A stretch of DNA of 64,000 bases, from contig JACQPN010000005.1 in the NCBI GenBank assembly GCA_016207515.1, positions 12,810-76,809 of the forward strand, given 5' to 3'. This document shows positions 1 through 64,000 of this stretch, one piece after another. The position numbers were made by a program, and so were the translations under genes. The stretch is from Methanobacteriota archaeon. Lineage in GTDB: Archaea > Thermoplasmatota > SW-10-69-26 > JACQPN01. Each line of letters opens with the position of its first letter. Position 1 is the stretch's first letter. The notes under the pieces were generated by a model. It saw nothing but the letters and a program-made list of their open reading frames with translations, did not search any database and was not told where the DNA came from.

Positions 1-73
1 CCAATCACACTCTTTTTATACGGCCCTTCCCACTCAACGCCGTGGAAACGCTGGTTGCGAGCCGTGGGGAGCC

Positions 74-823
74 ATGAGGCGCATGCTAGTCGAGGCCGTC
101 GATCAGGAAGCGGTCGCCAAGACGGTGAAGGCCGCAGTCGAGGCCCGGGGCGCCGTCGTCACGTCGTGGACGGAATCGGAGACCGAGTTCGAGGGGTTGA
201 AAGCGGAGAACGGGGCGTTCACGCGCGCCGGCTACGTCGGCACCTACCAGTACCACGGCGAGAAGGACGTGCATCTTCAGGTGCGCCTCTTCGCACTCCT
301 TCCCGAACGTTTGTTCTGGGCGGTGGTCTTCACAGAACTCGCGGTCGTCGTGGCGTTCCTCGTCACGGTCCCGGCGCCGAACCTTTGGGTGATCTCGGCC
401 GTAGTGATGGCACTGGTACTTGGAGGCGCTTATTGGGCCCGGCGGGAATCGACGAAAATGTCGAGCGAACTCGAACTCGAGTTCGGCGCCTACTTGGCCG
501 AGGAACTCACGGCGGAGGGTGCTCCAGCGGACATCGTCGTCCAGGAAGAACAACTCGATGAATTGGAGGAGATCGAGGCGATCGAGCGCGAGTTGCGCCT
601 GGAGGCGACGAAGAAGGAATTGGCGAAGACGAGGCCCGCAATCATCGAAAGAACAAAGGGCGCGCGTGAGAAGCGACCCCCGGCAAGCGCCAAGCCCCAG
701 GACGACGCGGAAGGCAGGCGGAAGCGTCTTCTTACCCTCAAGGCCGAGCTCGAGAAAAAACGCGCTAGCCGGCAAGAATCGTCGAACACTAGAAGCACCA
801 CTTCGGGACCCGCGAAGCCTTAA
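74..823 (+). CDS. hypothetical membrane protein with C-terminal charged coiled-coil region
   Basis: Track ORF. Central hydrophobic segments (FWAVVFTELAVVVAFLVTVPA, VISAVVMALVLGGAYW) are followed by an E/K/R-rich repetitive tail. No recognisable family motif. Confidence 0.4.
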   Translation: MRRMLVEAVDQEAVAKTVKAAVEARGAVVTSWTESETEFEGLKAENGAFTRAGYVGTYQYHGEKDVHLQVRLFALLPERLFWAVVFTELAVVVAFLVTVPAPNLWVISAVVMALVLGGAYWARRESTKMSSELELEFGAYLAEELTAEGAPADIVVQEEQLDELEEIEAIERELRLEATKKELAKTRPAIIERTKGAREKRPPASAKPQDDAEGRRKRLLTLKAELEKKRASRQESSNTRSTTSGPAKP

Positions 824-861
824 ATACCATTACCGGTATGCAAGGCGCGCCTTCAGGCCTG

Positions 862-872
862 TACTATAAAGC
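862..872 (+). promoter_or_regulatory. TATA-box-like element (tactataaagc) upstream of the PPase-like gene
   Basis: AT-rich box about 25 nt upstream of the in-frame ATG at 893. Consistent with an archaeal leaderless transcript. Confidence 0.35.
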
Positions 873-883
873 TTGGGGCAAGC

Positions 884-3049
884 GTGGTCCGGATGGTCCT
901 TCAAAACGCCTTACTCATCTCCATAGGGTCGGCTGTCGCTGCCGGCCTCGTCGCTAGCGGCTTCGCCTTGACGCTCTCGCGACCCGCCAGTCGCGGGAAG
1001 GACAATGCGGCGCTCGCGGCCGTGTCGAGCGCCGTCGCGACCCAAGTCAGGTGGCTCTACCTTCGCCAAGGACAAATCATTGCGGTCACTTGCGCTCTTC
1101 TAGCCGGCATCGTGGGTGTCTTTGCGACCCCCGAAGCTGGTCTCGCCGTCTTGATAGGCGCGGCCACGACGCTTCTCGTGGGGCTTGCGGCCTTGAACCT
1201 GACAGCGGGCGCCGTGTACCGCGTCGCGCTCCTTTCAAAGGACCAAACGCCCGAAGCGCTGCGTCAAGCGCTGAGGGCGGGGACGGCGATAGGACTCCTT
1301 TCGACGGGCCTCACGCTCGTCGTTGTCGCCGCCACGTTGTTCCTTCTCGGAGGAAGCGCACTTACGGGTGCCGGGCTACCGACGATCGACGCTCTTCTCG
1401 GCTTTGCCCTGGGTGCAGCTACGGTGGCGCTTCTCAACCGGCTCGGTGGCGGGATATTCACGAAAAGCGCCGACATAGGGGCGGACCTCGTCGGCCAGGT
1501 CGAAGCGGGCCTCGCCCCCGACGACCCTCGAAACCCCGCTGCGTTCGCAGATGCATGCGGCGACCAATTGGGTTCCGCCGCGGCGGCCGCCTGCGAATTC
1601 GCCGAAGTCTACGCGACGTCGCTGGTGGCCGCGATGGCCCTCGGGGTCGCGCTCGCGATCGGGGCCGCAAGCGTTCCCGCGGAGATCGACGCGTGGGCGA
1701 GCCTGCCGCTCCTCCTTGGGGCGAGCGGAGTCATCGCTTCCATCATCGCGACGCTCGTCTTCGCGTCGGGCAAGGGCGACACCGTCGCCGGCACGAGGAT
1801 GACCCGGGCGTACGTGGTGGGCGGGCTCGTTTCAGGCGTGGGGGGCTACTTCGTCGTGAGCGTCGCGGTCGGGACCGAGAACATCGGCCTCTACATCGCC
1901 TTCCTCCTTGGCATCCTCGGCGGGATGGTCACGGCACTCCTCTCCGAGAAGTACACGACGCCGTCGGGCAAGAAAGTCGCGGAGATCGCCGAATCCAGTA
2001 AGACTGGAAGCGCCACCAACATCATCGCGGGGCTCGGCAACGGCCTCGAAGCGACGGGTTCGCCGACGATGATACTCCTCATCGTCGTCATAGCGGCCTA
2101 CGCGGCGGGCGTGAGCTACTCGGCCGCCAACTCGCTCCAAGCGGGCATACTCGGCATCGCGCTTTCTGGCGTTGGTCTACTTTCGATCACGGCGATCACG
2201 TTGGGCATTTCCATCAACGCCGCGATAACGGATTGCGCGAACGGCCTATGGGCGCTTTCCGGGAACAAGGGGGGGCAGGCGCGCGAAGCGCTCACGGCGA
2301 GCGGCAAGGGTGCGCTTCCCTACGCCCGCTCCATCGTCGTCGCCTCCTCGTTGTTTGCGGCGCTCTCACTCGTCCTTTTCTTCGGCTGGCGCGTCGGCGA
2401 GGCCTGCGGCACGCAACCCGCAGGAGCGGCGGCCGTGGTGTACAACTACGTCTCCTGCGCCAAGGTGATGACTGGAGGGGCTTTGACCGTGAACATCAGC
2501 GACCCTTACGCCCTCGTCGGTCTCTTCATCGGCGGAATGATGCCTTTCCTCGTCACGGCCCACGTCACCCAGGCGGCCTCCAGGACGGCCGTCGGGATCG
2601 TCACGGAATCGAGGCGCCAATTGAGGGAGCGGCCGAACATCCTCGGCGGCTCCGAGAAGCCCGACTACGACGCGGTGGTCAAGGCGGGTTCAGAGGCAAG
2701 CCTCGCGCAGCTCAGCGTCCCGGCCGTGATCGCTTTGGGCATCCCGCTTCTCATCGGCATGGCGCTTCCCCCGACGGCGCTTGCGGGCCTCATAGCCGGC
2801 GTCACGGCCACCGGGCTTCTTCTCGCCATGATGCTCATCCTTTCAGGGGCCGGCTGGGACAGCGCCCGGCAATCCCTGGAGTTTTCGAAGACCGATTCGC
2901 CGCAGCACAAGGCGTCGGTCGTCGGCGACACCGTGGGCGATTCGTTCAAGGACGCCGCCGGGCCGGCGCTGAACGTTCTCATCCGCGTGACGGCGCTCAC
3001 CGCCATCATCCTGCTTCCCTTCTTCCTCTCTCAGAGCCTCATCAGGTAG
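884..3049 (+). CDS. membrane-bound pyrophosphatase (H+-PPase) homolog, divergent paralog
   Basis: About 16 TM helices. Conserved GGGIFTKSADIGADLVGQVEAG and DPRNPA motifs and a C-terminal VVGDTVGDSFKDAAGPALNVLI motif are present. The canonical DNVGDNVGDxAGMGxDLFESY block is replaced by DACGDQLGSAAAAACEFAEVY. The in-frame ATG at 893 is the likely leaderless start. Confidence 0.75.
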   Translation: MVRMVLQNALLISIGSAVAAGLVASGFALTLSRPASRGKDNAALAAVSSAVATQVRWLYLRQGQIIAVTCALLAGIVGVFATPEAGLAVLIGAATTLLVGLAALNLTAGAVYRVALLSKDQTPEALRQALRAGTAIGLLSTGLTLVVVAATLFLLGGSALTGAGLPTIDALLGFALGAATVALLNRLGGGIFTKSADIGADLVGQVEAGLAPDDPRNPAAFADACGDQLGSAAAAACEFAEVYATSLVAAMALGVALAIGAASVPAEIDAWASLPLLLGASGVIASIIATLVFASGKGDTVAGTRMTRAYVVGGLVSGVGGYFVVSVAVGTENIGLYIAFLLGILGGMVTALLSEKYTTPSGKKVAEIAESSKTGSATNIIAGLGNGLEATGSPTMILLIVVIAAYAAGVSYSAANSLQAGILGIALSGVGLLSITAITLGISINAAITDCANGLWALSGNKGGQAREALTASGKGALPYARSIVVASSLFAALSLVLFFGWRVGEACGTQPAGAAAVVYNYVSCAKVMTGGALTVNISDPYALVGLFIGGMMPFLVTAHVTQAASRTAVGIVTESRRQLRERPNILGGSEKPDYDAVVKAGSEASLAQLSVPAVIALGIPLLIGMALPPTALAGLIAGVTATGLLLAMMLILSGAGWDSARQSLEFSKTDSPQHKASVVGDTVGDSFKDAAGPALNVLIRVTALTAIILLPFFLSQSLIR

Positions 3050-3059
3050 GTGCCAAGAA

Positions 3060-3719
3060 ATGTACTCGATAGTCCCAATGGAAGACACCGTACGCATCCC
3101 CCCGTCAGAACTCGGAAACGACCCCATAGAGGTGACGAAGCTCCTCGTGCGGCGCAGTTTCGAGGGCAGGATGACCAAGCGCCACGGCCTCGTGGTGGTC
3201 GCGATGAACATCGTTCGACAGGGCGAGGGCCGCGTGATACACGGCGACGGCGCAGTATACCAGCGCGTCAAGTACGACGCGGTCGTCTTCAAGCCCGAGG
3301 TCGGTGAGATCGTCGAGGGCACCATCTGCGAAGTCGTGGAGTTCGGGGCGTTCGTGCGTTTCGGGCCGCTCGACGGACTTCTGCACATGAGCCAGATAAT
3401 GAACGATTACCTCAACGTCGACACGAAGAACGAACGTCTCATCGGGAAGGAGACCGCCCGCACGCTTTCGATCGGGGACCAGATCCGGGCCCGCTTGGTG
3501 ACGGTGAGCCTCAACGAACTCTCGCCTCGCGAATCGAAGATCGGTCTCACGATGCGCCAACCGGGCCTTGGAAAGCAGGAGTGGCTCGACGAGGACCGCG
3601 CCAAGAAGAGCGGTCAACCCCTGCCGGAGAAACCGAAGGGCGGCCAGGCGAAAAAGCCAAAGCCCGCTGAGGCCCCAAAAGAGGCGTCGGTGGCCGAGAC
3701 GAAGGAGAAGGAGGCCTAA
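3060..3719 (+). CDS. rpoE: DNA-directed RNA polymerase subunit E' (Rpo7) with S1 domain
   Basis: N-terminal Rpb7-like fold, S1 domain (EGTICEVVEFGAFVRFG) and lysine-rich C-terminal tail. First gene of the conserved archaeal operon. Confidence 0.9.
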   Translation: MYSIVPMEDTVRIPPSELGNDPIEVTKLLVRRSFEGRMTKRHGLVVVAMNIVRQGEGRVIHGDGAVYQRVKYDAVVFKPEVGEIVEGTICEVVEFGAFVRFGPLDGLLHMSQIMNDYLNVDTKNERLIGKETARTLSIGDQIRARLVTVSLNELSPRESKIGLTMRQPGLGKQEWLDEDRAKKSGQPLPEKPKGGQAKKPKPAEAPKEASVAETKEKEA

Positions 3720-3723
3720 GGCG

Positions 3724-3903
3724 ATGAAGGCCTGCCGGGACTGCCATTTCATCACGGAAGGCGAATCGTGCCCGTCCTGCCGGGGGACGAACCTCAGCAA
3801 GGACTGGGCCGGATACGTCGTCGTCATCGATGCGAAACGCAGTGTGCTCGCCAAGAAGATGAACATCGACGCACCCGGAAAATACGCTCTCAAAGTAAGG
3901 TGA
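3724..3903 (+). CDS. spt4: transcription elongation factor Spt4 / RNAP subunit E''
   Basis: 60 aa zinc-ribbon protein MKACRDCHFITEGESCPSCRG (C4). Sits directly after rpoE as in most archaea. The track ORF 3568-3903 is over-extended 5' through an Arg-rich stretch. Confidence 0.8.
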   Translation: MKACRDCHFITEGESCPSCRGTNLSKDWAGYVVVIDAKRSVLAKKMNIDAPGKYALKVR

Positions 3904-3928
3904 ACACCTGTACCGACTCCCCGATGGG

Positions 3929-4411
3929 ATGCGTGACGAACTCACGAAGCCTCTCGGGCGCGTGTACACGACCGAGGAAGCGGTAGAGGCCGTCAAGAAG
4001 ACCGCGTGGCTCGTCGCCGTGGGCGACGTGACCACGGAGTCCTTCCTCGAAGGGGGCCTCGTGCCTCGCGTCATGGTCGTCGACTTCAAGACGAGGCGAA
4101 GCGGCGACATGGAGCGGCTCCGCGCCCGGCTCGCGGGGCTCCAAGCGACGACGGTGAAGGTGCAAAACCCCGCGGCCCGGATAACCGATGAGTTGTGGCA
4201 GGCGGTCGCCTCGTCGCTATCGGGAAACGGCCACACGGTGATCGAAGTCGACGGCGAGGAGGACCTCGCGGCCCTTCCCGCGCTGATGCTCGCGCCCAAC
4301 GGGACGGTCATCGCCTACGGGCAACCGGAGATGGGGGTCGTCCTCATCACGGTGGACGCGGCCGTGAGAGCGCGGGTGAGATCCATATTACAACGAATGG
4401 AAGTGGAATGA
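3929..4411 (+). CDS. DUF359 family protein (archaeal GTP-dependent dephospho-CoA kinase)
   Basis: About 160 aa with a VAVGDVTTESF motif. Sits in the conserved rpoE-spt4-DUF359-rps24e-rps27ae order. Its stop overlaps the rps24e start (ATGATGG). Confidence 0.65.
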   Translation: MRDELTKPLGRVYTTEEAVEAVKKTAWLVAVGDVTTESFLEGGLVPRVMVVDFKTRRSGDMERLRARLAGLQATTVKVQNPAARITDELWQAVASSLSGNGHTVIEVDGEEDLAALPALMLAPNGTVIAYGQPEMGVVLITVDAAVRARVRSILQRMEVE

Positions 4412-4758
4412 TGGAGATAGAGATACAGAACCAGAAGGAGAACGTGCTCTTGAACCGCAAGGAGGTGCACTTCGTGGTGAAACACGCGAAGGGCACGACT
4501 CCGAAGCGGGACGAGGTGCGCGAGAAGCTTGCAGGTCTCTTGAACACCAACAAGGCCAACGTCGTGGTCGACGAGATGGAAAGCGAGTTTGGGAAAGCAG
4601 AGACGGTCGGCTACGCCAAGGTCTACCCGAGCCCCAAGGCCGCAGCTGACCTCGAACGCCATTACCTGTTGAAGCGCAACAAGTTCGAAGGCCTGCCAGA
4701 GAAGAAGAAAGCAGCGGCGCCCGCGGCGGCGGCACCCGCGAAACCGGCGAGGAAGTGA
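4408..4758 (+). CDS. rps24e: 30S ribosomal protein S24e
   Basis: MMEIEIQNQKENVLLNRKEVHFVVKH...KVYPS is a typical S24e, with an Ala/Pro-rich tail. The track ORF 4195-4758 is over-extended 5'. Confidence 0.9.
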   Translation: MMEIEIQNQKENVLLNRKEVHFVVKHAKGTTPKRDEVREKLAGLLNTNKANVVVDEMESEFGKAETVGYAKVYPSPKAAADLERHYLLKRNKFEGLPEKKKAAAPAAAAPAKPARK

Positions 4759-4763
4759 GATAG

Positions 4764-4961
4764 ATGGCACCCCCACCGAAGAAAGGCCCTGCGACAAAGC
4801 AGATCCAGGGCGGAAAGGCCCAACTCTACAAGATAGAGGGGAACAAGCTCGTCCGGACGCGGAAATCCTGCCCCAAGTGCGGCCCCGGCGTGTTCCTGGC
4901 GGAGCACAAGGACCGCAATTCATGCGGGAACTGCGGCTACACCGAGTTCAAGAAACAATAG
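4764..4961 (+). CDS. rps27ae: 30S ribosomal protein S27ae
   Basis: 65 aa with a C4 zinc ribbon CPKCGPGVF...CGNCGY. Confidence 0.9.
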
Positions 4962-4992
4962 ACCAGCATATCTGGGCCCGCTTCGGCGGGCC

Positions 4993-5005
4993 TCCTTTTT
5001 TCCTT
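4993..5005 (+). terminator. oligo-T tract (cctccttttttcc) after the ribosomal protein operon
   Basis: T7 run immediately 3' of the rps27ae stop. Archaeal intrinsic terminators are U-tracts. Confidence 0.4.
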
Positions 5006-5084
5006 CGAGTCTCACTTCCCAGCGGACGCTTACGGGCTCGGCGTTGTCGTCACCTCTAAGAGCCCGTCGCGCTTCGAAGGACCC

Positions 5085-5975
5085 GTGCGCATTGAACGGA
5101 ACGGCATCGTTCTCATCGTCGTCTCCGCGGTGTCTTTCGGTGGCGTCGCCGTCTTGAGCAAACTCGTGCTCGAAGGTGGCCTCGACGTCCTGTGCCTTCT
5201 ATTCTGGCGCTGGCTCATCGCGGGGCTAGCGGTGGCGCCCTTGGTCTTGTTCGGCAGGGGAAAGAAGCTACGGCGCCGCACGATCGCGTATGCGTTTGCG
5301 CTTGGCGCCGTCGGGCAGTACGGCACATCGGGCGTGTACACGGAGTCACTTCGTTATCTTCCGGCGGCCATCGCGAGTTTCCTCCTTTTCCTGAGTCCCG
5401 TCTTCGTCGCGGCCTTCTCCGCGATACTTTTCGGCGAGACTTTGACGCGGCGTGGCTTGGCGGCTCTCGCGCTCTCGGTCTTGGGGCTCGCCTTGATGGC
5501 GTTCGCCCCGGGAGGCGAAGCGCCCATCGTGGGGGTCGTTTTGGGCCTTGCCTCCGCGCTCCTTTACGCGTCCACCATCGTCGCCGGGCGCAGGATAATC
5601 GGATCCGGGGACGGCCTTTCGGTGGCCTGGTTTCTCATGCTCGGGGCGACCACCATGTTCGCGGCGACCGCCCTGGCAAGCGGTGGCCTACACGGCCCAA
5701 CGAGCGCAAGCGTCTGGTCCGAGCTCGTGGTGCTCGGTGTGGTCAGCACGGCCTTGAGCATCGGGACCTTCTACGTGGGGCTCCCCCTCGTCGGCGCCCC
5801 GAAGGCGGCGCTTGTGAGCACCCTTGAGCCCGTGAGCACGCTGATCCTCGCATTCCTCGTCCTTGGGGAGAACCTCACGATCGCCCAATACGCGGGCGCC
5901 GGCCTCATCTTGGCCGCCGTCGCGATCGTAGCGACTGAGAAGAAAGGCGCTCCACCCGGGCCGCCGATCCCTTAA
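5085..5975 (+). CDS. EamA/DMT-family transporter
   Basis: Ten predicted TM helices in two 5-TM halves. Gly/Ala-rich and hydrophobic throughout, typical of EamA. Confidence 0.65.
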   Translation: MRIERNGIVLIVVSAVSFGGVAVLSKLVLEGGLDVLCLLFWRWLIAGLAVAPLVLFGRGKKLRRRTIAYAFALGAVGQYGTSGVYTESLRYLPAAIASFLLFLSPVFVAAFSAILFGETLTRRGLAALALSVLGLALMAFAPGGEAPIVGVVLGLASALLYASTIVAGRRIIGSGDGLSVAWFLMLGATTMFAATALASGGLHGPTSASVWSELVVLGVVSTALSIGTFYVGLPLVGAPKAALVSTLEPVSTLILAFLVLGENLTIAQYAGAGLILAAVAIVATEKKGAPPGPPIP

Positions 5976-5987
5976 GGCGGAGTCCCC

Positions 5988-6884
5988 TCACGTCCTACGC
6001 GGTCGCGAGGCGCCCGAGCCTGTCTCCTTGATGAACGTCCCCTCGCGGTACTCCTCGAGCGCCGTCTCGATCTCCCGCTTCGTGTTCATGACGATGGGAC
6101 CCCACCAAGCGACCGGCTCGCCCAAGGGTTTTCCAGAGACCAGGAGGAAACGTGTCGGCCTCGGTCTTGCCGTCGCGCGAACGGTGTCTCCTGCTCCGAG
6201 GATCGCCAAGTGCTCTTGCGGGACGACGGACTCCTTGCCTTCGCCAAAATCGACGCTTCCTTCTAGAACGTAAGCAAGCGTTGTGTGACTCTTCGGGATC
6301 GCGTGTTCGAACGTCGCGCCAGGTCCGAGGGTCACGTCAAGATACGAGGGGTCCACGACGATGTCCCGGACCGGCCCCTTGACGCCCGCCAACTCGCCGG
6401 CGATCACTCGCGCCCTCTTCTCGGGCGTCGCGATGATGGGGATCTCGGGCGCCTTGATCTCCTGATAACGCGGCGGCATCATCTTCTTTCGCGCCGGAAG
6501 GTTCACCCACAATTGGAACCCGCCCATGCCGGTGCCAGAGGCCGGTCTTGGCATCTCCTGATGGACAATGCCGCTACCCGCCGTCATCCATTGGACGTCG
6601 CCCGCGCCGATCGTGCCCTTGTTCCCCATACTGTCCTCGTGATCCACCCGACCGTCGAGCATGTACGTCACCGTCTCCATCCCGCGGTGGGGATGCCACG
6701 GGAACCCCGCGACGTAATCGAGGGGGTTTTGCGAGCGGAAATCGTCGAGGAGAAGGAATGGGTCGAGACGAGGGACCTGGTCGTGGCCGAAGGCGCGCTT
6801 GAGGCGGACACCGGCGCCTTCGATTGCGGCGCGAGCGGGGAGGATCTCAGCGACGGGGCGGGTCGGTTTCTTCGCAGCGGCCAT
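5988..6884 (-). CDS. pirin-family protein (bicupin, quercetin 2,3-dioxygenase-like)
   Basis: HPHRGMETVTYMLDG...GDVQWMTAGSGIVHQE cupin metal-binding motifs, and a second cupin domain. Confidence 0.9.
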   Translation of the reverse strand: MAAAKKPTRPVAEILPARAAIEGAGVRLKRAFGHDQVPRLDPFLLLDDFRSQNPLDYVAGFPWHPHRGMETVTYMLDGRVDHEDSMGNKGTIGAGDVQWMTAGSGIVHQEMPRPASGTGMGGFQLWVNLPARKKMMPPRYQEIKAPEIPIIATPEKRARVIAGELAGVKGPVRDIVVDPSYLDVTLGPGATFEHAIPKSHTTLAYVLEGSVDFGEGKESVVPQEHLAILGAGDTVRATARPRPTRFLLVSGKPLGEPVAWWGPIVMNTKREIETALEEYREGTFIKETGSGASRPRRT

Positions 6885-7083
6885 AACAATAGGGATTCGG
6901 CGGACACGGTATATAGAGGCTGAGTTACTGGAAGGGTGGGGGCGCGCCGAGGACCGGAGCGGAACCCAAGGTTCTGCTAGGCCGACGGGAGCCCCGAGCT
7001 CCCCTACGGAGGCCAGAAGTCTCCAACGTTACGTGGCCGCGGCCATGCGTGCGCTCGAACTCTGCAAGATTCCTGATAGTGAG

Positions 7084-7117
7084 CGCGCCCGTCGAGATTA
7101 TCGCGTGGATTTGCCGG
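7084..7117. repeat. att-like repeat copy A (cgcgcccgtcgagattatcgcgtggatttgccgg)
   Basis: Its first 16 nt match the reverse complement of the tRNA-Arg 3' end (14294-14309) with one mismatch. It has 2 mismatches to copy C and 3 to copy B over 34 nt. Confidence 0.6.
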
Positions 7118-7261
7118 CATGGACATCCGGACTCTGATGGCGGGTTGGGGTGCAGCGGTGGCGTCGCCCGGAAATTCACTTTGCTTGGTCCGCGCCCCTG
7201 GTCGGCGCTCGCCAATTGCGCGATTCCGAGACTGTTCGTGGAAGGGTTTTCCGCCTTAAGG

Positions 7262-7280
7262 CGTATTCTTTATATATTAT
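7262..7280 (+). promoter_or_regulatory. TATA box (tctttatatattattacg) for the AbiEi/AbiEii-like operon 1
   Basis: Strongly AT-rich box ending about 20 nt before the track start at 7299, in an otherwise 65% GC context. Confidence 0.45.
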
Positions 7281-7298
7281 TACGTCCTAAGACGTATT

Positions 7299-7922
7299 AT
7301 GGCTGGACGCTCGCGCGGGTTCATTCACTACTGCGAGCGCCTCTTCCTGGAAACGGATGCGCCCGTCCGATCGACCCGTCTCTGGCACGAACCCGGCACC
7401 ACAGCGTCGACGGTGCACCAATGGATCCGCCACTTGCGGTTCCACCGAGTCATGACCCCTGTGGACGGCGGCCATCGGATCGATCGCGTGAGGCTCTTGC
7501 AAGTGCTCGCGGCCCATCGCATCGCCCGCATCCAGCCCGTACATGAAGGCGCGGTTGCCTTGGATGCTCGCGGCTTCTCTCAGGTCTTGAGCCAACGACG
7601 CATTCCGCACGCGCTCTGCATGCTGTCCGCCGCGAACGAGTGGACATTCTTTGAGCCGCGCTATGCAATCGACGTCTACGTCCGACGGGCCGATGCCCCG
7701 CGCGTGAGAGCCCTCACAACGGTAGGCCGCTACCGCGTGAACCTCTACGCCGAGAATCTCGGCGAGGTCCCGACGCGGGAGAGAGATGGCGTCCCCATCA
7801 CCGACCTCTTCCAGACGCTCATTGATTGCCGGGCTCACCCCGAGGGTGGAGCACATGCGCAGTTCCTGGAACGAGTTTTGTTAGACAGGGCGAAGGTGAC
7901 GCATGGGGCGGCGGCCAGGTGA
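7299..7922 (+). CDS. AbiEi-like transcriptional regulator / antitoxin (wHTH + C-terminal AbiEi-type domain)
   Basis: N-terminal wHTH-like segment (TASTVHQWIRHLRFHRV). C-terminal motif GVPITDLFQTLIDC resembles the conserved ...ERTLLDL.. block of AbiEi/COG5340. It overlaps the downstream nucleotidyltransferase gene by 20 nt. Confidence 0.5.
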   Translation: MAGRSRGFIHYCERLFLETDAPVRSTRLWHEPGTTASTVHQWIRHLRFHRVMTPVDGGHRIDRVRLLQVLAAHRIARIQPVHEGAVALDARGFSQVLSQRRIPHALCMLSAANEWTFFEPRYAIDVYVRRADAPRVRALTTVGRYRVNLYAENLGEVPTRERDGVPITDLFQTLIDCRAHPEGGAHAQFLERVLLDRAKVTHGAAAR

Positions 7923-8688
7923 TGCGCACCGCGAGCTCGTGGACCCCCGGGCGTACGAGGTCGTCCGCCTCGTGATATCGCGCCTCGAGGAATGGGAGAC
8001 GGAGTACGTCCTCGGCGGTGGTTGGGCCGTGTACGCCTATGGGTCCCGTGTGCCGAGTGCGGATACAGACGTCTTCTTTCCCGACGCTACTGGGCATGTC
8101 GTAGTCGAGCGGCTGGCTTCCGAGACAGGCATCACGACGGGGCAAGGCGCGCAGTTGGAGGCATTGAGCCTCGACGGCTTCAATTCCATTCTTGGACAGG
8201 ACCCGGATTTCGGGGAACCAGACCTCGGTTACGTTCCACGAGGCCTGCTTGCCGGGCGCGTCCTTCGACGAAAGTTGGTCCTTGAGACAGAGACCGTTCA
8301 AGCCCGCGTGCCAACGGCTTCCGCATTGGCTTTCATGAAATTGAAGTCGTTCCACGACCGCGACATGGCGTGGCAAGCACTACGCGACCCGCTCGTCATG
8401 TCGGGGCTCCACCCGAGTGAACGCGGTATCGTCAGGGCGAAAGCGGAGTCCTACTACTATCGGAAGGCGGGCAAGGATCTCTATGACATCGCCTTCCTTT
8501 GCTCGGCCGCGTGCAAGCTGTCGGACTCTCTCGAAATCTCGGCAGAATTCGGGCTTCGCGAAGCTCTCCGGGCGCCGCTTGAAAACGTGGCCCCACAGCT
8601 GATGAATTTCGCGCTCGACCTGGCCGGAGGCGACCGGGCCACCGAGACGCTGCTACGAGATCTGGAGAACGAGCTGCCCAAATCATGA
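7903..8688 (+). CDS. AbiEii-like nucleotidyltransferase (type IV TA / abortive-infection toxin family, DUF1814-like)
   Basis: Pol-beta-fold signature GGGWAVYAYGSRVPSADTDVFF (hG[GS]x9-13DhD). The later block MKLKSFHDRD is shared with the paralog at 9756-10580. Confidence 0.6.
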   Translation: MGRRPGDAHRELVDPRAYEVVRLVISRLEEWETEYVLGGGWAVYAYGSRVPSADTDVFFPDATGHVVVERLASETGITTGQGAQLEALSLDGFNSILGQDPDFGEPDLGYVPRGLLAGRVLRRKLVLETETVQARVPTASALAFMKLKSFHDRDMAWQALRDPLVMSGLHPSERGIVRAKAESYYYRKAGKDLYDIAFLCSAACKLSDSLEISAEFGLREALRAPLENVAPQLMNFALDLAGGDRATETLLRDLENELPKS

Positions 8689-8794
8689 AAAAGAGCGAGC
8701 TACGGGCAAGTCCGAGTTCGACCAGGTTTTGCGCGGAATTCGGATTGATTCACGGGTTTCCCTCATGAAAAATATTATCCGTACTACTTTATGA

Positions 8795-8828
8795 CGCGCC
8801 CGCCGAGATTATCGCTTGGATTTGCCCG
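8795..8828. repeat. att-like repeat copy B (cgcgcccgccgagattatcgcttggatttgcccg)
   Basis: 16/16 identity to the tRNA-Arg 3' end, plus an 18-nt arm shared with copies A and C. Similarity to copy C extends to about 62 nt (8767-8832 vs 9665-9730), including an AT-rich gaaaaatattatc left arm. Confidence 0.65.
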
Positions 8829-8883
8829 TAACGCCACGACAAAGACGATAGGCCGCGTCCCTTTCATGATCGCGGTTCGGAAC

Positions 8884-9201
8884 CTAACGACGACCCTTTC
8901 GGTCGCTCCTGCCCGAGCCCGCCGGAATCGGATTCCGGATACGATCAATATCCGCCACAAGGACCTCCCTTACGACCGCGTGGTCCGTGTTCAACTTGAA
9001 CAGCCTAGACCGACCCAGTACCCTGGTTTCCACGACCAAGCCCTGGGCCAAGAGTTCCGACAGGTCCGCGTAGATCGTGGGTCTCGATATTCCCGTCGCT
9101 TCCGCGAGTTCTGTGATCGGGTAGTCCATGCTCGGGTGGTCTCCCAGAAAGTCGAGGAGCCTGTTCCGCGGACTCTCCCCGAACATCTCTGCAAAACCCA
9201 T
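8884..9201 (-). CDS. winged-helix transcriptional regulator
   Basis: ITELAEATGISRPTIYADLSELLAQGLVVE is a classic wHTH recognition helix and wing. 105 aa. Confidence 0.6.
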   Translation of the reverse strand: MGFAEMFGESPRNRLLDFLGDHPSMDYPITELAEATGISRPTIYADLSELLAQGLVVETRVLGRSRLFKLNTDHAVVREVLVADIDRIRNPIPAGSGRSDRKGRR

Positions 9202-9262
9202 ATTACATCAACGTAAAGCACTGTATACGTCAAACTATTTAGATGTACGCCCTTGTCCCGTC

Positions 9263-9541
9263 GTGCGAAGGCTCGATGCGCGAGAGGCCGCCATCTGTTT
9301 CAAACTCTACCGACACGGCCGCGTCGGCGCCGGCCACATCCTCATTGACAACCTGGTGAAGGGCTTCCCCAGTCATGAATTGGGCGAAATCCGAGACTCC
9401 GTGGAGAAACTCATCCGGGATGGCGTTCTGGTGCCAAAAAGCACAGCCCATGGGAAGGCGGTCTACGTCAACACCCGACTCCGGCTCGACGTCTACGACA
9501 GGATACGCGAGCACAAGGATTTCGCGTGGCTGCCGAAATGA
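9263..9541 (+). CDS. possible small wHTH-like protein (start uncertain, GTG at 9263)
   Basis: C-terminal part of track ORF 9128-9541. EIRDSVEKLIRDGVLVPK resembles a wHTH wing. The 5' part of the track ORF overlaps the minus-strand regulator, so a later GTG start is proposed. Confidence 0.25.
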   Translation: MRRLDAREAAICFKLYRHGRVGAGHILIDNLVKGFPSHELGEIRDSVEKLIRDGVLVPKSTAHGKAVYVNTRLRLDVYDRIREHKDFAWLPK

Positions 9542-9692
9542 TGCTGGCGCGGCGCAACGTCGGACATCGGATTCCGTCCCGCCGATGGATGCCGTGTTAC
9601 GGGCAAATCCAAGTTCGAACGCCTTTTCAGCCGAGGGCGTAATGTGTTTCCGCGCTTCTTCTTGGAAAAATATTATCACGTTTAGTTTATAA

Positions 9693-9726
9693 CGCGCCCG
9701 CCGAGATTATCGCTTGGATTTGCCGG
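9693..9726. repeat. att-like repeat copy C (cgcgcccgccgagattatcgcttggatttgccgg)
   Basis: 16/16 identity to the tRNA-Arg 3' end, plus the shared 18-nt arm. See copy B. Confidence 0.65.
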
Positions 9727-9755
9727 TAAACCAAGTGCGTCGTTCCATCGGTTGT

Positions 9756-10580
9756 TTACTGTTTTGGCGCTAAGGCCAGTGGAGCGACGACGGCCCGATA
9801 GTCGTTGAGGGAAACGTCCAGATGACCAAGAGCCTTTGTCAAGTATTGGCTGCCGAGGACGGTCCGGACCCTGGTCGAGGCGTCGGGTAAGAGCCGGTGC
9901 ACGGCCTTTCGCATGGCGAGCGCGTCGGAGCCTCCGTGGGCGGCAAGGGCAAACAGATCGCAAAGGTCCTTCACCGCTTTGTCGTCCTTGGTCCGGTCGG
10001 GGAAACTGTGGAGTTTGGTGGCGACGAGGAGCGGCGTGGAGGGAAGGCACACGCTTGGCGCAAAGCCGGAGGCCCGCGGGTCGGGATCCTCCTCGGTGAA
10101 GGCCGTGGCAAGAAGGGGCTCGTCGATTGGGTCGAAACCGAGAATCTTGCGAGAGAGTGGGTGCCTCGCGGTGACCATCGGGTCCACGTAGAGCAGATGG
10201 TAGTGCACGTCCTCGATGCCCACCTTGGGCTCGACGCCCAAGGCCTCCCCCTGTTCATCCAACACCAGCCGGAAACGGAAAGCGCCCGAAGGCTCGAACC
10301 CCAGTTCGCGCAGGCGGTGCGGGGCCTTTGCCGCCGCACTTTTTGAGAACACGTCGGAGGACCACAGCGGGTCCACGAAATAGGCGAGATCGATGTCCCG
10401 GCTTCCGAAGTATTCCTGACCAAACGCGTTCTGCCACCCGTCTCTTACACGTAGGCGGACGGCGTGACCCCCGGCTAGCGCGACCGGGGTGGGGAGATCG
10501 TTCACGAGGGCGCTCAGGCGTCTTTCGCTCTCCCTGGTCAGGAGATTATCGTACACGGGCGTTGGCGACATGGTGCTCAC
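9756..10580 (-). CDS. AbiEii-like nucleotidyltransferase, paralog 2
   Basis: LAGGHAVRLRVRDGWQNAFGQEYFGSRDIDLAYF NTase signature. The KLHSFPDRTKDDKAVKDL block parallels paralog 1. It overlaps its upstream partner by 35 nt. Confidence 0.6.
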   Translation of the reverse strand: MSTMSPTPVYDNLLTRESERRLSALVNDLPTPVALAGGHAVRLRVRDGWQNAFGQEYFGSRDIDLAYFVDPLWSSDVFSKSAAAKAPHRLRELGFEPSGAFRFRLVLDEQGEALGVEPKVGIEDVHYHLLYVDPMVTARHPLSRKILGFDPIDEPLLATAFTEEDPDPRASGFAPSVCLPSTPLLVATKLHSFPDRTKDDKAVKDLCDLFALAAHGGSDALAMRKAVHRLLPDASTRVRTVLGSQYLTKALGHLDVSLNDYRAVVAPLALAPKQ

Positions 10581-11310
10581 GTTCGATCAGGAGTTCGGCG
10601 GCCTCGGCGGCGCTGCCGCCTTCCTGGAGGAGATCAACTATTACTTGCGGCAGCGGGGCGACGGGAATCTCTTTCCCGCCGACCTTTCGGACGCTGCGCT
10701 CGTCACGGACTAGGCTGTACGGGGCCGGGATCAGGCGGAAGTTCGAGCCACCGAGTTGTCCGCCCGCCTCTTCGAGGATGAGGCGTCTGGCTCGAAACAC
10801 GAAACCTCCATCCTCGACGAGGCTTGCTGCCTGGTAGTCGAGGTCGGCGGGTATGTACACATCCATGCGTCGCGGAAAGAGGTGGCCTGCGTACGCGTTC
10901 TCGGCGTAGTACGTGGTGGCCATGGCGGTAAGCGACACGAGGTCTTCTCCATCGTACATGTGGAGCGGCACTGGCGCTTTATCCAACAAGAGGAGCGCCT
11001 TTACGGGATCCGGCACGAAGAAGCCGAACCCGCGGGCCGGTTTTCTATGGTCCGCCCACCACCGATATGTTGCGGGCGCGTCGATGACGGTGATCGGCGG
11101 ACCGAGATCGATGAGACGCGCTGACGCGAGCTCATGGGTGATCTGGTGGGCCCACGAATAGGCGGTCTTCGCCGTCATGGCGAGCGCGTTGACGGAACGA
11201 AGGGCTTCCCTGGAGTAGCGAGGTAACGAGAGTGATCGGCCCGCGGCGCCTAGCAGGTGGCGCATCACGGTGTCGCGGGCTGGACTAGACCACTTATCTG
11301 CATTTGACAC
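10546..11310 (-). CDS. AbiEi-like regulator/antitoxin, paralog 2
   Basis: N-terminal HTH-like region. C-terminal IPVAPLPQVIVDLLQEGGSAAEAAELL matches the AbiEi C-terminal ..ERTLLDL.. type block. Confidence 0.5.
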   Translation of the reverse strand: MSNADKWSSPARDTVMRHLLGAAGRSLSLPRYSREALRSVNALAMTAKTAYSWAHQITHELASARLIDLGPPITVIDAPATYRWWADHRKPARGFGFFVPDPVKALLLLDKAPVPLHMYDGEDLVSLTAMATTYYAENAYAGHLFPRRMDVYIPADLDYQAASLVEDGGFVFRARRLILEEAGGQLGGSNFRLIPAPYSLVRDERSVRKVGGKEIPVAPLPQVIVDLLQEGGSAAEAAELLIEREHHVANARVR

Positions 11311-11315
11311 AGTTC

Positions 11316-11345
11316 ATCTACTCCACAGATATCCGTGATTCCTTA
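11316..11345 (-). promoter_or_regulatory. TATA box (TTTAAATATAA on minus strand) for the AbiEi/AbiEii-like operon 2
   Basis: AT-rich patch 11300-11390. The box lies about 30 nt upstream of the start at 11310. Confidence 0.4.
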
Positions 11346-11348
11346 TAT

Positions 11349-11912
11349 TTAAATACTTTGCAGATAACTACGCTTGGGCTTGGTCGAGACTTCAAAACAG
11401 AGGCTGCCCCGCGCGCACCATCGGCAGGTTGCGCCGGCCGGCGGTGGCGGGTCGAGGGCCAGGACATGGGCAACGTCGTCGAGGAAGGGCATGAACGCTT
11501 CGTCGTCCCTCTTCATCTCCACCCACGTTAGCGACCCGTCCAAGGACGCCTTGCCCTCCGCGTTGGCGTCGAATGTCGCCGGCGAGAAGCACAGCAGCCC
11601 CATGCGCTTCACGGGCGCGGCCGCGAACTGCCTCGCCGCCGGCTTCTCGAGCGCAATCGCGTAGGCGTGCAATTGCCGCGCGTAGAGCGCGATGTGTGCG
11701 TCCTTCGGGTCCGTGGTCTTGAAGTCGATGACGCAGTAGGTCCCGTCGTCGAACTTGATCAGGGTGTCGAAGATGCCTCTCAGGACTATCCCGCGCGACT
11801 CGCCGATGATTATCGGTTGGCTCTCCACCCACTGCCCCGCATGGGCGAACCGTCCGGGCGGCAGCCCCAGCCCAAGGTCGTCCGTCCGCGTCCCCATGAA
11901 ACGCGCCTTCAT
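11349..11912 (-). CDS. Cas4/RecB-like PD-(D/E)XK nuclease with Fe-S cysteine cluster
   Basis: Motifs GIFDTLIKFDDG (D), CVIDFKT (D-x-K) and YARQLHAY (QhxxY). C-terminal C-x2-C-x5-C (CRWCARGSLC) is as in Cas4/AddB nuclease domains. No N-terminal Cys is visible, and the in-frame upstream extension has no usable start. Confidence 0.55.
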   Translation of the reverse strand: MKARFMGTRTDDLGLGLPPGRFAHAGQWVESQPIIIGESRGIVLRGIFDTLIKFDDGTYCVIDFKTTDPKDAHIALYARQLHAYAIALEKPAARQFAAAPVKRMGLLCFSPATFDANAEGKASLDGSLTWVEMKRDDEAFMPFLDDVAHVLALDPPPPAGATCRWCARGSLCFEVSTKPKRSYLQSI

Positions 11913-12166
11913 CGCAGCGCTGGCGGAACCTTGGGTTCCGCCGCGCCGTGCGCAAGCCCGGCTTGCGCGACGGCATCGATGGTCGTGAAGATCTTGGGGA
12001 AGGGCGATGGCGGGCGACGGATCCCCTGGACCACTTTGAGGTAGAAGCAGCGCTTACACTCTTCCCAGAGGAAGGCGATATCCAGAGCCCGTAAAGAACG
12101 CGTCGGCGCCAGCGCCGTCGGTCCATCGTGTGTCTTTGCCAAAAAGAATTTTGTTGCCGGCGGAAA

Positions 12167-14146
12167 TCATACTACGGGCAATCCTACGTCTTGCAGGTAC
12201 CCAAAGGTCGGATCGTAGAATTCCGGCTTTCTCGTGGCGTCCGCCGCGTCCCCTTCTGGGACAACAATAATCATCCCTTGCCGGGCACGCGTCATGAGTA
12301 CGCGGTAGGCGTTCTTCAGATAGAGTTTTCTTTCGGGTGACTTGATCCGTTTCCACTGATCGCCATGAAACGACCAATGATCCCAACCCTTCTCATGGTA
12401 TCGTAAGTCCGCGTCCCATGCAACGCACGTCCAATCGAGTTCTAATCCCTGAACATGAAATTCCGTGGCTACGTCCTCCAAGTAGTACGAGGACCGGACG
12501 TCCTCTTTTCCATCTAAAAACCAATGCACGGGATCGACCGGCGATCGAACGTGGATGGCATGCGGTTTCAACCGCTCGGCTTGCGAAGAGACAACTATTC
12601 CGTACCGCTCCGACCCTCGGGCCTTCTCTTTCAGCCATGACTTGGCCGTACCCAAGCTCCGGGTCAATACAATCGGATAGCGGTCGGCTTGCCGAATCGA
12701 ACGCCGGGCGCCATCCAAATCGACGTCCAAGATCTGCTTCACGAGCAGTGAAACGTTCTCCGCTCGAAACGAACGCATCGACGTGGCAAGGTGGAGCTCC
12801 GACTTCATCGTCACGTTCGGTCGCGGGCCAAGTGAATCGATCGCTCGTCCCGCCGCATATTCGGTGTCATGTAAGCGCGGCGAAATGAAAATGCCCCAAT
12901 CGGGGTAAGATCGATTAAGTGATTCAATCCATTCGCTTATCCCGGCCTCGCCCGTGTTTATTTCTTGGCCTCCGCCTACGAGACAAATCACGACTGCCCA
13001 ATCCGGGTGCCGATCGAGGCACGAGATGAGGAATTCCGGCTCTGACATGGAAAACCCCGGACGCTGCTTCTTGCGACTCATGAACGCAGCTGTTTGCTTC
13101 CGGTTCCACGCACGCTGGGCTTCATCGAAGATTGCGACGCGCTCGATCGGGGGCCCGTCGTCCTTCAGGCATTCATCCCGGAAATTGTGGATATTTTGAA
13201 TGAACGCCTTAACGCGGCTCCGCGTTTCCCCGAGTCGGACCGAGTGCCCGGCCTCGTCCGACCGTCGCTTCTGGTCACGGGCAAGCGCTTCGCGCAGTAT
13301 CTTGACGAGTGGGCCGTTTCCGGACAGATATACTGCATGCAATTCGCTCTTGGCATCCATGTGCTCGGTCGCAACATTGAGTCCGACGAGCGTCTTGCCC
13401 GCGCCGGGGACGCCTGTGACAAAACAAATCACCTTGCGCGATTCCCCCCGGGCGGAATCTATTATTTCGGACAGAAGATGCGATGTCGCGGAAAGATTCA
13501 CCGCGCCGCCGTCGCTTCTCGCGATTTCGGTTACAGAGTGATTCCCGTAAAGCGCACACGCCGCCTCGATGATTGTTGGGGTCGGCCGATACCGACCGGA
13601 CGTCCATGCCCGCCGGTCTATTCGCAGACCCGGCGCCCGGGCCAGGATTTGACGCATGGTGGGTCCGAATGTCCGGAGGTTTGCGCGAATCGGGTCGAAC
13701 AGACCGTCGTTCAACCTTTCGGAAAGAACAGGCGACTCGGGGTCGCTCGCGCCTGTCGCGATCAGGACCGGTACAATGAAGGCGTGATGGCTGGCCTCAT
13801 GGAAATTCTTGAGGTCTAGCGCATAATCCCAAACTTGTTCAATGGCATGGCGAGGAAACGTCTTCTCGCCAACCTTGAATTCCAGAACGAGGATCACAGA
13901 GTCGAGAACCAGCACAACGTCAATCCGACGGCCCATCCTGGGAATCACGTACTCGAAAAAGATGGCACCATCCATGTTCCCGAGTGCCGCCTGAAGAAAA
14001 CCCACCTCTTCACGCCATGCGGCAAGCTGCGCTTCCGTTGGTGGAAGGCCGACTTGGCTTGCCTCAGCGGCCAGACGGTCGAGGATTGCGCTCCCATCGG
14101 CCTTGGAGAAGTCCGTGATTTCGCTGGAGTAAAAAGCCCGGTCCAT
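12167..14146 (-). CDS. DUF2075-type protein: N-terminal PD-(D/E)XK (Mrr/NERD-like) nuclease + P-loop ATPase + SF1-helicase-like C-terminal domain
   Basis: Nuclease motif [21 protein letters not shown]. Walker [11 protein letters not shown] and Walker [10 protein letters not shown]-terminal [15 protein letters not shown] resembles the UvrD-type helicase motif VI region. Confidence 0.7.
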
Positions 14147-14293
14147 CCGTCCCGTCGAAGGGTGGCAGCCGATATGAAGGCTGGGATCGACGCGATGACG
14201 CGGAGGAACGTCCGGTCATGCTTGCGTCGCCTGGACCCCGTAATACCGAGATCCATGATCGGGCGAGGCGGGTGGCGTCGCAATTGCTCTTAG

Positions 14294-14367
14294 CGCGCCC
14301 GCCGAGATTCGAACTCGGGTCCTGAGGTCCGGAACCTCATGTCCTATCCAAGCTAGACTACGGGCGC
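14294..14367 (-). tRNA. tRNA-Arg (anticodon CCG), 74 nt, no encoded CCA, no intron
   Basis: Manual cloverleaf: acceptor GCGCCCG/CGGGCGC, D-stem GTCT/GGAC, anticodon stem TGAGG/CCTCA with loop TTCCGGA, T-arm CCGAG-TTCGAAT-CTCGG, discriminator G. TATA (GTTATATC) lies about 29 nt upstream. Confidence 0.8.
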
Positions 14368-14392
14368 AGTAAGGGGGCGGATTCCGTACCTC

Positions 14393-14403
14393 GATATAAC
14401 GTT
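14393..14403 (-). promoter_or_regulatory. TATA box of tRNA-Arg
   Basis: gatataacg on the forward strand (GTTATATC on minus), centred about 29 nt upstream of tRNA position 1. Confidence 0.5.
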
Positions 14404-14535
14404 GCCCTTGCTTTTCAGAACGGCTGGCCGGAGTTTTTCCGTGCACCCTAGCGGAACCTTCAGTTCCGCTGGGGCTAGGGAAGCTTCGCTTCCCTGCGCC
14501 GCTTTTTGCCGCTTGACGGCAAAAAGGGTGCTGTG

Positions 14536-14560
14536 CCTATCCAAGCTAGACTACGGGCGC
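14536..14560 (-). repeat. duplicated 25-nt tRNA-Arg 5' segment (positions 1-25: acceptor 5' strand + D-arm)
   Basis: 100% identical to 14343-14367. A promoter-like duplicate, about 80% identical to the tRNA TATA region, lies at 14657-14700 but is separated from the fragment by about 95 nt of hairpin-rich sequence. Confidence 0.6.
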
Positions 14561-14775
14561 CTGAAGCGGAGCGAAGCTCCGCGAAGCCCCGGGGACGAGG
14601 CCCGAAGGGCCGAGTCCACGAGGGCACGCGGGTTCGCCCTCAGGCGAAGCCGCGTGTAAGGGCCGGATTCCCTGCCCAGATATAACGGTGTCCCTGCGGT
14701 TCGAGATGGTTGGCAGATTCCTCCGGGGATGCGACCAATGGAGGTGACGTCGTTAGATGCTGGCGAGCGTTATTG

Positions 14776-15549
14776 TTACCCGCCCACCGAGTGCACCCTG
14801 AATGCTCCGGCCACGGTGTATTCGACGCTCAATGGCGCCACCCCTTCGTTCTCCCACAGCAGGCTGAAAATGTCCCGCCTCATGGCAGTGAACGTCCCCT
14901 CCCCTTCATGGGCGGTCTTTTCCACGTGGTTGGTGGTCACGCCGTCCTTGTGGCTGTGGACGTTGAAGTATATCATTCCGTCCGCCTCGACTACTTTCCA
15001 CTTGTAGGTGAGGGTCGCGTTTTCTTCCATTACGAGGTTGGCTTCGAGGAATTGCCTCGCCGCGATTGATTTGGTGTCCTTCAGTTCGGCGGTTGTGACC
15101 ACTTCACGCGTGAGAGTGATCGCGACCGTGTATGCCTCGTCGACTGCCCGTTGGGTGCGGACGATTATCTTCCATTTGCCCGGTAGTGGCGGCTCGACGG
15201 TCGCCACCGAGCTCTTCGTGTCGCTCTCTGGAAAGCCTGATCCCTGGTTCTTTCCCGAGGGGTCGAGCAGTGAGAAAGAGAGCGCGGATGCCGCCGATGC
15301 CCATGTGAGGTCGGCTTTGATGTCGACGACGCGCGCCTCGACGTCGAATTCGTGGATCTTCTCGCCGGGCGCGACGGGCGTTCCTGCGAGTCGGTCCGTG
15401 AAGGTGGTCTTGATCGGCGCCAATGGCTCGCTTGAGGTAGTCGGTGGCGTGGTCCCCGCCGCCGGGTCGTCATTTTGCTGGGTCACGCATCCCGAGAGAA
15501 GCATGAGGGCCAACGCAAGGTATGCAAGAGGGCTCCGATGGGCCGCCAT
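14776..15549 (-). CDS. secreted lipoprotein, unknown function
   Basis: Start re-assigned to MAAHRSPLAYLALALMLLSGC (signal peptide plus LSGC lipobox-like site). Thr/Ser-rich linker, then a beta-rich domain. Confidence 0.5.
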   Translation of the reverse strand: MAAHRSPLAYLALALMLLSGCVTQQNDDPAAGTTPPTTSSEPLAPIKTTFTDRLAGTPVAPGEKIHEFDVEARVVDIKADLTWASAASALSFSLLDPSGKNQGSGFPESDTKSSVATVEPPLPGKWKIIVRTQRAVDEAYTVAITLTREVVTTAELKDTKSIAARQFLEANLVMEENATLTYKWKVVEADGMIYFNVHSHKDGVTTNHVEKTAHEGEGTFTAMRRDIFSLLWENEGVAPLSVEYTVAGAFRVHSVGG

Positions 15550-15656
15550 CGTTTGGTCCAGCACAGGAAGTCGCCTTAAACCTTCTTGTGGGGGACGGTC
15601 GCGGGACCCGCCCATGGCGCCTAAAGTGTAAAGCGGGGTTAGCCGTTGGCAGGTCG

Positions 15657-17150
15657 ATGCCGCCGAAACAGACTGCCCGTAGCCTTCTCGAAAAGGGCTT
15701 GAAGCCGAAGACCCCAGGCGAGATGCTACGCGAGACCATCCTGACTTCACTCAGCAAGCTTCACTCCGACGGGTTCTCCCGCGAAGAGTCGATGCAAGCG
15801 CTCTTCCCGAACACGATACTCGATTCTGACGTCCTGGAGACCGTGACGTCGGCGCTCCTTTCCGGGAACAATTTTCTCGTCATCGGGCCCCCCGGTAGCG
15901 GGAAGACGACACTTGCGAAGGACGTGTGGCAACTATATCCCAAAGAAGGTGTCGCGGTGGAGACCTGCCCCGTGCAAGATGACCCGTTCTCGCTGGTGGA
16001 CGAGAAGTTCTCGAAGACGGCCCCCCCATGCCCCTACTGCAAGACGAGGTACGGTGGCGTTTCACTCCAAGAACTCGGCGAATTCGACCCGAAGGCGGTG
16101 AAACCGGACGAGGTGCCCGTGAAGCGGCTGCACTTGAGAGAGGGTTATGGTTTCGCGCGGGTCCAGGGCTCACCCGAGGTGTTCCCGGACAATCTCACCG
16201 GTTCTATCAACCTCTCGAAATTGGAAGAGTTGGGCGACCCCACGTCGCCCTTGGTGTTGGAGCCTGGGAAACTTTTGCAGGCAAACAGGGGCGTTCTCCT
16301 CATCGACGAGATCGGGAAGTTACCGAGGGGGACGCAAAACGTCCTTCTACAAGCACTCCAAGAACGGATCGTGACGCCGGCGAAATCAAGGGAAACGTTC
16401 CCGGCGAGTTTCATCGCCGTCACTACGTCCAACCTCGACGACCTCGACAACATCAGCGAGCCGTTGAACGATCGCCTCGTGAATCTCCAGGTTCCCTTCA
16501 ACAAGGACCATTCGAAGAACATGCGGATCGTTGAAGTGGCGTTCAGCGCGCAAAACGCCGTGAAGATCCCATGGGTGTTTCGCGAGGCGAGTGTGCACCT
16601 CATCGAGGAGTGGCGTAAGACCAGCCAAGGCCTCCCGGAACTCTACGAGGTGGGAAGCAACAGGAGCATGATCGACGTCCTACGCCGTTCCGAATCGTTT
16701 GCCGTCCTCGCCGGAAGCAGCGCTTTGAGGGCCGAGGACTTCGGCCGCGGGATAAAGGAGGCGATGCGGGGCCGCATCAGGGCACGCGGCTCAGACAGCC
16801 TCGACGAATCGCGTTCCATCGTCGACCAGTTCGTCGAGAAGACCTGGCGACGCTCGTTGGAGCGTTCCTGCGTCACCCACTGGTGCCTGTTCTTCGAGGG
16901 CGAGTTGAAGAAGGACCGGGCGGAGGCGGAGAGGGTGTTGAAGGAGGTGCGAAGTGTAGTCACCATGGACGCAGAAAAACAGGTGGAGGCGCTACGAGAC
17001 CACAGCCCGCACACGCGCTACAAGCGGTTCGCCGACCACGTGGGGCGCATGGAGCGCGCCACAAAGGCTGACGTCCCGGGAAACGTCGCAGGCACCATAG
17101 CGCTCTTCGACGAACTCAAGGTCTTTGACAAGGACCCGGCGAAGATCTGA
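15657..17150 (+). CDS. AAA+ ATPase, Mg-chelatase ChlI/MoxR-like, with C4 zinc-ribbon insertion
   Basis: Walker A FLVIGPPGSGKTTLAKD. Inserted CPVQDD...CPYCKTRYGG. Walker B / sensor region GVLLIDEIGKLPRGTQNVLLQALQERIVTPAKSRETFPASFIAVTTSNLDDLD is ChlI-like. Start re-assigned to the Met at 15657 (MPPKQTARSLLEKG). Confidence 0.75.
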   Translation: MPPKQTARSLLEKGLKPKTPGEMLRETILTSLSKLHSDGFSREESMQALFPNTILDSDVLETVTSALLSGNNFLVIGPPGSGKTTLAKDVWQLYPKEGVAVETCPVQDDPFSLVDEKFSKTAPPCPYCKTRYGGVSLQELGEFDPKAVKPDEVPVKRLHLREGYGFARVQGSPEVFPDNLTGSINLSKLEELGDPTSPLVLEPGKLLQANRGVLLIDEIGKLPRGTQNVLLQALQERIVTPAKSRETFPASFIAVTTSNLDDLDNISEPLNDRLVNLQVPFNKDHSKNMRIVEVAFSAQNAVKIPWVFREASVHLIEEWRKTSQGLPELYEVGSNRSMIDVLRRSESFAVLAGSSALRAEDFGRGIKEAMRGRIRARGSDSLDESRSIVDQFVEKTWRRSLERSCVTHWCLFFEGELKKDRAEAERVLKEVRSVVTMDAEKQVEALRDHSPHTRYKRFADHVGRMERATKADVPGNVAGTIALFDELKVFDKDPAKI

Positions 17151-19032
17151 GGGCCATGATGCGAAGGCGAGTTCTCGCTGGGGGTTGACGGTCTTCTCCC
17201 ACATCCCCGATTGTCTTTCCTGGGAGGACGCCTTCCACCTCACGAGCGAAGAGAGATTGGAACTCGTAAGACGCCTTGCGGAAGAAGGCCCGGGTGCGAT
17301 CGACAGGTTCCTTGAGGAACGAAAGGAACAAGGCGGCCTGGGAGCGCATTTCGAGGACGTGAAGCGGCGTATGGAGGCGTTCGCCGCAGAAAGACGGCGC
17401 CGACTCCTCGAGGAGTTCGAGGAGAGGCGGAAAAGGGCGGAAGCGGAATCGGGCCAGAAACTCGTCACCGTGAGCGAGGCGAAGAAGTCGGCAGAAGAGC
17501 GGCTTCGAGAGCTTCTTGCCTCCCGGGACGCTGAATTGCGAGGCGCGCTACTTGGCGGAGACCTCGTCCGACTCACTTTGTCGGCAAGCCCAGGCGAAGA
17601 ACGGAAACGTGGTCCGATCGACGTGCTCCTCGGTTTCATTCTGGGAATTCTTGCCGCCATCGGACGCGTTTGGCGATCGTTCCTTTCGTTCCTAGGCCTA
17701 CGACGACGGGCACGGCGCACCACAATAGCAGCGTTTCGAGGCCTCGCGGGAACTTACGCCGAGATCGAGGGACGGGTCGGACTCGCGTTGCGATCAAGCG
17801 ACGATGTCCGGTCACTGGTGCGCCAACGAATGGGCCAACTCAGGGCGGGAGACCGGTTCTCTCTCTGGTGGCGTAAGCTCCTCGGCCTCGAAGACGACGA
17901 ATCCATCCTCCGCCGGTTCATCGAGGACGAGGTGGAGAAAGGCCTCACCGAGAAGGAACGCGAGATGATGCGGCAACGGGAGGAGTTGGAAAAGAACCTC
18001 GCGGGCCTCGATGAGCGGCGCCGTGCCGAGGAAGCCGAGACCCAAGGCGAGCTTGACCGCATCGAACGTGAACGCGAGGCGGCGATAAAGAGACTACGGG
18101 AACTCGCCTCGAACGCGCCCAGGGAGAGACTACGCCAAGAGGTCGTGGAGGACCTGCTCGCGTCGGGCCTCGTCCGGGAGACCGAAGGCAACATCACGAT
18201 CACGCACCGGCTCATCGACAGGTTCGCAGACCTCGTACTCGCAGCGGAGACGAAGTCCGCCAGGAGCGGCAAACGAAGCGGCTTCGGTCGGACGGCGGAG
18301 GGTGAAGGCGATTACGAGCGCTCGCCGCTTCTCTCGCGCGAAGACATGTCGAGGATGGACATAGCCGAATCCCTCGTTTCCGCGAGGTTGAACCACCCGC
18401 GCGTGAAGCACATGTTCGACGACGACGTCATCATCCACCGCGAGATACGCTCCGCCGTCACACACGCGGTCCTAGTCATGGACGCGAGCGCCAGCATGGA
18501 AGAGAACGGACGGATACTCGCGGCAAAAAGAGCGGTCCTGGCGCTCCACAGCGCCGTAAAACGATCGAACCCGCGTAACATCGTCGACGTCCTCGTGATG
18601 AGGACGGACGTGCGTAGGATCGACCTTCTCGAGGCGTGGAACCTCAAGCCACGGGGCTTCACGAACACGGGGAGGGCACTGAGGATGGCGTCGGACCTCT
18701 TGGAGCGGGAAGGCAAGGACAGGCAACTCCTCTACCTCGTGACCGACGGCCTCCCCGAGGCGCACACGGAGGGCGGCGAGGATCTTGCGGGCTTTCCCGA
18801 GAAAGCGATGCGCTCGGCGCTCGATTCATCGCGCCGACTCCGCTCTCTTCCGGGCGCCTACTTCGTCCAGGTGCTCTTGGAGGCCAAGGACCCCACGTAC
18901 GTCGAGGCGGCGGAATCCATAGCCTCACAAGGCAAGGGCCGTGTCCTTCGCGTCGACCCGGGCGACTTGGCCCAAAGGAGCCTCGCCGAATTCAGTCGTG
19001 CGACGAGGCAGTGGCAGGAAATACCGGCCTGA
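17125..19032 (+). CDS. von Willebrand factor A (vWA) domain protein with N-terminal coiled-coil and a single TM segment
   Basis: C-terminal vWA with MIDAS DASAS...T...D (HAVLVMDASASMEENGR...LLYLVTDGLPEAH). TM segment IDVLLGFILGILAAIGRVW. Long E/R-rich coiled coils. Overlaps the AAA+ gene by 26 nt. Confidence 0.75.
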   Translation: MTRTRRRSEGHDAKASSRWGLTVFSHIPDCLSWEDAFHLTSEERLELVRRLAEEGPGAIDRFLEERKEQGGLGAHFEDVKRRMEAFAAERRRRLLEEFEERRKRAEAESGQKLVTVSEAKKSAEERLRELLASRDAELRGALLGGDLVRLTLSASPGEERKRGPIDVLLGFILGILAAIGRVWRSFLSFLGLRRRARRTTIAAFRGLAGTYAEIEGRVGLALRSSDDVRSLVRQRMGQLRAGDRFSLWWRKLLGLEDDESILRRFIEDEVEKGLTEKEREMMRQREELEKNLAGLDERRRAEEAETQGELDRIEREREAAIKRLRELASNAPRERLRQEVVEDLLASGLVRETEGNITITHRLIDRFADLVLAAETKSARSGKRSGFGRTAEGEGDYERSPLLSREDMSRMDIAESLVSARLNHPRVKHMFDDDVIIHREIRSAVTHAVLVMDASASMEENGRILAAKRAVLALHSAVKRSNPRNIVDVLVMRTDVRRIDLLEAWNLKPRGFTNTGRALRMASDLLEREGKDRQLLYLVTDGLPEAHTEGGEDLAGFPEKAMRSALDSSRRLRSLPGAYFVQVLLEAKDPTYVEAAESIASQGKGRVLRVDPGDLAQRSLAEFSRATRQWQEIPA

Positions 19033-19092
19033 ACCCTTGAGCGAAGGGGACCTGTGCGCCGGCCGCTTCGGGGCGGGCCTACGCGACCGACG

Positions 19093-19974
19093 TCAATGCC
19101 GTCCACCGGTCCCGACCTTTACGACGAGGCAAGGGCATGGGGAGCGTTTGAGCACTCGATCCACCGTACTCCCCCAAAGGAACTGATGCGCACTTGGCTT
19201 CCGAGTCGCGCCCAGCACAAGCATCGTGGATCGGGCCTTGCGGGCGTAGGAAAGGATCGACCGGGCGGCGTCGCTGGATTCGGTCACCGCCTCCTCATAG
19301 GGTACGTCCTCGGCGTCGAGGATCATCGCACATGATCGAAGGACCTCGTTCACGCGAGTTGACGGGGCGCCGCGCGACGCCGCGTGGAAAAGGGTCACCG
19401 AACCTTTCCGGACGGACGCCGCGCGAGCTGCGTCGCCCGGTCTAGAGCGGGGCTCATCCCCCCGTGGACTCGCTAGTGCGGCGGCCACTTGAGTGGCCAA
19501 CACGGAGTGGTCGTAACCGGCCGTCGGGACGAGGACGCGCGTAGCATCGACCTGTGTGTGCTTCTTGTAGTCGACGACCATCACGTTAGTGGGACTGCCA
19601 CGGACGACGTCGTCGACGAGGTTTCCAAGTAGGAGCCGCTCGCCCCTGTCCTTTCCCGTCGATCCGAGGACCACGAGGTCGTGGCCGCCGGCCTTGGATT
19701 CGTGAATGATGGCGGCGGCTTCGGAGCGGGCAAGCATTATCTTGGACCGGACGACGGCCCCCCGGGCCTCGATCGAGGCGGACAGTTCCTCCAAGAGTTC
19801 CCCCGCCTCTTCGACGCGGTCGGCGACGTACCCCGGTCGCCTCTCGGTCGGGAGGGTGATGACGTTGAGGAGCATCACTTCGCCGTCGCCGCGCACAAGG
19901 CGCGGCAGGAGACCCTCGACGGTGCGCAAAAGGCGCGGAGAAACGGCGGGGACGAGGATGCGGCGAAAGAGCAC
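19093..19974 (-). CDS. universal stress protein, tandem UspA domains
   Basis: Two UspA-like halves, each ending in a G-x2-G-x9-G-S(T) ATP-binding type motif (VVLGSTGKDRGERLLLGN / MLVLGATRKPSAHQFLWGSTVD). Confidence 0.8.
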   Translation of the reverse strand: MLFRRILVPAVSPRLLRTVEGLLPRLVRGDGEVMLLNVITLPTERRPGYVADRVEEAGELLEELSASIEARGAVVRSKIMLARSEAAAIIHESKAGGHDLVVLGSTGKDRGERLLLGNLVDDVVRGSPTNVMVVDYKKHTQVDATRVLVPTAGYDHSVLATQVAAALASPRGDEPRSRPGDAARAASVRKGSVTLFHAASRGAPSTRVNEVLRSCAMILDAEDVPYEEAVTESSDAARSILSYARKARSTMLVLGATRKPSAHQFLWGSTVDRVLKRSPCPCLVVKVGTGGRH

Positions 19975-20069
19975 GGCAGCGAATCCCCGTCCTGATTATT
20001 AACGGGGACGACGAAGCACCAACATCGGCCCCAGGTGGCTTACCCGATCTTCTGAAGCCAGCAAACCTT

Positions 20070-21182
20070 TCAGAACGTGCTGGGTCTCGACGTCGTCTGG
20101 TTGGGCCCACCCGACGGCGGCGCCGGCGGCAGATGCGTGAGTACGTCGTGCTCGAAGCCGAAATTCATGGTGGGTTCGCCCCCGAACGTCGTGTCCCAGG
20201 AGAAGAACACCTTGTACTTCCCGAAACCCGCCTCGTTGAAGTTCGGCCGGTAGAGGGTCATCTTCTGCGCCTGTACGGGCGAGAACGTGCCCATCACCAT
20301 GCGACCGTCGGGCCCCGTGACCCACATGGAGGGAATGACCTTCGATGGGCCCCGGTAGGTGAGACCGAAGGAGGCCCGCCGCGTCTCGTTCGTCACTTGG
20401 AACTCGTGTAGGAGCATCGGTTGTTGGTCGGTCGCGTTCACGCTCTTGGCGACGTTTCCGGATTGCGAGTAGGTGTCCGTCGTGTTGAACGGCATCAGCA
20501 TGTACACACCCGTCACCGAGGATGCCTGCGGACCGCCCGTGACGAGTTGCAGCTGTGCTCCTTGGGCGCCGCTGCCGGCCGAGGTCGAAAGGACGGCGAG
20601 ACCGATGTTTCCCCGGTTCCCCTTCTCGTGCATGAAGCCCCCTCGGGGAAGTTCGAGGCTTGCGGTCACGGTCACCAGTTGCCCCGGGGCGAGTGTCTGC
20701 GGCAGGTCGAACGTGGCCCCCGCCACGTAGCTGTCCTCGAAGCCGCTGAAGACGAACGCTACCGGCCGGGGATTCGTCGGATCGAGAGGCGGGAAAGTCA
20801 CGATCTTGTCGGTCGTGAAGGTCATGGTGGCCTTCAAGGGCTCGATGTAATGGATGTTGTTCCCCGATGGGCTCGTGAACCACGGGTGCGGGAAATTGCC
20901 GGAAGTGAACTCCTGGACGCCGTCGACGGCGACGGCGACCTGTCTTTCGGGTCTTACGCTGTCAAAGCCGTGGTCGGGCGTGAAGTAGGCCGTGAAAGGC
21001 CGTTCTACAAAGAATTCGTTACCGGCCTCGTCGGTGAAATTGTGGACGGGCCCGCCGGCGATATCCGTCGCCAATGGTGGCGTCGTGACGAGGTCCCCGG
21101 TGGTCACGTCCCCCGTGTCGATGCACCCGGAAAGGACCGCCGGGACCATAATGAGACAGGCTACGAGGGCGCTGGATCTCAT
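20070..21182 (-). CDS. secreted lipoprotein with beta-sandwich repeats, unknown function
   Basis: Start re-assigned to MRSSALVACLIMVPAVLSGC (signal peptide plus lipobox-like site). TATA-like element about 25 nt upstream (21205-21215). Confidence 0.5.
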   Translation of the reverse strand: MRSSALVACLIMVPAVLSGCIDTGDVTTGDLVTTPPLATDIAGGPVHNFTDEAGNEFFVERPFTAYFTPDHGFDSVRPERQVAVAVDGVQEFTSGNFPHPWFTSPSGNNIHYIEPLKATMTFTTDKIVTFPPLDPTNPRPVAFVFSGFEDSYVAGATFDLPQTLAPGQLVTVTASLELPRGGFMHEKGNRGNIGLAVLSTSAGSGAQGAQLQLVTGGPQASSVTGVYMLMPFNTTDTYSQSGNVAKSVNATDQQPMLLHEFQVTNETRRASFGLTYRGPSKVIPSMWVTGPDGRMVMGTFSPVQAQKMTLYRPNFNEAGFGKYKVFFSWDTTFGGEPTMNFGFEHDVLTHLPPAPPSGGPNQTTSRPSTF

Positions 21183-21330
21183 CTTGAAGGTGCTTATACC
21201 GGCCTTCCTATAAAACCAGTCTAGTCGGATGCCTTGAACATCCTCCACGGAGCAGGGACATCGATTCTCGCCTCGGGTAGCCGCGAAGCGTGCAGAAGCC
21301 GTCGCGCTCCGGCCCGTTTTCAAGCAGCCG

Positions 21331-22185
21331 CTAGCGACGAAGGGCTCTCAGGGCGGCTAGGTCGCGTCGAAAGCCCGGCATGCGCTCGTCCTCTTCGGGG
21401 TCCGTCTCGATGTTGCCGGGCGTATCCTTGAACCTCGCGTCGTTGAGGAGCGTACGAAACCCTTCCTTCCCGATGCCGCCTTCGCCGATGTGCTCGTGGC
21501 GGTCGAGCCGACCGTCGAACGGGCCCTTCGAATCATTGAGATGGAACGCCTGGATGAGCTTCGTGCCTAGCAAGGCATCGAAGGACCCCATCGTCTTCTC
21601 GTACGCCGTCTCTGTCCTTAGGTCGTACCCGGCGGCGAACGCGTGGCACGTGTCGAAACAAACCCCGACGCGCTTCTTGTCATGTATCTTGTCGATCATG
21701 GTCGCGAGGTCCTCGAACCTGCGGCCCACATTCGTCCCCTGGCCCGCGGCGTTCTCGAGAAGCACAATGGTCTTCCCCCCTTTTGTCGCCGCAAGCGCTT
21801 CGTTGACGCTCACCGAGACGTTTTCAAACCCGACTTCTTCCCCCGCGCCCGTGTGGCTTCCCGGGTGGAATATCAAGCCATGGAGACCAAGCAGCTCAGA
21901 CCGGCGGATCTCGTCGATGAACGCAGCGACGGATTTCGCTCGTAGCCCCGTGTCGGGCGAGGCCATGTTGATGAGGTAGCCGGCATGCGCGACCGGCCTC
22001 TTGATGCCTGTCTCTTTCAGCAGTTTCCTCCAGAGGGCGATATCTTCTGGCTCGTAGGGCCTTGCCTCCCATTGGCGCTGGTTCTTGGTGAAGATCTGCA
22101 CTGATTCGCAGTCCAGCTCCTTCGCTTTGACGAGGGCCGTGGCGACACCGCCCGCGATCGAAGTGTGGGCACCTAGAAGCACCAT
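21331..22185 (-). CDS. nfo: endonuclease IV (AP endonuclease family 2)
   Basis: HAGYLINMAS, FHPGSH, VLLENAAGQG, CFDTCHAFAAGYD and HLNDS metal-binding motifs. Confidence 0.9.
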   Translation of the reverse strand: MVLLGAHTSIAGGVATALVKAKELDCESVQIFTKNQRQWEARPYEPEDIALWRKLLKETGIKRPVAHAGYLINMASPDTGLRAKSVAAFIDEIRRSELLGLHGLIFHPGSHTGAGEEVGFENVSVSVNEALAATKGGKTIVLLENAAGQGTNVGRRFEDLATMIDKIHDKKRVGVCFDTCHAFAAGYDLRTETAYEKTMGSFDALLGTKLIQAFHLNDSKGPFDGRLDRHEHIGEGGIGKEGFRTLLNDARFKDTPGNIETDPEEDERMPGFRRDLAALRALRR

Positions 22186-22198
22186 GCAAGGACCGCCC

Positions 22199-23083
22199 TT
22201 AGACCGTCCTCGCGGCTATCTGGTGCTCCTGCTGCTCCAACTCCGTCAATGCCTTGTGCAATTCCGCATCGCTTGGCGCCTTGCCGTGGAAAGACAGCGA
22301 ACCTTGCATGAAGGAGACGCCCTTGCCTTTCACTGTGTGGGCATAGATGCAGGTGGGGCCGCCCTTGTGCGCCTTGGCCTTGTCCACGGCCTCAAGGACA
22401 GCGTGCATGTCGTGGCCATCGATCTCCAAGACGTTCCAGCGGAACGAGCGCCACTTGTCGCCGATGGGCTCGATCGACATTATCTCCTCCGTCGGGCCGT
22501 CGATCTGCAGCATGTTCCGGTCAAGGAACACGGTAAGGTTATCCAGCTTGTAATGAGCGGCCGCCATCGCGGCCTCCCAGATGAGCCCCTCGTCGCACTC
22601 GCCGTCGCCGACGATGCAATAGACCTGGTAATCCTTCTTGTCGAGTTTCCCCGCGAGCGCCATCCCGACGGCGGCAGGAAGGCCATTGCCTTCGCTTCCC
22701 GTGCTCATGTCCACACCTGGGGTCTTTCGCATCGACGGGTGGCCCTGGAGATGACTGTTGATCTTCCGGTACGTCACGAGGTCCTCGACGGGAAAGTACC
22801 CGTTCATCGCCAGGGCTGCATACCAGGCGGCGCACGAGTGCCCCTTGCTCATGATGACGCGGTCGCGGTCGGGCCATTGGGGGTCCTTGGGGTCGTGGCG
22901 GAGTTTCTCAAAGTAGAGCGCCGTGATGAAATCGGTCGAGGAAAGGGACCCACCGGGGTGCCCCGAACCGGCCGCATGGACCATCTTGATCACGTGCTTG
23001 CGGATCTCGACGGCCTTCGATTCGAGTCCCTTGATCTTCTTCGCGGAATGTTCAGTCAAGGCTGCCGGGGGAGATGACGCCAA
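22199..23083 (-). CDS. transketolase, N-terminal subunit (split archaeal form)
   Basis: TPP-binding GHPGGSLS and GDGECDEG motifs. About 294 aa equals the N-terminal half only. No C-terminal subunit is adjacent. Confidence 0.85.
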   Translation of the reverse strand: MASSPPAALTEHSAKKIKGLESKAVEIRKHVIKMVHAAGSGHPGGSLSSTDFITALYFEKLRHDPKDPQWPDRDRVIMSKGHSCAAWYAALAMNGYFPVEDLVTYRKINSHLQGHPSMRKTPGVDMSTGSEGNGLPAAVGMALAGKLDKKDYQVYCIVGDGECDEGLIWEAAMAAAHYKLDNLTVFLDRNMLQIDGPTEEIMSIEPIGDKWRSFRWNVLEIDGHDMHAVLEAVDKAKAHKGGPTCIYAHTVKGKGVSFMQGSLSFHGKAPSDAELHKALTELEQQEHQIAARTV

Positions 23084-23272
23084 TCACGCTAAATGTGTTT
23101 GGTCCCCCGTCCGGGCCAAAACCGGCGCCACGTGGAGAAAACCGGGCTTGACCGACGTACTGGCACCGCGGCACTCGAGATACGGGCCCGAACGGGGTCG
23201 CTTCGGGATTCGGCGCTGCGGAAAAAGTATAAAAAGCCCCGAAGTATGCGGCGCGTAACGGGAAGATAAAGA

Positions 23273-25312
23273 ATGGCCGACCTCACCCCCTACGCCTTGG
23301 AACTGTCCCTTGCGGCCGCCGGCGTCGCACTCGTCTACGCGATCTACCTCACGATGAGGATACTCCGGCAGGACGAGGGCTCCGACAAGATGAAGGCCAT
23401 CGCACAAGCCATCCGTGAAGGCTCCATGGCGTACCTTGCGCGCCAGTACAGGACCATAGCCATCATCGCTGTCGCGGTGGCCGTCCTCTTAGCCGTCTAC
23501 CCGCCGCTCGGTCCCGTGGCCGCCGGCGCCTTCATACTTGGAGCCGTCCTTTCGGCGCTCGCAGGGTATGCCGGCATGCTCATCGCCATCCGGGCGAACG
23601 TCCGCACCGCGCGCGCCGCCGAACGCGGCGTCGGGCCCGCCATGGACCTGGCTTTTTCGGGCGGCACCGTCACGGGCATGGCCATCGTAGGGCTAGGGCT
23701 CTTCGGGATTGCCGGCCTCTACATGGTGCTTCGCGACGTGAACCTCCTTATCGGATTCGGGTTCGGAGCCTCGCTCATCTCGCTTTTCGCCCGCGTGGGC
23801 GGCGGAATCTACACGAAAGTCGCGGATGTCGGGGCGGACCTCGTGGGAAAACTCGAAGCGGGAATACCGGAGGACGACGCCCGTAACCCCGCCGTGATCG
23901 CGGACAACGTCGGCGACAACGTCGGCGACTGCGCCGGCATGGGTGCCGACCTCTTCGAATCCTACGTCGTCACTTTGATCGCGGCGATGATTCTCGGAGC
24001 GCTCACGGTTGGAAAGACCCTGAACGGGTTCGTCGTCGGCGACGAAGTGGTGCTGCTCCCACTCATCATCGCGGCCGGCGGCATCGCCGGGAGCATCCTC
24101 GGCAGCGTCTTCGTGCGCCCAAAGACCGAGGCCAAGATCTGGCCCTCCCTCAACGTGGGGATATACGTCGCCGCGGGCGTCTCGGCCATCCTTATCTACG
24201 TGGCGACGCTGGGGCAGCCGAACGGGGTGCAATACTTCCTCGCGGCCTCCGTCGGGATACTCACCACCATCATCATCAGCCACATCACGGCTTACTACAC
24301 GTCCACCGACAAGCCGCCGGTGCGCGAACTCGCCGAGCTCTCGAACGGCGGCCCCACGGCGAACGTCCTTTTCGGCCTCGGGATCGGGTTCCGAAGCACG
24401 ATACTCCCGATCCTCACCATCTCCGCGGCGATCCTCATCTCCTACCAACTCGCGGGGATCTACGGCATTGCACTTGCCGCCATGGGCCTCCTCTCGGTGA
24501 CCGGCATCATCATGTCCATCGACAGCTACGGGCCGATAAGCGATAATGCCGGCGGCATCGCCGAGATGAGCGGAATGTCATCCGACGTGCGTAAGGTCAC
24601 CGACGCGCTCGACGCTGTTGGAAACACAACGAAGGCGACGACCAAGGGGGTCGCGATCGCTAGCGCGTCGATCAGTGCCCTCGCCCTCTTCACGGCGTTC
24701 ACGCAAGAGGCAAAACTCGGGGACGTGAACCTCTTCGCTATGCCCGTCCTCGTCGGCCTCATCATCGGAGCGACGGTGCCGCTCGTCTTTTCCGCGTGGG
24801 CGATGCAGGCGGTGGGCCGAAGTGCGAACCTCATGGTCGAGGAAGTTCGCCGCCAGTTCCGTGAGATCCCCGGTATCATGGAAGGGACGGCGAAGCCAGA
24901 CTACGCAAGGTGTGTCGACATCTCGACGCAAGCGGCCATCCGGCAACTTGGAAGGCTCGGCGCCATCGCAGTCATCCCACCAATAGTCATCGGGCTTCTC
25001 TTGGGACCTCTCGCCCTGGCAGGTTTCCTCGTCGGAAGCATCCTCACCGGACAGCTTCTAGCCTACACGCTCTGCAACGCGGGCGCGGCATGGGACAACG
25101 GCAAGAAGTACATCGAACAGGGTAACCACGGTGGAAAGAAGAGCCCCGCGCATCAGACCGCGGTCATCGGAGACACCATCGGCGACCCTGCGAAGGACAC
25201 TGCGGGACCCGCGATAAACAGCCTCATAAAGGTCATCAACACGGTGAGTCTGCTCCTCGCGCCCTTGCTCGCCGGGTTGACGATCGCGGCATACATACCG
25301 GGATGGTCATGA
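23273..25312 (+). CDS. hppA: H+-translocating membrane pyrophosphatase, canonical, K+-independent type
   Basis: GGGIYTKVADVGADLVGKLEAG, DNVGDNVGDCAGMGADLFESY, AYYTSTDKPPVRELA and AVIGDTIGDPAKDTAGPAINSLIKV are all canonical. GNTTKATTKG has Lys at the K+-dependence position. Confidence 0.9.
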   Translation: MADLTPYALELSLAAAGVALVYAIYLTMRILRQDEGSDKMKAIAQAIREGSMAYLARQYRTIAIIAVAVAVLLAVYPPLGPVAAGAFILGAVLSALAGYAGMLIAIRANVRTARAAERGVGPAMDLAFSGGTVTGMAIVGLGLFGIAGLYMVLRDVNLLIGFGFGASLISLFARVGGGIYTKVADVGADLVGKLEAGIPEDDARNPAVIADNVGDNVGDCAGMGADLFESYVVTLIAAMILGALTVGKTLNGFVVGDEVVLLPLIIAAGGIAGSILGSVFVRPKTEAKIWPSLNVGIYVAAGVSAILIYVATLGQPNGVQYFLAASVGILTTIIISHITAYYTSTDKPPVRELAELSNGGPTANVLFGLGIGFRSTILPILTISAAILISYQLAGIYGIALAAMGLLSVTGIIMSIDSYGPISDNAGGIAEMSGMSSDVRKVTDALDAVGNTTKATTKGVAIASASISALALFTAFTQEAKLGDVNLFAMPVLVGLIIGATVPLVFSAWAMQAVGRSANLMVEEVRRQFREIPGIMEGTAKPDYARCVDISTQAAIRQLGRLGAIAVIPPIVIGLLLGPLALAGFLVGSILTGQLLAYTLCNAGAAWDNGKKYIEQGNHGGKKSPAHQTAVIGDTIGDPAKDTAGPAINSLIKVINTVSLLLAPLLAGLTIAAYIPGWS

Positions 25313-25346
25313 GAAGGCTAATCCTGCGGCGCGTCTATCCTGAGGC

Positions 25347-25985
25347 GTGGCTTGGATAGCTTTACCTGACGAACTACCAGACGACGACTGGCGTTCGCGC
25401 CCAGGGTCCGGGAAGTCTTGGCTGCATCGGCGCACTGGTCTCCCACCGGGTTCTCATAGGAAACTTGCGCTTGCAGTCATACTCGCACTAGCGAGCGCGG
25501 GAGCCGGGTGGGCAGTAGGACTTTCTGACGTCGGCATCGCAACCCTTGTGGGCGCGGTGTTCGTTTCAGCTCTAGCCGTCTGGTACGAAACCGTTTCGGC
25601 TGCGCGCCACGAGCTCTTGGACCAAGGGCTCACCGTCTTGAAATCTGATTTCGATGACGTTAGAGAAATGCTTGAGCGTGCGTCCACGTTGCATGCCTTC
25701 GCGAATCTCTCAACTAGAGACTCTTCGGACGAGGCTCTGGCCCGAGAGCATCCGTCATGGTTGGAATTGTGCGTCCCACGGTTCGCTCGTTTTCCCCTTC
25801 AGCGAAGGGCGCTCATCAAGTTCAGTAGGGCAGCGCGGATTTGCCTTCCGGAAGAACGAGCTGCTGGGGATCATGGGGCTGTTGAAAAAGCGCGACGTGA
25901 TGTTTCGGCAGCACTAAAGGAGTTGGAGATTCACATGGATACGTTTCTTAAGCGCGGTTATCAGGAGAAGCGACGGCTTCCATGA
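25347..25985 (+). CDS. hypothetical membrane protein
   Basis: Track ORF. Two TM segments near the N-terminus, then a charged helical C-terminal domain. Confidence 0.35.
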   Translation: MAWIALPDELPDDDWRSRPGSGKSWLHRRTGLPPGSHRKLALAVILALASAGAGWAVGLSDVGIATLVGAVFVSALAVWYETVSAARHELLDQGLTVLKSDFDDVREMLERASTLHAFANLSTRDSSDEALAREHPSWLELCVPRFARFPLQRRALIKFSRAARICLPEERAAGDHGAVEKARRDVSAALKELEIHMDTFLKRGYQEKRRLP

Positions 25986-25989
25986 CCTC

Positions 25990-26277
25990 CTACTCCGCAT
26001 TCACGGTCTTGACTTCCGGCACCCTGGCCTTGAGTATCCGCTCGATGCCCATCCGAAGCGTCATCTGGCTCATTCCACAACCCGAGCACGCTCCGACCAT
26101 ACGGATGTCCACCGTGCCGCTCGTTTCGTCCGCTTTCACGAGCTCAAGGTCGCCGCCATCCATGTTGACCGCGGGGCGGATCTGTTCGATGACGGCCTCG
26201 ACGCGCTCCTGAAAACTCTTCTTGGGCTTTGGAGCCCCTTGGGGTGCTCCAGGTTCGGCAGTAGTCTCCATCGTCAC
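25990..26277 (-). CDS. NifU-like (Nfu) Fe-S cluster scaffold domain protein
   Basis: VIEQIRPAVNMDGGDLELV...MVGACSGCGMSQMTL is the Nfu C-terminal CxxC domain. Confidence 0.7.
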   Translation of the reverse strand: MTMETTAEPGAPQGAPKPKKSFQERVEAVIEQIRPAVNMDGGDLELVKADETSGTVDIRMVGACSGCGMSQMTLRMGIERILKARVPEVKTVNAE

Positions 26278-26313
26278 TCAAGCGACCATTGATGCTTATC
26301 GTTTATAACCATT

Positions 26314-26895
26314 GTGCCCGATTACACGCGGATGGTCACAATCGCGCAGAGGTACAAACTGAAGATCGGCTCCGCCGCGCCGCCGTTCGTCCTTCCTTGC
26401 GTCGACGGGAAGACACATGCCCTCCCCGATTTCAAGGGCGAGGCGTTGCTCGTCGTCTTCAGCTGCAACCACTGCCCGTACGTCCAATCGTACGAGGAGC
26501 GGCTCATCGCCATCGGCCGCGACTACGTGGCGCGCGGACTAGATTTCGTCGCGGTGAACAGCAACGAGATCGAGAACTACCCGGAGGACGATTTCGCTCA
26601 CATGGTCGAGAGGGCGAAGGCGAAGGGTTACACGTTCCATTACGTGCGAGACGAAAGCCAGGAGGTCGCCGAAAGCTTTGGGGCCCAGTGCACGCCCCAC
26701 GTCTTCCTCTTCGACCACAACCGAAGGCTCGCCTACCAAGGCCGGATCGACGACAACCGCGATGCGACGCAGGTGAAGCGCCACGAACTAAGGGAGGCGA
26801 TCGAGGCGTTGTTCGCCGGAAGACCCGTCGGGCTTGAGGAAACACCGGCGTTTGGCTGCTCCATAAAGTGGGACAAGGAACCGAAGTTCCTTTGA
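26314..26895 (+). CDS. thioredoxin-fold redoxin (AhpC/TSA / thiol-disulfide oxidoreductase family)
   Basis: PPFVLPCVDGKTHALPDFKGEALLVVFSCNHCPYV carries a CxxC active site in a redoxin context. Confidence 0.7.
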   Translation: MPDYTRMVTIAQRYKLKIGSAAPPFVLPCVDGKTHALPDFKGEALLVVFSCNHCPYVQSYEERLIAIGRDYVARGLDFVAVNSNEIENYPEDDFAHMVERAKAKGYTFHYVRDESQEVAESFGAQCTPHVFLFDHNRRLAYQGRIDDNRDATQVKRHELREAIEALFAGRPVGLEETPAFGCSIKWDKEPKFL

Positions 26896-27092
26896 CGGCG
26901 CGACGACAGCATCGGCAGGTGCGCGGACCGGAAACGGAAAGTCACGCGTATGTATGGCTCGATCACATCATGGGTTTGCCCCGGTGATATTTCGCCCTTT
27001 TCCGCCGATTTCAGGAGGTTGCTCCTTACAATTCTACGTCTGTACGTGAACCTTATTAGCCGAAATCCCGCCGAAGCCTCCGTGGTGAACCT

Positions 27093-27365
27093 ATGCGTCA
27101 TGAACGGACGGTGTCGCTTTTCGCAGGGCTGTTGAGCGCGTCAGGCGCCATCTACGCCTTGTGGAAGATACAGCAGGCATTCAACTTCGGTGAGCCCGAC
27201 GGGCCTTCGGTCTTCGGCCTAGCGATCATCGGCGCGCTTTTCGCCGCGGTCGCAGGAGGAGGCCTTTCGGTGGACCTATTCAGTTCAGAGTCCGCGGGAA
27301 GTCGGGAAGATGCGCCATCCAGGCCGCCGACGATGAAACCGCCGCCCGGAAAGCCGATCCAGTGA
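27093..27365 (+). CDS. small membrane protein, hypothetical
   Basis: Two hydrophobic segments. Weak support. Confidence 0.25.
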   Translation: MRHERTVSLFAGLLSASGAIYALWKIQQAFNFGEPDGPSVFGLAIIGALFAAVAGGGLSVDLFSSESAGSREDAPSRPPTMKPPPGKPIQ

Positions 27366-27473
27366 AGTGGGATCGAGCCCAACAAGGGACGCCCGCCGAC
27401 GATGGTGCGCGTGGCCGCGGCCTCCGCCGATAGATGGGCCGGCAAAATCCAAGCCAAGGCTTTCCCAAAAACG

Positions 27474-27989
27474 TCAGATGCTGGCGGCCCATCCAAGGGC
27501 AAACGCGCAGGAGAGCACTGCCGCCGTGGAGATCAACGCCACGGGCAAAAACGGATAGGACGAGCGCCCGCCCGAAAGCAACCGACCTAGCGGGATAGAG
27601 ATTGATTTGGTCACACCATAGAATGCGACGACGAGAAGGGGCGACAGGAGCGATGCGGTGGCCGCCATCGCGAACACGTCTGCCGGGGCGACCTTGAACA
27701 ATACGCCGATCTTTTCCCACGATAGGATGGAAAGGGCCGCGATGAGTCCCCATTTTGCCATAAAGACGGTGTCCGCGACGAATCCGGTCCGATTCAGGTC
27801 CAAGAGGACAAACGCCACAAGGATCGCTCCCCAAACTTCCACGAATTCGCTCTGCGCCGACATGTGCTTCAGGTCGCTCCAAGCGGCGACGGTGAGCGTG
27901 CCCAGGAGGAAGAACAAGCCGTATACTTGGAATTGGCCGAGCTGGAACCGTAGGAGTTCCTGGACGAGGTCGATCGCCACGAGCGGCAA
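27474..27989 (-). CDS. polytopic membrane protein (degenerate A24 prepilin-peptidase-like?)
   Basis: 5-6 TM helices. AAWSDLKHM resembles the first Asp motif of A24 peptidases, but the second GxGDxK motif is absent. Confidence 0.3.
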   Translation of the reverse strand: MPLVAIDLVQELLRFQLGQFQVYGLFFLLGTLTVAAWSDLKHMSAQSEFVEVWGAILVAFVLLDLNRTGFVADTVFMAKWGLIAALSILSWEKIGVLFKVAPADVFAMAATASLLSPLLVVAFYGVTKSISIPLGRLLSGGRSSYPFLPVALISTAAVLSCAFALGWAASI

Positions 27990-28135
27990 GCGGCGTCGCT
28001 GCCCTTTAATGCTCTCTTGTGCCGCCCACCGAGCCCTAATCAGGGTTCAAGTAGGCCCACAACGGGCCGTTTCCGCCTTTTTGGCGACTGTGGTTCGCAA
28101 AACCGGCCAAGCTCGACCAATCCCTAGAGCGCCAG

Positions 28136-29296
28136 TTACGCAGGAACATCCTCCCAATGCCACATTCGTAATTCACCCCACTGGACCGTTAGAAAGGGAC
28201 GTACGATTCCCGGAGTCAGATGCGAATCCCTTCGAACCTCGGTCAGGCTCGGGAACGATTCCATCTCCCATGAGGCACCGTATTGGCCGGCGACGGACGA
28301 CCCCTCGCTCGGAATGAATACGCTCGCCCACACCGCTCCCGTTTCGTTTGTCGCGAGTGAGTGATAGGGGATGGCGCTTCCGAACGCCGGCGATGGAATC
28401 ACATCGAATTCCCAAATCGGACCGGTTTTCATGGCGTGTATTAGGGCGCGTTGGCCCGAGCTGTTGCTGACGGGAGTCCCATCGAACGCGAGGTGGATTA
28501 GGTCGCCGACGCCCATTGTGATGGAGCACCTGCGAGAATGGAACGGTCGCACCAAAACGATTTCCTCATTCCAAAGCGAGCCTGGGTGTCCCCATCGGTG
28601 AATGACTCCGCGATGATCAACGTAACAGACATGCAGATGGTCGTTCTCGCCAGAGGAAAAATCCGGGAACGAAGTGGAGAGTCCCACTGGTTCGGCGTGC
28701 CACGCTCCGTCCAGTCGGCTCAGGATTTCCCAAGTTCCCCGAATCCCCAAGACATGGGGCGTCCCATCAGGCGTAACCTCGACGGCTTCCGGTTTGAAGC
28801 GCAGGGGCAATAGATCGACCGCCAACTCCTCGGTCACCCAATTCCCCTCTGTCGATTTCGTCGAGTAGTACACGAATGACGTGGGTGGGAGAATTGGGCT
28901 GAGAATCTCATAGTATGCCCAGATGTGGGGCACTCCCTGAGGACCAAGAGCGATGAAAAGGTTGGGATTGATGGGGTTCGAAGGTAACCTCATGACTTCT
29001 TCGAATGGCGCACCGTCGAGAGGGTCCGCGGAGAACATGATTCGATGAGTATTGTCGTCGTTGTAATCGTGAAATACGACGGCAGGCCTTGATCTATTCC
29101 AGGTAGCCGCCGCTACATCGAAAACGTAAACGCCTTCCGCATTGAATGGGGGGTAGAAGGTCGTCAAGATCCATTCCCCGGGCTCGGAGCTACCGGGCTG
29201 GGGCGATCCTGCGCCTGTGACGGGCCCGAAGATGGCGGTTGAAACCAGCGCGATGGCTACAACCACGATGATTGCGGGTGGCCCCCTGCCCAGCAT
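28136..29296 (-). CDS. secreted hypothetical protein (beta-propeller-like)
   Basis: N-terminal signal/TM (PPAIIVVVAIALVSTAIFGP). W/G/H-rich beta-strand repeats. Confidence 0.4.
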   Translation of the reverse strand: MLGRGPPAIIVVVAIALVSTAIFGPVTGAGSPQPGSSEPGEWILTTFYPPFNAEGVYVFDVAAATWNRSRPAVVFHDYNDDNTHRIMFSADPLDGAPFEEVMRLPSNPINPNLFIALGPQGVPHIWAYYEILSPILPPTSFVYYSTKSTEGNWVTEELAVDLLPLRFKPEAVEVTPDGTPHVLGIRGTWEILSRLDGAWHAEPVGLSTSFPDFSSGENDHLHVCYVDHRGVIHRWGHPGSLWNEEIVLVRPFHSRRCSITMGVGDLIHLAFDGTPVSNSSGQRALIHAMKTGPIWEFDVIPSPAFGSAIPYHSLATNETGAVWASVFIPSEGSSVAGQYGASWEMESFPSLTEVRRDSHLTPGIVRPFLTVQWGELRMWHWEDVPA

Positions 29297-29412
29297 ACCG
29301 CACCAATTCCTTCCAATCCTTATAATGACTCTGGGAAACGCCTATGCGTATTGCCCCCGAGGCGGCGTTTTTTACGATGCCTGAACCTTGGGGGAAGAGC
29401 GCGACAGGAGCT

Positions 29413-30570
29413 TCAAAGTTCTTTCCGTGCCTGGGCCGCGCCCTCTGCGAGCGACCGGAGCTTCGCGTGCGCCACGTCCCAACTTCTGGTGCGTAGTCCA
29501 CAGTCGGGGTTCGCGAGGACGCGCTCTTTTCCGAGCAGTTTCGCCGCGTAGATTATCCGGTCACGCACAAGTTCAGGCTTCTCCACGTCGTCGCGATGGA
29601 CGTCAAGGACGCCAAGGCCGATGTCCGCCTTGTCGCCGTGCTGTTTCATAAGCTCGATGAACTCGTACCCCCAACGGACGTCCTTGGTCGTGCCCGCCTT
29701 CCACGAGTCGCGGTTGCCGAACTCCATCGCGTACTCGCTGCAGTCCTTGAGGTCGAGTATCGCCGGGTAGAGCGCCTTGTAATCGCTGAAGCAAAGGTGC
29801 AGGCTGAACCGGCACCCCGCGATCCCCTTCGTCGACTCGTTGAAGGACTCGACGAATATGGGCACTTCCTCGGGCTTCGTCGCGACCGCCGGCTCGTCGA
29901 TCTGGATGCGTGTGGCACCCGCTTTGACGAGGGCCTCGATGTTCGGGCGTATGACGTTCCTGGCGATGTCCACCGCGAATTCGCGTTTCGCCGCGTAGCG
30001 CGCCGTCGCGCTCGTCGTCCCGGTGGCACCCGCCCTCTTCAGGTAGTACTCATTGTACGACCAGTCGGCGATGGTGAAAGCGCCCGTTATCGGGACCTTG
30101 ACGATCCCCTTCGCCTTGGCCTTCACGTACTCGAATTCGTCGTTGTGGAAGGGCGAAAGGAGCGTCGGTCGCTCGACGATGGCCGCCTTCAGGTAGTACT
30201 TGTTGTCGAAGCTTCGCACGTGGCCGAGGAACCGCAGTCCCTTGGTGGAGCGCGCGGCGTGCTCGTACATCTCGGTGCGTCGCTGTTCGCCGTCGTAGAC
30301 GATGTCGAGTCCGGCGGATTCGAGGTAACGTATCCCGAAAAGGCTCGACCACTCGGCAACCGCGTCCTTCTCCGCGTCCGTGAGCTTCGGTTTGTTGAGT
30401 AAGGCGACGAGCGGTCTTGCATCCGTGCCGGTGATCTTGGCCCAGCGTTCGCATTCGGCTATGTCGGCAGGCGTTATGGGTTTTCCCGCTGCGGCCTTGA
30501 CACGCCAATTAGGCTTCGCGAGGCTTCCGATCTCCTGCGTCGGGATACCGGGTGTCGCCATTTCAAGCAC
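29413..30570 (-). CDS. cobalamin-independent methionine synthase (MetE) C-terminal-domain homolog
   Basis: IQIDEPA, HLCFSDY and NPDCGL Zn/homocysteine-binding motifs. Confidence 0.8.
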   Translation of the reverse strand: MLEMATPGIPTQEIGSLAKPNWRVKAAAGKPITPADIAECERWAKITGTDARPLVALLNKPKLTDAEKDAVAEWSSLFGIRYLESAGLDIVYDGEQRRTEMYEHAARSTKGLRFLGHVRSFDNKYYLKAAIVERPTLLSPFHNDEFEYVKAKAKGIVKVPITGAFTIADWSYNEYYLKRAGATGTTSATARYAAKREFAVDIARNVIRPNIEALVKAGATRIQIDEPAVATKPEEVPIFVESFNESTKGIAGCRFSLHLCFSDYKALYPAILDLKDCSEYAMEFGNRDSWKAGTTKDVRWGYEFIELMKQHGDKADIGLGVLDVHRDDVEKPELVRDRIIYAAKLLGKERVLANPDCGLRTRSWDVAHAKLRSLAEGAAQARKEL

Positions 30571-31519
30571 CGCCCGCGATCTTTGCCGCCTGTCCGAGGG
30601 CAGCGACCTTCTTCGCCGCCACCGTCGCTGGAAGGAGTTCCAGGTCGGAGTTCGGTCCGATTAGGATATTCACGCCTGGGTTCGCCTGTTTGATCGTCTT
30701 CACGTGGCTTGCGATGGCCTTCGGGTCTTCGACGAGGGAATTGCGCCCGTCGACGACGCCGAGGATGAGGTGCTTGCCGGCAAACGGGCTCTTTGCGAAC
30801 TCGTGCGCCGCGTGGAGGTCTATTCCGATGTAACCGACGGGGAACTTCGCAAGTTCGGCCGCCCAGGGCGTCACGTCGCCAAAGTACGTGTGGTAGGACG
30901 AGGTGCCCCTGAAGCCTTGGAGCGCCGCCCCGATGGCCTCGCCGGTCGCCGCCACCTCACGTTTCGACGGGGCGAGCCTCACGACCGCAGGATCGTTGAA
31001 CTGGATGAACGAAGCTCCTGCCGATTGGAGGCTTTGCACTTCGGAGCGAAGCGCGTCGCCGAAGGCGAGCGCGAGTTTCTCGCGCGATCCGAAGTACTCG
31101 TCGCGCGCTAGGCCTGCGAACGTGAACGGCGAGGGAAGGATCACTCCCCATTTCTCGCCCTGTTTGAAAGCCCGGGTCTCGACGTACTTGTTGATGAAAC
31201 CGGCCTTCTTCGGCCTTAGATTCCCGGTGACCGTGGCTTGCCGGTAGAAGCAGTTGTTGTCGAAATACCGTGTGAGGGTGCCGACGCTGACCCCGTCGAG
31301 GTTCTCGGCGAAGGGACGCGTCACGTCCTGCCAGCGTAGATTCCCGTCTGTCACGAAGGCGAAGCCGGCGTCTCGCTGGATCCGCGTTACGTTATCGAAA
31401 TCCTTGGCAAACGCCGCCTCCAACTGGGCGTCGTCGATGCGCTTGCGGTCGTGGTCGCGAGTCGCTGCGACCAGTTCTTCGGATCTTGGGAACGTGCCTG
31501 TAAGAATGGCGTTGACCAT
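30563..31519 (-). CDS. MetE N-terminal-domain homolog (UroD-like barrel), partner of the upstream-overlapping gene
   Basis: Start re-assigned to MVNAILTGTFPRSEE. Overlaps the downstream MetE-C-like gene by 8 nt. This is the known archaeal split arrangement. Confidence 0.65.
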   Translation of the reverse strand: MVNAILTGTFPRSEELVAATRDHDRKRIDDAQLEAAFAKDFDNVTRIQRDAGFAFVTDGNLRWQDVTRPFAENLDGVSVGTLTRYFDNNCFYRQATVTGNLRPKKAGFINKYVETRAFKQGEKWGVILPSPFTFAGLARDEYFGSREKLALAFGDALRSEVQSLQSAGASFIQFNDPAVVRLAPSKREVAATGEAIGAALQGFRGTSSYHTYFGDVTPWAAELAKFPVGYIGIDLHAAHEFAKSPFAGKHLILGVVDGRNSLVEDPKAIASHVKTIKQANPGVNILIGPNSDLELLPATVAAKKVAALGQAAKIAGGA

Positions 31520-31785
31520 GGTGTCACACCTTGGTTTCGCGAGAGACATTTTCCTATATAATACCTGACGGTAGGAAAATGCGCCCAGCGCATACACATG
31601 AGATGCGCCTTGCCAGGCAACCGGCTTTTGGAACGGGAGCCGCGGGAAGCTTGTCCTACGCCGGCGACGCTTCGGGGACACGGGTTTGAAGAGGCCGCCT
31701 CGCCGTTCCCGCGACGGGGACGTCCACCAACGGCGCCCCGGTCGGCCAAACGACATATACGCGGCTCAGTCTAACCGTAGTTCGG

Positions 31786-32757
31786 ATGGAAACGCTGGTG
31801 GATGGTTACGGGCGCGTGGCGACGGACCTCCGGATATCGGTGACGGATCGGTGCAACTTCCGCTGCATCTACTGCCACAACGAAGGCCAAGGGCCGGTCA
31901 AGCCCGCTTCCGCGGCCCACGCGTACGAGCTCACGCCCGAGGAGATCCGCGACATCGTCGAGGTGGCCCACGGTTTTGGCGTGACCCACGTGAAGCTGTC
32001 CGGGGGCGAGCCGCTTGTTCGTAGCGACATCGCCGAGATCGTAAGACGCATCGCGCCCATGGTGGAGGTCTCGATGGTGACGAACGGCTCGATGCTGGAG
32101 TCAAGCGCCGTCGGACTCAAGGCGGCAGGCCTCACCCGCCTCAACATCTCGATGGACAGCCTCGACCCGGCGGAGTTCGCGACCATCAGGCGAGGGTCGC
32201 TGCGGCCCGTGCTCCGGGGGATCGCGCGCTCGCTCGAAGTCGGGATCCGGCCCGTGAAGGTGAACATGGTGGTCTTCAAGGGCACCGTGGAGCACGTCCC
32301 GGAGATGATCAAATACATCGGCGAGACCGAAGGCCTGAAGCTCCAACTCATCGAATTCATGCCCGAACTCGTCGGACTCGAGGAGTTGATGGTGGACATC
32401 GACGAGGTCAAGGAGGAGCTCGAACGACGGGCGGATCGCGTCGAGATACGCGCAATGCACCACCGCCGCATCTACCACATCGGCGGCGCCGAGGTGGAGG
32501 TGGTCGACCCCGTGGAGAACGAGGAGTTCTGTTTCAATTGCAGGAGGCTTCGCGTGACGGCGGACGGCCACCTCAAGGGTTGTCTCAACCGCAACGATGA
32601 CCTCGTGCCGCTACGTGGGTTGGACCGCGTCGGCATCGCGGATGCGTTCCGACGGGTCGTCGCGAACCGCATCCCGTATTATGGGGCCTACCTGAAAGCA
32701 CCATACCAGAACGTGCGGCACCCGGTGAAGAAGCAATTCGTCTCCATCCCCCGATAG
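31786..32757 (+). CDS. moaA: GTP 3',8-cyclase MoaA (radical SAM)
   Basis: CNFRCIYCHNEG (CxxxCxxC). The second cluster cysteines CFNCRRLRV...GHLKGCL lie at the C-terminus. Confidence 0.9.
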   Translation: METLVDGYGRVATDLRISVTDRCNFRCIYCHNEGQGPVKPASAAHAYELTPEEIRDIVEVAHGFGVTHVKLSGGEPLVRSDIAEIVRRIAPMVEVSMVTNGSMLESSAVGLKAAGLTRLNISMDSLDPAEFATIRRGSLRPVLRGIARSLEVGIRPVKVNMVVFKGTVEHVPEMIKYIGETEGLKLQLIEFMPELVGLEELMVDIDEVKEELERRADRVEIRAMHHRRIYHIGGAEVEVVDPVENEEFCFNCRRLRVTADGHLKGCLNRNDDLVPLRGLDRVGIADAFRRVVANRIPYYGAYLKAPYQNVRHPVKKQFVSIPR

Positions 32758-32929
32758 CCCCCCCGTGCTGGACAGGCGCAATGGCGCCTGAGGATTGGAA
32801 TCTTGGGCAAAAGACCTTGGGACCGACGGGTTCGACGATAGGCCCTCGGCGCGCCGGGGAGGCGTCAAGACCCATAGTTTCGTGGCGTAACCGACTTATA
32901 TGACCTATGCCTCCTAACTAGGTGGTAAC

Positions 32930-33283
32930 ATGGAAGCGAAGACCGAACTCAAGACCCACGTCGACCTGAACATCACCCCGAAGGCGTCGGAAGAGCTCAA
33001 GAAGCTCATGACCGCCCAAGGCAAGGCCGATCAGGCGCTACGAGTAAGTGTGCTTCCCGGCGGCTGTTCGGGCTTCCAGTATGGCCTTTCCTTCGCGGCC
33101 GCCCCAAGCGATGGTGAGGTGGTCATCGAGCAAGCGGGCGTCAAGCTCATAGTCCATGAGCAGGACGTCGAAATCCTGAACGGGATCAAGCTCGATTACA
33201 TCGACACCCTCATGGGCGGCGGCTTCAAGATCTCCAACCCGAACGCGACGGAAAGTTGCGGCTGCGGGAAGTCGTTCCGCTAG
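32930..33283 (+). CDS. A-type Fe-S carrier (HesB/IscA/ErpA family)
   Basis: GGCSGFQYGLSF and C-terminal ESCGCGKSF conserved cysteines. Confidence 0.85.
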   Translation: MEAKTELKTHVDLNITPKASEELKKLMTAQGKADQALRVSVLPGGCSGFQYGLSFAAAPSDGEVVIEQAGVKLIVHEQDVEILNGIKLDYIDTLMGGGFKISNPNATESCGCGKSFR

Positions 33284-33465
33284 TCGACCATCGCGTCGCC
33301 GGTTCTCGCCCGCCCACCTCCAAGACACGCGCATCAATCCCGTGCTGGCTTACGTCATCCGTTGGCCTCCCAAGTGTCGGTTTTCTACTGGAAGGCTAAA
33401 CCTTGCCGCCCTGATTGGAGAAGTATCTATTAATATCGCATCGCACTCGCAAGGTCAGGGCCCGC

Positions 33466-33873
33466 ATGTCAGAGATAATCGAGAAGCACCTTGCCAGCGC
33501 CTTGAACCACGAGATACTCGTGGTCATGAGCGACGACCGATCCTTCAAAGGGACGCTCATGGAGTTCGACAACGACTGGATCGTGCTCCACGACGTGACC
33601 GAGGGCTCCAGCCAGAACCTTCGCGGCTGGGAGGAACCAGCGATCTCCGCCGGGGTCATTGAGAAGTACATCACGTGGAAGGGTATCATCAGCGAAGAAA
33701 AGGACAAGACGAAGATCTATCGCCTGCGGGACGTGCTGCTCCACATGGACGGCATCCTCCGAGTGTGGCTTCTCAAACCGGAGCTTCTCGGGAAACCGGA
33801 GCACGTCCACATCGAATCGGGAAGCAACGCGCCGTCGATGGACGACCGGCAAAGGCCACGGGTAGCGAAGTAG
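33466..33873 (+). CDS. Sm-like (LSm) archaeal protein with C-terminal extension
   Basis: Start re-assigned to MSEIIEK. Sm1/Sm2 region ILVVMSDDRSFKGTLMEFDNDWIVLHDV. TATA-like gtatctattaatatc about 25 nt upstream. Confidence 0.6.
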   Translation: MSEIIEKHLASALNHEILVVMSDDRSFKGTLMEFDNDWIVLHDVTEGSSQNLRGWEEPAISAGVIEKYITWKGIISEEKDKTKIYRLRDVLLHMDGILRVWLLKPELLGKPEHVHIESGSNAPSMDDRQRPRVAK

Positions 33874-33883
33874 GCGAAAAGAA

Positions 33884-34588
33884 ATGGCCGGTCGATTGAA
33901 GGTCCTCGTCGACACGAAACGCCGCGGCAGCGAGAACATGGCCATCGACGAGGCCAACCTCGCTCGAGGCGAGGCTCTGCTGCGGCTTTACGCGTGGGAA
34001 CCGGCGTGCGTCTCCCTCGGTTACGCCCAACCCGAATCGAGCCTCGACCACGGGGCCGTCGAACGGTTCGGCTTCGACGTGGTGCGCCGCTCCACCGGGG
34101 GAGGCGCGATCCTCCACAATGAGACGGAGGTCACCTACAGCATCGTCGTCCCTCACGGTTTTCCGGGGCTTCCAAGCGGCCTTCAGGACTCGTTCAAATT
34201 CCTATCGTCCGGCGTCTTCAAGGCGTTTGAGACCATCGGCCTCGAACCGACTTACCTTACGGGAGAGGGCGGCAAGGACGTCTGTTGTTACATGCGCTCG
34301 CAAGGCGTCTACATCGCCGTCGGCGGGCGGAAGATCTCGGGGGGCGCGCAACGCCGGACGCAGGACGGGATCCTCCAGCACGGCACCGTGATAATCGATC
34401 GCGACGAGGACCGGATGGCCGCCGTTTTCCGGGAAGACGTCGGGAAGATCCGCGAAAAGGTCACGAGCCTCAAGGAAGAGGGCGTCGAGCTCGACAGGCA
34501 CCGGCTCCAAGTGGCGGTCTTTCGGGGCTACGAGGCGGCGCTCGGCGTAGACCTCGAATTGTCGAAGGCACCGATCGCCTTCGCCTGA
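33884..34588 (+). CDS. lipoate/octanoate-protein ligase family protein (BPL/LPL catalytic domain)
   Basis: RRSTGGGAILHN and GRKISGGAQRRT motifs of LplA/LipB-type enzymes. Confidence 0.75.
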   Translation: MAGRLKVLVDTKRRGSENMAIDEANLARGEALLRLYAWEPACVSLGYAQPESSLDHGAVERFGFDVVRRSTGGGAILHNETEVTYSIVVPHGFPGLPSGLQDSFKFLSSGVFKAFETIGLEPTYLTGEGGKDVCCYMRSQGVYIAVGGRKISGGAQRRTQDGILQHGTVIIDRDEDRMAAVFREDVGKIREKVTSLKEEGVELDRHRLQVAVFRGYEAALGVDLELSKAPIAFA

Positions 34589-34664
34589 CGCCCCGGAATC
34601 GCGAAACTTTATGAACATGCAAGCTCCGTGGCGAAGCGTGTATCGGGGATTGCCACGCGGCAAC

Positions 34665-36146
34665 ATGGACGTCGGCGTCATCTTCATCGGTGTCCTGCTC
34701 TTGGCCGGGTGCACGTCGAACGAGGATCCGGCCGACCCTTCGACGCCGAGTCTACCAAATACCCTCACTTTCCAAACGCCGCTGCGCCTCCCCTCCGCGC
34801 ACGTCTCCGCGGAACCGAACGTCATCGTGGGCTCCGACGGGATCTACGTCATTGGGGTCGGAAGCCTCGTGAAGAACCCGAACGTCGAGGAATCCCAAGC
34901 TCCTCTTTGGGTATCGCGCGACAACGGCGTCACATACGCGGCCCTGAAAACCGTCGAAGGCGGCGACCCGAACTCGACATACTGTTCATGCGACGCGGAC
35001 GTGGCCCAAGGACCGGACGGCGTCGTATACGTCACGGACTTCTGGGTGACGCGCTACACTGGGCCGGCGCTTCCCGACGACCCTACGGGCCTCTTCGGGA
35101 CCCCTACGGGCTTCGTCGTCCAAGCGAGCACCGACGGCGGCCGGACGTTCGGAGCAGGGAACTTCCTCGTCCAGACGGATGTCCGAGGCAATGACCGCCA
35201 GTACCTCACGGCGGGGGACACTGCGGGAGAATTGTTCCTCACTTACGCCCGCGGCGCAGACCTCGGCACCGCCGATCGCGATTCGCCCGACAACGGCCTC
35301 TTCATCCTTCGAAGCACCGATGCAGGAAGGACATTCGGCGCGCCCATAAGGGCATGGACGCCTCCGGATGACGGCACGCGCTTCGCCTTCATCGCCAAGC
35401 ACAGGATAGACGCTGACGGCACGGTCTTCTTCCCTTATGTTGAGTATCGGGCGAGCGACCCGTGGAACGGCACCGCGACGGGATTCGTCGCCGTCTCAAA
35501 GGACGAAGGCGCCACTTTCACACCTCGGAAGATCGCCGACATCCAAAACGGCGTCGGCGGCCTTTGGCCCATGCAGGCGGCATTAGACGGGGCGGGCAGG
35601 ATCTACGCCACGTACATGGAGCGGGGCCCGAGCGGCATCGGCTCACGCCTGTACCTGGCCTGGAGTTCCGACGAGGGCGCCACTTTCTCGAAGCCAATCG
35701 CCGTGACGCCGGAGACCCAGACGGCGGTCCTTCCTTGGATCGACGTAAGCTCGGGCGGCCGTGTCGCCATCGGATATTATGGAGCCGAGGGGCGCCACTA
35801 CGCCTTCGATGCGCCGGACGAAACGAAATGGTCCGCCTATGCCGTCATCGTCGACAATGCGACAGGCACGCCGGATATCACCCCACCGATACCTGCCAGT
35901 CCATGGCCCGTGAAGGTCGGCCGATTCTGTCCGATGGGAGCCGCGTGTCCTCGCGATCGGGAGCTTCTCGACTACCCGGGGATCGCGATCACCCGGGATG
36001 GTGGCTGGGTCCACCTCGTGTTCGCCTCGTCCATCCTCGACGCTGGTGCGGGGCCTCAGGCCGCCGCCGGCTCGACCCGGGGCACGGTGACCGGTGGCCA
36101 CGATACCGCGGCCTTCCTCTATGCGTCCCGTCTCCAGCTACGCTGA
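34665..36146 (+). CDS. secreted BNR/Asp-box repeat lipoprotein (sialidase-like beta-propeller)
   Basis: Start re-assigned to MDVGVIFIGVLLLAGC. Four S-x-D-x-G-x-T-F Asp-boxes (STDGGRTF, STDAGRTF, SKDEGATF, SSDEGATF). Confidence 0.6.
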   Translation: MDVGVIFIGVLLLAGCTSNEDPADPSTPSLPNTLTFQTPLRLPSAHVSAEPNVIVGSDGIYVIGVGSLVKNPNVEESQAPLWVSRDNGVTYAALKTVEGGDPNSTYCSCDADVAQGPDGVVYVTDFWVTRYTGPALPDDPTGLFGTPTGFVVQASTDGGRTFGAGNFLVQTDVRGNDRQYLTAGDTAGELFLTYARGADLGTADRDSPDNGLFILRSTDAGRTFGAPIRAWTPPDDGTRFAFIAKHRIDADGTVFFPYVEYRASDPWNGTATGFVAVSKDEGATFTPRKIADIQNGVGGLWPMQAALDGAGRIYATYMERGPSGIGSRLYLAWSSDEGATFSKPIAVTPETQTAVLPWIDVSSGGRVAIGYYGAEGRHYAFDAPDETKWSAYAVIVDNATGTPDITPPIPASPWPVKVGRFCPMGAACPRDRELLDYPGIAITRDGGWVHLVFASSILDAGAGPQAAAGSTRGTVTGGHDTAAFLYASRLQLR

Positions 36147-36221
36147 ACAACGGAACAGGAAAGGAAAAGGTTCGCCCGTCGAACGGGCCCCATGTGAAGG
36201 AACGCCAGGGTCGTGCCCCGT

Positions 36222-36536
36222 CTAGGGCCCGCCCACCTCGCCGCACTTCACCGCGATCTCGTATTTCACCGGCGTTATCGATTCCCCTAGCCCCGCCTTG
36301 TTGATCTCGTCAAGCGTCCATTTGCCGGCCCGCTGGAAGTCCTCTGCGGTGTTGTACTCGGAGATGTAAAGGAGCGAACTCGTCTGCGGGTGGTACGGGC
36401 CCCCGAGGACCTTCCCGTGGTTCGCCGTCGTTCCCTTTCGCACGATCTCATCGAGTTTCGGCACGATCTTCTCTTCCTCTGCGTTCAGATCCACGAACCA
36501 GTGCACCGACATGGGAATCACCCGTGAAGCGAGCAA
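36222..36536 (-). CDS. hypothetical small protein
   Basis: Track ORF only. Confidence 0.3.
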   Translation of the reverse strand: MLASRVIPMSVHWFVDLNAEEEKIVPKLDEIVRKGTTANHGKVLGGPYHPQTSSLLYISEYNTAEDFQRAGKWTLDEINKAGLGESITPVKYEIAVKCGEVGGP

Positions 36537-36769
36537 TGCGTCGGTATTCCCGTCTTTGGCGTGAAAGGCCCGCTCTTTTCGGCATGCGTCGATTCTTTGG
36601 CTTGTCCATCACTAGAAGCGGAAAGGCGCGGTGGACGTTCAAGGTACGCGTCCCTCGCGCCCGGATGGGGGGATCCCCATGGCGCATCATCGCATCGTGT
36701 CTTACGTGGCCACTCCGCCATGTGGCCCCTTTGGCGGTTGTTCCCTCCTGTCGAGCACTACTTGCCACT

Positions 36770-37864
36770 TCAAATCGCGGGTTGCTGCTGCGTCACGCAG
36801 TGGATCGCGCCGAAACCAAATACGAGGTCCCTGCAATCTATGGGGACGATCCGACGGTCGGGAAAAAGCGTCCCCACGATGGACTCCGCCTTGTGGTCGT
36901 TGGCGTGACCAAAGACCGGGAGCAATACGACGCCGTTCGCGATGTAGAAATTCGCGTAGCTTGCCGGAAGACGCCCCTCATCGTCGCCGTGCCAACCGGG
37001 CATCGGGAGTTCCACCACGCGTAGCCTCCTCCCGTCTTGATCGCTCATCGCCCTCAGGCGTTTGAGGTTCTCGGCAAGCGGACGGTGATTGGCGTCTTCC
37101 TCATCGGGCTCCGAGGCCGCGAGGACGGTGTTAGGGTCTACAAAACGAGCTATGTCGTCGATGTGCCCGTCCGTATCGTCGCCTTCGATCCCGTCCGAGA
37201 GCCAGAGGATGTTCGAAACGCCTAGGAAAGCGCGGAGGTATCCCTCGATCTCGCCGCTCCCGAGGGTCGGGTTGCGGTTCTTGTTGAGAAGGCACTGTTC
37301 CGTCGTGAGCAGCGTCCCCTCGCCGTTCACGTCGATGCTTCCCCCCTCGAGGACGATGCCGGGCTCGAAAAGCTCCGCCTCGCCTATCGTCGCCTTCAGA
37401 CGTTTTGGGATGTCGTCGTCGCGCTTCAATTCCTCGTACTTGTCGCCCCAGGCGTTGAAGATCCAATCCGTGTAACATGCCTCGCGCCTTCCTTGCCCCT
37501 CTCGTGTGAGGAAAATGGGCCCGTAATCGCGGATCCAGGAATCGGCGGTGCCGATGTCGTGGATGCGGACGTTCTTCACCGCATCCTTCTTGAGCCACGA
37601 GGCGACTTTTTCGTGCGTCGTCGAATCGTGGACCAGGAGATCCACCCGCTCGTTTGGAGAAAGCGCCTTGATCATCTGTTGAAACACCTTCTCCACTTGC
37701 GGGACGCGCTCAGGCCACGTGACGGGATCGTGCGGCCACGACAACCACGTGGCCTCATGTGGTCCCCACTCGGCCGGCATCGAGAATCCGAGGGAGGCGG
37801 GCGTCTGCGGGGCACCAACGGATCCTTGTATTGACCGTTTCCCGCCCGACGGTCGCCTACTCAT
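36770..37864 (-). CDS. aguA: agmatine deiminase (peptidyl-arginine deiminase family)
   Basis: MPAEWGPHEATWLSWPH, IRDYGPIF, GHIDD and the C-terminal catalytic GAIHCVTQQ Cys. The true start is probably the internal Met at about 37780. Confidence 0.8.
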   Translation of the reverse strand: MSRRPSGGKRSIQGSVGAPQTPASLGFSMPAEWGPHEATWLSWPHDPVTWPERVPQVEKVFQQMIKALSPNERVDLLVHDSTTHEKVASWLKKDAVKNVRIHDIGTADSWIRDYGPIFLTREGQGRREACYTDWIFNAWGDKYEELKRDDDIPKRLKATIGEAELFEPGIVLEGGSIDVNGEGTLLTTEQCLLNKNRNPTLGSGEIEGYLRAFLGVSNILWLSDGIEGDDTDGHIDDIARFVDPNTVLAASEPDEEDANHRPLAENLKRLRAMSDQDGRRLRVVELPMPGWHGDDEGRLPASYANFYIANGVVLLPVFGHANDHKAESIVGTLFPDRRIVPIDCRDLVFGFGAIHCVTQQQPAI

Positions 37865-38759
37865 CGCCGTACCTCGACGAGATCCTCGAATAGGAATCTA
37901 TGCGCCTGTCGCGCAGGAACGGCCAACCGTGCCGCGTCCTCTGGATGTCGGCAAGGTCGCAACGCGCCACGATCGTCTCCTCCTTGTCGCCACTTGCCCG
38001 GGCGATCACCTGTCCCAACGGGCCCGCGACGAAGCTCGCGCCCCAGAACGTCGTCGACCCTTCCTGGCCCACGCGGTTCGCCGCCGCGACGAAGACACCG
38101 TTGGCGATCGCGTGCGAACGCTGGATGGTCTCCCAGGCTTCCCGCTGGGTGTCGGCGACACTGCGGTCGGCTTCGGAATGGCCTATCGCCGTGGGATAGA
38201 ACAGCACCTCGGCGCCCTGTAGCGCCGTGAGTCGCGCCGCCTCCGGATACCACTGGTCCCAACAGATGAGGATGCCGATGCGTCCGAATCGCGTGTCAAA
38301 GGCCCGGTAGCCGGCGTCCCCGGGGGCGAAATAGTACTTTTCCTGGAACCCCGGGTCGTCGGGTATGTGCATCTTCCTGTACGTGCCGAGCATCTTCCCG
38401 TCCGCGTCGATGGCCACGGCGCTGTTGTGGTAGAGCCCCGGGGCCCGCTTCTCGAAAAGGGGCACGATGAGGACGACGCCGAGTTCGGCGGCTAGCCTTG
38501 AGAAGGCCTCCGTCGACGGTCCTGGGATCGTCTCGGCGAGGTCGAAAAACGATGGGTCGTGCGTCTGTGGGAAGTAGAGCGAGCGGTAGAGCTCTTGGAG
38601 GCAGATGATCTCGGCCCCGCGACGGGCCGCATCGCGCACGGCCTGCATCGAGCGTTCCATGTTCTTCACGGGGTCGGTGCCGGCCTTCGCCTGGACGAGT
38701 CCGATCGTGACCGAGGTCGGTCGCGGCTTATGCATCGCGCCTGTTACCGTCGAATCCAT
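37857..38759 (-). CDS. aguB: N-carbamoylputrescine amidase (nitrilase / CN-hydrolase fold)
   Basis: Catalytic triad context E...K...ILICWDQWYPE. Adjacent to, and overlapping, the agmatine deiminase gene. Confidence 0.85.
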   Translation of the reverse strand: MDSTVTGAMHKPRPTSVTIGLVQAKAGTDPVKNMERSMQAVRDAARRGAEIICLQELYRSLYFPQTHDPSFFDLAETIPGPSTEAFSRLAAELGVVLIVPLFEKRAPGLYHNSAVAIDADGKMLGTYRKMHIPDDPGFQEKYYFAPGDAGYRAFDTRFGRIGILICWDQWYPEAARLTALQGAEVLFYPTAIGHSEADRSVADTQREAWETIQRSHAIANGVFVAAANRVGQEGSTTFWGASFVAGPLGQVIARASGDKEETIVARCDLADIQRTRHGWPFLRDRRIDSYSRISSRYGDE

Positions 38760-38837
38760 CTTTAAAGTGTTCCCAAAGTCACGCCCGTTCTTGGGCCCCG
38801 TCTCAGGACCGCGTCCGTCCGTTGCTCGACGCCCGTC

Positions 38838-39740
38838 TCATTGACGTTCCCATACGTCGCCGGTGGGGTGGCGTTCCGAATGCAGTTCCCCGGCGTCCTC
38901 CAGGTCGCGAAGCATCTCGTAGGCCTCTTCGATGCTTGTGCCGAGGACCTCTGCGACTTCGCGGGTCGCTATCCGCTCGGTCTCACCGATGAAATCCGGC
39001 AACCGGGGTGCCTCGCGCGCGACGAGTAGCTTGCCGGCGAAGGTCTCAAGAGTCGAAAGGAGCGCCGGAAGACTCTGGAAACCCACGATGTTGCCCGTCT
39101 TGTCACCGCTACGCACCATGATGGTCGGATACGATTCGAGCCCGCTTGCCTGGAAGCGGCGGACCCGCTCTTCGAATTCGCGAGTGGGCTCCCCGGACTC
39201 CATCGCCTCCGTGAAGGCCGCGGCATCGATGCCGATTGATTCGGCGACCTCGAGCCCCACTTGGGCACGTGAGATGTTGCGCCCGTCCAGATAAGCTGCC
39301 TCGCGTAGCGCCCGGAGGTATTGTGCTTCCGCCCCGGGCGACAAGAGGCGGACCGCGTGGGTGAAGATGCATGCCGGATACGTGCTCTCGGGCCGATCGG
39401 TGCGGACCGCGTCGAGGCGGATGGGCATGCCGGTCGTGCGCTGCACCGTCGCAAAGAATCGTTCTATGTCGAAGCCCACCACCTTGGGGTCCGGCATGGA
39501 TTCGAACATGCCGCCGACGACCGAGCGGAATTCTATCCCGGGGTAACGGAGTTCGATCGTGCGCCGGACGGGTTCGAAACCCCAGCACCAGATGCTCCAC
39601 GGGTCGGTCAGGAGTTCGACCCGGACTTTTCCCCGCGGCACGGGCTCGGGGTCGTCGTTCATCTCCTTCAAGTACCCGAGCGCCCACTGGCTGGGTGTCG
39701 CGATCTCGGCGCCACTTTCCGGAGGCGTCATCTTATCCAC
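38838..39740 (-). CDS. DsbA-like thioredoxin-fold protein (FrnE/HCCA-isomerase family) with C-terminal HTH-like tail
   Basis: DsbA-family fold with a single Cys in WSIWCWGFEP. The C-terminal IATREVAEVLGTSIEEAYEMLRDLEDAG is helix-turn-helix-like. Confidence 0.55.
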   Translation of the reverse strand: MDKMTPPESGAEIATPSQWALGYLKEMNDDPEPVPRGKVRVELLTDPWSIWCWGFEPVRRTIELRYPGIEFRSVVGGMFESMPDPKVVGFDIERFFATVQRTTGMPIRLDAVRTDRPESTYPACIFTHAVRLLSPGAEAQYLRALREAAYLDGRNISRAQVGLEVAESIGIDAAAFTEAMESGEPTREFEERVRRFQASGLESYPTIMVRSGDKTGNIVGFQSLPALLSTLETFAGKLLVAREAPRLPDFIGETERIATREVAEVLGTSIEEAYEMLRDLEDAGELHSERHPTGDVWERQ

Positions 39741-40001
39741 ATGAGCAGCTAGCCGCGACGCCTAATAGAGGCTTCGGTTACGAGGATGACACCGGAAGGT
39801 AGTGCTGCCAGGATGGCGCGGCGACGCTCATGCCGCCACGATGAACCGCGAGGATCGCGCCGCGGCGAAGGCACAACCCTGCGGCGCCGAGGTCCCACTA
39901 TTCGATGGCCACGATAGAATCGCCTTTTGTCACGGGTCCACCCGCGACGACGCGGGCCCGACCGGGCTAACGTCCCGGGTCGTTCCCCGCGTTCGCGTCG
40001 T

Positions 40002-40511
40002 CTATCCCATGGCGGGTCTACCCAACGGGGTCGCGTAGCGCGGGTAGTCGACCTTCGGCGGTTCCACGTTCTTCGACCAGAACGCCGCTAGCACCTCGCC
40101 CCGGTGCCACTGTTCGTGGGTGAAGATGGTGAAGACCAAATCCTGTACCGTGAAGTCCTTCTTCGCGAACCCCTCGACTTCGATGGGTATCTGTCGCAGG
40201 AGGTCGGTTTCCGAGAGCCCGTCAACGTTCTTGTGGGTGCGCGAGCGGGCCGCGCGCCAGTACGCCTCGACGGGCACGAGTTCCCCCCACTCTTTGGTCG
40301 AGTGGCGGGCGACCATCATCTTCTCACCCTCCAACGCGTCGTTGTAGTAGTTCTCGATGTTCGCGATGTGCGTCATGATGCCAAGCGGCGTCATGAACGA
40401 GAAATCCACGGGGCTTACGAGGAGTTCGGCGGGGGCCGCTCTCATGGCGGGCCACCACTTGTCCTGCAAGGCGTCCGAGAAGGCGAGCATCCGGTGGACG
40501 GATATGGCCAT
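40002..40511 (-). CDS. DinB/YfiT-like four-helix-bundle protein
   Basis: About 170 aa with the His triad pattern of the DinB_2 superfamily (HIANIENYY...HEQWHRGE). Confidence 0.55.
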   Translation of the reverse strand: MAISVHRMLAFSDALQDKWWPAMRAAPAELLVSPVDFSFMTPLGIMTHIANIENYYNDALEGEKMMVARHSTKEWGELVPVEAYWRAARSRTHKNVDGLSETDLLRQIPIEVEGFAKKDFTVQDLVFTIFTHEQWHRGEVLAAFWSKNVEPPKVDYPRYATPLGRPAMG

Positions 40512-40652
40512 GACCTTGGAACACGCACGTGGGTAATCATGGTTACCGACACCAGCCCCGGCCCCCGGTCCTCTTCCACGCGTCGGAAGGGCTGTACCGC
40601 CGTCGAATTCAAATGCAAACAGGTGTTTTGCGCCTTGTCGGAGGAAGACACC

Positions 40653-40964
40653 ATGGCAAAAACAGCGAAGATCTCAGACCTTGCAGAATACGTGTCGAAG
40701 AAGACCGGAATGAAGCCCCGCGACGCGCGCGAAGGCATCAAGACCACGTTCGACGGCATCGCGGCCCTCTTGAAGAAGAACGACCGCGTGTCCATCACGG
40801 GCATCGGCATCTTCGCGAAGACCGTGAAGCCCGCCCAGAAGGGAGGCCAGAAGGCCATCAACCCCTTCACGAAGGAACCCTACGTGACGAAGTCGAAGCC
40901 CGCACAGACGAAGGTCAAGTTCAGGCCCGGGAAAGGTTTCAAGCAGGGCTTCGGCGGCAAGTAA
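40653..40964 (+). CDS. HU-family DNA-binding protein (HTa-like archaeal chromatin protein)
   Basis: RVSITGIGIFAKTVKPAQKGGQKAINPFTKEPYVTKSKP carries the HU beta-arm signature (GFGxF...R..R.GRNP.T). The track ORF 40104-40964 is over-extended. ATG at 40653. Confidence 0.8.
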   Translation: MAKTAKISDLAEYVSKKTGMKPRDAREGIKTTFDGIAALLKKNDRVSITGIGIFAKTVKPAQKGGQKAINPFTKEPYVTKSKPAQTKVKFRPGKGFKQGFGGK

Positions 40965-41010
40965 AGGAAACAGACCTCGCGTTACAAATCGTTCAACCAC
41001 CGCGGTGGGG

Positions 41011-41050
41011 CACTTGCCCCGCCCGATATTTTTTCTTTTTCCCCCATTCT
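41011..41050 (+). terminator. GC hairpin + oligo-T (ggggcacttgcccc ... tattttttctttttccccc)
   Basis: Immediately 3' of the HTa gene. The T-tract is 41039-41050. Confidence 0.4.
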
Positions 41051-41069
41051 TCGCCGCCGCGTTTCGTTC

Positions 41070-42479
41070 CTACTCGCAACGCGCGGACGCCGTCTCGAAG
41101 GGGACGACGATGCAGGATCTCGTCGACTCACCGCTCCTTCCCGCGGGATTCACCGCCTTCACGAAGTAGTAGTATGTGAGGAAGGGGCCGCGGCCTCCAT
41201 CGGTGAACGACGTGTCGTCCGGGGCGGTTAGCCCCACCAGTTGGCCTTGCGCCATACCGCTTGACGCACGATAGATCTCGTAACCCGTGAGTCCAGGGGC
41301 GTAAACGGGTGGCGACCATGATACCGTGACGCCGAGCGGCGGAATCCCTACTGCGGAGAAGCGGGCGATGACGTCGCGCGGTGGCCCCGGCGGAAGCCAC
41401 GTCGTGGAGCTTGCGACTGCGCTCGCGGCCCCCTCGCCGACGACGGTCAACGAGGTGACGCGATAGAAACGCGTGACGCCTTGCCCGAGGCCGCCTTCAG
41501 TGAGATTCGTGGTGCTGGTGGCCGTCGATCCGATAAGTGCAAAGGGTCCCTCGGCCGCTTCAGCGCCGTAGACGCTGTAGCCGAGGAAGGGGGGCTTCGA
41601 GGGAATCTGGTCCGGTGACGCGCTCCAGGTCACCTTCAATTCGCCGTCACCGCATGGAGCGACAATGATGCTCGCCGGGGGACGCGAATAGTCCCAGACG
41701 GTCGCGGAGCGGCTCGTGGTCGGCTCGCTCTCGCCGACAGAGTTGACCGCCGTCAACCTGTAACACCACGTCGAGGCCGGCTCGAGTCCATCGTCACGAT
41801 AGCCCCGGTTCACGGGGCTGCCGATTAGCGAGAACGCGCCCGCACAGGTGGGTGCCCGGTAGACGTTGTAGTGCGTGAGGTTCACCGTGTCGCCTCCGTC
41901 CCACCAGGGCCCGACCCAACTCATGCTGATGTTGCGGTTGCCGCCGACGGGCGTGAAAGCACCGCTCCAGCGAGGTTCCGTCGGCACCGTGGGCTCCAAG
42001 GCGCATCCACCCGCGTAGAGCGCGAAGTCGATCGTGGAGGCGTCCATCCCGCCCACTTGGATCCGATAGGTCTCTCCGATAGTGCAGTCGAACCAGACCT
42101 CGGGCGAGTGGATTCCTTCGTCCTCCCAGGACGTGGCGCAGGTGAGAAGTGAAAGGGAATCGACGGCGGCGCCCGTGTAGACGGCGAGCGTCGCGTACCA
42201 TTGCGCGTCGAGTTGGACATGCATCTGGCCTTCGGAGATCGGTTCGGCCCGGAACCACAGGGTCTTTCCGGCGTTTCCGCACGGGGCCGGCTCCCCCGGT
42301 TCGGTGGTCGCCCCCGCGTTGTCGCCGTAAAGGGGCATGCCGAAGTGGTCTATGGGTGCGTCGAAGCAATCGTTCACCGGTGCGCCTTCGGGGCAACCGC
42401 CGGTCGCAGGCACGCTTGGCGCGAGCGGGACGAGAAGCAAGGCGACGACGAAGAGGACGAGTCGGGGGGAGACCGCCAT
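41070..42479 (-). CDS. cell-surface protein with fibronectin type III-like repeats
   Basis: Start re-assigned to MAVSPRLVLFVVALLLVPLAPS (signal peptide). Repeated W/Y/T-rich beta-sandwich modules (YRLTAVNSVGESEPT etc.). Confidence 0.5.
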   Translation of the reverse strand: MAVSPRLVLFVVALLLVPLAPSVPATGGCPEGAPVNDCFDAPIDHFGMPLYGDNAGATTEPGEPAPCGNAGKTLWFRAEPISEGQMHVQLDAQWYATLAVYTGAAVDSLSLLTCATSWEDEGIHSPEVWFDCTIGETYRIQVGGMDASTIDFALYAGGCALEPTVPTEPRWSGAFTPVGGNRNISMSWVGPWWDGGDTVNLTHYNVYRAPTCAGAFSLIGSPVNRGYRDDGLEPASTWCYRLTAVNSVGESEPTTSRSATVWDYSRPPASIIVAPCGDGELKVTWSASPDQIPSKPPFLGYSVYGAEAAEGPFALIGSTATSTTNLTEGGLGQGVTRFYRVTSLTVVGEGAASAVASSTTWLPPGPPRDVIARFSAVGIPPLGVTVSWSPPVYAPGLTGYEIYRASSGMAQGQLVGLTAPDDTSFTDGGRGPFLTYYYFVKAVNPAGRSGESTRSCIVVPFETASARCE

Positions 42480-42660
42480 GGCCTTGGATACGACCCGACC
42501 GCCTTGAATCCGACGCCCGATGCAAACCACGGGTTGCTAGTGAATTCCTATGACGAGGCAGGTTCGCCGTTGGACCGGAGCGCTCCCTGGAAATCCACAT
42601 GGCGTTTCGCGGCACACCAAAGACCAATTGGTCAAGGGCGGGCTCGGGCCGCCAAACGCA

Positions 42661-42807
42661 TCACGGCATGTAGATGAGCCGGCAATTGGAGCACATCACG
42701 ACACGCCCCGTCTTCGGGTCGAAAGGCACACGCGTCATCTCGCCGCACTTGGAACACTTGGCGTCGAACATCTCGGTCCGGACGTGGTCTTTGGATCGCC
42801 AACTCAT
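42661..42807 (-). CDS. small zinc-ribbon protein (48 aa, CxxC-x17-CxxC)
   Basis: Translated by hand: MSWRSKDHVRTEMFDAKCSKCGEMTRVPFDPKTGRVVMCSNCRLIYMP. It is below the ORF-track length cutoff, and it occupies the region the track assigns to an N-terminal extension of the SNF2 ORF. Confidence 0.4.
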   Translation of the reverse strand: MSWRSKDHVRTEMFDAKCSKCGEMTRVPFDPKTGRVVMCSNCRLIYMP

Positions 42808-42903
42808 GGTGCCACGGCACATGGTAGGGCTTCTGGTCTATTAACTTCACGTCCCGGCGCTCCTCGTGCGTCCCGACTTCCCCCCGATGGGATTGCGGGA
42901 ATC

Positions 42904-44967
42904 ATGCTGGGAACCTTCATCACGCTCGGCGTCTTCGCCCTCCCCGTGCGTCTTCGTTACCGCCCTGAGGGGGACCGCCTCATCCTTCGCCTGGAAGAGA
43001 TCTCGGGCGAAGAAACGCGCCTTTGGAAACTACTTCAGACCATGGGCTGCAGGACTGAAAGCGAGCAGGTGCCGGGGACGCTCACTTGGAGACGGTGGAT
43101 CAAGGCCGTCGACTTTCCCCGCTTGGAACGCGCCTCGAAGTTGACGCGTTGGGAATTGGCGCCCGAAGCGGGCGAGGCGGTCGTCGCCAGCATCACCGGC
43201 CCAAGACTCACTTATGAATCCGAGCGACCGCTCGACCCGGCCGCGTTCATCGAAGCGGCCAAGTCCGACCCCGCCGTGGGTGGAAGCGCGCTGGCTAACG
43301 CCTATGCGACGTTCGACGCGTGGGTGCTAGCGAATCCCGTTTTCGCCAAAGACGGTCAAGCCGACCTCAAAGCACTTGCGAGCGCCATGGAGATCGCCCG
43401 TGAGGCGAACCGGAAGGCGGCGGCCGTCTCCGAGGCGGAGGAGGCTCGCGAACTCGCCCTCGAACTGCGAGGTGTGGCGGGGGAAGACGCCTACGCCGCG
43501 CACGCCGCGCTGAAACGCCTGCACGATGCCGTGAAGAAGGTCCCGCTGCAGCCTGCATCCCCCCGAAGGCCGATGCCGGAACATATTGCGCATTTCCGCG
43601 GGAAACTGCGCCCTTACCAGTTGGAGGGCGTGCGCTTTCTCCTCGAGCGCGACCTGAACGCGATCCTCGCCGACGACATGGGCACGGGAAAGACCATCCA
43701 GGCGATCGCGGCGGTGGAGGCGGCAAACGAGCGCGCTCTGGTCGTGGGCCCGGCGAATGTGCTGTACAATTGGAAGGCCGAGGTCGAGCGCTTCACTGAC
43801 GAGGAGGCGGCGATCTATCATCAGGGACAGCGAAGCGGCCCCGCCGATGCGCGGTTCCTCATCACGACATACGATTCGCTGCAACGCATGGGCGCCGCGG
43901 CGGGCGACGCGCTCGAACGACCGGTCCTCGTCCTCGACGAGGCCCATTACGTCCGCAACCACGAGACGCTTCGCTCACAGCTCGTGCGAGCACTTCCACA
44001 GAAACGGCGGATACTCCTCACGGGCACGCCCCTCGTGAACGGCATCGAGGACTACTACGAACTGCTGCGGCAGGTTGACGCGGACAGGTGGGGCTCGCGC
44101 TCGGCTTTCCGCGAAACGTGGCTCGTCGAACCGGCGCTATTCAACAAATACGTACAAGTACGTACCACTACGGCGAACCTCCTTCAGCGCGCCGCGCGCG
44201 ACGTGATGCTTCGCCGCCGCAAGGACGACGTCCTCAAGGACCTGCCGCCGCGCACGGTGAGCGTGAACCTCCACGAACTCGCGCCCGACCGGCTCCGCGA
44301 GTACCGCCAGTTGGAAGAACGGGCGGAAGAAGCGATACGTGAGGGGGCCGCTTCTGGAAACGAACTGGCGGTCTTTGCCGCCATCCACGCGCTTCGACAA
44401 CACCTTGCCGTTTCGCGCGTGCCAGTGGTCCTCGAAAGGATCCGCGAGCTATTGGCGGCGCAGGAATGCATCGTCGTCTATGCCCATTACCTGGAACCCC
44501 TGCACGCCTTCGCCAGGGAGCTTGGACCCCTCGCCGCGACCATTGAAGGCGCGACACCCCCGAAGGGGCGCATGGAGATATCCAAACGCCTTGGCCAGGA
44601 AGGCGGCCCACGAGTCCTTCTCGCGCAGATGGAAGCCGGCGGCGTCGGATTGAACTTCACCGCCGCGCGCCACGTCCTATTCGTCCACTTCGGCTGGACA
44701 CCGGCCGTCCACGCGCAGGCGATGGACCGCGTGCACCGAATCGGACAGGACAGGCCCGTCTTCGTGGAGTTCTTTGTGACACCGGACACGATCGACGAAC
44801 GGATGGTCAAGATCCTACTAAGGAAGGAAGCGGACCAGAACCTCGTCCTCGCGGATGAAAGCGACATCATGAACAGGAACGAGGTGGCGAGGTTGTTGGC
44901 GGAGGATGCGGCGAGGAGGGTAAAGGCGGAGACGGCGGCCATTGACACTTCCCTTGGGGAACGCTGA
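42904..44967 (+). CDS. SNF2-family helicase (Swi2/Snf2 ATPase)
   Basis: Motif I ADDMGTGKT. DEAH-type LVLDEAHYVRN. LLTGTPLVNGIEDYY. C-terminal helicase domain with QAMDRVHRIGQ. Start re-assigned from 42550 to the Met at 42904. Confidence 0.85.
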   Translation: MLGTFITLGVFALPVRLRYRPEGDRLILRLEEISGEETRLWKLLQTMGCRTESEQVPGTLTWRRWIKAVDFPRLERASKLTRWELAPEAGEAVVASITGPRLTYESERPLDPAAFIEAAKSDPAVGGSALANAYATFDAWVLANPVFAKDGQADLKALASAMEIAREANRKAAAVSEAEEARELALELRGVAGEDAYAAHAALKRLHDAVKKVPLQPASPRRPMPEHIAHFRGKLRPYQLEGVRFLLERDLNAILADDMGTGKTIQAIAAVEAANERALVVGPANVLYNWKAEVERFTDEEAAIYHQGQRSGPADARFLITTYDSLQRMGAAAGDALERPVLVLDEAHYVRNHETLRSQLVRALPQKRRILLTGTPLVNGIEDYYELLRQVDADRWGSRSAFRETWLVEPALFNKYVQVRTTTANLLQRAARDVMLRRRKDDVLKDLPPRTVSVNLHELAPDRLREYRQLEERAEEAIREGAASGNELAVFAAIHALRQHLAVSRVPVVLERIRELLAAQECIVVYAHYLEPLHAFARELGPLAATIEGATPPKGRMEISKRLGQEGGPRVLLAQMEAGGVGLNFTAARHVLFVHFGWTPAVHAQAMDRVHRIGQDRPVFVEFFVTPDTIDERMVKILLRKEADQNLVLADESDIMNRNEVARLLAEDAARRVKAETAAIDTSLGER

Positions 44968-45151
44968 TGCTGGGCCGTTGCTGGAAAGAAAAGGATTCGG
45001 GCGTCGGACCATGGTACGGTTTCCATGGGGCCCGTGGGCATCGGCCCCGGTTTCAAAGCCCGCCCGATGACTTGGCACGTTTGCCCGATTTCTTAGTTCG
45101 AGGCCCGCACGGGGACGCCCTTCAGGGGCTCCAGTATCGGGATGGTAATGG

Positions 45152-47392
45152 CTACGCGTCGTGACGTGACCATTCTTCGATCAGGCGACGGACCTTCTCT
45201 TTGCTCGACGATGACAAATCTGGTTCCCGTTCCATTGCGGCCACCAGCGCGGCCCGTTCCGCCGGACCAAGCTTTCCGTCGATTAGGCATTTCTCAAGAA
45301 GACCGGCTAGCCCGACCGGAAGGAACCCATAATCCTGATGCAAAACGTTTAATCGCGCATTTCGAGCGAGCTCGTCGACGCGACGCTGCAATAGGTTCAC
45401 TTGGCCGGAATCGAGGCGGCCCGAGGCATGAAGTCCATGGATCCGCTGCCTTCTTGCCGACAGCCGTGTATCATGGATGGCCGGCTCGGTGCGACTCATG
45501 AACTCCTCCGACTCAAGGGCCCTCAGCTCGCGGGCATACACTCGTCGTCGGCCATAGATGCGCCATGCCCCAAAGGCTGATCCAATCGCCGTAATGGCGA
45601 TGCCGGCAATGAAGAAAGTACGTTCTTGGTTCTCGGGGGCGAGCACCGTGCTGGCGAGGTCGGGTTCGACCGGCGGAGAACCTCCCGCCTGGAAGACTTC
45701 GAGCGAACTGCTGGTCTGACCGGCGTCGTTTCGTGCCTGGAAGCGCGCCCGGTATTGGCCCGCCGTCGCGTACGCGTGTTCCAATACCGGTGACGATTGC
45801 CAATCGGTTACGCCTCCGTCCCCCCAATAGGCTCGAAACGCCGTCGCTGCTCCCATGGCTCCCGCGGTCGTATTCGCCAGGCTCACGGAGAAAGAAATGC
45901 CGGGGGGCGGAAAGGAGGTCGACGCGCGGGCGACGACCGTCGGCGAGGCGGGCGTCCGCCCGACAATGGTGATGTTTCCCCGGGCCCCATGAGGAATCCA
46001 TGCGAGCACGGACTCCCCCACGCTCGTGTATCCACTCTGATCGTTCGAAAGCTCAAGGCGCCACAGATGGGCGCCCGTGTTGACATCAAGGGAGTGCACG
46101 GCGCTTCCGACCCCTGACGCCGTGCTGGCGTACACGTTTACGGGAACGAAAAGGTTCGGGCCAGCGCGCACCACGGCGCTGTCGGTGGGTCTTTCAATCG
46201 GCCCCGGCGGGAGCGACCGCTGCCATTCTTCGGTCTGGTCCGTAGACTTGAGTTTGTAGATCGTAGACGCCGAGGCCACGTATAGAAATGGGTCGTCGTA
46301 CGCGAGCCCCGGGTATCCAATCCCCGAAAGAACGTCCTCTGCCCCGATGTCCGAGGTCCAGAGCTCGTTCCCATTCTGGGCATTGTACGCCGTGACCCGG
46401 TTGTCGAAACGAGCGTAAACCACGTTTTCTTGGCCCGTGGCGCACGGGGAAACATAGGCGTAACCGCCCTGCCCGATAGGCTGGTTACCCTCGTATACGG
46501 TTGTCCTGCGCTGGAAACTGCTATTGGCCGTCCAATACATGTCGCCGTTGTCGAGGCCGAAGGTCCATAGGGTCGCCCAAGTGTGGCTGTCCTCCGCGGA
46601 ATACGGCGTTGTCGGTAGCTGGCCAGACGCGGGAAGGCTTGAGTACGTTATGACGAACACACGTTGGCCAATGATGGAAACACATAGCAGCGTGGTATAG
46701 CCCGTGCCTCCTATCGGCGGCTCGGCTCTCAATCCCCCAGTCGCCTGCGCAGCCGCAGCTTCCACCGACAGAACCCGTGTCCACCGAGGGCGCCCTGTCA
46801 CACCATCCAACGACGCCACGATGCTGGCGCCGGTTGTCTCTCCGTCTGCCCGCTGGCCCCAATGGGTGCATCCGGCGATTAGTTCTTTCGGGGTGACAGC
46901 GAGGCCCCGGCACCAAGTCAGAAAGTGGCCCGAAACCGCGCTTTCGGGGATCCAACGCCAGGCCTGCGTCCCGTTCGAGACCCAAGCGGCGTGGATACCT
47001 CGATTTACAGGGACGAAGATCTGCTGTCCGTCGCTAGCTAGGTCCCCGGCCGAAACGTCGTCAACGGGTGATGTCTTAGTGATCTGGGCCGTTTTCAGGT
47101 CAACACGAAAGAGTCCGGTCTCCCCTCGTCCGCCAAATGCCCGAGTGGCCACGAAAGCCCCGCCGTCAAACAGTAACGGCCCGGACCACGTTTCTGTTAC
47201 TCCGGGAAGTGGGAGAATGAAAGCGGTATCATCCGTTTCGGGGCCGGCATCAGTGGTCAGGCCGGTCCGGGCGGCATCGCCAGACGTCTGAAGCCACGGG
47301 GCGGCCGCGCCATCGTGGCCAAGGAGGAGCAAAAGGCCAATCATGGTAGGGATGCGCCATCGTCCCGGCCTTACGGGAGACCGTGTGCTCAC
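45152..47392 (-). CDS. surface protein: PQQ-like beta-propeller + PKD domain + TM anchor + cytoplasmic helical tail
   Basis: N-terminal signal. Repeated W/G-rich propeller blades. PKD-like YWGDGGVTDWQSSPVLEHAYATAGQYRARFQARND. TM segment FFIAGIAITAIGSAFGAW. Confidence 0.6.
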   Translation of the reverse strand: MSTRSPVRPGRWRIPTMIGLLLLLGHDGAAAPWLQTSGDAARTGLTTDAGPETDDTAFILPLPGVTETWSGPLLFDGGAFVATRAFGGRGETGLFRVDLKTAQITKTSPVDDVSAGDLASDGQQIFVPVNRGIHAAWVSNGTQAWRWIPESAVSGHFLTWCRGLAVTPKELIAGCTHWGQRADGETTGASIVASLDGVTGRPRWTRVLSVEAAAAQATGGLRAEPPIGGTGYTTLLCVSIIGQRVFVITYSSLPASGQLPTTPYSAEDSHTWATLWTFGLDNGDMYWTANSSFQRRTTVYEGNQPIGQGGYAYVSPCATGQENVVYARFDNRVTAYNAQNGNELWTSDIGAEDVLSGIGYPGLAYDDPFLYVASASTIYKLKSTDQTEEWQRSLPPGPIERPTDSAVVRAGPNLFVPVNVYASTASGVGSAVHSLDVNTGAHLWRLELSNDQSGYTSVGESVLAWIPHGARGNITIVGRTPASPTVVARASTSFPPPGISFSVSLANTTAGAMGAATAFRAYWGDGGVTDWQSSPVLEHAYATAGQYRARFQARNDAGQTSSSLEVFQAGGSPPVEPDLASTVLAPENQERTFFIAGIAITAIGSAFGAWRIYGRRRVYARELRALESEEFMSRTEPAIHDTRLSARRQRIHGLHASGRLDSGQVNLLQRRVDELARNARLNVLHQDYGFLPVGLAGLLEKCLIDGKLGPAERAALVAAMEREPDLSSSSKEKVRRLIEEWSRHDA

Positions 47393-47659
47393 CGTTATTC
47401 ATCCGGCCGGCCTCAAATAAGCCTTACTGCGGCGCCTGTCCACTTTGTGACGGCCGCACCCCGATTTTCTTCGTATAACGCGGAAGAAGATCCTCTGCCG
47501 CTCCCACTGGTCTCGGGAGACCGTTCTGAGTACCAGTTTTTGGCCTCGCATGTTTTCCTGGTGCGGCCATAGGGGCGCCCGCAACGCGAAGCTGACCAAG
47601 TCCACAAGCTCGAAGGCCAGGGAAAACTATAAGCTGTAGCAAAAGCTACAAAATAGAGC

Positions 47660-47941
47660 ATGGCGACGAGTCCGGTCCGCATCCGCGAGGAGGACAAGGC
47701 GCAACTGGAGCGCCTCCGTCGGGAAATCCTCGCTGCCGAGGGGGAGCGACCGACGCAGCAGGAGACGATCGCGAAGATCATCGAATTCGCCGTCCGGCAC
47801 CGCGACCAGTTCGTCGCCGAGGCGACTTGGACGCCCCTCACGCCGCGGGAGTTTCGCAAATGGGTCGCTTTGGTCGAGGCGGGTCAGGGGTTCGAAGCCG
47901 TTTCCCCCGCCGAGATCGACGACATTGTATACGGTGCATGA
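47660..47941 (+). CDS. VapB-like antitoxin
   Basis: 93 aa acidic/helical protein. Its stop overlaps the downstream PIN gene start in an ATGA junction. Confidence 0.5.
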   Translation: MATSPVRIREEDKAQLERLRREILAAEGERPTQQETIAKIIEFAVRHRDQFVAEATWTPLTPREFRKWVALVEAGQGFEAVSPAEIDDIVYGA

Positions 47942-48360
47942 TGACGGTCGTTCTGGACACGTCGGTGCTTGCGGCGTTCGTGAATCCCCGCGATCCGCTA
48001 CACAAGGCCGCACAGGAAATCTTGGAGCGATGCAGCGGCGGCGAATTGGGAAAGCCCGTGAGTTCGGAGCACATCCTCATCGAGGGACTTACTTTGCTCC
48101 AGCGAAGGGCCGGCCGGCCGGAGGTCTCCAGGTGCTATGCAGCCCTTTTCACGGGAGGTAATGGTGTGCCGAGCCTGGTCCATCCTCTACGAACCGGGCG
48201 CGAGGAACTGGGCCGCGCCGTCGAGGCGCACTTCCGCCACTTCGCCAAGCGCCTGAGTGTGGTCGATTGCGTACTCCTTGTCATGGCCGAGGACATGGAC
48301 GCACCCATCGCATCCTTTGATACTGGTTTCGACGGGCTCGTCGAGCGAATCGCACGGTAG
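47938..48360 (+). CDS. vapC: PIN-domain ribonuclease VapC
   Basis: VVLDTSVL (Asp 1), SSEHILIEGLTLLQRR and VVDCVLLVMAEDMDAPIASFDTGF acidic residues. Confidence 0.75.
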   Translation: MMTVVLDTSVLAAFVNPRDPLHKAAQEILERCSGGELGKPVSSEHILIEGLTLLQRRAGRPEVSRCYAALFTGGNGVPSLVHPLRTGREELGRAVEAHFRHFAKRLSVVDCVLLVMAEDMDAPIASFDTGFDGLVERIAR

Positions 48361-48505
48361 CCCCGAAGCGGGAGGCCCTCGGGCCCAGGACCACAAGGGC
48401 TGGCCTTCGCTTGGGGGAAGAAAAGTCCGCAAACGGAAAGGGCACCACCACTATGTCGCCTGCTACAGGTCGGCCCACGCCGCGTCCTCCTCGCTTCGAA
48501 GCCAA
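48281..48505 (-). pseudogene. MazF/PemK-like toxin remnant (frame lost after about 35 aa)
   Basis: N-terminal GDIVVVPFPFADFSSPKRRPALVV is a strong MazF/PemK signature. The downstream translation is nonsense and overlaps the vapC 3' end on the opposite strand. Confidence 0.45.
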
Positions 48506-48654
48506 TCTTCGGCCAAGGTCGACTCCGCGAGGAGGGTAGTGGCGGTCACGTGGTGCTTGCGGGACTTCAGGAACGCGAGAACGTCGAGGAGCACGGGCTC
48601 CGGGACGTCGGCGAGTTCACGGAGCAGATCATCACGGGCGTTCATCGTGTCCAT
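48463..48654 (-). CDS. small antitoxin-like protein (DUF2281-like), upstream of the mazF remnant
   Basis: DDLLRELADVPEPVLLDVLAFLKSRK pattern of small antitoxin partners. 63 aa. Confidence 0.4.
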   Translation of the reverse strand: MDTMNARDDLLRELADVPEPVLLDVLAFLKSRKHHVTATTLLAESTLAEDWLRSEEDAAWADL

Positions 48655-48674
48655 AGAGTGGACCTTGGGCGTAT

Positions 48675-49280
48675 ATGGCTTTGTGGATGGAGGAGGCCGC
48701 TGATGGCTTGGTCTTTTTCATGGGATGGACGCCGAAAGTACGATGCCCAAGCGGCTTGGGGTGCCTTTATTCTCCCTTCGTTCGTTTCCTAGCCGTGTCC
48801 CCCAAGCGCGCCCCCCGGAAATCGACGACGAAATCCGCCAACCGCACTTCGCCGCCAAAGCGGCGCCAATCCAAACGTGCGGGATCGAAACGCGCCACCG
48901 GGCGTGCCGGGACGGCCCAAAAGGGCGACGCCGACGTCCTCGTCCGCGCGTTCATTGCGTCACTCCCCCCGTGGCAACGAGGCATTGCAGAGCGCTTCGA
49001 CAAGCTTGTCGCGCGGGAAGTCCCGGGCGTGAAGAGAGCGATGAAGTGGAGCGCCCCATTCTACGGTCTCGAAGGCCGGGGCTGGTTCGCCGCGTTCGGG
49101 GCGTTCAAGGCACATGTGAAGGTCAATTTCTTCAAGGGGACGTCGCTGAAGCCGGTGCCGCCGAGGGGGGAGAGCGGGAACACGCGGGCTGTGGACCTAC
49201 GGAGCCTGGAAGAGTACGAGGCGGCGCCGATGAAGGAGTGGGTGAGGCAGGCGGCGAGGTTGCCGGCGTGGGGGGCCTGA
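48675..49280 (+). CDS. DUF1801 (YdhG-like) domain protein with basic N-terminal tail
   Basis: KWSAPFYGLEGRGWFAAFGAFKAHVKVNFFKG DUF1801 core. The real start is possibly a downstream GTG near 48786. Confidence 0.5.
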   Translation: MALWMEEAADGLVFFMGWTPKVRCPSGLGCLYSPFVRFLAVSPKRAPRKSTTKSANRTSPPKRRQSKRAGSKRATGRAGTAQKGDADVLVRAFIASLPPWQRGIAERFDKLVAREVPGVKRAMKWSAPFYGLEGRGWFAAFGAFKAHVKVNFFKGTSLKPVPPRGESGNTRAVDLRSLEEYEAAPMKEWVRQAARLPAWGA

Positions 49281-49652
49281 TCGTTTCGGTTTTTGGCGGT
49301 AGGCGCAAGAGCTGCCTGTTTCCAACCGCCGCCAAGTTTACGCCCGCCATCGAGGTTTTGGCTTCACCCGATTCCGCGCCTCGGCCATCAGTTTGAGAGC
49401 CCCATCGAGTCGTTGCTCCGTCGTCATCGCGCCTACCCGGCGAAAATCTTCGCGGGTCAGTCGCTTGATGTGAGAAATCCAGTGGCCGTCGTCATCGGCG
49501 AGCCAGGGACTTGTGTGGAGACGCAGCCACGCGCATTCGATGCAGCCTTCGCCGCGCAATGAAGAGCGAATCACGCGGACCTACAAGAACGTGACGCTCT
49601 CGCGACCCATGAGTCGGCGCGTATTCCGGGCCCGGCGCCCAAATCGATGGCC

Positions 49653-50609
49653 CTACAGGATGATGTCGATATCCAGCTTCTCCGCCAGCTCCTTGTAACG
49701 GTTGCGTATCGTGACTTCCGTGACGCCCGCCACATCCGCCACCTCTCTCTGCGTCCTGCGTTCGCCGCAAAGGATGCTGCTGATGTAGAGCGCTGCTGCC
49801 GCGACTCCCGTCGGGCCCCTTCCGCTCGTAAGTTCCTTGTCGGCGGCCTGCTTGAGGATCTCCACGGCCTTCGCCTGGATCTCACCGCTCAACTTAAGCT
49901 CCGAGCAGAACCGGGGAATGTAGTCGATGGGGCTCGTCGGCATCAGTTTCAATTTCAACTCACGCGCGATGAAACGGTAAGTGCGCCCGATCTCCTTCCT
50001 TGAGACACGGCTCGCGTCCGCGATCTCATCGAGGGTCCTTGGGACGTTGCACTGCCTGCACGCCGCGTAAAGCGATGCCGCGGCGACACCTTCGATGGAC
50101 CTACCGCGGATGAGGTTCTTTTGGACCGCGCGCCTGTAGACCATTGCCGCCGTCTCACGGACGTTTCGCGGGAGACCCATCCTTGAGGCCATGCGGTCAA
50201 GTTCACTGAGCGCGAAGGCGAGGTTCCGCTCGGTGGCGTTCGAGACGCGTATGCGCCTCTGCCATTTTCTCAACCTGTAGAGTTGGGCCCGGGACTTCGT
50301 GGGGATGTTCTTCCCGTACGAGTCCTTGTTCCTCCAACCTATCTCGGTGGAGAGACCCTTGTCGTGGATAGTGTAGGTCATCGGGGCGCCGACGCGGGCC
50401 CTCTTCTCACGCTGTTCGTGGTCGAAGGCTCTCCACTCGGGGCCTTGGTCGATGAAGTGCTCGTCGAGCACAAGGCCGCAGCTGTCGCAGACCAGTTCGC
50501 CGCGCTCGTAGTCGCGCGACAGGGACTTGCCGCCGCACTCGGGGCATTGACTGATCTCTTCGACTTCCTCGCCTGGCGCTGGCTTGTTCTTTTCGGCCAT
50601 AGATTTCAC
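49653..50609 (-). CDS. tfb: transcription initiation factor IIB (TFB)
   Basis: N-terminal Zn ribbon CPECGG...CDSCG, B-finger and two cyclin-fold repeats. Confidence 0.95.
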
Positions 50610-50830
50610 CTAACGAATAATTCCCGGCCCTGGAGCCGGTGAAGTTGGACACTGCCTTTCGGCGATACGACGACGTACGGGGCCTTGACGGGACCGATGA
50701 GTTCTTGGATACGCCCGACCTCCATGTGCTTGTTGTCTACGACGCGGGCGCCGATACGCGCCCTCACGGAAGAACGGATGACGATGGCACCCTCTCGGGT
50801 GACCTTGTGGACGACACCAAGCGACTCCAT
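50606..50830 (-). CDS. gar1: H/ACA ribonucleoprotein component Gar1
   Basis: 74 aa beta-barrel protein. [10 protein letters not shown]...[17 protein letters not shown] is typical of archaeal Gar1. Classic gar1-tfb adjacency, with a 4-nt overlap. Confidence 0.8.
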
Positions 50831-50889
50831 ACCGCACCACGTGGCAACGGGCCGAAAGGCCTATTACCACGAGTCACGTGTAGAATAGC

Positions 50890-50940
50890 TCTTGTATTTA
50901 AACTTTAGCGTGGGCCTGCTTGATGTTATTTAAATAAACT
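50890..50940. promoter_or_regulatory. divergent AT-rich promoter region with two TATA-like boxes (gtatttaaact; gttatttaaataaact)
   Basis: Only strongly AT-rich patch in the 50.8-51.3 kb interval. One box faces gar1/tfb on the minus strand. The other faces the 330-nt intergenic region on the plus strand. Confidence 0.35.
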
Positions 50941-51305
50941 GCCACACGGCCTTAAATGGGGCGAGAATCTGGCGCCTAAAAAGGGTTGCTAATTGGGCCG
51001 AACTTGGGTAGGGTGGCCCCTCCGGATGAGCCCTGAGCGCGGTCGAAACGACCTTCAGCGGCCTCGGGACCACGGGAGCCCGTGAACAACGGAGAGTTTG
51101 GAAATGCCGGTAGCTCGTCGATGCGCGTAAACGCCGCGCCGGCGCCGCCGCCTTTCGCTTCCGTACTCCAGTGCGCACCCTCCGCCCGATCGCAAAGCTT
51201 CTTTTCGGCCACTAAACAAAGGCGCCACGGGAGACACGCACTCGGTCCCCCCCCCATCCCGCTCACTAGCGCACTTTATTTAAAGGGACAATGTTGCGGC
51301 GACCG

Positions 51306-53165
51306 ATGCGCCTCCTCTTCATCCACTCCGACTACATCGAGTACGAGGCCAAGAAACCGGCCCTACGCTCGATCCAAGGGGAGCCGGCCATGCCGAAGGA
51401 CCGGCTGGAGGAGGCACTCGTCGTCTTCTACTCGGTCGAAAAGCCGGATGAGAAGAACATCGATGCCGTCGTCGCGCAGACGGTGAAAGAGATCCAAGAC
51501 GTCACCGGCCAAGTGAAGACGCAGAACGTCGCCCTCTACCCGTACGCGCACCTTTCAAGCGACCTCGCCAAGCCCGACGTCGCGAAAGCGACGGGCGAAA
51601 AACTCGACGCCGCCGTGAAAGCCGTCGGCTACAAGACGATCCACGCGCCGTTCGGCTGGTACAAGAGTTTCAGCCTCAAAGCGAAAGGCCACCCGCTTGC
51701 CGAACTCTCGCGCTCGATAACGATCGACGAGACCGGCGAGCACAAGCCCAAGGAATCCGAAGCACTAAGATCCGAAAAAAAGCTCAAGAGCGAGTGGCAC
51801 GTCCTCACACCGGCCGGCGAGTTGGTGACGGCCGACAAGTTCGATTTCAAGGGCCATGAGGGCCTCGAGCTTCTCTACCGCCATGAAGTCGCAAAAAGCC
51901 GCAAGGCGACGGGGGAACCGCCGCACGTGAAACTCATGCACGAGCTGGAGCTCGTCGATTACGAGCCCGGAAGCGACCAGGGGAATTTCCGTTGGTACCC
52001 GAAGGGCTCGCTCATGAAGCGTCTCCTAGAAAGGCGCGCGTCCGACATGGTCCTCGCTGCGGGAGCGATGCAGGTAGAGACGCCGATCATGTACGACTTC
52101 GCTCACCCGGCCTTGAACAAATACCTTCAGCGGTTCCCGGCGCGCCAGTACACGGTCCAATCGGACGACAAGGAGTTCTTCCTGCGCTTTGCCGCCTGCT
52201 TCGGCCAGTACCTCATCGCCCACGACATGACGGTGAGTTACCGCCACCTGCCTCTCCGGCTCTATGAGCTGACGCACTACTCCTTCCGGCGCGAGCAATC
52301 CGGGGAACTCGCGGGGCTTCGCCGGCTACGGGCGTTCACGATGCCCGACATGCACACCCTTGTGCGAGACACTGCCCAGGCGAAGGAGGAGTTCAAGAAC
52401 CAGTTCAAGTTGTCGATGAATTGGATGGCCGACCTCGGCTTCCAGTACGAGGCCGCCATCCGCTTCGTGCGCCCGTTCTTCGACGAGAACAGGGAGTTCG
52501 CCGTCGAACTTGCGTGCCTTTTGGACCGGCCGGTCTTGATCGAGATGTGGGACGAACGGTTCTTCTACTTCGTGATGAAGTTCGAGTTCAACGTCCCGGA
52601 CACGAGCGGCAAGGCGTCCGCGCTCTCGACCGTGCAAATAGACGTCGAGAACACGGAGCGCTTCGAGATAAGCTACGTGGACGAGACCGGGACCAGGAAC
52701 TTCCCTCTCCTTCTACACTGCTCCGTCTCAGGTTCGATCGACAGGAACGTCTACGCGTTCCTCGAACAGGAGGCGATGAAGATCGCGAAGGGCGGCAAGG
52801 GCACTTACCCGTTCTGGCTTGCGCCGACCCAACTTCGGCTCATCCCCGTAAAGGACGAGTTCCTGCCGACGTGCGAAAGGTTGGCAACATCGCTTCCAGG
52901 CGTCCGTGTCGACGTGGACGACCGCGACGAGGGCGTCTCCCGCAAGATCCGGGACGCGGAAAAGGAATGGGTGCCGCTCATCCTCGTCTACGGCGAGAAA
53001 GAGGCCACCTCCACGAAACTGCCAGTCCGATCGCGCACCGACGGCCAACGCGAGTACACCGTCGAAGAGCTTCACAACCACATCATGAAAGCACAAGGCG
53101 AGATGCCTTGGCTACCGCTGCCTCTCCCGAGGCATCTTTCGAAGCGGCCCGCGTTTCGCGGGTAG
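51306..53165 (+). CDS. thrS: threonyl-tRNA synthetase, archaeal type with N-terminal D-aminoacyl-tRNA-deacylase-like editing domain
   Basis: MRLLFIHSDYIEYEAK editing-domain N-terminus. Class II motifs FRREQSGELAGLRRLRAFTMPDMHT. The track start 51291 is probably 5 codons too early. TATA ctttatttaaag at 51274-51285 fits a leaderless ATG at 51306. Confidence 0.9.
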   Translation: MRLLFIHSDYIEYEAKKPALRSIQGEPAMPKDRLEEALVVFYSVEKPDEKNIDAVVAQTVKEIQDVTGQVKTQNVALYPYAHLSSDLAKPDVAKATGEKLDAAVKAVGYKTIHAPFGWYKSFSLKAKGHPLAELSRSITIDETGEHKPKESEALRSEKKLKSEWHVLTPAGELVTADKFDFKGHEGLELLYRHEVAKSRKATGEPPHVKLMHELELVDYEPGSDQGNFRWYPKGSLMKRLLERRASDMVLAAGAMQVETPIMYDFAHPALNKYLQRFPARQYTVQSDDKEFFLRFAACFGQYLIAHDMTVSYRHLPLRLYELTHYSFRREQSGELAGLRRLRAFTMPDMHTLVRDTAQAKEEFKNQFKLSMNWMADLGFQYEAAIRFVRPFFDENREFAVELACLLDRPVLIEMWDERFFYFVMKFEFNVPDTSGKASALSTVQIDVENTERFEISYVDETGTRNFPLLLHCSVSGSIDRNVYAFLEQEAMKIAKGGKGTYPFWLAPTQLRLIPVKDEFLPTCERLATSLPGVRVDVDDRDEGVSRKIRDAEKEWVPLILVYGEKEATSTKLPVRSRTDGQREYTVEELHNHIMKAQGEMPWLPLPLPRHLSKRPAFRG

Positions 53166-53417
53166 ACAAAGTGTCGGCGACCCCCTTGACCAAGGGCCGA
53201 GGCATCGCTTTCCGGGTCCTTCGCATCTGACCGGTCGCGACCCGCTCGCCTGTGACCAAACGCCCTCGGGACGTACGCCCGTTTTGCAGCATGTTCCGTT
53301 TTGAACGCGTGCGGCGAGACGTTTGAACACGCCCGCCCGGGCAATCGATATAAATACCGACCGCAATCAAGATTGACAAGGCTTGGCAATGAGGGATGCC
53401 GGCCGGTGGGAAACCCA

Positions 53418-54332
53418 ATGCCCGAACTCAAGGCCTACTTCAACGGACGGTTCGTAGCAGAATCCGAAGCGCGCATTTCCGTGTTCGACCACGGGTTCCT
53501 TTACGGCGACGGCGTCTTCGAAGGGATACGCGCCTACAATGGCCGCGTGTTCAAGCTCGAAGAGCACATCGCCCGCCTCTACGACAGCGCAAAGGCGATC
53601 GCGCTCCAGATCCCGCTCACGCGCGAGGAGATGGCTGAGAAGATCCTCGAGACATTGAGGCTCAACAACCTCCGCGACGCTTACATCCGACCGGTGGTCT
53701 CGCGCGGGATCGGCGACCTCGGCCTTGACCCCAGGAAGTGCGCGACGCCGACCGTGCTCGTCGTCGTGAAACCGCTCATCGACCTCTACGGCGACAAGTA
53801 CGCCAAAGGCCTCACGGTCATCACGGCGGCCACACGTCGCAATTCCCCGGCCGCCTTGAGCCCGAACATCAAGTCGCTGAACTACCTCAACCAGATCCTC
53901 GCCCGTATCGAGGCGAACCTGAGGAACGCCGACGAGGCCCTCATGTTGGACCTCCAGGGCTTCGTCTCGGAGGCGTCGGCGGACAACATCTTCACCGTGA
54001 AGGATGGTGCCGTGATAACGCCGCCCACCTACAATAGCCTGAAGGGGATCACTCGGCAGGCCGTGATCGAGGTCGCCGAGAAGGAAGGCTTCACCATCAA
54101 GGAGGAGCCGATAACGCTCTTTGACGTCTACTCGGCCGACGAGATATTCATCACCGGCACCGCCGCCGAGCTCGCTCCCGTGGTCATCGTCGACGGGCGC
54201 ACTATCGGCTCTGGAAGGCCGGGACGCATAACGACTACACTGATGGCGGCCTTCAAGAGGTTCGCCCAATCGCACGGGACGCCCATCTTCGAGACAGACA
54301 GCGAGCAAGCGCAGGCGAAGGTCCGAAGATAG
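53418..54332 (+). CDS. ilvE: branched-chain amino acid aminotransferase (fold type IV)
   Basis: Start re-assigned to [24 protein letters not shown] and the PLP Lys region. Confidence 0.85.
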
Positions 54333-54350
54333 GCCGCGCAAAGGGTGGCG

Positions 54351-55052
54351 TCAGCCGGGCACGGCGGGTTCTCCAGAGAGGAGCGCCGGCAATCCTTTGA
54401 GGTCTCCCATCCGATGGTCTGGCCTGATGAGGGGATCGTGTGGCAATCCACCTTCACGATCAATCCAACACGTCTGGAGCCCAGCGGCCTTCGCTCCCGC
54501 CACGTCCGCCACAAGCGAGTCGCCCACGTGGAGGATTGCATCGCCCCGCGTCGCCAGGCCGCGCACCGTGAGGTCGAAAATGGGCCGCGCGGGCTTGTAG
54601 CACTTGGCGCCTTCGCTTGTCACGATGACTTTGAAAAGGTCCACGGCACCGTTATGCCGGAGGAGCCCGTCCAACATGCCGATGTCGGCGTTGGACGTTA
54701 TCGCGAGCGGGTAGGCCTTCGAAAGCTCCAACAGGACGGCGAGGGCGTCGGGGTAGGGTTCGGCCTCGTAGTATGAGGCGTTGAGGTCGCGCGCGATCTT
54801 CGCCGCGTCGCGCTCGACGCCCTGTTCTTGGAGAATCGTCGAGATTATCCAATAGTCGCGGTCGTGCATGTTCACAAACGGTCGCGTGAATAGGTCCCTG
54901 ATCAACTCCTCGCGCCTGCGTAGGAGCCCGTCGACCGTCGCCTGCAACCGGTGGCTTTCGATGACTTCGGCGAAGAGGTCGCGAAGGGCCTGCGTGGTCC
55001 CCCGAAAAAGGGTGCCGTACGCGTCGAACGACAGGGCCTCTACCTTTTCCAT
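54351..55052 (-). CDS. HAD-superfamily hydrolase
   Basis: Motif I FDAYGTLF (DxxGT-type), ITSNAD, K...GDSLVADVAGAKAAG. Confidence 0.7.
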   Translation of the reverse strand: MEKVEALSFDAYGTLFRGTTQALRDLFAEVIESHRLQATVDGLLRRREELIRDLFTRPFVNMHDRDYWIISTILQEQGVERDAAKIARDLNASYYEAEPYPDALAVLLELSKAYPLAITSNADIGMLDGLLRHNGAVDLFKVIVTSEGAKCYKPARPIFDLTVRGLATRGDAILHVGDSLVADVAGAKAAGLQTCWIDREGGLPHDPLIRPDHRMGDLKGLPALLSGEPAVPG

Positions 55053-55234
55053 GGGCGGCCATGGGCCTCGTATTAGATACGGGTGTCGAAGGTGCTCACC
55101 GGGCCCGCCGAAGCGTCGAAAACGCCTCGACTACAAACCGCGTCGGAGGAACTCCCGGTCGGACGGCATCGTGTACCCGGAGGCGCCTGGAGGCTCCGGC
55201 TTCGATGGGGCGATGACGAGCAATTAATAGCGCC

Positions 55235-56344
55235 TTGCCCGTAGGGCCTTCGATGGGCGCAGAGCCACGCTACCTTTACGGGGACGTCTTCGACGGGGAG
55301 CGCTTCCTCGAGGGTTACGTCGGGATATCCGAGGGGAAGGTTGTCGACAGCGGTCGCGGACCGCCCCCCAGGGAGCCACTGGTCAAGGGTGTCGTGCTTC
55401 CGACCTTCACCAACGCCCACACCCACGTGGGCGACATGTTCCTTCGCGGCACGAGCCTCCCAAGAGACCTCAAGGCCGCGGTCGCTCCGCCGGACGGCGT
55501 CAAACACGTGGCCCTGCGAGGCGCTCGTCGCGAGGACGTCGAAAGGGGAATTAGAGGCGCCGTAGAGGAGATGGAGACCAATGGTGTCGGGCGCTTCGTC
55601 GACTTTCGCGAAGGCGGGCTCGATGGCCTCGGAATGCTCGAGAGGGCGGCCGCGGGTTCCAAGGCGACGCGACTCGCGCTTTCCCGTCCGTGCGGCATGG
55701 GTTTCGACCCCGACGAGGTGGATGCCATCCTCGCCGCCTCCGACGGGATCGCGGTCTCGGGGATGGCGGACTACGCCCCCGACGTCCTTTCACGGTTGTC
55801 CCGCGCGGCCCGCGAGCGCCGAAAGATCTTCGCACTCCATGTGAGCGAAGGAGAGCGGGAGGATATCGACGCCGCCCTCGAATTGAGACCGACGTTCCTC
55901 GTGCACATGGCGCATGCCGATCAAAGCGACCTTGAACGTGTCAGCGCCGAAAATGTGCCGGTGGTGCTCTGCCCGCGAAGCAACGCCTACTTCACGAAGG
56001 CGCCCGACCTGGAGGCCTTTGTTCGATCAGGCTTGAGACTTGGCCTTGGGACGGACAATGCGATGCTCAACTCCCTAGACGTCCTGGAGGAGGCTCGATT
56101 CGCCTCGAAACTCGTGCGCCCGGCCAATCGAAGGAGGCTCGTACAGATGTCCACCGCCGGGCCCGGGAAACCCTTAAGTCGTCCGGGCGGCGATAGACCT
56201 ATGGACGTCGGCCTTTCAGCGGACTTCGTGGTTTTCGCAAAGACGGCCAACGACCCGCTCGAATGCCTCTTCGGCGGCAGACCGACGATCCTCGTGAACA
56301 CGCTATTGGAGGAAGCCCGATGGAAGAATACAAACGAATCCTGA
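55235..56344 (+). CDS. metal-dependent amidohydrolase (chlorohydrolase / deaminase family)
   Basis: FTNAHTHVGD (HxH), ALHVSEGE, FLVHMAH and GTDNAML (Asp) are the TIM-barrel amidohydrolase metal ligands. Confidence 0.7.
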   Translation: MPVGPSMGAEPRYLYGDVFDGERFLEGYVGISEGKVVDSGRGPPPREPLVKGVVLPTFTNAHTHVGDMFLRGTSLPRDLKAAVAPPDGVKHVALRGARREDVERGIRGAVEEMETNGVGRFVDFREGGLDGLGMLERAAAGSKATRLALSRPCGMGFDPDEVDAILAASDGIAVSGMADYAPDVLSRLSRAARERRKIFALHVSEGEREDIDAALELRPTFLVHMAHADQSDLERVSAENVPVVLCPRSNAYFTKAPDLEAFVRSGLRLGLGTDNAMLNSLDVLEEARFASKLVRPANRRRLVQMSTAGPGKPLSRPGGDRPMDVGLSADFVVFAKTANDPLECLFGGRPTILVNTLLEEARWKNTNES

Positions 56345-56745
56345 TCCCGACGGACGGCTCCGAGCGAGTGAAGACGGCCGTGGAGAAAGGCGTCGCCCTG
56401 GCGAGCCTCACCAAGGGTTCGGTGACGGCGCTTTTCGTCGTCGACCAGCAGACGTTCTCGCACCTCGACTACCAATGGGAGGCGATAAACCAGCTTCTGA
56501 CGAAACAGGGCGAGGAAGCGGTCTCTTACGTCGCGGAGCTCGCGGCCGAGGCGAAGGTCCCCATCCGGACCGAGATCGTCTCCGGACACCCCGCGGACGA
56601 GATAGTCAAGGCTGCAAGCCGTCACGACTTAATAGTAATGGGCACTTTGGGGCGCACCGGGCTGGACCACCTGCTCATGGGCTCCGTGGCCGAGAAGGTC
56701 ATGCGGCACGCCCCATGCCCCGTCATGGTCGTCCGGCTCAAATGA
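56320..56745 (+). CDS. universal stress protein UspA
   Basis: ILIPTDGSE ... LIVMGTLGRTGLDHLLMGSVAEKV (G-x2-G-x9-G-S). Confidence 0.8.
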   Translation: MEEYKRILIPTDGSERVKTAVEKGVALASLTKGSVTALFVVDQQTFSHLDYQWEAINQLLTKQGEEAVSYVAELAAEAKVPIRTEIVSGHPADEIVKAASRHDLIVMGTLGRTGLDHLLMGSVAEKVMRHAPCPVMVVRLK

Positions 56746-57605
56746 TGCGGAGCGGCGAATCGATGCGCGTTGACGAGCTCATGACGAAGAACCCGATCGT
56801 CGTGGAGGTCCCGGGGACCCGCGACGACGCTTTGAAACTGCTGGCCCACCACTCGGTCTCGGGCGTTCCCGTGGTCAAGGCGAAAACGGGGAAACTCGCA
56901 GGGGTAGTCACGCGATCCGACATCTTCCGCCACAGCGACGAGGAGCAGTTGGCACTCGTCATGACGACGAAGCCCTTCACCATCGGGCCCCGGGATGACG
57001 TCGCCAAGGCCGCGAAGATCTTTTTCGAGAAGCGCATCCACGGCCTCCCGGTCGTGGGTAGCGACTCGGAACTTCTCGGGGTCATCTCCCCGAGCGATAT
57101 CCTGAAAGTCATCGCCGAGAGCTCCAGCAAGAAGACCATCGGCGACCTCGGCACCGCGACGGCGTTCCCGGTCCACACGGCGACACCACTTGCGGTCGTG
57201 TGGGAGATAATGAACCTCAACCACCAGAACGCGCTTCCCGTCCTCGACGACGATGCCGGCCTCGCGGGGATAGTCACCGACAGCGACCTCTTCAAGAAGA
57301 GCCAGGTCGATGACGTCATCAAGAAGTCGAAACTCTCGATAGGGGAGGACGAGGACGCCTGGACGTGGGACAGCCTCCGAAGCATCATGCCCCTGTACCT
57401 ATCGAATTCGAAGGTGAAGCTCCCCAAAGCGGCCGTAAGCGAGGTCATGACGTCCAAGGTCGAGACCGTCTTCACGAGGGCGAGCGTCTCGGAGGCCGCG
57501 AAGAAGATGCGCAAGTTCAAAGTCAACCAATTGCCCATCCTCGACACGCACGATCGCCTCGTCGGGGTCGTGACGGATCTTGACCTCATGCAGGTCATGA
57601 CGTGA
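56742..57605 (+). CDS. CBS-domain protein (four CBS repeats)
   Basis: Four repeats of the CBS pattern (h..P..V....L.GhVT..Dl). The start ATG overlaps the uspA stop (ATGATG). Confidence 0.8.
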   Translation: MMRSGESMRVDELMTKNPIVVEVPGTRDDALKLLAHHSVSGVPVVKAKTGKLAGVVTRSDIFRHSDEEQLALVMTTKPFTIGPRDDVAKAAKIFFEKRIHGLPVVGSDSELLGVISPSDILKVIAESSSKKTIGDLGTATAFPVHTATPLAVVWEIMNLNHQNALPVLDDDAGLAGIVTDSDLFKKSQVDDVIKKSKLSIGEDEDAWTWDSLRSIMPLYLSNSKVKLPKAAVSEVMTSKVETVFTRASVSEAAKKMRKFKVNQLPILDTHDRLVGVVTDLDLMQVMT

Positions 57606-57635
57606 GTCGCCCGCGATCTTAGCGGGAATCGGGGC

Positions 57636-59459
57636 GTGAACTCGATGGTCGATGAGAAGAAGGGAGGGAAGGACGTGGAGAAAGAGGCCACGGCGGGCGA
57701 TGTACATGACAGACTCATGGCGCTTCTCAAGCGGCGCGGCTTCATCCAACCCGCTTACGAACCGTACGGCGGGGTGGCCGGTTTCTATGACTACGGCCCG
57801 CTGGGAGCCGCGATCAGGAACAACATCGAATCCACGTGGCGCCGTTATTTTGTCCACGAGGAAGGATTCGCCGAGATAATCTCGCCGACCGTGGCGCCAG
57901 AGCAGGTTTTCCGGGCGAGCGGGCACCTGGCGGGGTTTGCGGATCCGCTCGTCGAGTGCCCGAACTGCCGGGAAGTATCGCGCGCCGACCACCTGCTTGA
58001 GGCGATCTCCGCGAAGTACAACGGGCTAGGCCTCGAAGAGGTGAAGGCGCAGTGGAGGCACGTTCGCGCGGAAGTCGCCTGCCCGACTTGTAAGAAGAAA
58101 GGTGATTGGCCTGACGTGCAGGCGTTCAACCTGATGTACGGTGTCAAGATCGGGGCCGGCGACTCAGCGCGGCAAGGCTATTTGCGCCCCGAGACCGCGC
58201 AATCCATGTTCATGACGTTCCCGTGGCTTCTCCGATACTTCCGGGACAAACTGCCCTTCGGCGCCGTGCAGATCGGGCGCGCCTACAGGAACGAGATAGC
58301 GCCGCGGCAAGGATTGTTGCGCCTACGCGAATTCTCGCAAGCCGAGGCCGAGATATTCTTCGACCCCGGCGAAAAGACGCACAAGCGGCTCGCCGCGGTG
58401 AGAAACGAGAAGGTCCGTCTTCGCCCCGCCAAGCGCCCCGGAAGGGCGCATAAGGAAGATGCCGAACTCCACGCGCTCGGCGAGGCCGTAACGCACAAGA
58501 TCATCGGCAACGAGAAGGGCGGCAACGAGGCTCTTGCCTACTACATCTGGTTCACGCAGAAGTTCCTCGTCGAGGTCGGGATTCCTCTCGAGCGGCTCCG
58601 GTTCCGCCAGCACGAGGCGGACGAGATGGCGCATTATGCGAGCGACTGTTGGGACGCCGAATTCCTCTCCGAACGCTTCGGGTGGGTGGAGATAGTCGGC
58701 ATCGCCGACCGTGGTACCTATGACCTGGACGCGCACGCGAAGGCGAGCGGCCACGCGAACGAACACGACCACAAGACACCCGCCTTCACCTCCGTTAGCT
58801 CCCCGTTCAAAGTCTTCAAGCAATTCGATTCGCCAAGGACCGCCACGGTCGACAGGGTGATCCCCCGCAAGGAAAAGCTCGGACCCGCCTTCAGGGCGAA
58901 GGCGGCGAAGGTGGCGGCCGCCATGGGCGACTACGACGCAAAACAGGCGGCCAAGGAGGGGCTGCTCCACCTCACGATCGACGGCGAGGAGCTGGAAGTG
59001 TCCTCCGACCTCTTCGAGGTCCGACCCGTCACTGAAACGGTGGCTGGCGAATACGTCGTGCCCCACGTGGTCGAGCCTTCGTTCGGCCTCGATCGGATAA
59101 CGTATGCCGTGCTCGAGTGCTCGTGGTCCGAGGGCGAGTGGCCCGTGTTGAGGCTGCCGGTCGTGACGGCGCCGGTGAAGGTCGGGGTCTTTCCTTTGAT
59201 GGACCGCGACGGGCTCGATGTCCTTGCGATGGAAGTCGATTCCCGTCTGCGCTCGGCCGGTATCGCGACGTACTACGACGACGCGGGCGCGATAGGCCGG
59301 CGCTACGCCCGCATGGACGAGATCGGCACGCCGTGGTGCGTGACCGTCGATTACGACTCGCTGGAGAAGAAGGACGTTACGGTGCGCGAGCGCGACACGA
59401 CAAAGCAGGAGCGCGTCGCCATCGCTTCACTGGTCGAGCGGTTTCGCAAAAAAGGCTAG
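57636..59459 (+). CDS. glyS: glycyl-tRNA synthetase, archaeal/eukaryotic alpha2 type
   Basis: GFYDYGPLG, FRNEIAPRQGLLRLREF, ECPNC...CPTCKKKG insertion and a C-terminal anticodon-binding domain. Confidence 0.9.
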   Translation: MNSMVDEKKGGKDVEKEATAGDVHDRLMALLKRRGFIQPAYEPYGGVAGFYDYGPLGAAIRNNIESTWRRYFVHEEGFAEIISPTVAPEQVFRASGHLAGFADPLVECPNCREVSRADHLLEAISAKYNGLGLEEVKAQWRHVRAEVACPTCKKKGDWPDVQAFNLMYGVKIGAGDSARQGYLRPETAQSMFMTFPWLLRYFRDKLPFGAVQIGRAYRNEIAPRQGLLRLREFSQAEAEIFFDPGEKTHKRLAAVRNEKVRLRPAKRPGRAHKEDAELHALGEAVTHKIIGNEKGGNEALAYYIWFTQKFLVEVGIPLERLRFRQHEADEMAHYASDCWDAEFLSERFGWVEIVGIADRGTYDLDAHAKASGHANEHDHKTPAFTSVSSPFKVFKQFDSPRTATVDRVIPRKEKLGPAFRAKAAKVAAAMGDYDAKQAAKEGLLHLTIDGEELEVSSDLFEVRPVTETVAGEYVVPHVVEPSFGLDRITYAVLECSWSEGEWPVLRLPVVTAPVKVGVFPLMDRDGLDVLAMEVDSRLRSAGIATYYDDAGAIGRRYARMDEIGTPWCVTVDYDSLEKKDVTVRERDTTKQERVAIASLVERFRKKG

Positions 59460-59828
59460 TGATTGTCTATTCCCTTGACGCCAGAAAGGACCTTTCACCC
59501 CAAGGAATAGACTATCAGTATTCGTTGGATCCTATGATTTTGGAACATATTTTGTAGGCGGCTTCACCTACTCCGGTTACAGGGAATCGAATATCTCCCC
59601 ACTGGGCCTCAACTGGGCGGTCAGAGGAGCAAGCGGGGCACCCGATCCGGAGGCAATCGGAGGGGCTGGCTCGAACGGACTTGCGTTTCTTGTTCAGCTC
59701 CAGCGCTTTGATAATTATTTTCTGTGAAGGATAAAATTCATTACCTACGACGTGAATCACCATCCCGGAGGCTGAAGGGCGCCACAAGTGCCCAGAGGCT
59801 TCGCTAAGAAAGTTGGAGGTGTAAAAAG

Positions 59829-60110
59829 ATGAACAAACTATTGGCAATATTGGCGCTCGGAGCACTCGTTGCCCCGATCGCGATGGCACACCCAGGCGAA
59901 GAGGATGCAGGCGCAGGCGGCTTCTACGTTGGAGCCGGCAGCGTCTGGCAGGAAGCGAACACCGAGAGCGGACTGCAGTCAGCGGTCGTTCTCTGTCACG
60001 ACTCGCACGTCGAAATCAACGACAACGGCACGCCCGACGACACGTCCGATGACTTCGAAGAGGTCATCTGCGACGCCGACATGCCGTCCGACGACAACCT
60101 GCTCGCGTAA
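59829..60110 (+). CDS. small secreted acidic protein, hypothetical
   Basis: Signal peptide MNKLLAILALGALVAPIAMA. Sits in a locally low-GC patch. Confidence 0.3.
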   Translation: MNKLLAILALGALVAPIAMAHPGEEDAGAGGFYVGAGSVWQEANTESGLQSAVVLCHDSHVEINDNGTPDDTSDDFEEVICDADMPSDDNLLA

Positions 60111-60179
60111 ACGAGCTACGAGACACGGGGCCCGGGGGAATTCCCCGGGCTCTCCCGATTTTTTGGGGTTTATTGCCTA

Positions 60180-61331
60180 CTATGACTGCCTCCGCCCGCG
60201 GGCCACGAGCGAAAGACCGATCACGGCGGCCAACGCCTGAAAAAGTCCAAGGTCCGGGATGACGGTGCCCGTCTGACCGGTCTCCTGTCGCCCCTTTTGC
60301 GTTTCCCCTGAGCTCGGAAGTTCATCGGGTTCGACCTTGAAGGTCTCCCCGCTTGCATCCCCCGAATCTACCGAGCCCGCCTCGACCGTTGTATCAAAGA
60401 CGTTCACGACCTTGCTCCTCCCGTCGGGGCCATCTCCACCCACTATGTAGGCGCGGCCTGCGACGAGCGCCGCTCCCGCGTCCCAACGCGCCGGCGCGAC
60501 CCGCGACGTCAGGTTGACAACACCGTCGGTCGTGATCCGGAAAACGACGGGCGTGCCCCTAGATTTTGCGTTGTCGATCGAACCGCCGAAAAGATGAACC
60601 ACGCCTCCGTCGCCGACCCCCGAGGAGGCGCGAAGAGTAGTAGGGAGCCTGAAGGGCGAAATCGAGACCGAACGAGTGACGGGATCGAAGAATATGACTT
60701 CGCGGCTCATACCGTGGTCGGTAAGACCACCCACGATGACCACGCGGGTTCCGTCGTAGACGGCCGCATGGTCGAGCCGCCCGGAAGGGAGCCTCGACCC
60801 GGTGTCCGCGATCGTCTTCGCAACAGGGTCGAACACCAGGATCGCGTCCCTATCGACGCCCGCTTTCAGATCGAACCCGCCGCTCACGTAGATGCGTTTC
60901 CCGTCGGATGCGGCCGCACAACCCCAGATGGCCCATGGGAGACGCGTGGTTATGAGCGCCGTCGCGATGCCGGTCGCCGGGTCGAACTCGACGATCTCAT
61001 CGGTAGGGACCGGGGCTCCAGCCACGAAATTCACGCCTCCGAAGACATAGGCCCGGGCCGCGACGTATGCCGCGCAACCTTCGTATCGGGGAGAGGGAAG
61101 ACTTGAGACCTTCGTGACGGTGAGCGCCGTCGGGCTCAACCGAAGGATATCGCCGCTTACGCTCGAATCCCCGCGTCCTCCAAAGACGTACACGCTCGCA
61201 CCGTCCGTGGCGACCATCGCGCCGGCCAAAGCGGCCGGCAGGGCCTCGCGTTGGTCGACCATGCGCTCCGCCGTGCTGACCTGGGCCATCAAGAGGAGTG
61301 CCAGGAGGACGGGGCATAGGCGCGTACTCAT
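60180..61331 (-). CDS. Kelch/galactose-oxidase-type beta-propeller surface protein with C-terminal TM anchor (PGF-CTERM-like)
   Basis: Repeated GG-containing Kelch blades (VFGGR, YVSGG, IVGG, LFGG). C-terminus PDLGLFQALAAVIGLSLVARGRRQS resembles the archaeosortase PGF-CTERM sorting signal. The likely start is the Met at 61331 (MSTRLCPVLLALLLMAQ). Confidence 0.55.
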   Translation of the reverse strand: MSTRLCPVLLALLLMAQVSTAERMVDQREALPAALAGAMVATDGASVYVFGGRGDSSVSGDILRLSPTALTVTKVSSLPSPRYEGCAAYVAARAYVFGGVNFVAGAPVPTDEIVEFDPATGIATALITTRLPWAIWGCAAASDGKRIYVSGGFDLKAGVDRDAILVFDPVAKTIADTGSRLPSGRLDHAAVYDGTRVVIVGGLTDHGMSREVIFFDPVTRSVSISPFRLPTTLRASSGVGDGGVVHLFGGSIDNAKSRGTPVVFRITTDGVVNLTSRVAPARWDAGAALVAGRAYIVGGDGPDGRSKVVNVFDTTVEAGSVDSGDASGETFKVEPDELPSSGETQKGRQETGQTGTVIPDLGLFQALAAVIGLSLVARGRRQS

Positions 61332-61384
61332 GCGGGGGCGAACGACGCGTGCCATCCTTAAGACTTCCCGGACGATCACGTCGC

Positions 61385-62722
61385 TCAGCGTGCGATGGTC
61401 TTCAGGCACTCGTCAAGTATGTCCAGGCCTTCATCGAGTTGTTCCCGGTCGATGATGAGCGGCGGGATCAGGCGCACCGAGGATTTCCCGCAGGGCAGAA
61501 CCAGGAGACCCCGCTTGTACGCCGCTTCGATCACGGCGGCGCGTTCCTTCACCGCGTGTTCCTTGGTCTTGCGATCCTTGACGAGGTCGATCGCCTGCAT
61601 GAGGCCAAGGCCCCGCGCGTCTCCGACGAGGTCGTGGCGCTCCTTGAACCCGGCCAGCCGTTTCGAGAGGTGCTTTCCGAGAGTCGCCGCGTTCTCGACG
61701 AGCTTCTCGTCCCTGATCACGTCGAGTGTGGCCATGGCTGCGGCGCACGAGACGGGGTTTCCGCCGAACGTGTTGCTGTGCGCTCCTGCGCGGTCGAAGT
61801 CAAGGTCGGAGCGCGCGATGCACGCTCCAAGCGGCATCCCTGAAGCGATGCCCTTGGCTATCGAGACGATATCCGGTTCGACGCCGAAATGCTCGGACGC
61901 GAACATCTTTCCCGTGCGTCCGATGCCGCTTTGGACCTCGTCTGCTACCAGAAGTATGCCGTTTTCGCGGCATAGCTCGTGGAGTCTGGGGAGGAACGTC
62001 TTCGGCGGGACGATGTATCCGCCTTCTCCTTGAACGGGTTCGACGAATAGGGCCGCGACTTCGTTCGCCGGGACCGCGTTTTCGAAGACGTAGTCCTGGA
62101 TGTACCGTAGCGTCGCGTCGACGAGCCGATCGGGTTCGGCGTAGCCGTCTATCCCCCACGGGTTACGGTAGGGGTTCGCGAAGGGCACGTGGGTGACGCC
62201 GGGCATCGTGGGGAAGAAGCGCTCCTTGTGCACGATCTTGCTGGCGGTGAGCGAGAGCGAGCCCGCGGTGCGGCCGTGGAACGCGCCGTAGAACGCAAGA
62301 ATCTGTTTCCTATGTGACTTGTGGCGCGCGATCTTGATCGCAGCCTCGTTCGACTCCGTTCCCGATTGCGTGTAGAATACTTTCTTGGCGACGAGACCTG
62401 GCGTGATCTCGGTGAGCCGTCTTGCGAGCTCAACTTGGACCGCGTAGTAATAATCGGTCCCGGCGAAGTGGATGAACTTGGCCGCCTGCTCCGCGATCGC
62501 CTTGACGACGCGGGGGTGAGCGTGGCCTGTGGAGTTCACGCCGACGCCGGCCGTGAAATCGAGGAAGACCTCGCCGTCGACGCCGTGCACGTGGACACCT
62601 TGTGCGTGAGAGACAGCTATCGGGGCGGTCTTGGTCGTCGTCACCAGGAAACGCTCGTCGTCGGCGATCAGCTTCTTGGCGTTCGGGCCGGGAGGGGGAG
62701 ATTTCACGGAAGTCTTGTCCAT
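61385..62722 (-). CDS. class III PLP-dependent aminotransferase (GabT/ArgD family)
   Basis: GTESNEAAIK, DEVQSGIGRTG and SIAKGIASG (Lys-PLP). Confidence 0.85.
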   Translation of the reverse strand: MDKTSVKSPPPGPNAKKLIADDERFLVTTTKTAPIAVSHAQGVHVHGVDGEVFLDFTAGVGVNSTGHAHPRVVKAIAEQAAKFIHFAGTDYYYAVQVELARRLTEITPGLVAKKVFYTQSGTESNEAAIKIARHKSHRKQILAFYGAFHGRTAGSLSLTASKIVHKERFFPTMPGVTHVPFANPYRNPWGIDGYAEPDRLVDATLRYIQDYVFENAVPANEVAALFVEPVQGEGGYIVPPKTFLPRLHELCRENGILLVADEVQSGIGRTGKMFASEHFGVEPDIVSIAKGIASGMPLGACIARSDLDFDRAGAHSNTFGGNPVSCAAAMATLDVIRDEKLVENAATLGKHLSKRLAGFKERHDLVGDARGLGLMQAIDLVKDRKTKEHAVKERAAVIEAAYKRGLLVLPCGKSSVRLIPPLIIDREQLDEGLDILDECLKTIAR

Positions 62723-63037
62723 CGGAACACTCGCCTACGAATTTCGTAATCAGGTCAGTTGTTCAAGAGTTAAAACGCTTGCGTTGCGGGCACGGACCCC
62801 AGAAAGCCCATGGCGCGCGGCGGAAGCCGCAGGGAAGCGTCGCCCACGCCGCGGGAACCGCATCTTCGTCGGGCGTTTCCGCTGCCGGACGGCCGATTCC
62901 TGCCGACAAGCCAAGGGCCAGAGTGGCGAACCGCAGGACGGGTCGGCGCCCGGCGGAACCGGTGGGACGCGACGCACATGATTCCCCGGGAAGCGGCTTC
63001 GGGTCGGGCCTCAGTCCTGCGATGGCCCCCACCGCCA

Positions 63038-64000
63038 TCATTCGTATACGCGTCTATTGAGACGGGGAATGAGCGCGCAGATGATCGCCGTCTCCGTAAG
63101 CCTCGTCCTGTCCAACGCGCCACTCGAGAGCCAACCCACCGCCCCCATCGAATTACCGATCCCGAAAACGCCTGTAAGGCGCGCCATCGCTTCCCCGATG
63201 CTTCGCCCCGCGGCGACGTCCTTCACGACCCTCGGCGGATACGCGAAGCCGGGCCCGTGGCCAAGAGTGAGCCCGCCGCGCTTTCCAACTATCGCGCAGA
63301 ACTGGACGTCAAGGTAATCCTTGATCAACGGATTCCAGAACAGGCCAGCCTCTATGCCTACGCCAAGGTCCGCCCCCGTCGAGTCCAAGGCCGCGCGGGC
63401 CCGGTTCACGGCGCCTTTCAACGTGTCCTGCGCGAACGGTTGCTCCGGCACTCCGCTTGAGACCCCGACGCCTTTCACGATTACGTTCGCGTGATAATGT
63501 GCGAAAGCGTTCTTCACCGCCGCCAGCTTCGCCGGGTTCTTCGTGCCGACGGCGACGCGCAGGCGCGAAAGCGACCGACCGTCCACGTCGATCTCGCCCG
63601 CGCCTATCCTCGTGCCGCTGATCGGGCGCCCGTCATGGGCCAACACGTGGGCGACGACCTCGACCTTGAGAGGCTTCAACCCTCGCTTTCGACGGGCCCG
63701 GTTTATCGAATCGGCGGTCTTCCTCGTTTCCGGCGACACTACGATGCACTCGAACCGCTTCTCAAGGGCCCGTCCCTCTGGCGCCACGATCCTTGAGACG
63801 ATGGCCCGTCCCGTCCACCCGCGGGCGCGTAGGACATCTTTCAAGGCCCTGAGCCGCGAACGGTACGTTGCGACCGGTCGCGCCCGCCGCGACGAAGCGA
63901 GTTCACCCGATGTGAGCCCTATGAAGACCTCGTCCCCAACCTCGAAGGCGCGTTCCAGGAGCGCCAAATGGCCCCGGTGAAGGGGATCGAACGTCCCGCC
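63038..64000 (-). CDS. fusion protein: archaeal phosphopantetheine adenylyltransferase (N-terminal, continues beyond window) + DUF84/YjjX-type inosine/xanthosine triphosphatase (C-terminal); 5' end truncated by window
   Basis: The window edge encodes ...GTFDPLHRGHLALLERAF (HxGH nucleotidyltransferase motif), then ECIVVSPETR...GLKPLKVEVV...DGRPISGTRIGAGEIDVDGR (archaeal PPAT), then VAVGTKNPAKLAAVKNAF...SSGVPEQPF (DUF84). Confidence 0.7.
   Translation of the reverse strand, partial: GGTFDPLHRGHLALLERAFEVGDEVFIGLTSGELASSRRARPVATYRSRLRALKDVLRARGWTGRAIVSRIVAPEGRALEKRFECIVVSPETRKTADSINRARRKRGLKPLKVEVVAHVLAHDGRPISGTRIGAGEIDVDGRSLSRLRVAVGTKNPAKLAAVKNAFAHYHANVIVKGVGVSSGVPEQPFAQDTLKGAVNRARAALDSTGADLGVGIEAGLFWNPLIKDYLDVQFCAIVGKRGGLTLGHGPGFAYPPRVVKDVAAGRSIGEAMARLTGVFGIGNSMGAVGWLSSGALDRTRLTETAIICALIPRLNRRVYE

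Follow-up and report, generated by a model that had tools for sequence, protein, structure and literature searches.

A two-gene operon encoding an AAA+ ATPase and a vWA partner protein, common to Thermoplasmatota archaea, was found to be real in the 64-kb stretch of DNA analysed here (the window). The catalytic motifs of the ATPase are intact, the MIDAS of the partner is complete and the two genes nearly always lie side by side. On balance, we lean towards the view that the pair is a two-subunit AAA+/vWA remodelling machine, vertically inherited within the Thermoplasmatota and derived from the ChlI/ChlD motor of class I chelatases by splitting and elaboration. It resembles a housekeeping machine for protein remodelling, of chelatase-motor descent, rather than a defence system. 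By analogy with MoxR/vWA chaperones such as NorQ/NorD, it probably acts on a client that is itself probably membrane-associated. The operonic AAA+/vWA pairing of the ChlI/MoxR kind and the atypical domain architecture, both recognised in a first-pass annotation of the window, were upheld.

The gene pair and its genomic setting

The start of the AAA+ gene at 15657 was backed by the homologue alignment (A1) and by independent gene calls. For the vWA gene the most likely start is TTG 17185, which gives 615 aa and on which the NCBI and Logan gene calls agree. In the alignment the N-termini of its homologues start 3-6 residues ahead of a conserved LPDC motif, and the longest open reading frame, from TTG 17125, would carry 20 extra residues without counterpart in most vWA homologues. 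A 26-nt overlap of the two genes had been proposed because this longest frame was taken as the vWA gene; with the start at 17185 it is replaced by a gap of 34 nt. The median intergenic gap among orthologues is 10 nt and the range -17 to +83 nt, with one outlier of 505 nt. The features of the locus are listed in Table 1.

Table 1. Features of the AAA+/vWA locus, in positions of the window; residue numbers refer to the 497-aa and 615-aa proteins.
Feature	Position	Strand	Basis
Divergent gene with lipobox	14776-15549	-	Starts MAAHRSPLAYLALALMLLSGC
AAA+ ATPase gene, 497 aa, chelatase-like (ChlI/ChlID-related)	15657..17150	+	Pfam, NCBIfam, PDB sequence/fold matches
Walker A GPPGSGKT, residues 77-84	15885..15908	+	K83, T84 invariant in 82/82 orthologues
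Cys3Asp metal-site-like motif, C104-P-V-Q-D108-D-P...C125-P-Y-C128	15966..16040	+	Conservation in 82 orthologues
Most conserved stretch (RVQGSPEVFPDNLTG...GDPTSPLVLEPGKLLQA), proposed helix-2 insert/pore-side loops	16158..16283	+	Dense invariant columns 168-212
Walker B VLLIDE, residues 213-218	16293..16310	+	D217, E218 invariant in 82/82 orthologues
Family-specific C-terminal helical domain, residues 379-497, with invariant YWC	16791..17147	+	AF2; W409, C410 invariant
Intergenic spacer, 34 nt	17151..17184	.	Sequence read; GGGGG run abuts TTG start
vWA partner gene, 615 aa, NCBI HY556_02550	17185..19032	+	100% identical database protein of 615 aa
I-P-D-C motif, residues 7-10, opening a small helical N-domain	17203..17214	+	P8, C10 conserved in >=90%
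First long charged helical region, residues 50-133	17332..17583	+	AF2 helices 50-112, 114-123, 126-133, pLDDT up to 94
Hydrophobic, Arg-interrupted helix, residues 145-172, with invariant W163	17617..17700	+	Hydropathy; AF2 pLDDT 49-62
Single helix of ~90 residues (238-327), coiled-coil-like	17896..18165	+	AF2, pLDDT 79-95
Small beta-hairpin + helix module, residues 328-359	18166..18261	+	AF2 strands 330-333, 336-339, helix 341-359
Conserved disordered linker, A-E-G-E-G-x-Y motif	18262..18324	+	G368, G373, G375 invariant; E372, E374 conserved >=90%
vWA domain, complete MIDAS (D433-A-S435-A-S437; T493; D521)	18430..18984	+	Pfam VWA_2, invariant columns
Convergent gene, tandem Usp with 2 stretches	19093-19974	-	Sequence/domain matches, gene calls

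Homologues of the ATPase numbered 629 at E<=1e-5, the top ones being 50-85% identical over their full length, and at least 237 species genomes carry a gene for a relative. MAGs account for the best 80 loci; nearly all of them are labelled Thermoplasmatota/Thermoplasmata or broadly archaeal, and the labels also include a few Halobacteriales and one Proteobacteria. Identities run from 46 to 64%, and the family has a mean column identity of 58%. A same-strand vWA gene lies directly downstream in about 73 of the 77 loci with downstream room (about 95%) and is missing from the adjacent position in 4 of the 77. The flanks are housekeeping genes that vary with clade, including tRNA synthetases, ribosomal proteins, eRF1 and riboflavin genes. 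Across the 80 related loci (+/-8 kb) no third conserved gene was found, only the pair being shared beyond single clades. The divergent lipoprotein gene upstream and the convergent tandem Usp gene downstream, as first annotated, are both present (Table 1), and neither is conserved beside homologues.

Adjacent AAA+ and vWA genes, with the AAA+ gene first, also form the core of the vWA-MoxR ternary systems of Kaur et al. 2020 (PMC7159879), in which a third gene (VMAP, iSTAND, FtsH or beta-propeller) is conserved in a fixed order and which are defined by rapid diversification and mobility. The possibility of such a conflict system, anti-viral or acting by abortive infection, had been raised for this locus, and a small defence islet (AbiEii, PD-(D/E)XK, PDC-S41 helicase) does lie 1.5-6 kb upstream in this genome; it is, however, missing from the other loci. 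In contrast to the ternary systems, the archaeal pair lacks both a third gene of the VMAP, iSTAND or beta-propeller type and an effector domain past the vWA domain, it follows the phylum, and its slow evolution and housekeeping flanks are the opposite of diversification and mobility. The bpMoxR model (PF20030) scored 24.0 bits, under its cut-off of 27, and PADLOC returned short generic AAA+ matches for the ATPase only, nothing for the vWA protein and no system-level match. A conflict system is thus already largely refuted and extremely improbable.

The ATPase

Judged by its motifs, all of the defining ones being present, the ATPase is a member of the AAA+ ChlI/MoxR/MCM/sigma54/Lon-type class (pre-sensor-1 hairpin superclade). 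Sensor-1 N259, the Arg finger R273 and the lid arginines R336 and R344 are each invariant in all 82 orthologues. Pfam matches above cut-off were Mg_chelatase, AAA_PrkA, Sigma54_activat, AAA_5 and AAA_3, the last (PF07726; 36.5 bits against a cut-off of 27) over residues 163-259 only. AAA_lid_2 was not detected in the window ATPase but is listed for a few homologues. The protein has 497 aa with extra domains, MoxR size being about 300-350 aa. Its most conserved stretch has pLDDT values below 50 at residues 173-209 in the AF2 monomer model and contains an R[IV]QGSP[DE] motif; likeness to NorQ (PMC13036017) suggests a pore-loop role for it. The C-terminal domain is modelled as helices 379-415, 421-435, 453-466 and 470-486 with pLDDT of about 90, and gave no significant Pfam match (best E = 0.12).

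A cysteine motif had been described as an unusual Cys4 zinc-ribbon insertion directly after Walker A. This description needed revision on each count. Only three cysteines lie in the insert (C104, C125 and C128), all 100% conserved in the pattern C-x3-D…C-x2-C with a 25-residue spacing fixed in 82/82 orthologues. Asp108 takes the fourth place, where 78 of the 82 have D, 2 have E and 2 have C. The motif lies 20 residues past K83, beyond helix alpha1 and strand beta2. AF2 gives pLDDT values of 76-85 at the motif and predicts short helices, not beta-hairpins, between its halves, and assignment as a C4 zinc ribbon was rejected. ChlI and ChlI-ChlD fusion relatives carry a compact C4 knuckle, C-x3-C...C-x2-C, at the same site; the Cys3Asp motif descends from that knuckle as a degenerate form, and is therefore inherited and not unusual.

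Sequence and fold matches in the PDB comprised LonB (3k1j/4zpx), BchI (1g8p), MCM, ComM and RavA, the TM-scores of the fold search being low (0.2-0.35). The closest solved relative by sequence is the AAA+ domain of archaeal LonB (Thermococcus onnurineus Lon; E = 3e-15 by profile), not a MoxR/ChlI protein. LonB is also the best fold match, and shares an insertion between Walker A and Walker B and similar motifs in the sensor-1 and Arg-finger regions. The best NCBIfam match is lon_rel (46.8 bits against a cut-off of 516.6), AAA_PrkA covers the whole AAA+ core, PrkA is reported as an ATP-dependent protease (PMC9512850) and Rpn10 vWA domains are among the fold matches of the vWA protein. It could thus be envisaged that the pair is a LonB/PrkA-like unfoldase without its own protease domain, serving membrane quality control or regulated turnover, with the vWA protein as an Rpn10-like substrate receptor. 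We consider this improbable. Neither a protease domain nor the PrkA C-terminal domain was detected, no protease gene is conserved nearby, the partner gave no match to DUF444 (YeaH) at E<=10, and ChlID fusions outscore LonB in the profile search and share with the ATPase both the Cys motif and the RxQGSP motif. As for the known systems themselves, a LonB protease was rejected, as Pfam and NCBIfam found no protease domain, the C-terminus is modelled by AF2 as a helical bundle, and the window ATPase lacks the transmembrane insert of LonB and is paired with a vWA protein. A PrkA/YeaG-YeaH-SpoVR module was likewise rejected, only the AAA_PrkA core being matched; no SpoVR-like gene is conserved near the related loci analysed.

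The vWA protein

The architecture of the vWA protein is uniform across 26 homologues. The C-terminal, MIDAS-containing vWA domain that had been annotated was confirmed by a VWA_2 match (3.9e-8, Pfam) and by invariance of the DxSxS, of the T of GFTNTG and of the D of TDG. Foldseek matched this domain to the PilB minor-pilin vWA domain and, among its best PDB matches and as a point of likeness to NorD, to the NorD vWA domain in NorQD complexes (9qh6/9qhe). The N-terminal 400 residues gave no AAA match. The long charged coiled-coil region proposed for them agrees with AF2, which predicts long helices at 50-133 and 180-327 (615-aa numbering). These are followed by a beta-hairpin and helix module, winged-helix-like when the model is inspected by eye and common to ChlID fusions, and by a conserved linker in which residues 360-376 have pLDDT values below 50.

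The single TM helix of the earlier annotation was not supported. The hydrophobic helix has a maximum KD19 of 1.99 in the window protein (1.0-2.1 in homologues), and its longest uncharged run is 14 residues, interrupted by Arg (at most 16 in the family). The family consensus WWRRALRxLARxLRxLLFPLLWLLRLL is amphipathic, with a hydrophobic moment of 0.6-0.75. Going by this consensus, the segment is, family-wide, an Arg/Trp-rich amphipathic helix and not a canonical membrane span, and a possible peripheral or re-entrant membrane anchor.

With about 300 residues of long helices and an amphipathic hydrophobic helix in the vWA protein, and a pair conserved phylum-wide amid housekeeping genes, one might picture, purely by inference, a structural or membrane-shaping coiled-coil scaffold in division, vesicles or the envelope, which the ATPase assembles or disassembles. 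This is very improbable, since the pair shows no linkage to division or envelope genes, and the complete MIDAS and ChlID ancestry favour an adaptor or chaperone role.

Relationship to class I chelatases

In a profile search covering 1.84 billion representatives, the proteins placed immediately beyond the family and its sister families were ChlI-ChlD fusions and, at about 340 aa, ChlI-like proteins; ChlI-ChlD fusion proteins are the closest sequence relatives of both proteins. The fusion model TIGR02442 ('putative cobaltochelatase') matched both weakly, with 37.9 bits for the ATPase and 38.8 bits for the vWA protein (TIGR02442 332-641) against a cut-off of 779. Residues 320-607 of the vWA protein align with residues 510-796, the C-terminal half, of the ChlID fusion P0204 (hhalign probability 97.7%; A3), an alignment that begins at the beta-hairpin module. 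Given this match, the Cys knuckle at a shared site and the shared R[IV]QGSP motif, the best reading of the pair is that of a ChlI/ChlD-type module which was split and elaborated. In common with the fusions it has the R[IV]QGSP[DE] motif in the AAA+ core, a Cys knuckle right behind strand beta2, and the order of helix-hairpin module, linker and MIDAS vWA domain. It differs from them in that the module is divided between two genes, the knuckle has the form C-x3-D…C-x2-C with a 16-residue expansion between its halves, the ATPase has acquired a helical domain of about 120 aa at its C-terminus, and the vWA subunit has gained about 330 aa N-terminally (helical domain, long helices and hydrophobic helix). 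Assignment as a TIGR02442 equivalog was rejected, with scores far under 779 bits and two separate genes; homology is still supported.

These affinities bring up the alternative that the pair is the I-/D-like motor of a true class I ATP-dependent tetrapyrrole chelatase whose CobN/ChlH-type subunit is encoded elsewhere. Source annotations name homologues ChlI or ChlD, and in haloarchaea the chlID fusion adjoins cobN (PMC8305020), as with HVO_B0050. In contrast, no CobN gene is near the window pair. No ORF of the window exceeds 805 aa, and PF02514 (CobN/ChlH) had no match among the window ORFs scanned, nor among large ORFs within +/-8 kb of the 80 homologous loci; the earlier statement that no ChlH-like partner is present was borne out over this range, and homologues in chelatase operons, named there as refuting evidence, were not seen within it. 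A class I chelatase (ChlIDH/CobNST) with linked ChlH/CobN was accordingly rejected. So was a class I D-subunit architecture, which has an N-terminal AAA-like domain where the vWA protein has long helices and a hydrophobic helix. With TIGR02442 scores of 38-39 bits and a family-specific C-terminal domain on the ATPase also weighing against it, we regard the tetrapyrrole chelatase as unlikely.

A working model

For the split ChlI/ChlD-type remodelling machine that we favour, the nearest functional parallels are MoxR-class pairs (NorQ/NorD, CbbQ/CbbO, RavA/ViaA, CoxD/CoxE). These are likewise two-gene AAA+ and vWA operons, whose vWA protein has a long linker between an N-domain and a C-terminal MIDAS vWA domain. 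In NorQD, the mechanism of which is described in PMC13036017, a membrane complex is the client, and hydrophobic stretches occur in the NorD linker. The window ATPase is not a typical MoxR protein, however, being of about 500 aa, with a large insert between Walker A and Walker B and nearest to ChlID and LonB. Unlike NorQ/NorD and CbbQ/CbbO, the pair has no linked client gene such as norCB or cbbLS, and in contrast to NorD no NorD-type vWA finger was identified.

By comparison with NorQ/NorD, CbbQ/CbbO and CobS/CobT, the ATPase would form a hexameric ring. The vWA subunit may dock on this ring through its vWA domain or the conserved linker, touching the conserved helix-2-insert face, while its N-terminal helical domain would meet the C-terminal helical domain of the ATPase. 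ATP hydrolysis could then twist or pull the long helical linker, with the Arg/Trp-rich hydrophobic helix keeping the adaptor at the membrane on its cytoplasmic face. The MIDAS would grip an acidic residue of the client, which would be remodelled, for instance to take up a cofactor or metal or to be assembled. The Cys3Asp cluster may be a structural metal site, probably for Zn, inherited from the ChlI/ChlID clade.

More tentatively, and with less confidence than in the favoured reading, we suggest that this could be a previously undescribed, phylum-wide archaeal machine in which an AAA+ ring of chelatase origin works with a coiled-coil vWA adaptor tethered to the membrane in a core function independent of tetrapyrroles. 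A possible task for it is metal or cofactor insertion into, or assembly of, a conserved Thermoplasmatota membrane complex. If true, the motor lineage of the class I chelatases would have a new functional branch in this machine. Related branches observed were a bacterial family of ~460 aa and a family of ~760 aa, one member of which adjoins an E1-like (ThiF) gene.

Table. Features of the ATPase/vWA gene pair, of the vWA protein and of other loci in the window (vWA protein residues numbered on the 615-aa form)
Feature	Position	Strand	Basis or remark
AAA+ ATPase gene	15657-17150	+	497 aa; Pfam, homologue N-termini, gene calls
vWA partner gene	17185-19032	+	615 aa from TTG 17185; VWA_2 (3.9e-8) at C-terminal end
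Small helical domain	vWA protein, N-terminus		AF2
Helices	vWA protein, 50-133		AF2
Hydrophobic helix	vWA protein, 145-172		AF2
Helices	vWA protein, 180-232		AF2
Single 90-residue helix	vWA protein, 238-327		AF2
Beta-hairpin and helix module	vWA protein, 328-359		AF2
Disordered yet conserved linker	vWA protein, between 328-359 module and vWA domain		A-E-G-E-G-x-Y
vWA domain	vWA protein, 416-600		MIDAS complete and invariant (D433, S435, S437, T493, D521)
Lipoprotein-type gene	14776-15549	-	257 aa; LLSGC lipobox; no Pfam match
Predicted secreted/lipoprotein-type gene	20070-21323	-	370-417 aa; N-terminal hydrophobic segment ending SGC; no Pfam match
AbiEii-type nucleotidyltransferase	9756-10580	-	islet
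254-aa ORF	within 9756-14146	-	islet; may be antitoxin of the AbiEii-type protein
PD-(D/E)XK nuclease	within 11392-12126	-	islet
Schlafen-group-3/DUF2075 helicase	12167-14146	-	islet; 659 aa; PADLOC candidate system PDC-S41, E = 5.8e-277
H+-translocating pyrophosphatase	884-3049	+	Pfam 439 bits
H+-translocating pyrophosphatase	23273-25312	+	Pfam 849 bits

A conserved two-gene module

The region 15657-19032 holds two genes on one strand, and the AAA+/vWA pair recognised there in the first-pass annotation is real: the ATPase matched Mg_chelatase (3e-12), AAA_PrkA (1e-11), Sigma54_activat, AAA_5 and AAA_3 above threshold in Pfam, and its neighbour matched VWA_2. In NCBIfam the ATPase matched LonB-related, RtcR and cobaltochelatase/ChlD models best, and none of these matches came near the equivalog cut-off. 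Its start at ATG 15657 agrees with homologue N-termini and with independent gene calls in two other assemblies of the same organism, and the upstream ATG 15522 is therefore not the start. The 26-nt overlap originally described between the genes is an artefact of the longest ORF, which opens at TTG 17125. In most homologues of the vWA protein a conserved L-P-D-C motif lies 3-6 residues after the N-terminus, and an identical database protein (HY556_02550, 'Euryarchaeota archaeon' MAG) has 615 aa and begins at TTG 17185, so that a gap of 34 nt is the supported arrangement. Among the 29 orthologous loci in which the motif was locatable, the gap had a median of 10 nt and was mostly -17 to +83 nt, with one outlier of 505 nt and 4-nt overlaps in five loci. 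The two genes are operonic.

Homologues of the ATPase number in the hundreds, with 50-85% identity over the full length, and bear no labels other than 'ATP-binding protein', 'MoxR-like ATPase' or 'ChlI', with 'ChlD' and 'VWA domain protein' the only further labels for pair members overall. Scanning one genome per species gave an ATPase relative in 237 genomes. The best 80 loci of that scan were all from MAGs, nearly all with Thermoplasmatota/Thermoplasmata or broadly archaeal labels and including Methanomassiliicoccales-type genomes and Ca. Lutacidiplasma; a few were labelled Halobacteriales and one Proteobacteria. A vWA gene lay directly downstream on the same strand in about 73 of the 77 loci with room downstream. 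In four related genomes (loci L006, L014, L020 and L032) the ATPase gene is followed by a PKD protein gene, an unknown 414-aa ORF or, in L020 and L032, a 219-aa ORF and then a GT4 glycosyltransferase gene, and here the partner may be unlinked or lost. A literature search found no paper on the family; a Cuniculiplasma proteomics study lists a VWA protein, CSP5_0782, which may be an orthologue of the vWA protein. The pair is real, conserved and uncharacterised, and is built of parts of known kinds.

A Cys3Asp motif inherited from the ChlI/ChlID clade

An unusual Cys4 insert directly after Walker A had been reported for the ATPase. A Cys-bearing motif does follow Walker A, but it holds three cysteines, C104 (C-P-V-Q-D-D-P) and C125-P-Y-C128, which are conserved in 100% of 82 orthologues at a constant C104-C128 distance of 25 residues, and position 108 is occupied by Asp in 78 of them, by Glu in two and by Cys in two. 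Helix alpha1 and strand beta2 separate the motif from Walker A, whose lysine lies 20 residues before it. Nor is the site novel. When outgroup sequences from a profile search of 1.84 billion representative proteins were read, ChlI-like proteins and ChlI-ChlD fusions (ChlID) were found to carry a compact C-x3-C-x-P-x3-5-C-P-x-C at exactly the same site, e.g. GCPFNCHPDDPVCPICR. All four cysteines are present, within an expanded loop, in a ~760-aa family and in one distant member (P0156); Asp takes the place of the second Cys in the window's ATPase family, and Glu in a bacterial ~460-aa sister family. Since relatives carry a C4 knuckle at this site, the motif is an inherited and not a new feature, the Cys3Asp version of a metal-site-like knuckle that belongs to the ChlI/ChlID clade, and a putative metal site. 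The series from Cys4 to Cys3Asp, with its position unchanged, offers a defined target for probing the role of this putative metal site in ChlI-type ATPases. A further Cys, C410 in Y-W-C of the C-terminal helical domain, is invariant, and that of the partner's L-P-D-C motif is conserved in at least 90% of sequences.

The ~760-aa family (P0169, P0175, P0183; L087:6001-8361) combines the same ATPase type and the full C4 motif with a ~250-aa N-terminal extension that has no Pfam match and whose repeats look SH3- or MIB/HERC2-like by eye; a ThiF/E1-like gene is found directly upstream of one member and hints at a ubiquitin-like setting. The bacterial-looking sister family (L086:6001-9172) has chemotaxis, histidine-kinase and PilZ neighbours, and the MIDAS of the 609-aa vWA homologue beside its ATPase is seemingly degenerate (D-V-S-G-A).

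A split ChlI/ChlD-type module

By both sequence and fold, the closest solved structure to the ATPase is the AAA+ domain of Thermococcus LonB, followed by BchI, MCM, ComM, RavA and sigma-54 activators, all with low TM-scores. The ChlI-ChlD fusions, which are unsolved, stand closer: they score above LonB in the profile search and share the Cys site and an R[IV]QGSP motif with the ATPase, and the vWA protein, from its hairpin-helix module up to its C-terminus, can be aligned to the C-terminal half of these fusions (probability 97.7% in hhalign). The vWA protein also matched positions 332-641 of TIGR02442 ('putative cobaltochelatase'), and the 609-aa partner downstream of the bacterial sister ATPase aligns with the vWA protein family (probability 96.7%). 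A third homologue search, run with the vWA profile, yielded the same 26 proteins as before, low-complexity helices limiting the word index. On the grounds of score, Cys site, R[IV]QGSP motif and C-terminal alignment, the pair is a split and elaborated ChlI/ChlD-type module.

Such kinship would suit a true chelatase motor working with an unlinked CobN. However, no CobN/ChlH-like protein was found in the 64-kb window or among the large ORFs flanking related loci, in agreement with the first-pass annotation; those ORFs encode surface proteins (PKD, CARDB, Kelch, thermopsin). A chelatase operon was thus rejected, and a chelatase role is unlikely. The LonB and AAA_PrkA matches could instead point to a protease-less Lon/PrkA-like unfoldase with the vWA protein as receptor, a reading we consider improbable. 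Kinship with PrkA/YeaG-YeaH was rejected because the PrkA C-terminal domain is absent and the partner has no DUF444 match at E<=10. The family shows that the lineage of chelatase motors gave rise to a two-gene module of its own, which is strongly conserved throughout an archaeal phylum and has no tetrapyrrole-binding subunit linked to it.

Gene neighbourhood

The pair had also been suggested to be a ternary vWA-MoxR conflict system, the hallmarks of which are rapid diversification, a third gene whose order relative to the pair is fixed, and effector domains that follow the vWA domain (Kaur et al. 2020, PMC7159879). Every one of these failed in the present pair: no third gene holds a fixed order, effector domains are absent after the vWA domain and the pair shows no rapid diversification. 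The bpMoxR score was below the cut-off, and PADLOC matched no system: the vWA protein drew no match at all, and the ATPase only generic AAA+ matches of 43-59 residues. A defence system was rejected on these short matches and the lack of a conserved third gene, and we give a conflict role hardly any credence. Clustering of all ORFs flanking related loci gave, beyond the pair, no gene common to more than single clades. One 'cluster' that seemed to span 26 loci proved to be an ORF shadowing the ATPase gene on the antisense strand.

Single-clade synteny involved archaeosine tRNA transglycosylase, 2-hydroxyacid dehydrogenase, ribosomal protein S3Ae, an Asp-rich small membrane protein, a methylase and a FlaI-like ATPase; with synteny at clade level only, conserved neighbours were rejected as client candidates. 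Housekeeping neighbours in the gene calls of long contigs were Cys-tRNA synthetase and sugar-nucleotide genes; ribosomal proteins, EF-2 and riboflavin genes; and eRF1 and Leu/Ile-tRNA synthetases. The divergent lipoprotein and convergent tandem Usp genes noted beside the pair are real genes in the window but are not conserved neighbours of homologues, and the same holds for the second secreted-type protein (Table). In one clade (L041, L047, L049, L058-L061 and others) the vWA gene converges with one coding for a clade-specific ~160-aa membrane protein with DSDGDGLxDxWE repeats, thrombospondin-type-3-like and Ca-binding.

By eye, the 107-nt divergent intergenic region (15550-15656) contains two A/T-rich boxes, CTAAAGTGTAAAG ~22-36 nt upstream of the ATPase ATG and, on the opposite strand, TTTAAG ~26-34 nt before the lipoprotein start. 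The two lie where archaeal TATA boxes would be expected for leaderless or short-leader transcripts.

A candidate membrane-proximal chaperone

The catalytic residues of the ATPase are all invariant (K83/T84, D217/E218, sensor-1 N259, Arg finger R273, lid R336/R344), and it should therefore be an active motor. Conservation is highest at residues 168-212 (R-V-Q-G-S-P-E-V-F-P-D-N-L-T-G … E-P-G-K-L-L-Q-A-N-R-G), most of which have pLDDT < 50 in the monomer model, as would be expected of ring- or partner-contact loops. Residues 379-497 are confidently predicted as a helical bundle, for which a Pfam search gave no significant match.

The vWA protein (AF2 model, mean pLDDT 78.9) is largely built of long helices, and a coiled-coil scaffold was considered for the pair; we regard this as very improbable. 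Its hydrophobic helix, annotated initially as a TM helix, has 14 uncharged residues followed by R-V-W-R-S-F-L-S-F-L-G-L. The uncharged run is at most 16 residues in every homologue, and the Arg/Trp-rich family consensus, P-P-W-W-R-R-A-L-R-x-L-A-R-x-L-R-x-L-L-F-P-L-L-W-L-L-R-L-L-x-P-R-R, is strongly amphipathic in its first half with basic flanks on both sides. We infer a peripheral or re-entrant membrane-binding helix with both ends cytoplasmic, an arrangement that the vWA domain would require in order to meet the ATPase. The features flagged as most unusual, namely the Cys4 insert, overlap, TM helix and conflict system, are imprecise or explained by ancestry, and the corrected reading keeps the pair from being filed under chelatases or defence systems.

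AAA+/vWA pairs are a recurrent means of force-driven cofactor insertion and complex maturation, as in Mg and Co chelatases, NorQD, the Rubisco activase CbbQO and Rea1. The analysis showed that the AAA+ motor and the MIDAS adaptor of the present pair are both intact, that the two genes are tightly linked and that the pair descends from the chelatase motor lineage; by analogy it would work like the AAA+/vWA chaperones. In recent NorQ/NorD structures, the vWA domain is seated on the ring and has a finger inside the pore that touches the helix-2 inserts, the adaptor C-terminus touches the post-sensor-1 loops and its N-domain is bound to the C-terminal (lid) helices of the ATPase; hydrolysis of ATP twists the long linker and stretches it, opening the membrane-bound client for metal insertion (PMC13036017). 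The vWA protein follows this three-part plan, with an N-domain, a long linker and a vWA domain at the C-terminus. Its linker consists of long helices and a membrane-seeking helix, and the extra C-terminal bundle of the ATPase could receive its N-domain. Because of this likeness, a membrane-proximal remodelling or cofactor-insertion chaperone would, on balance, be the probable role of the pair. If its client were identified, a function could be assigned to this pair, which belongs to the core genes of Thermoplasmatota, Methanomassiliicoccales-type methanogens among them.

Other loci in the window

A small defence-like islet (9756-14146, reverse strand) lies just upstream of the lipoprotein gene, and its GC content dips to 0.57-0.58 against ~0.62 elsewhere. 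Two H+-translocating pyrophosphatase genes occur within 25 kb, and the first may be a divergent paralogue, given its much lower Pfam score.
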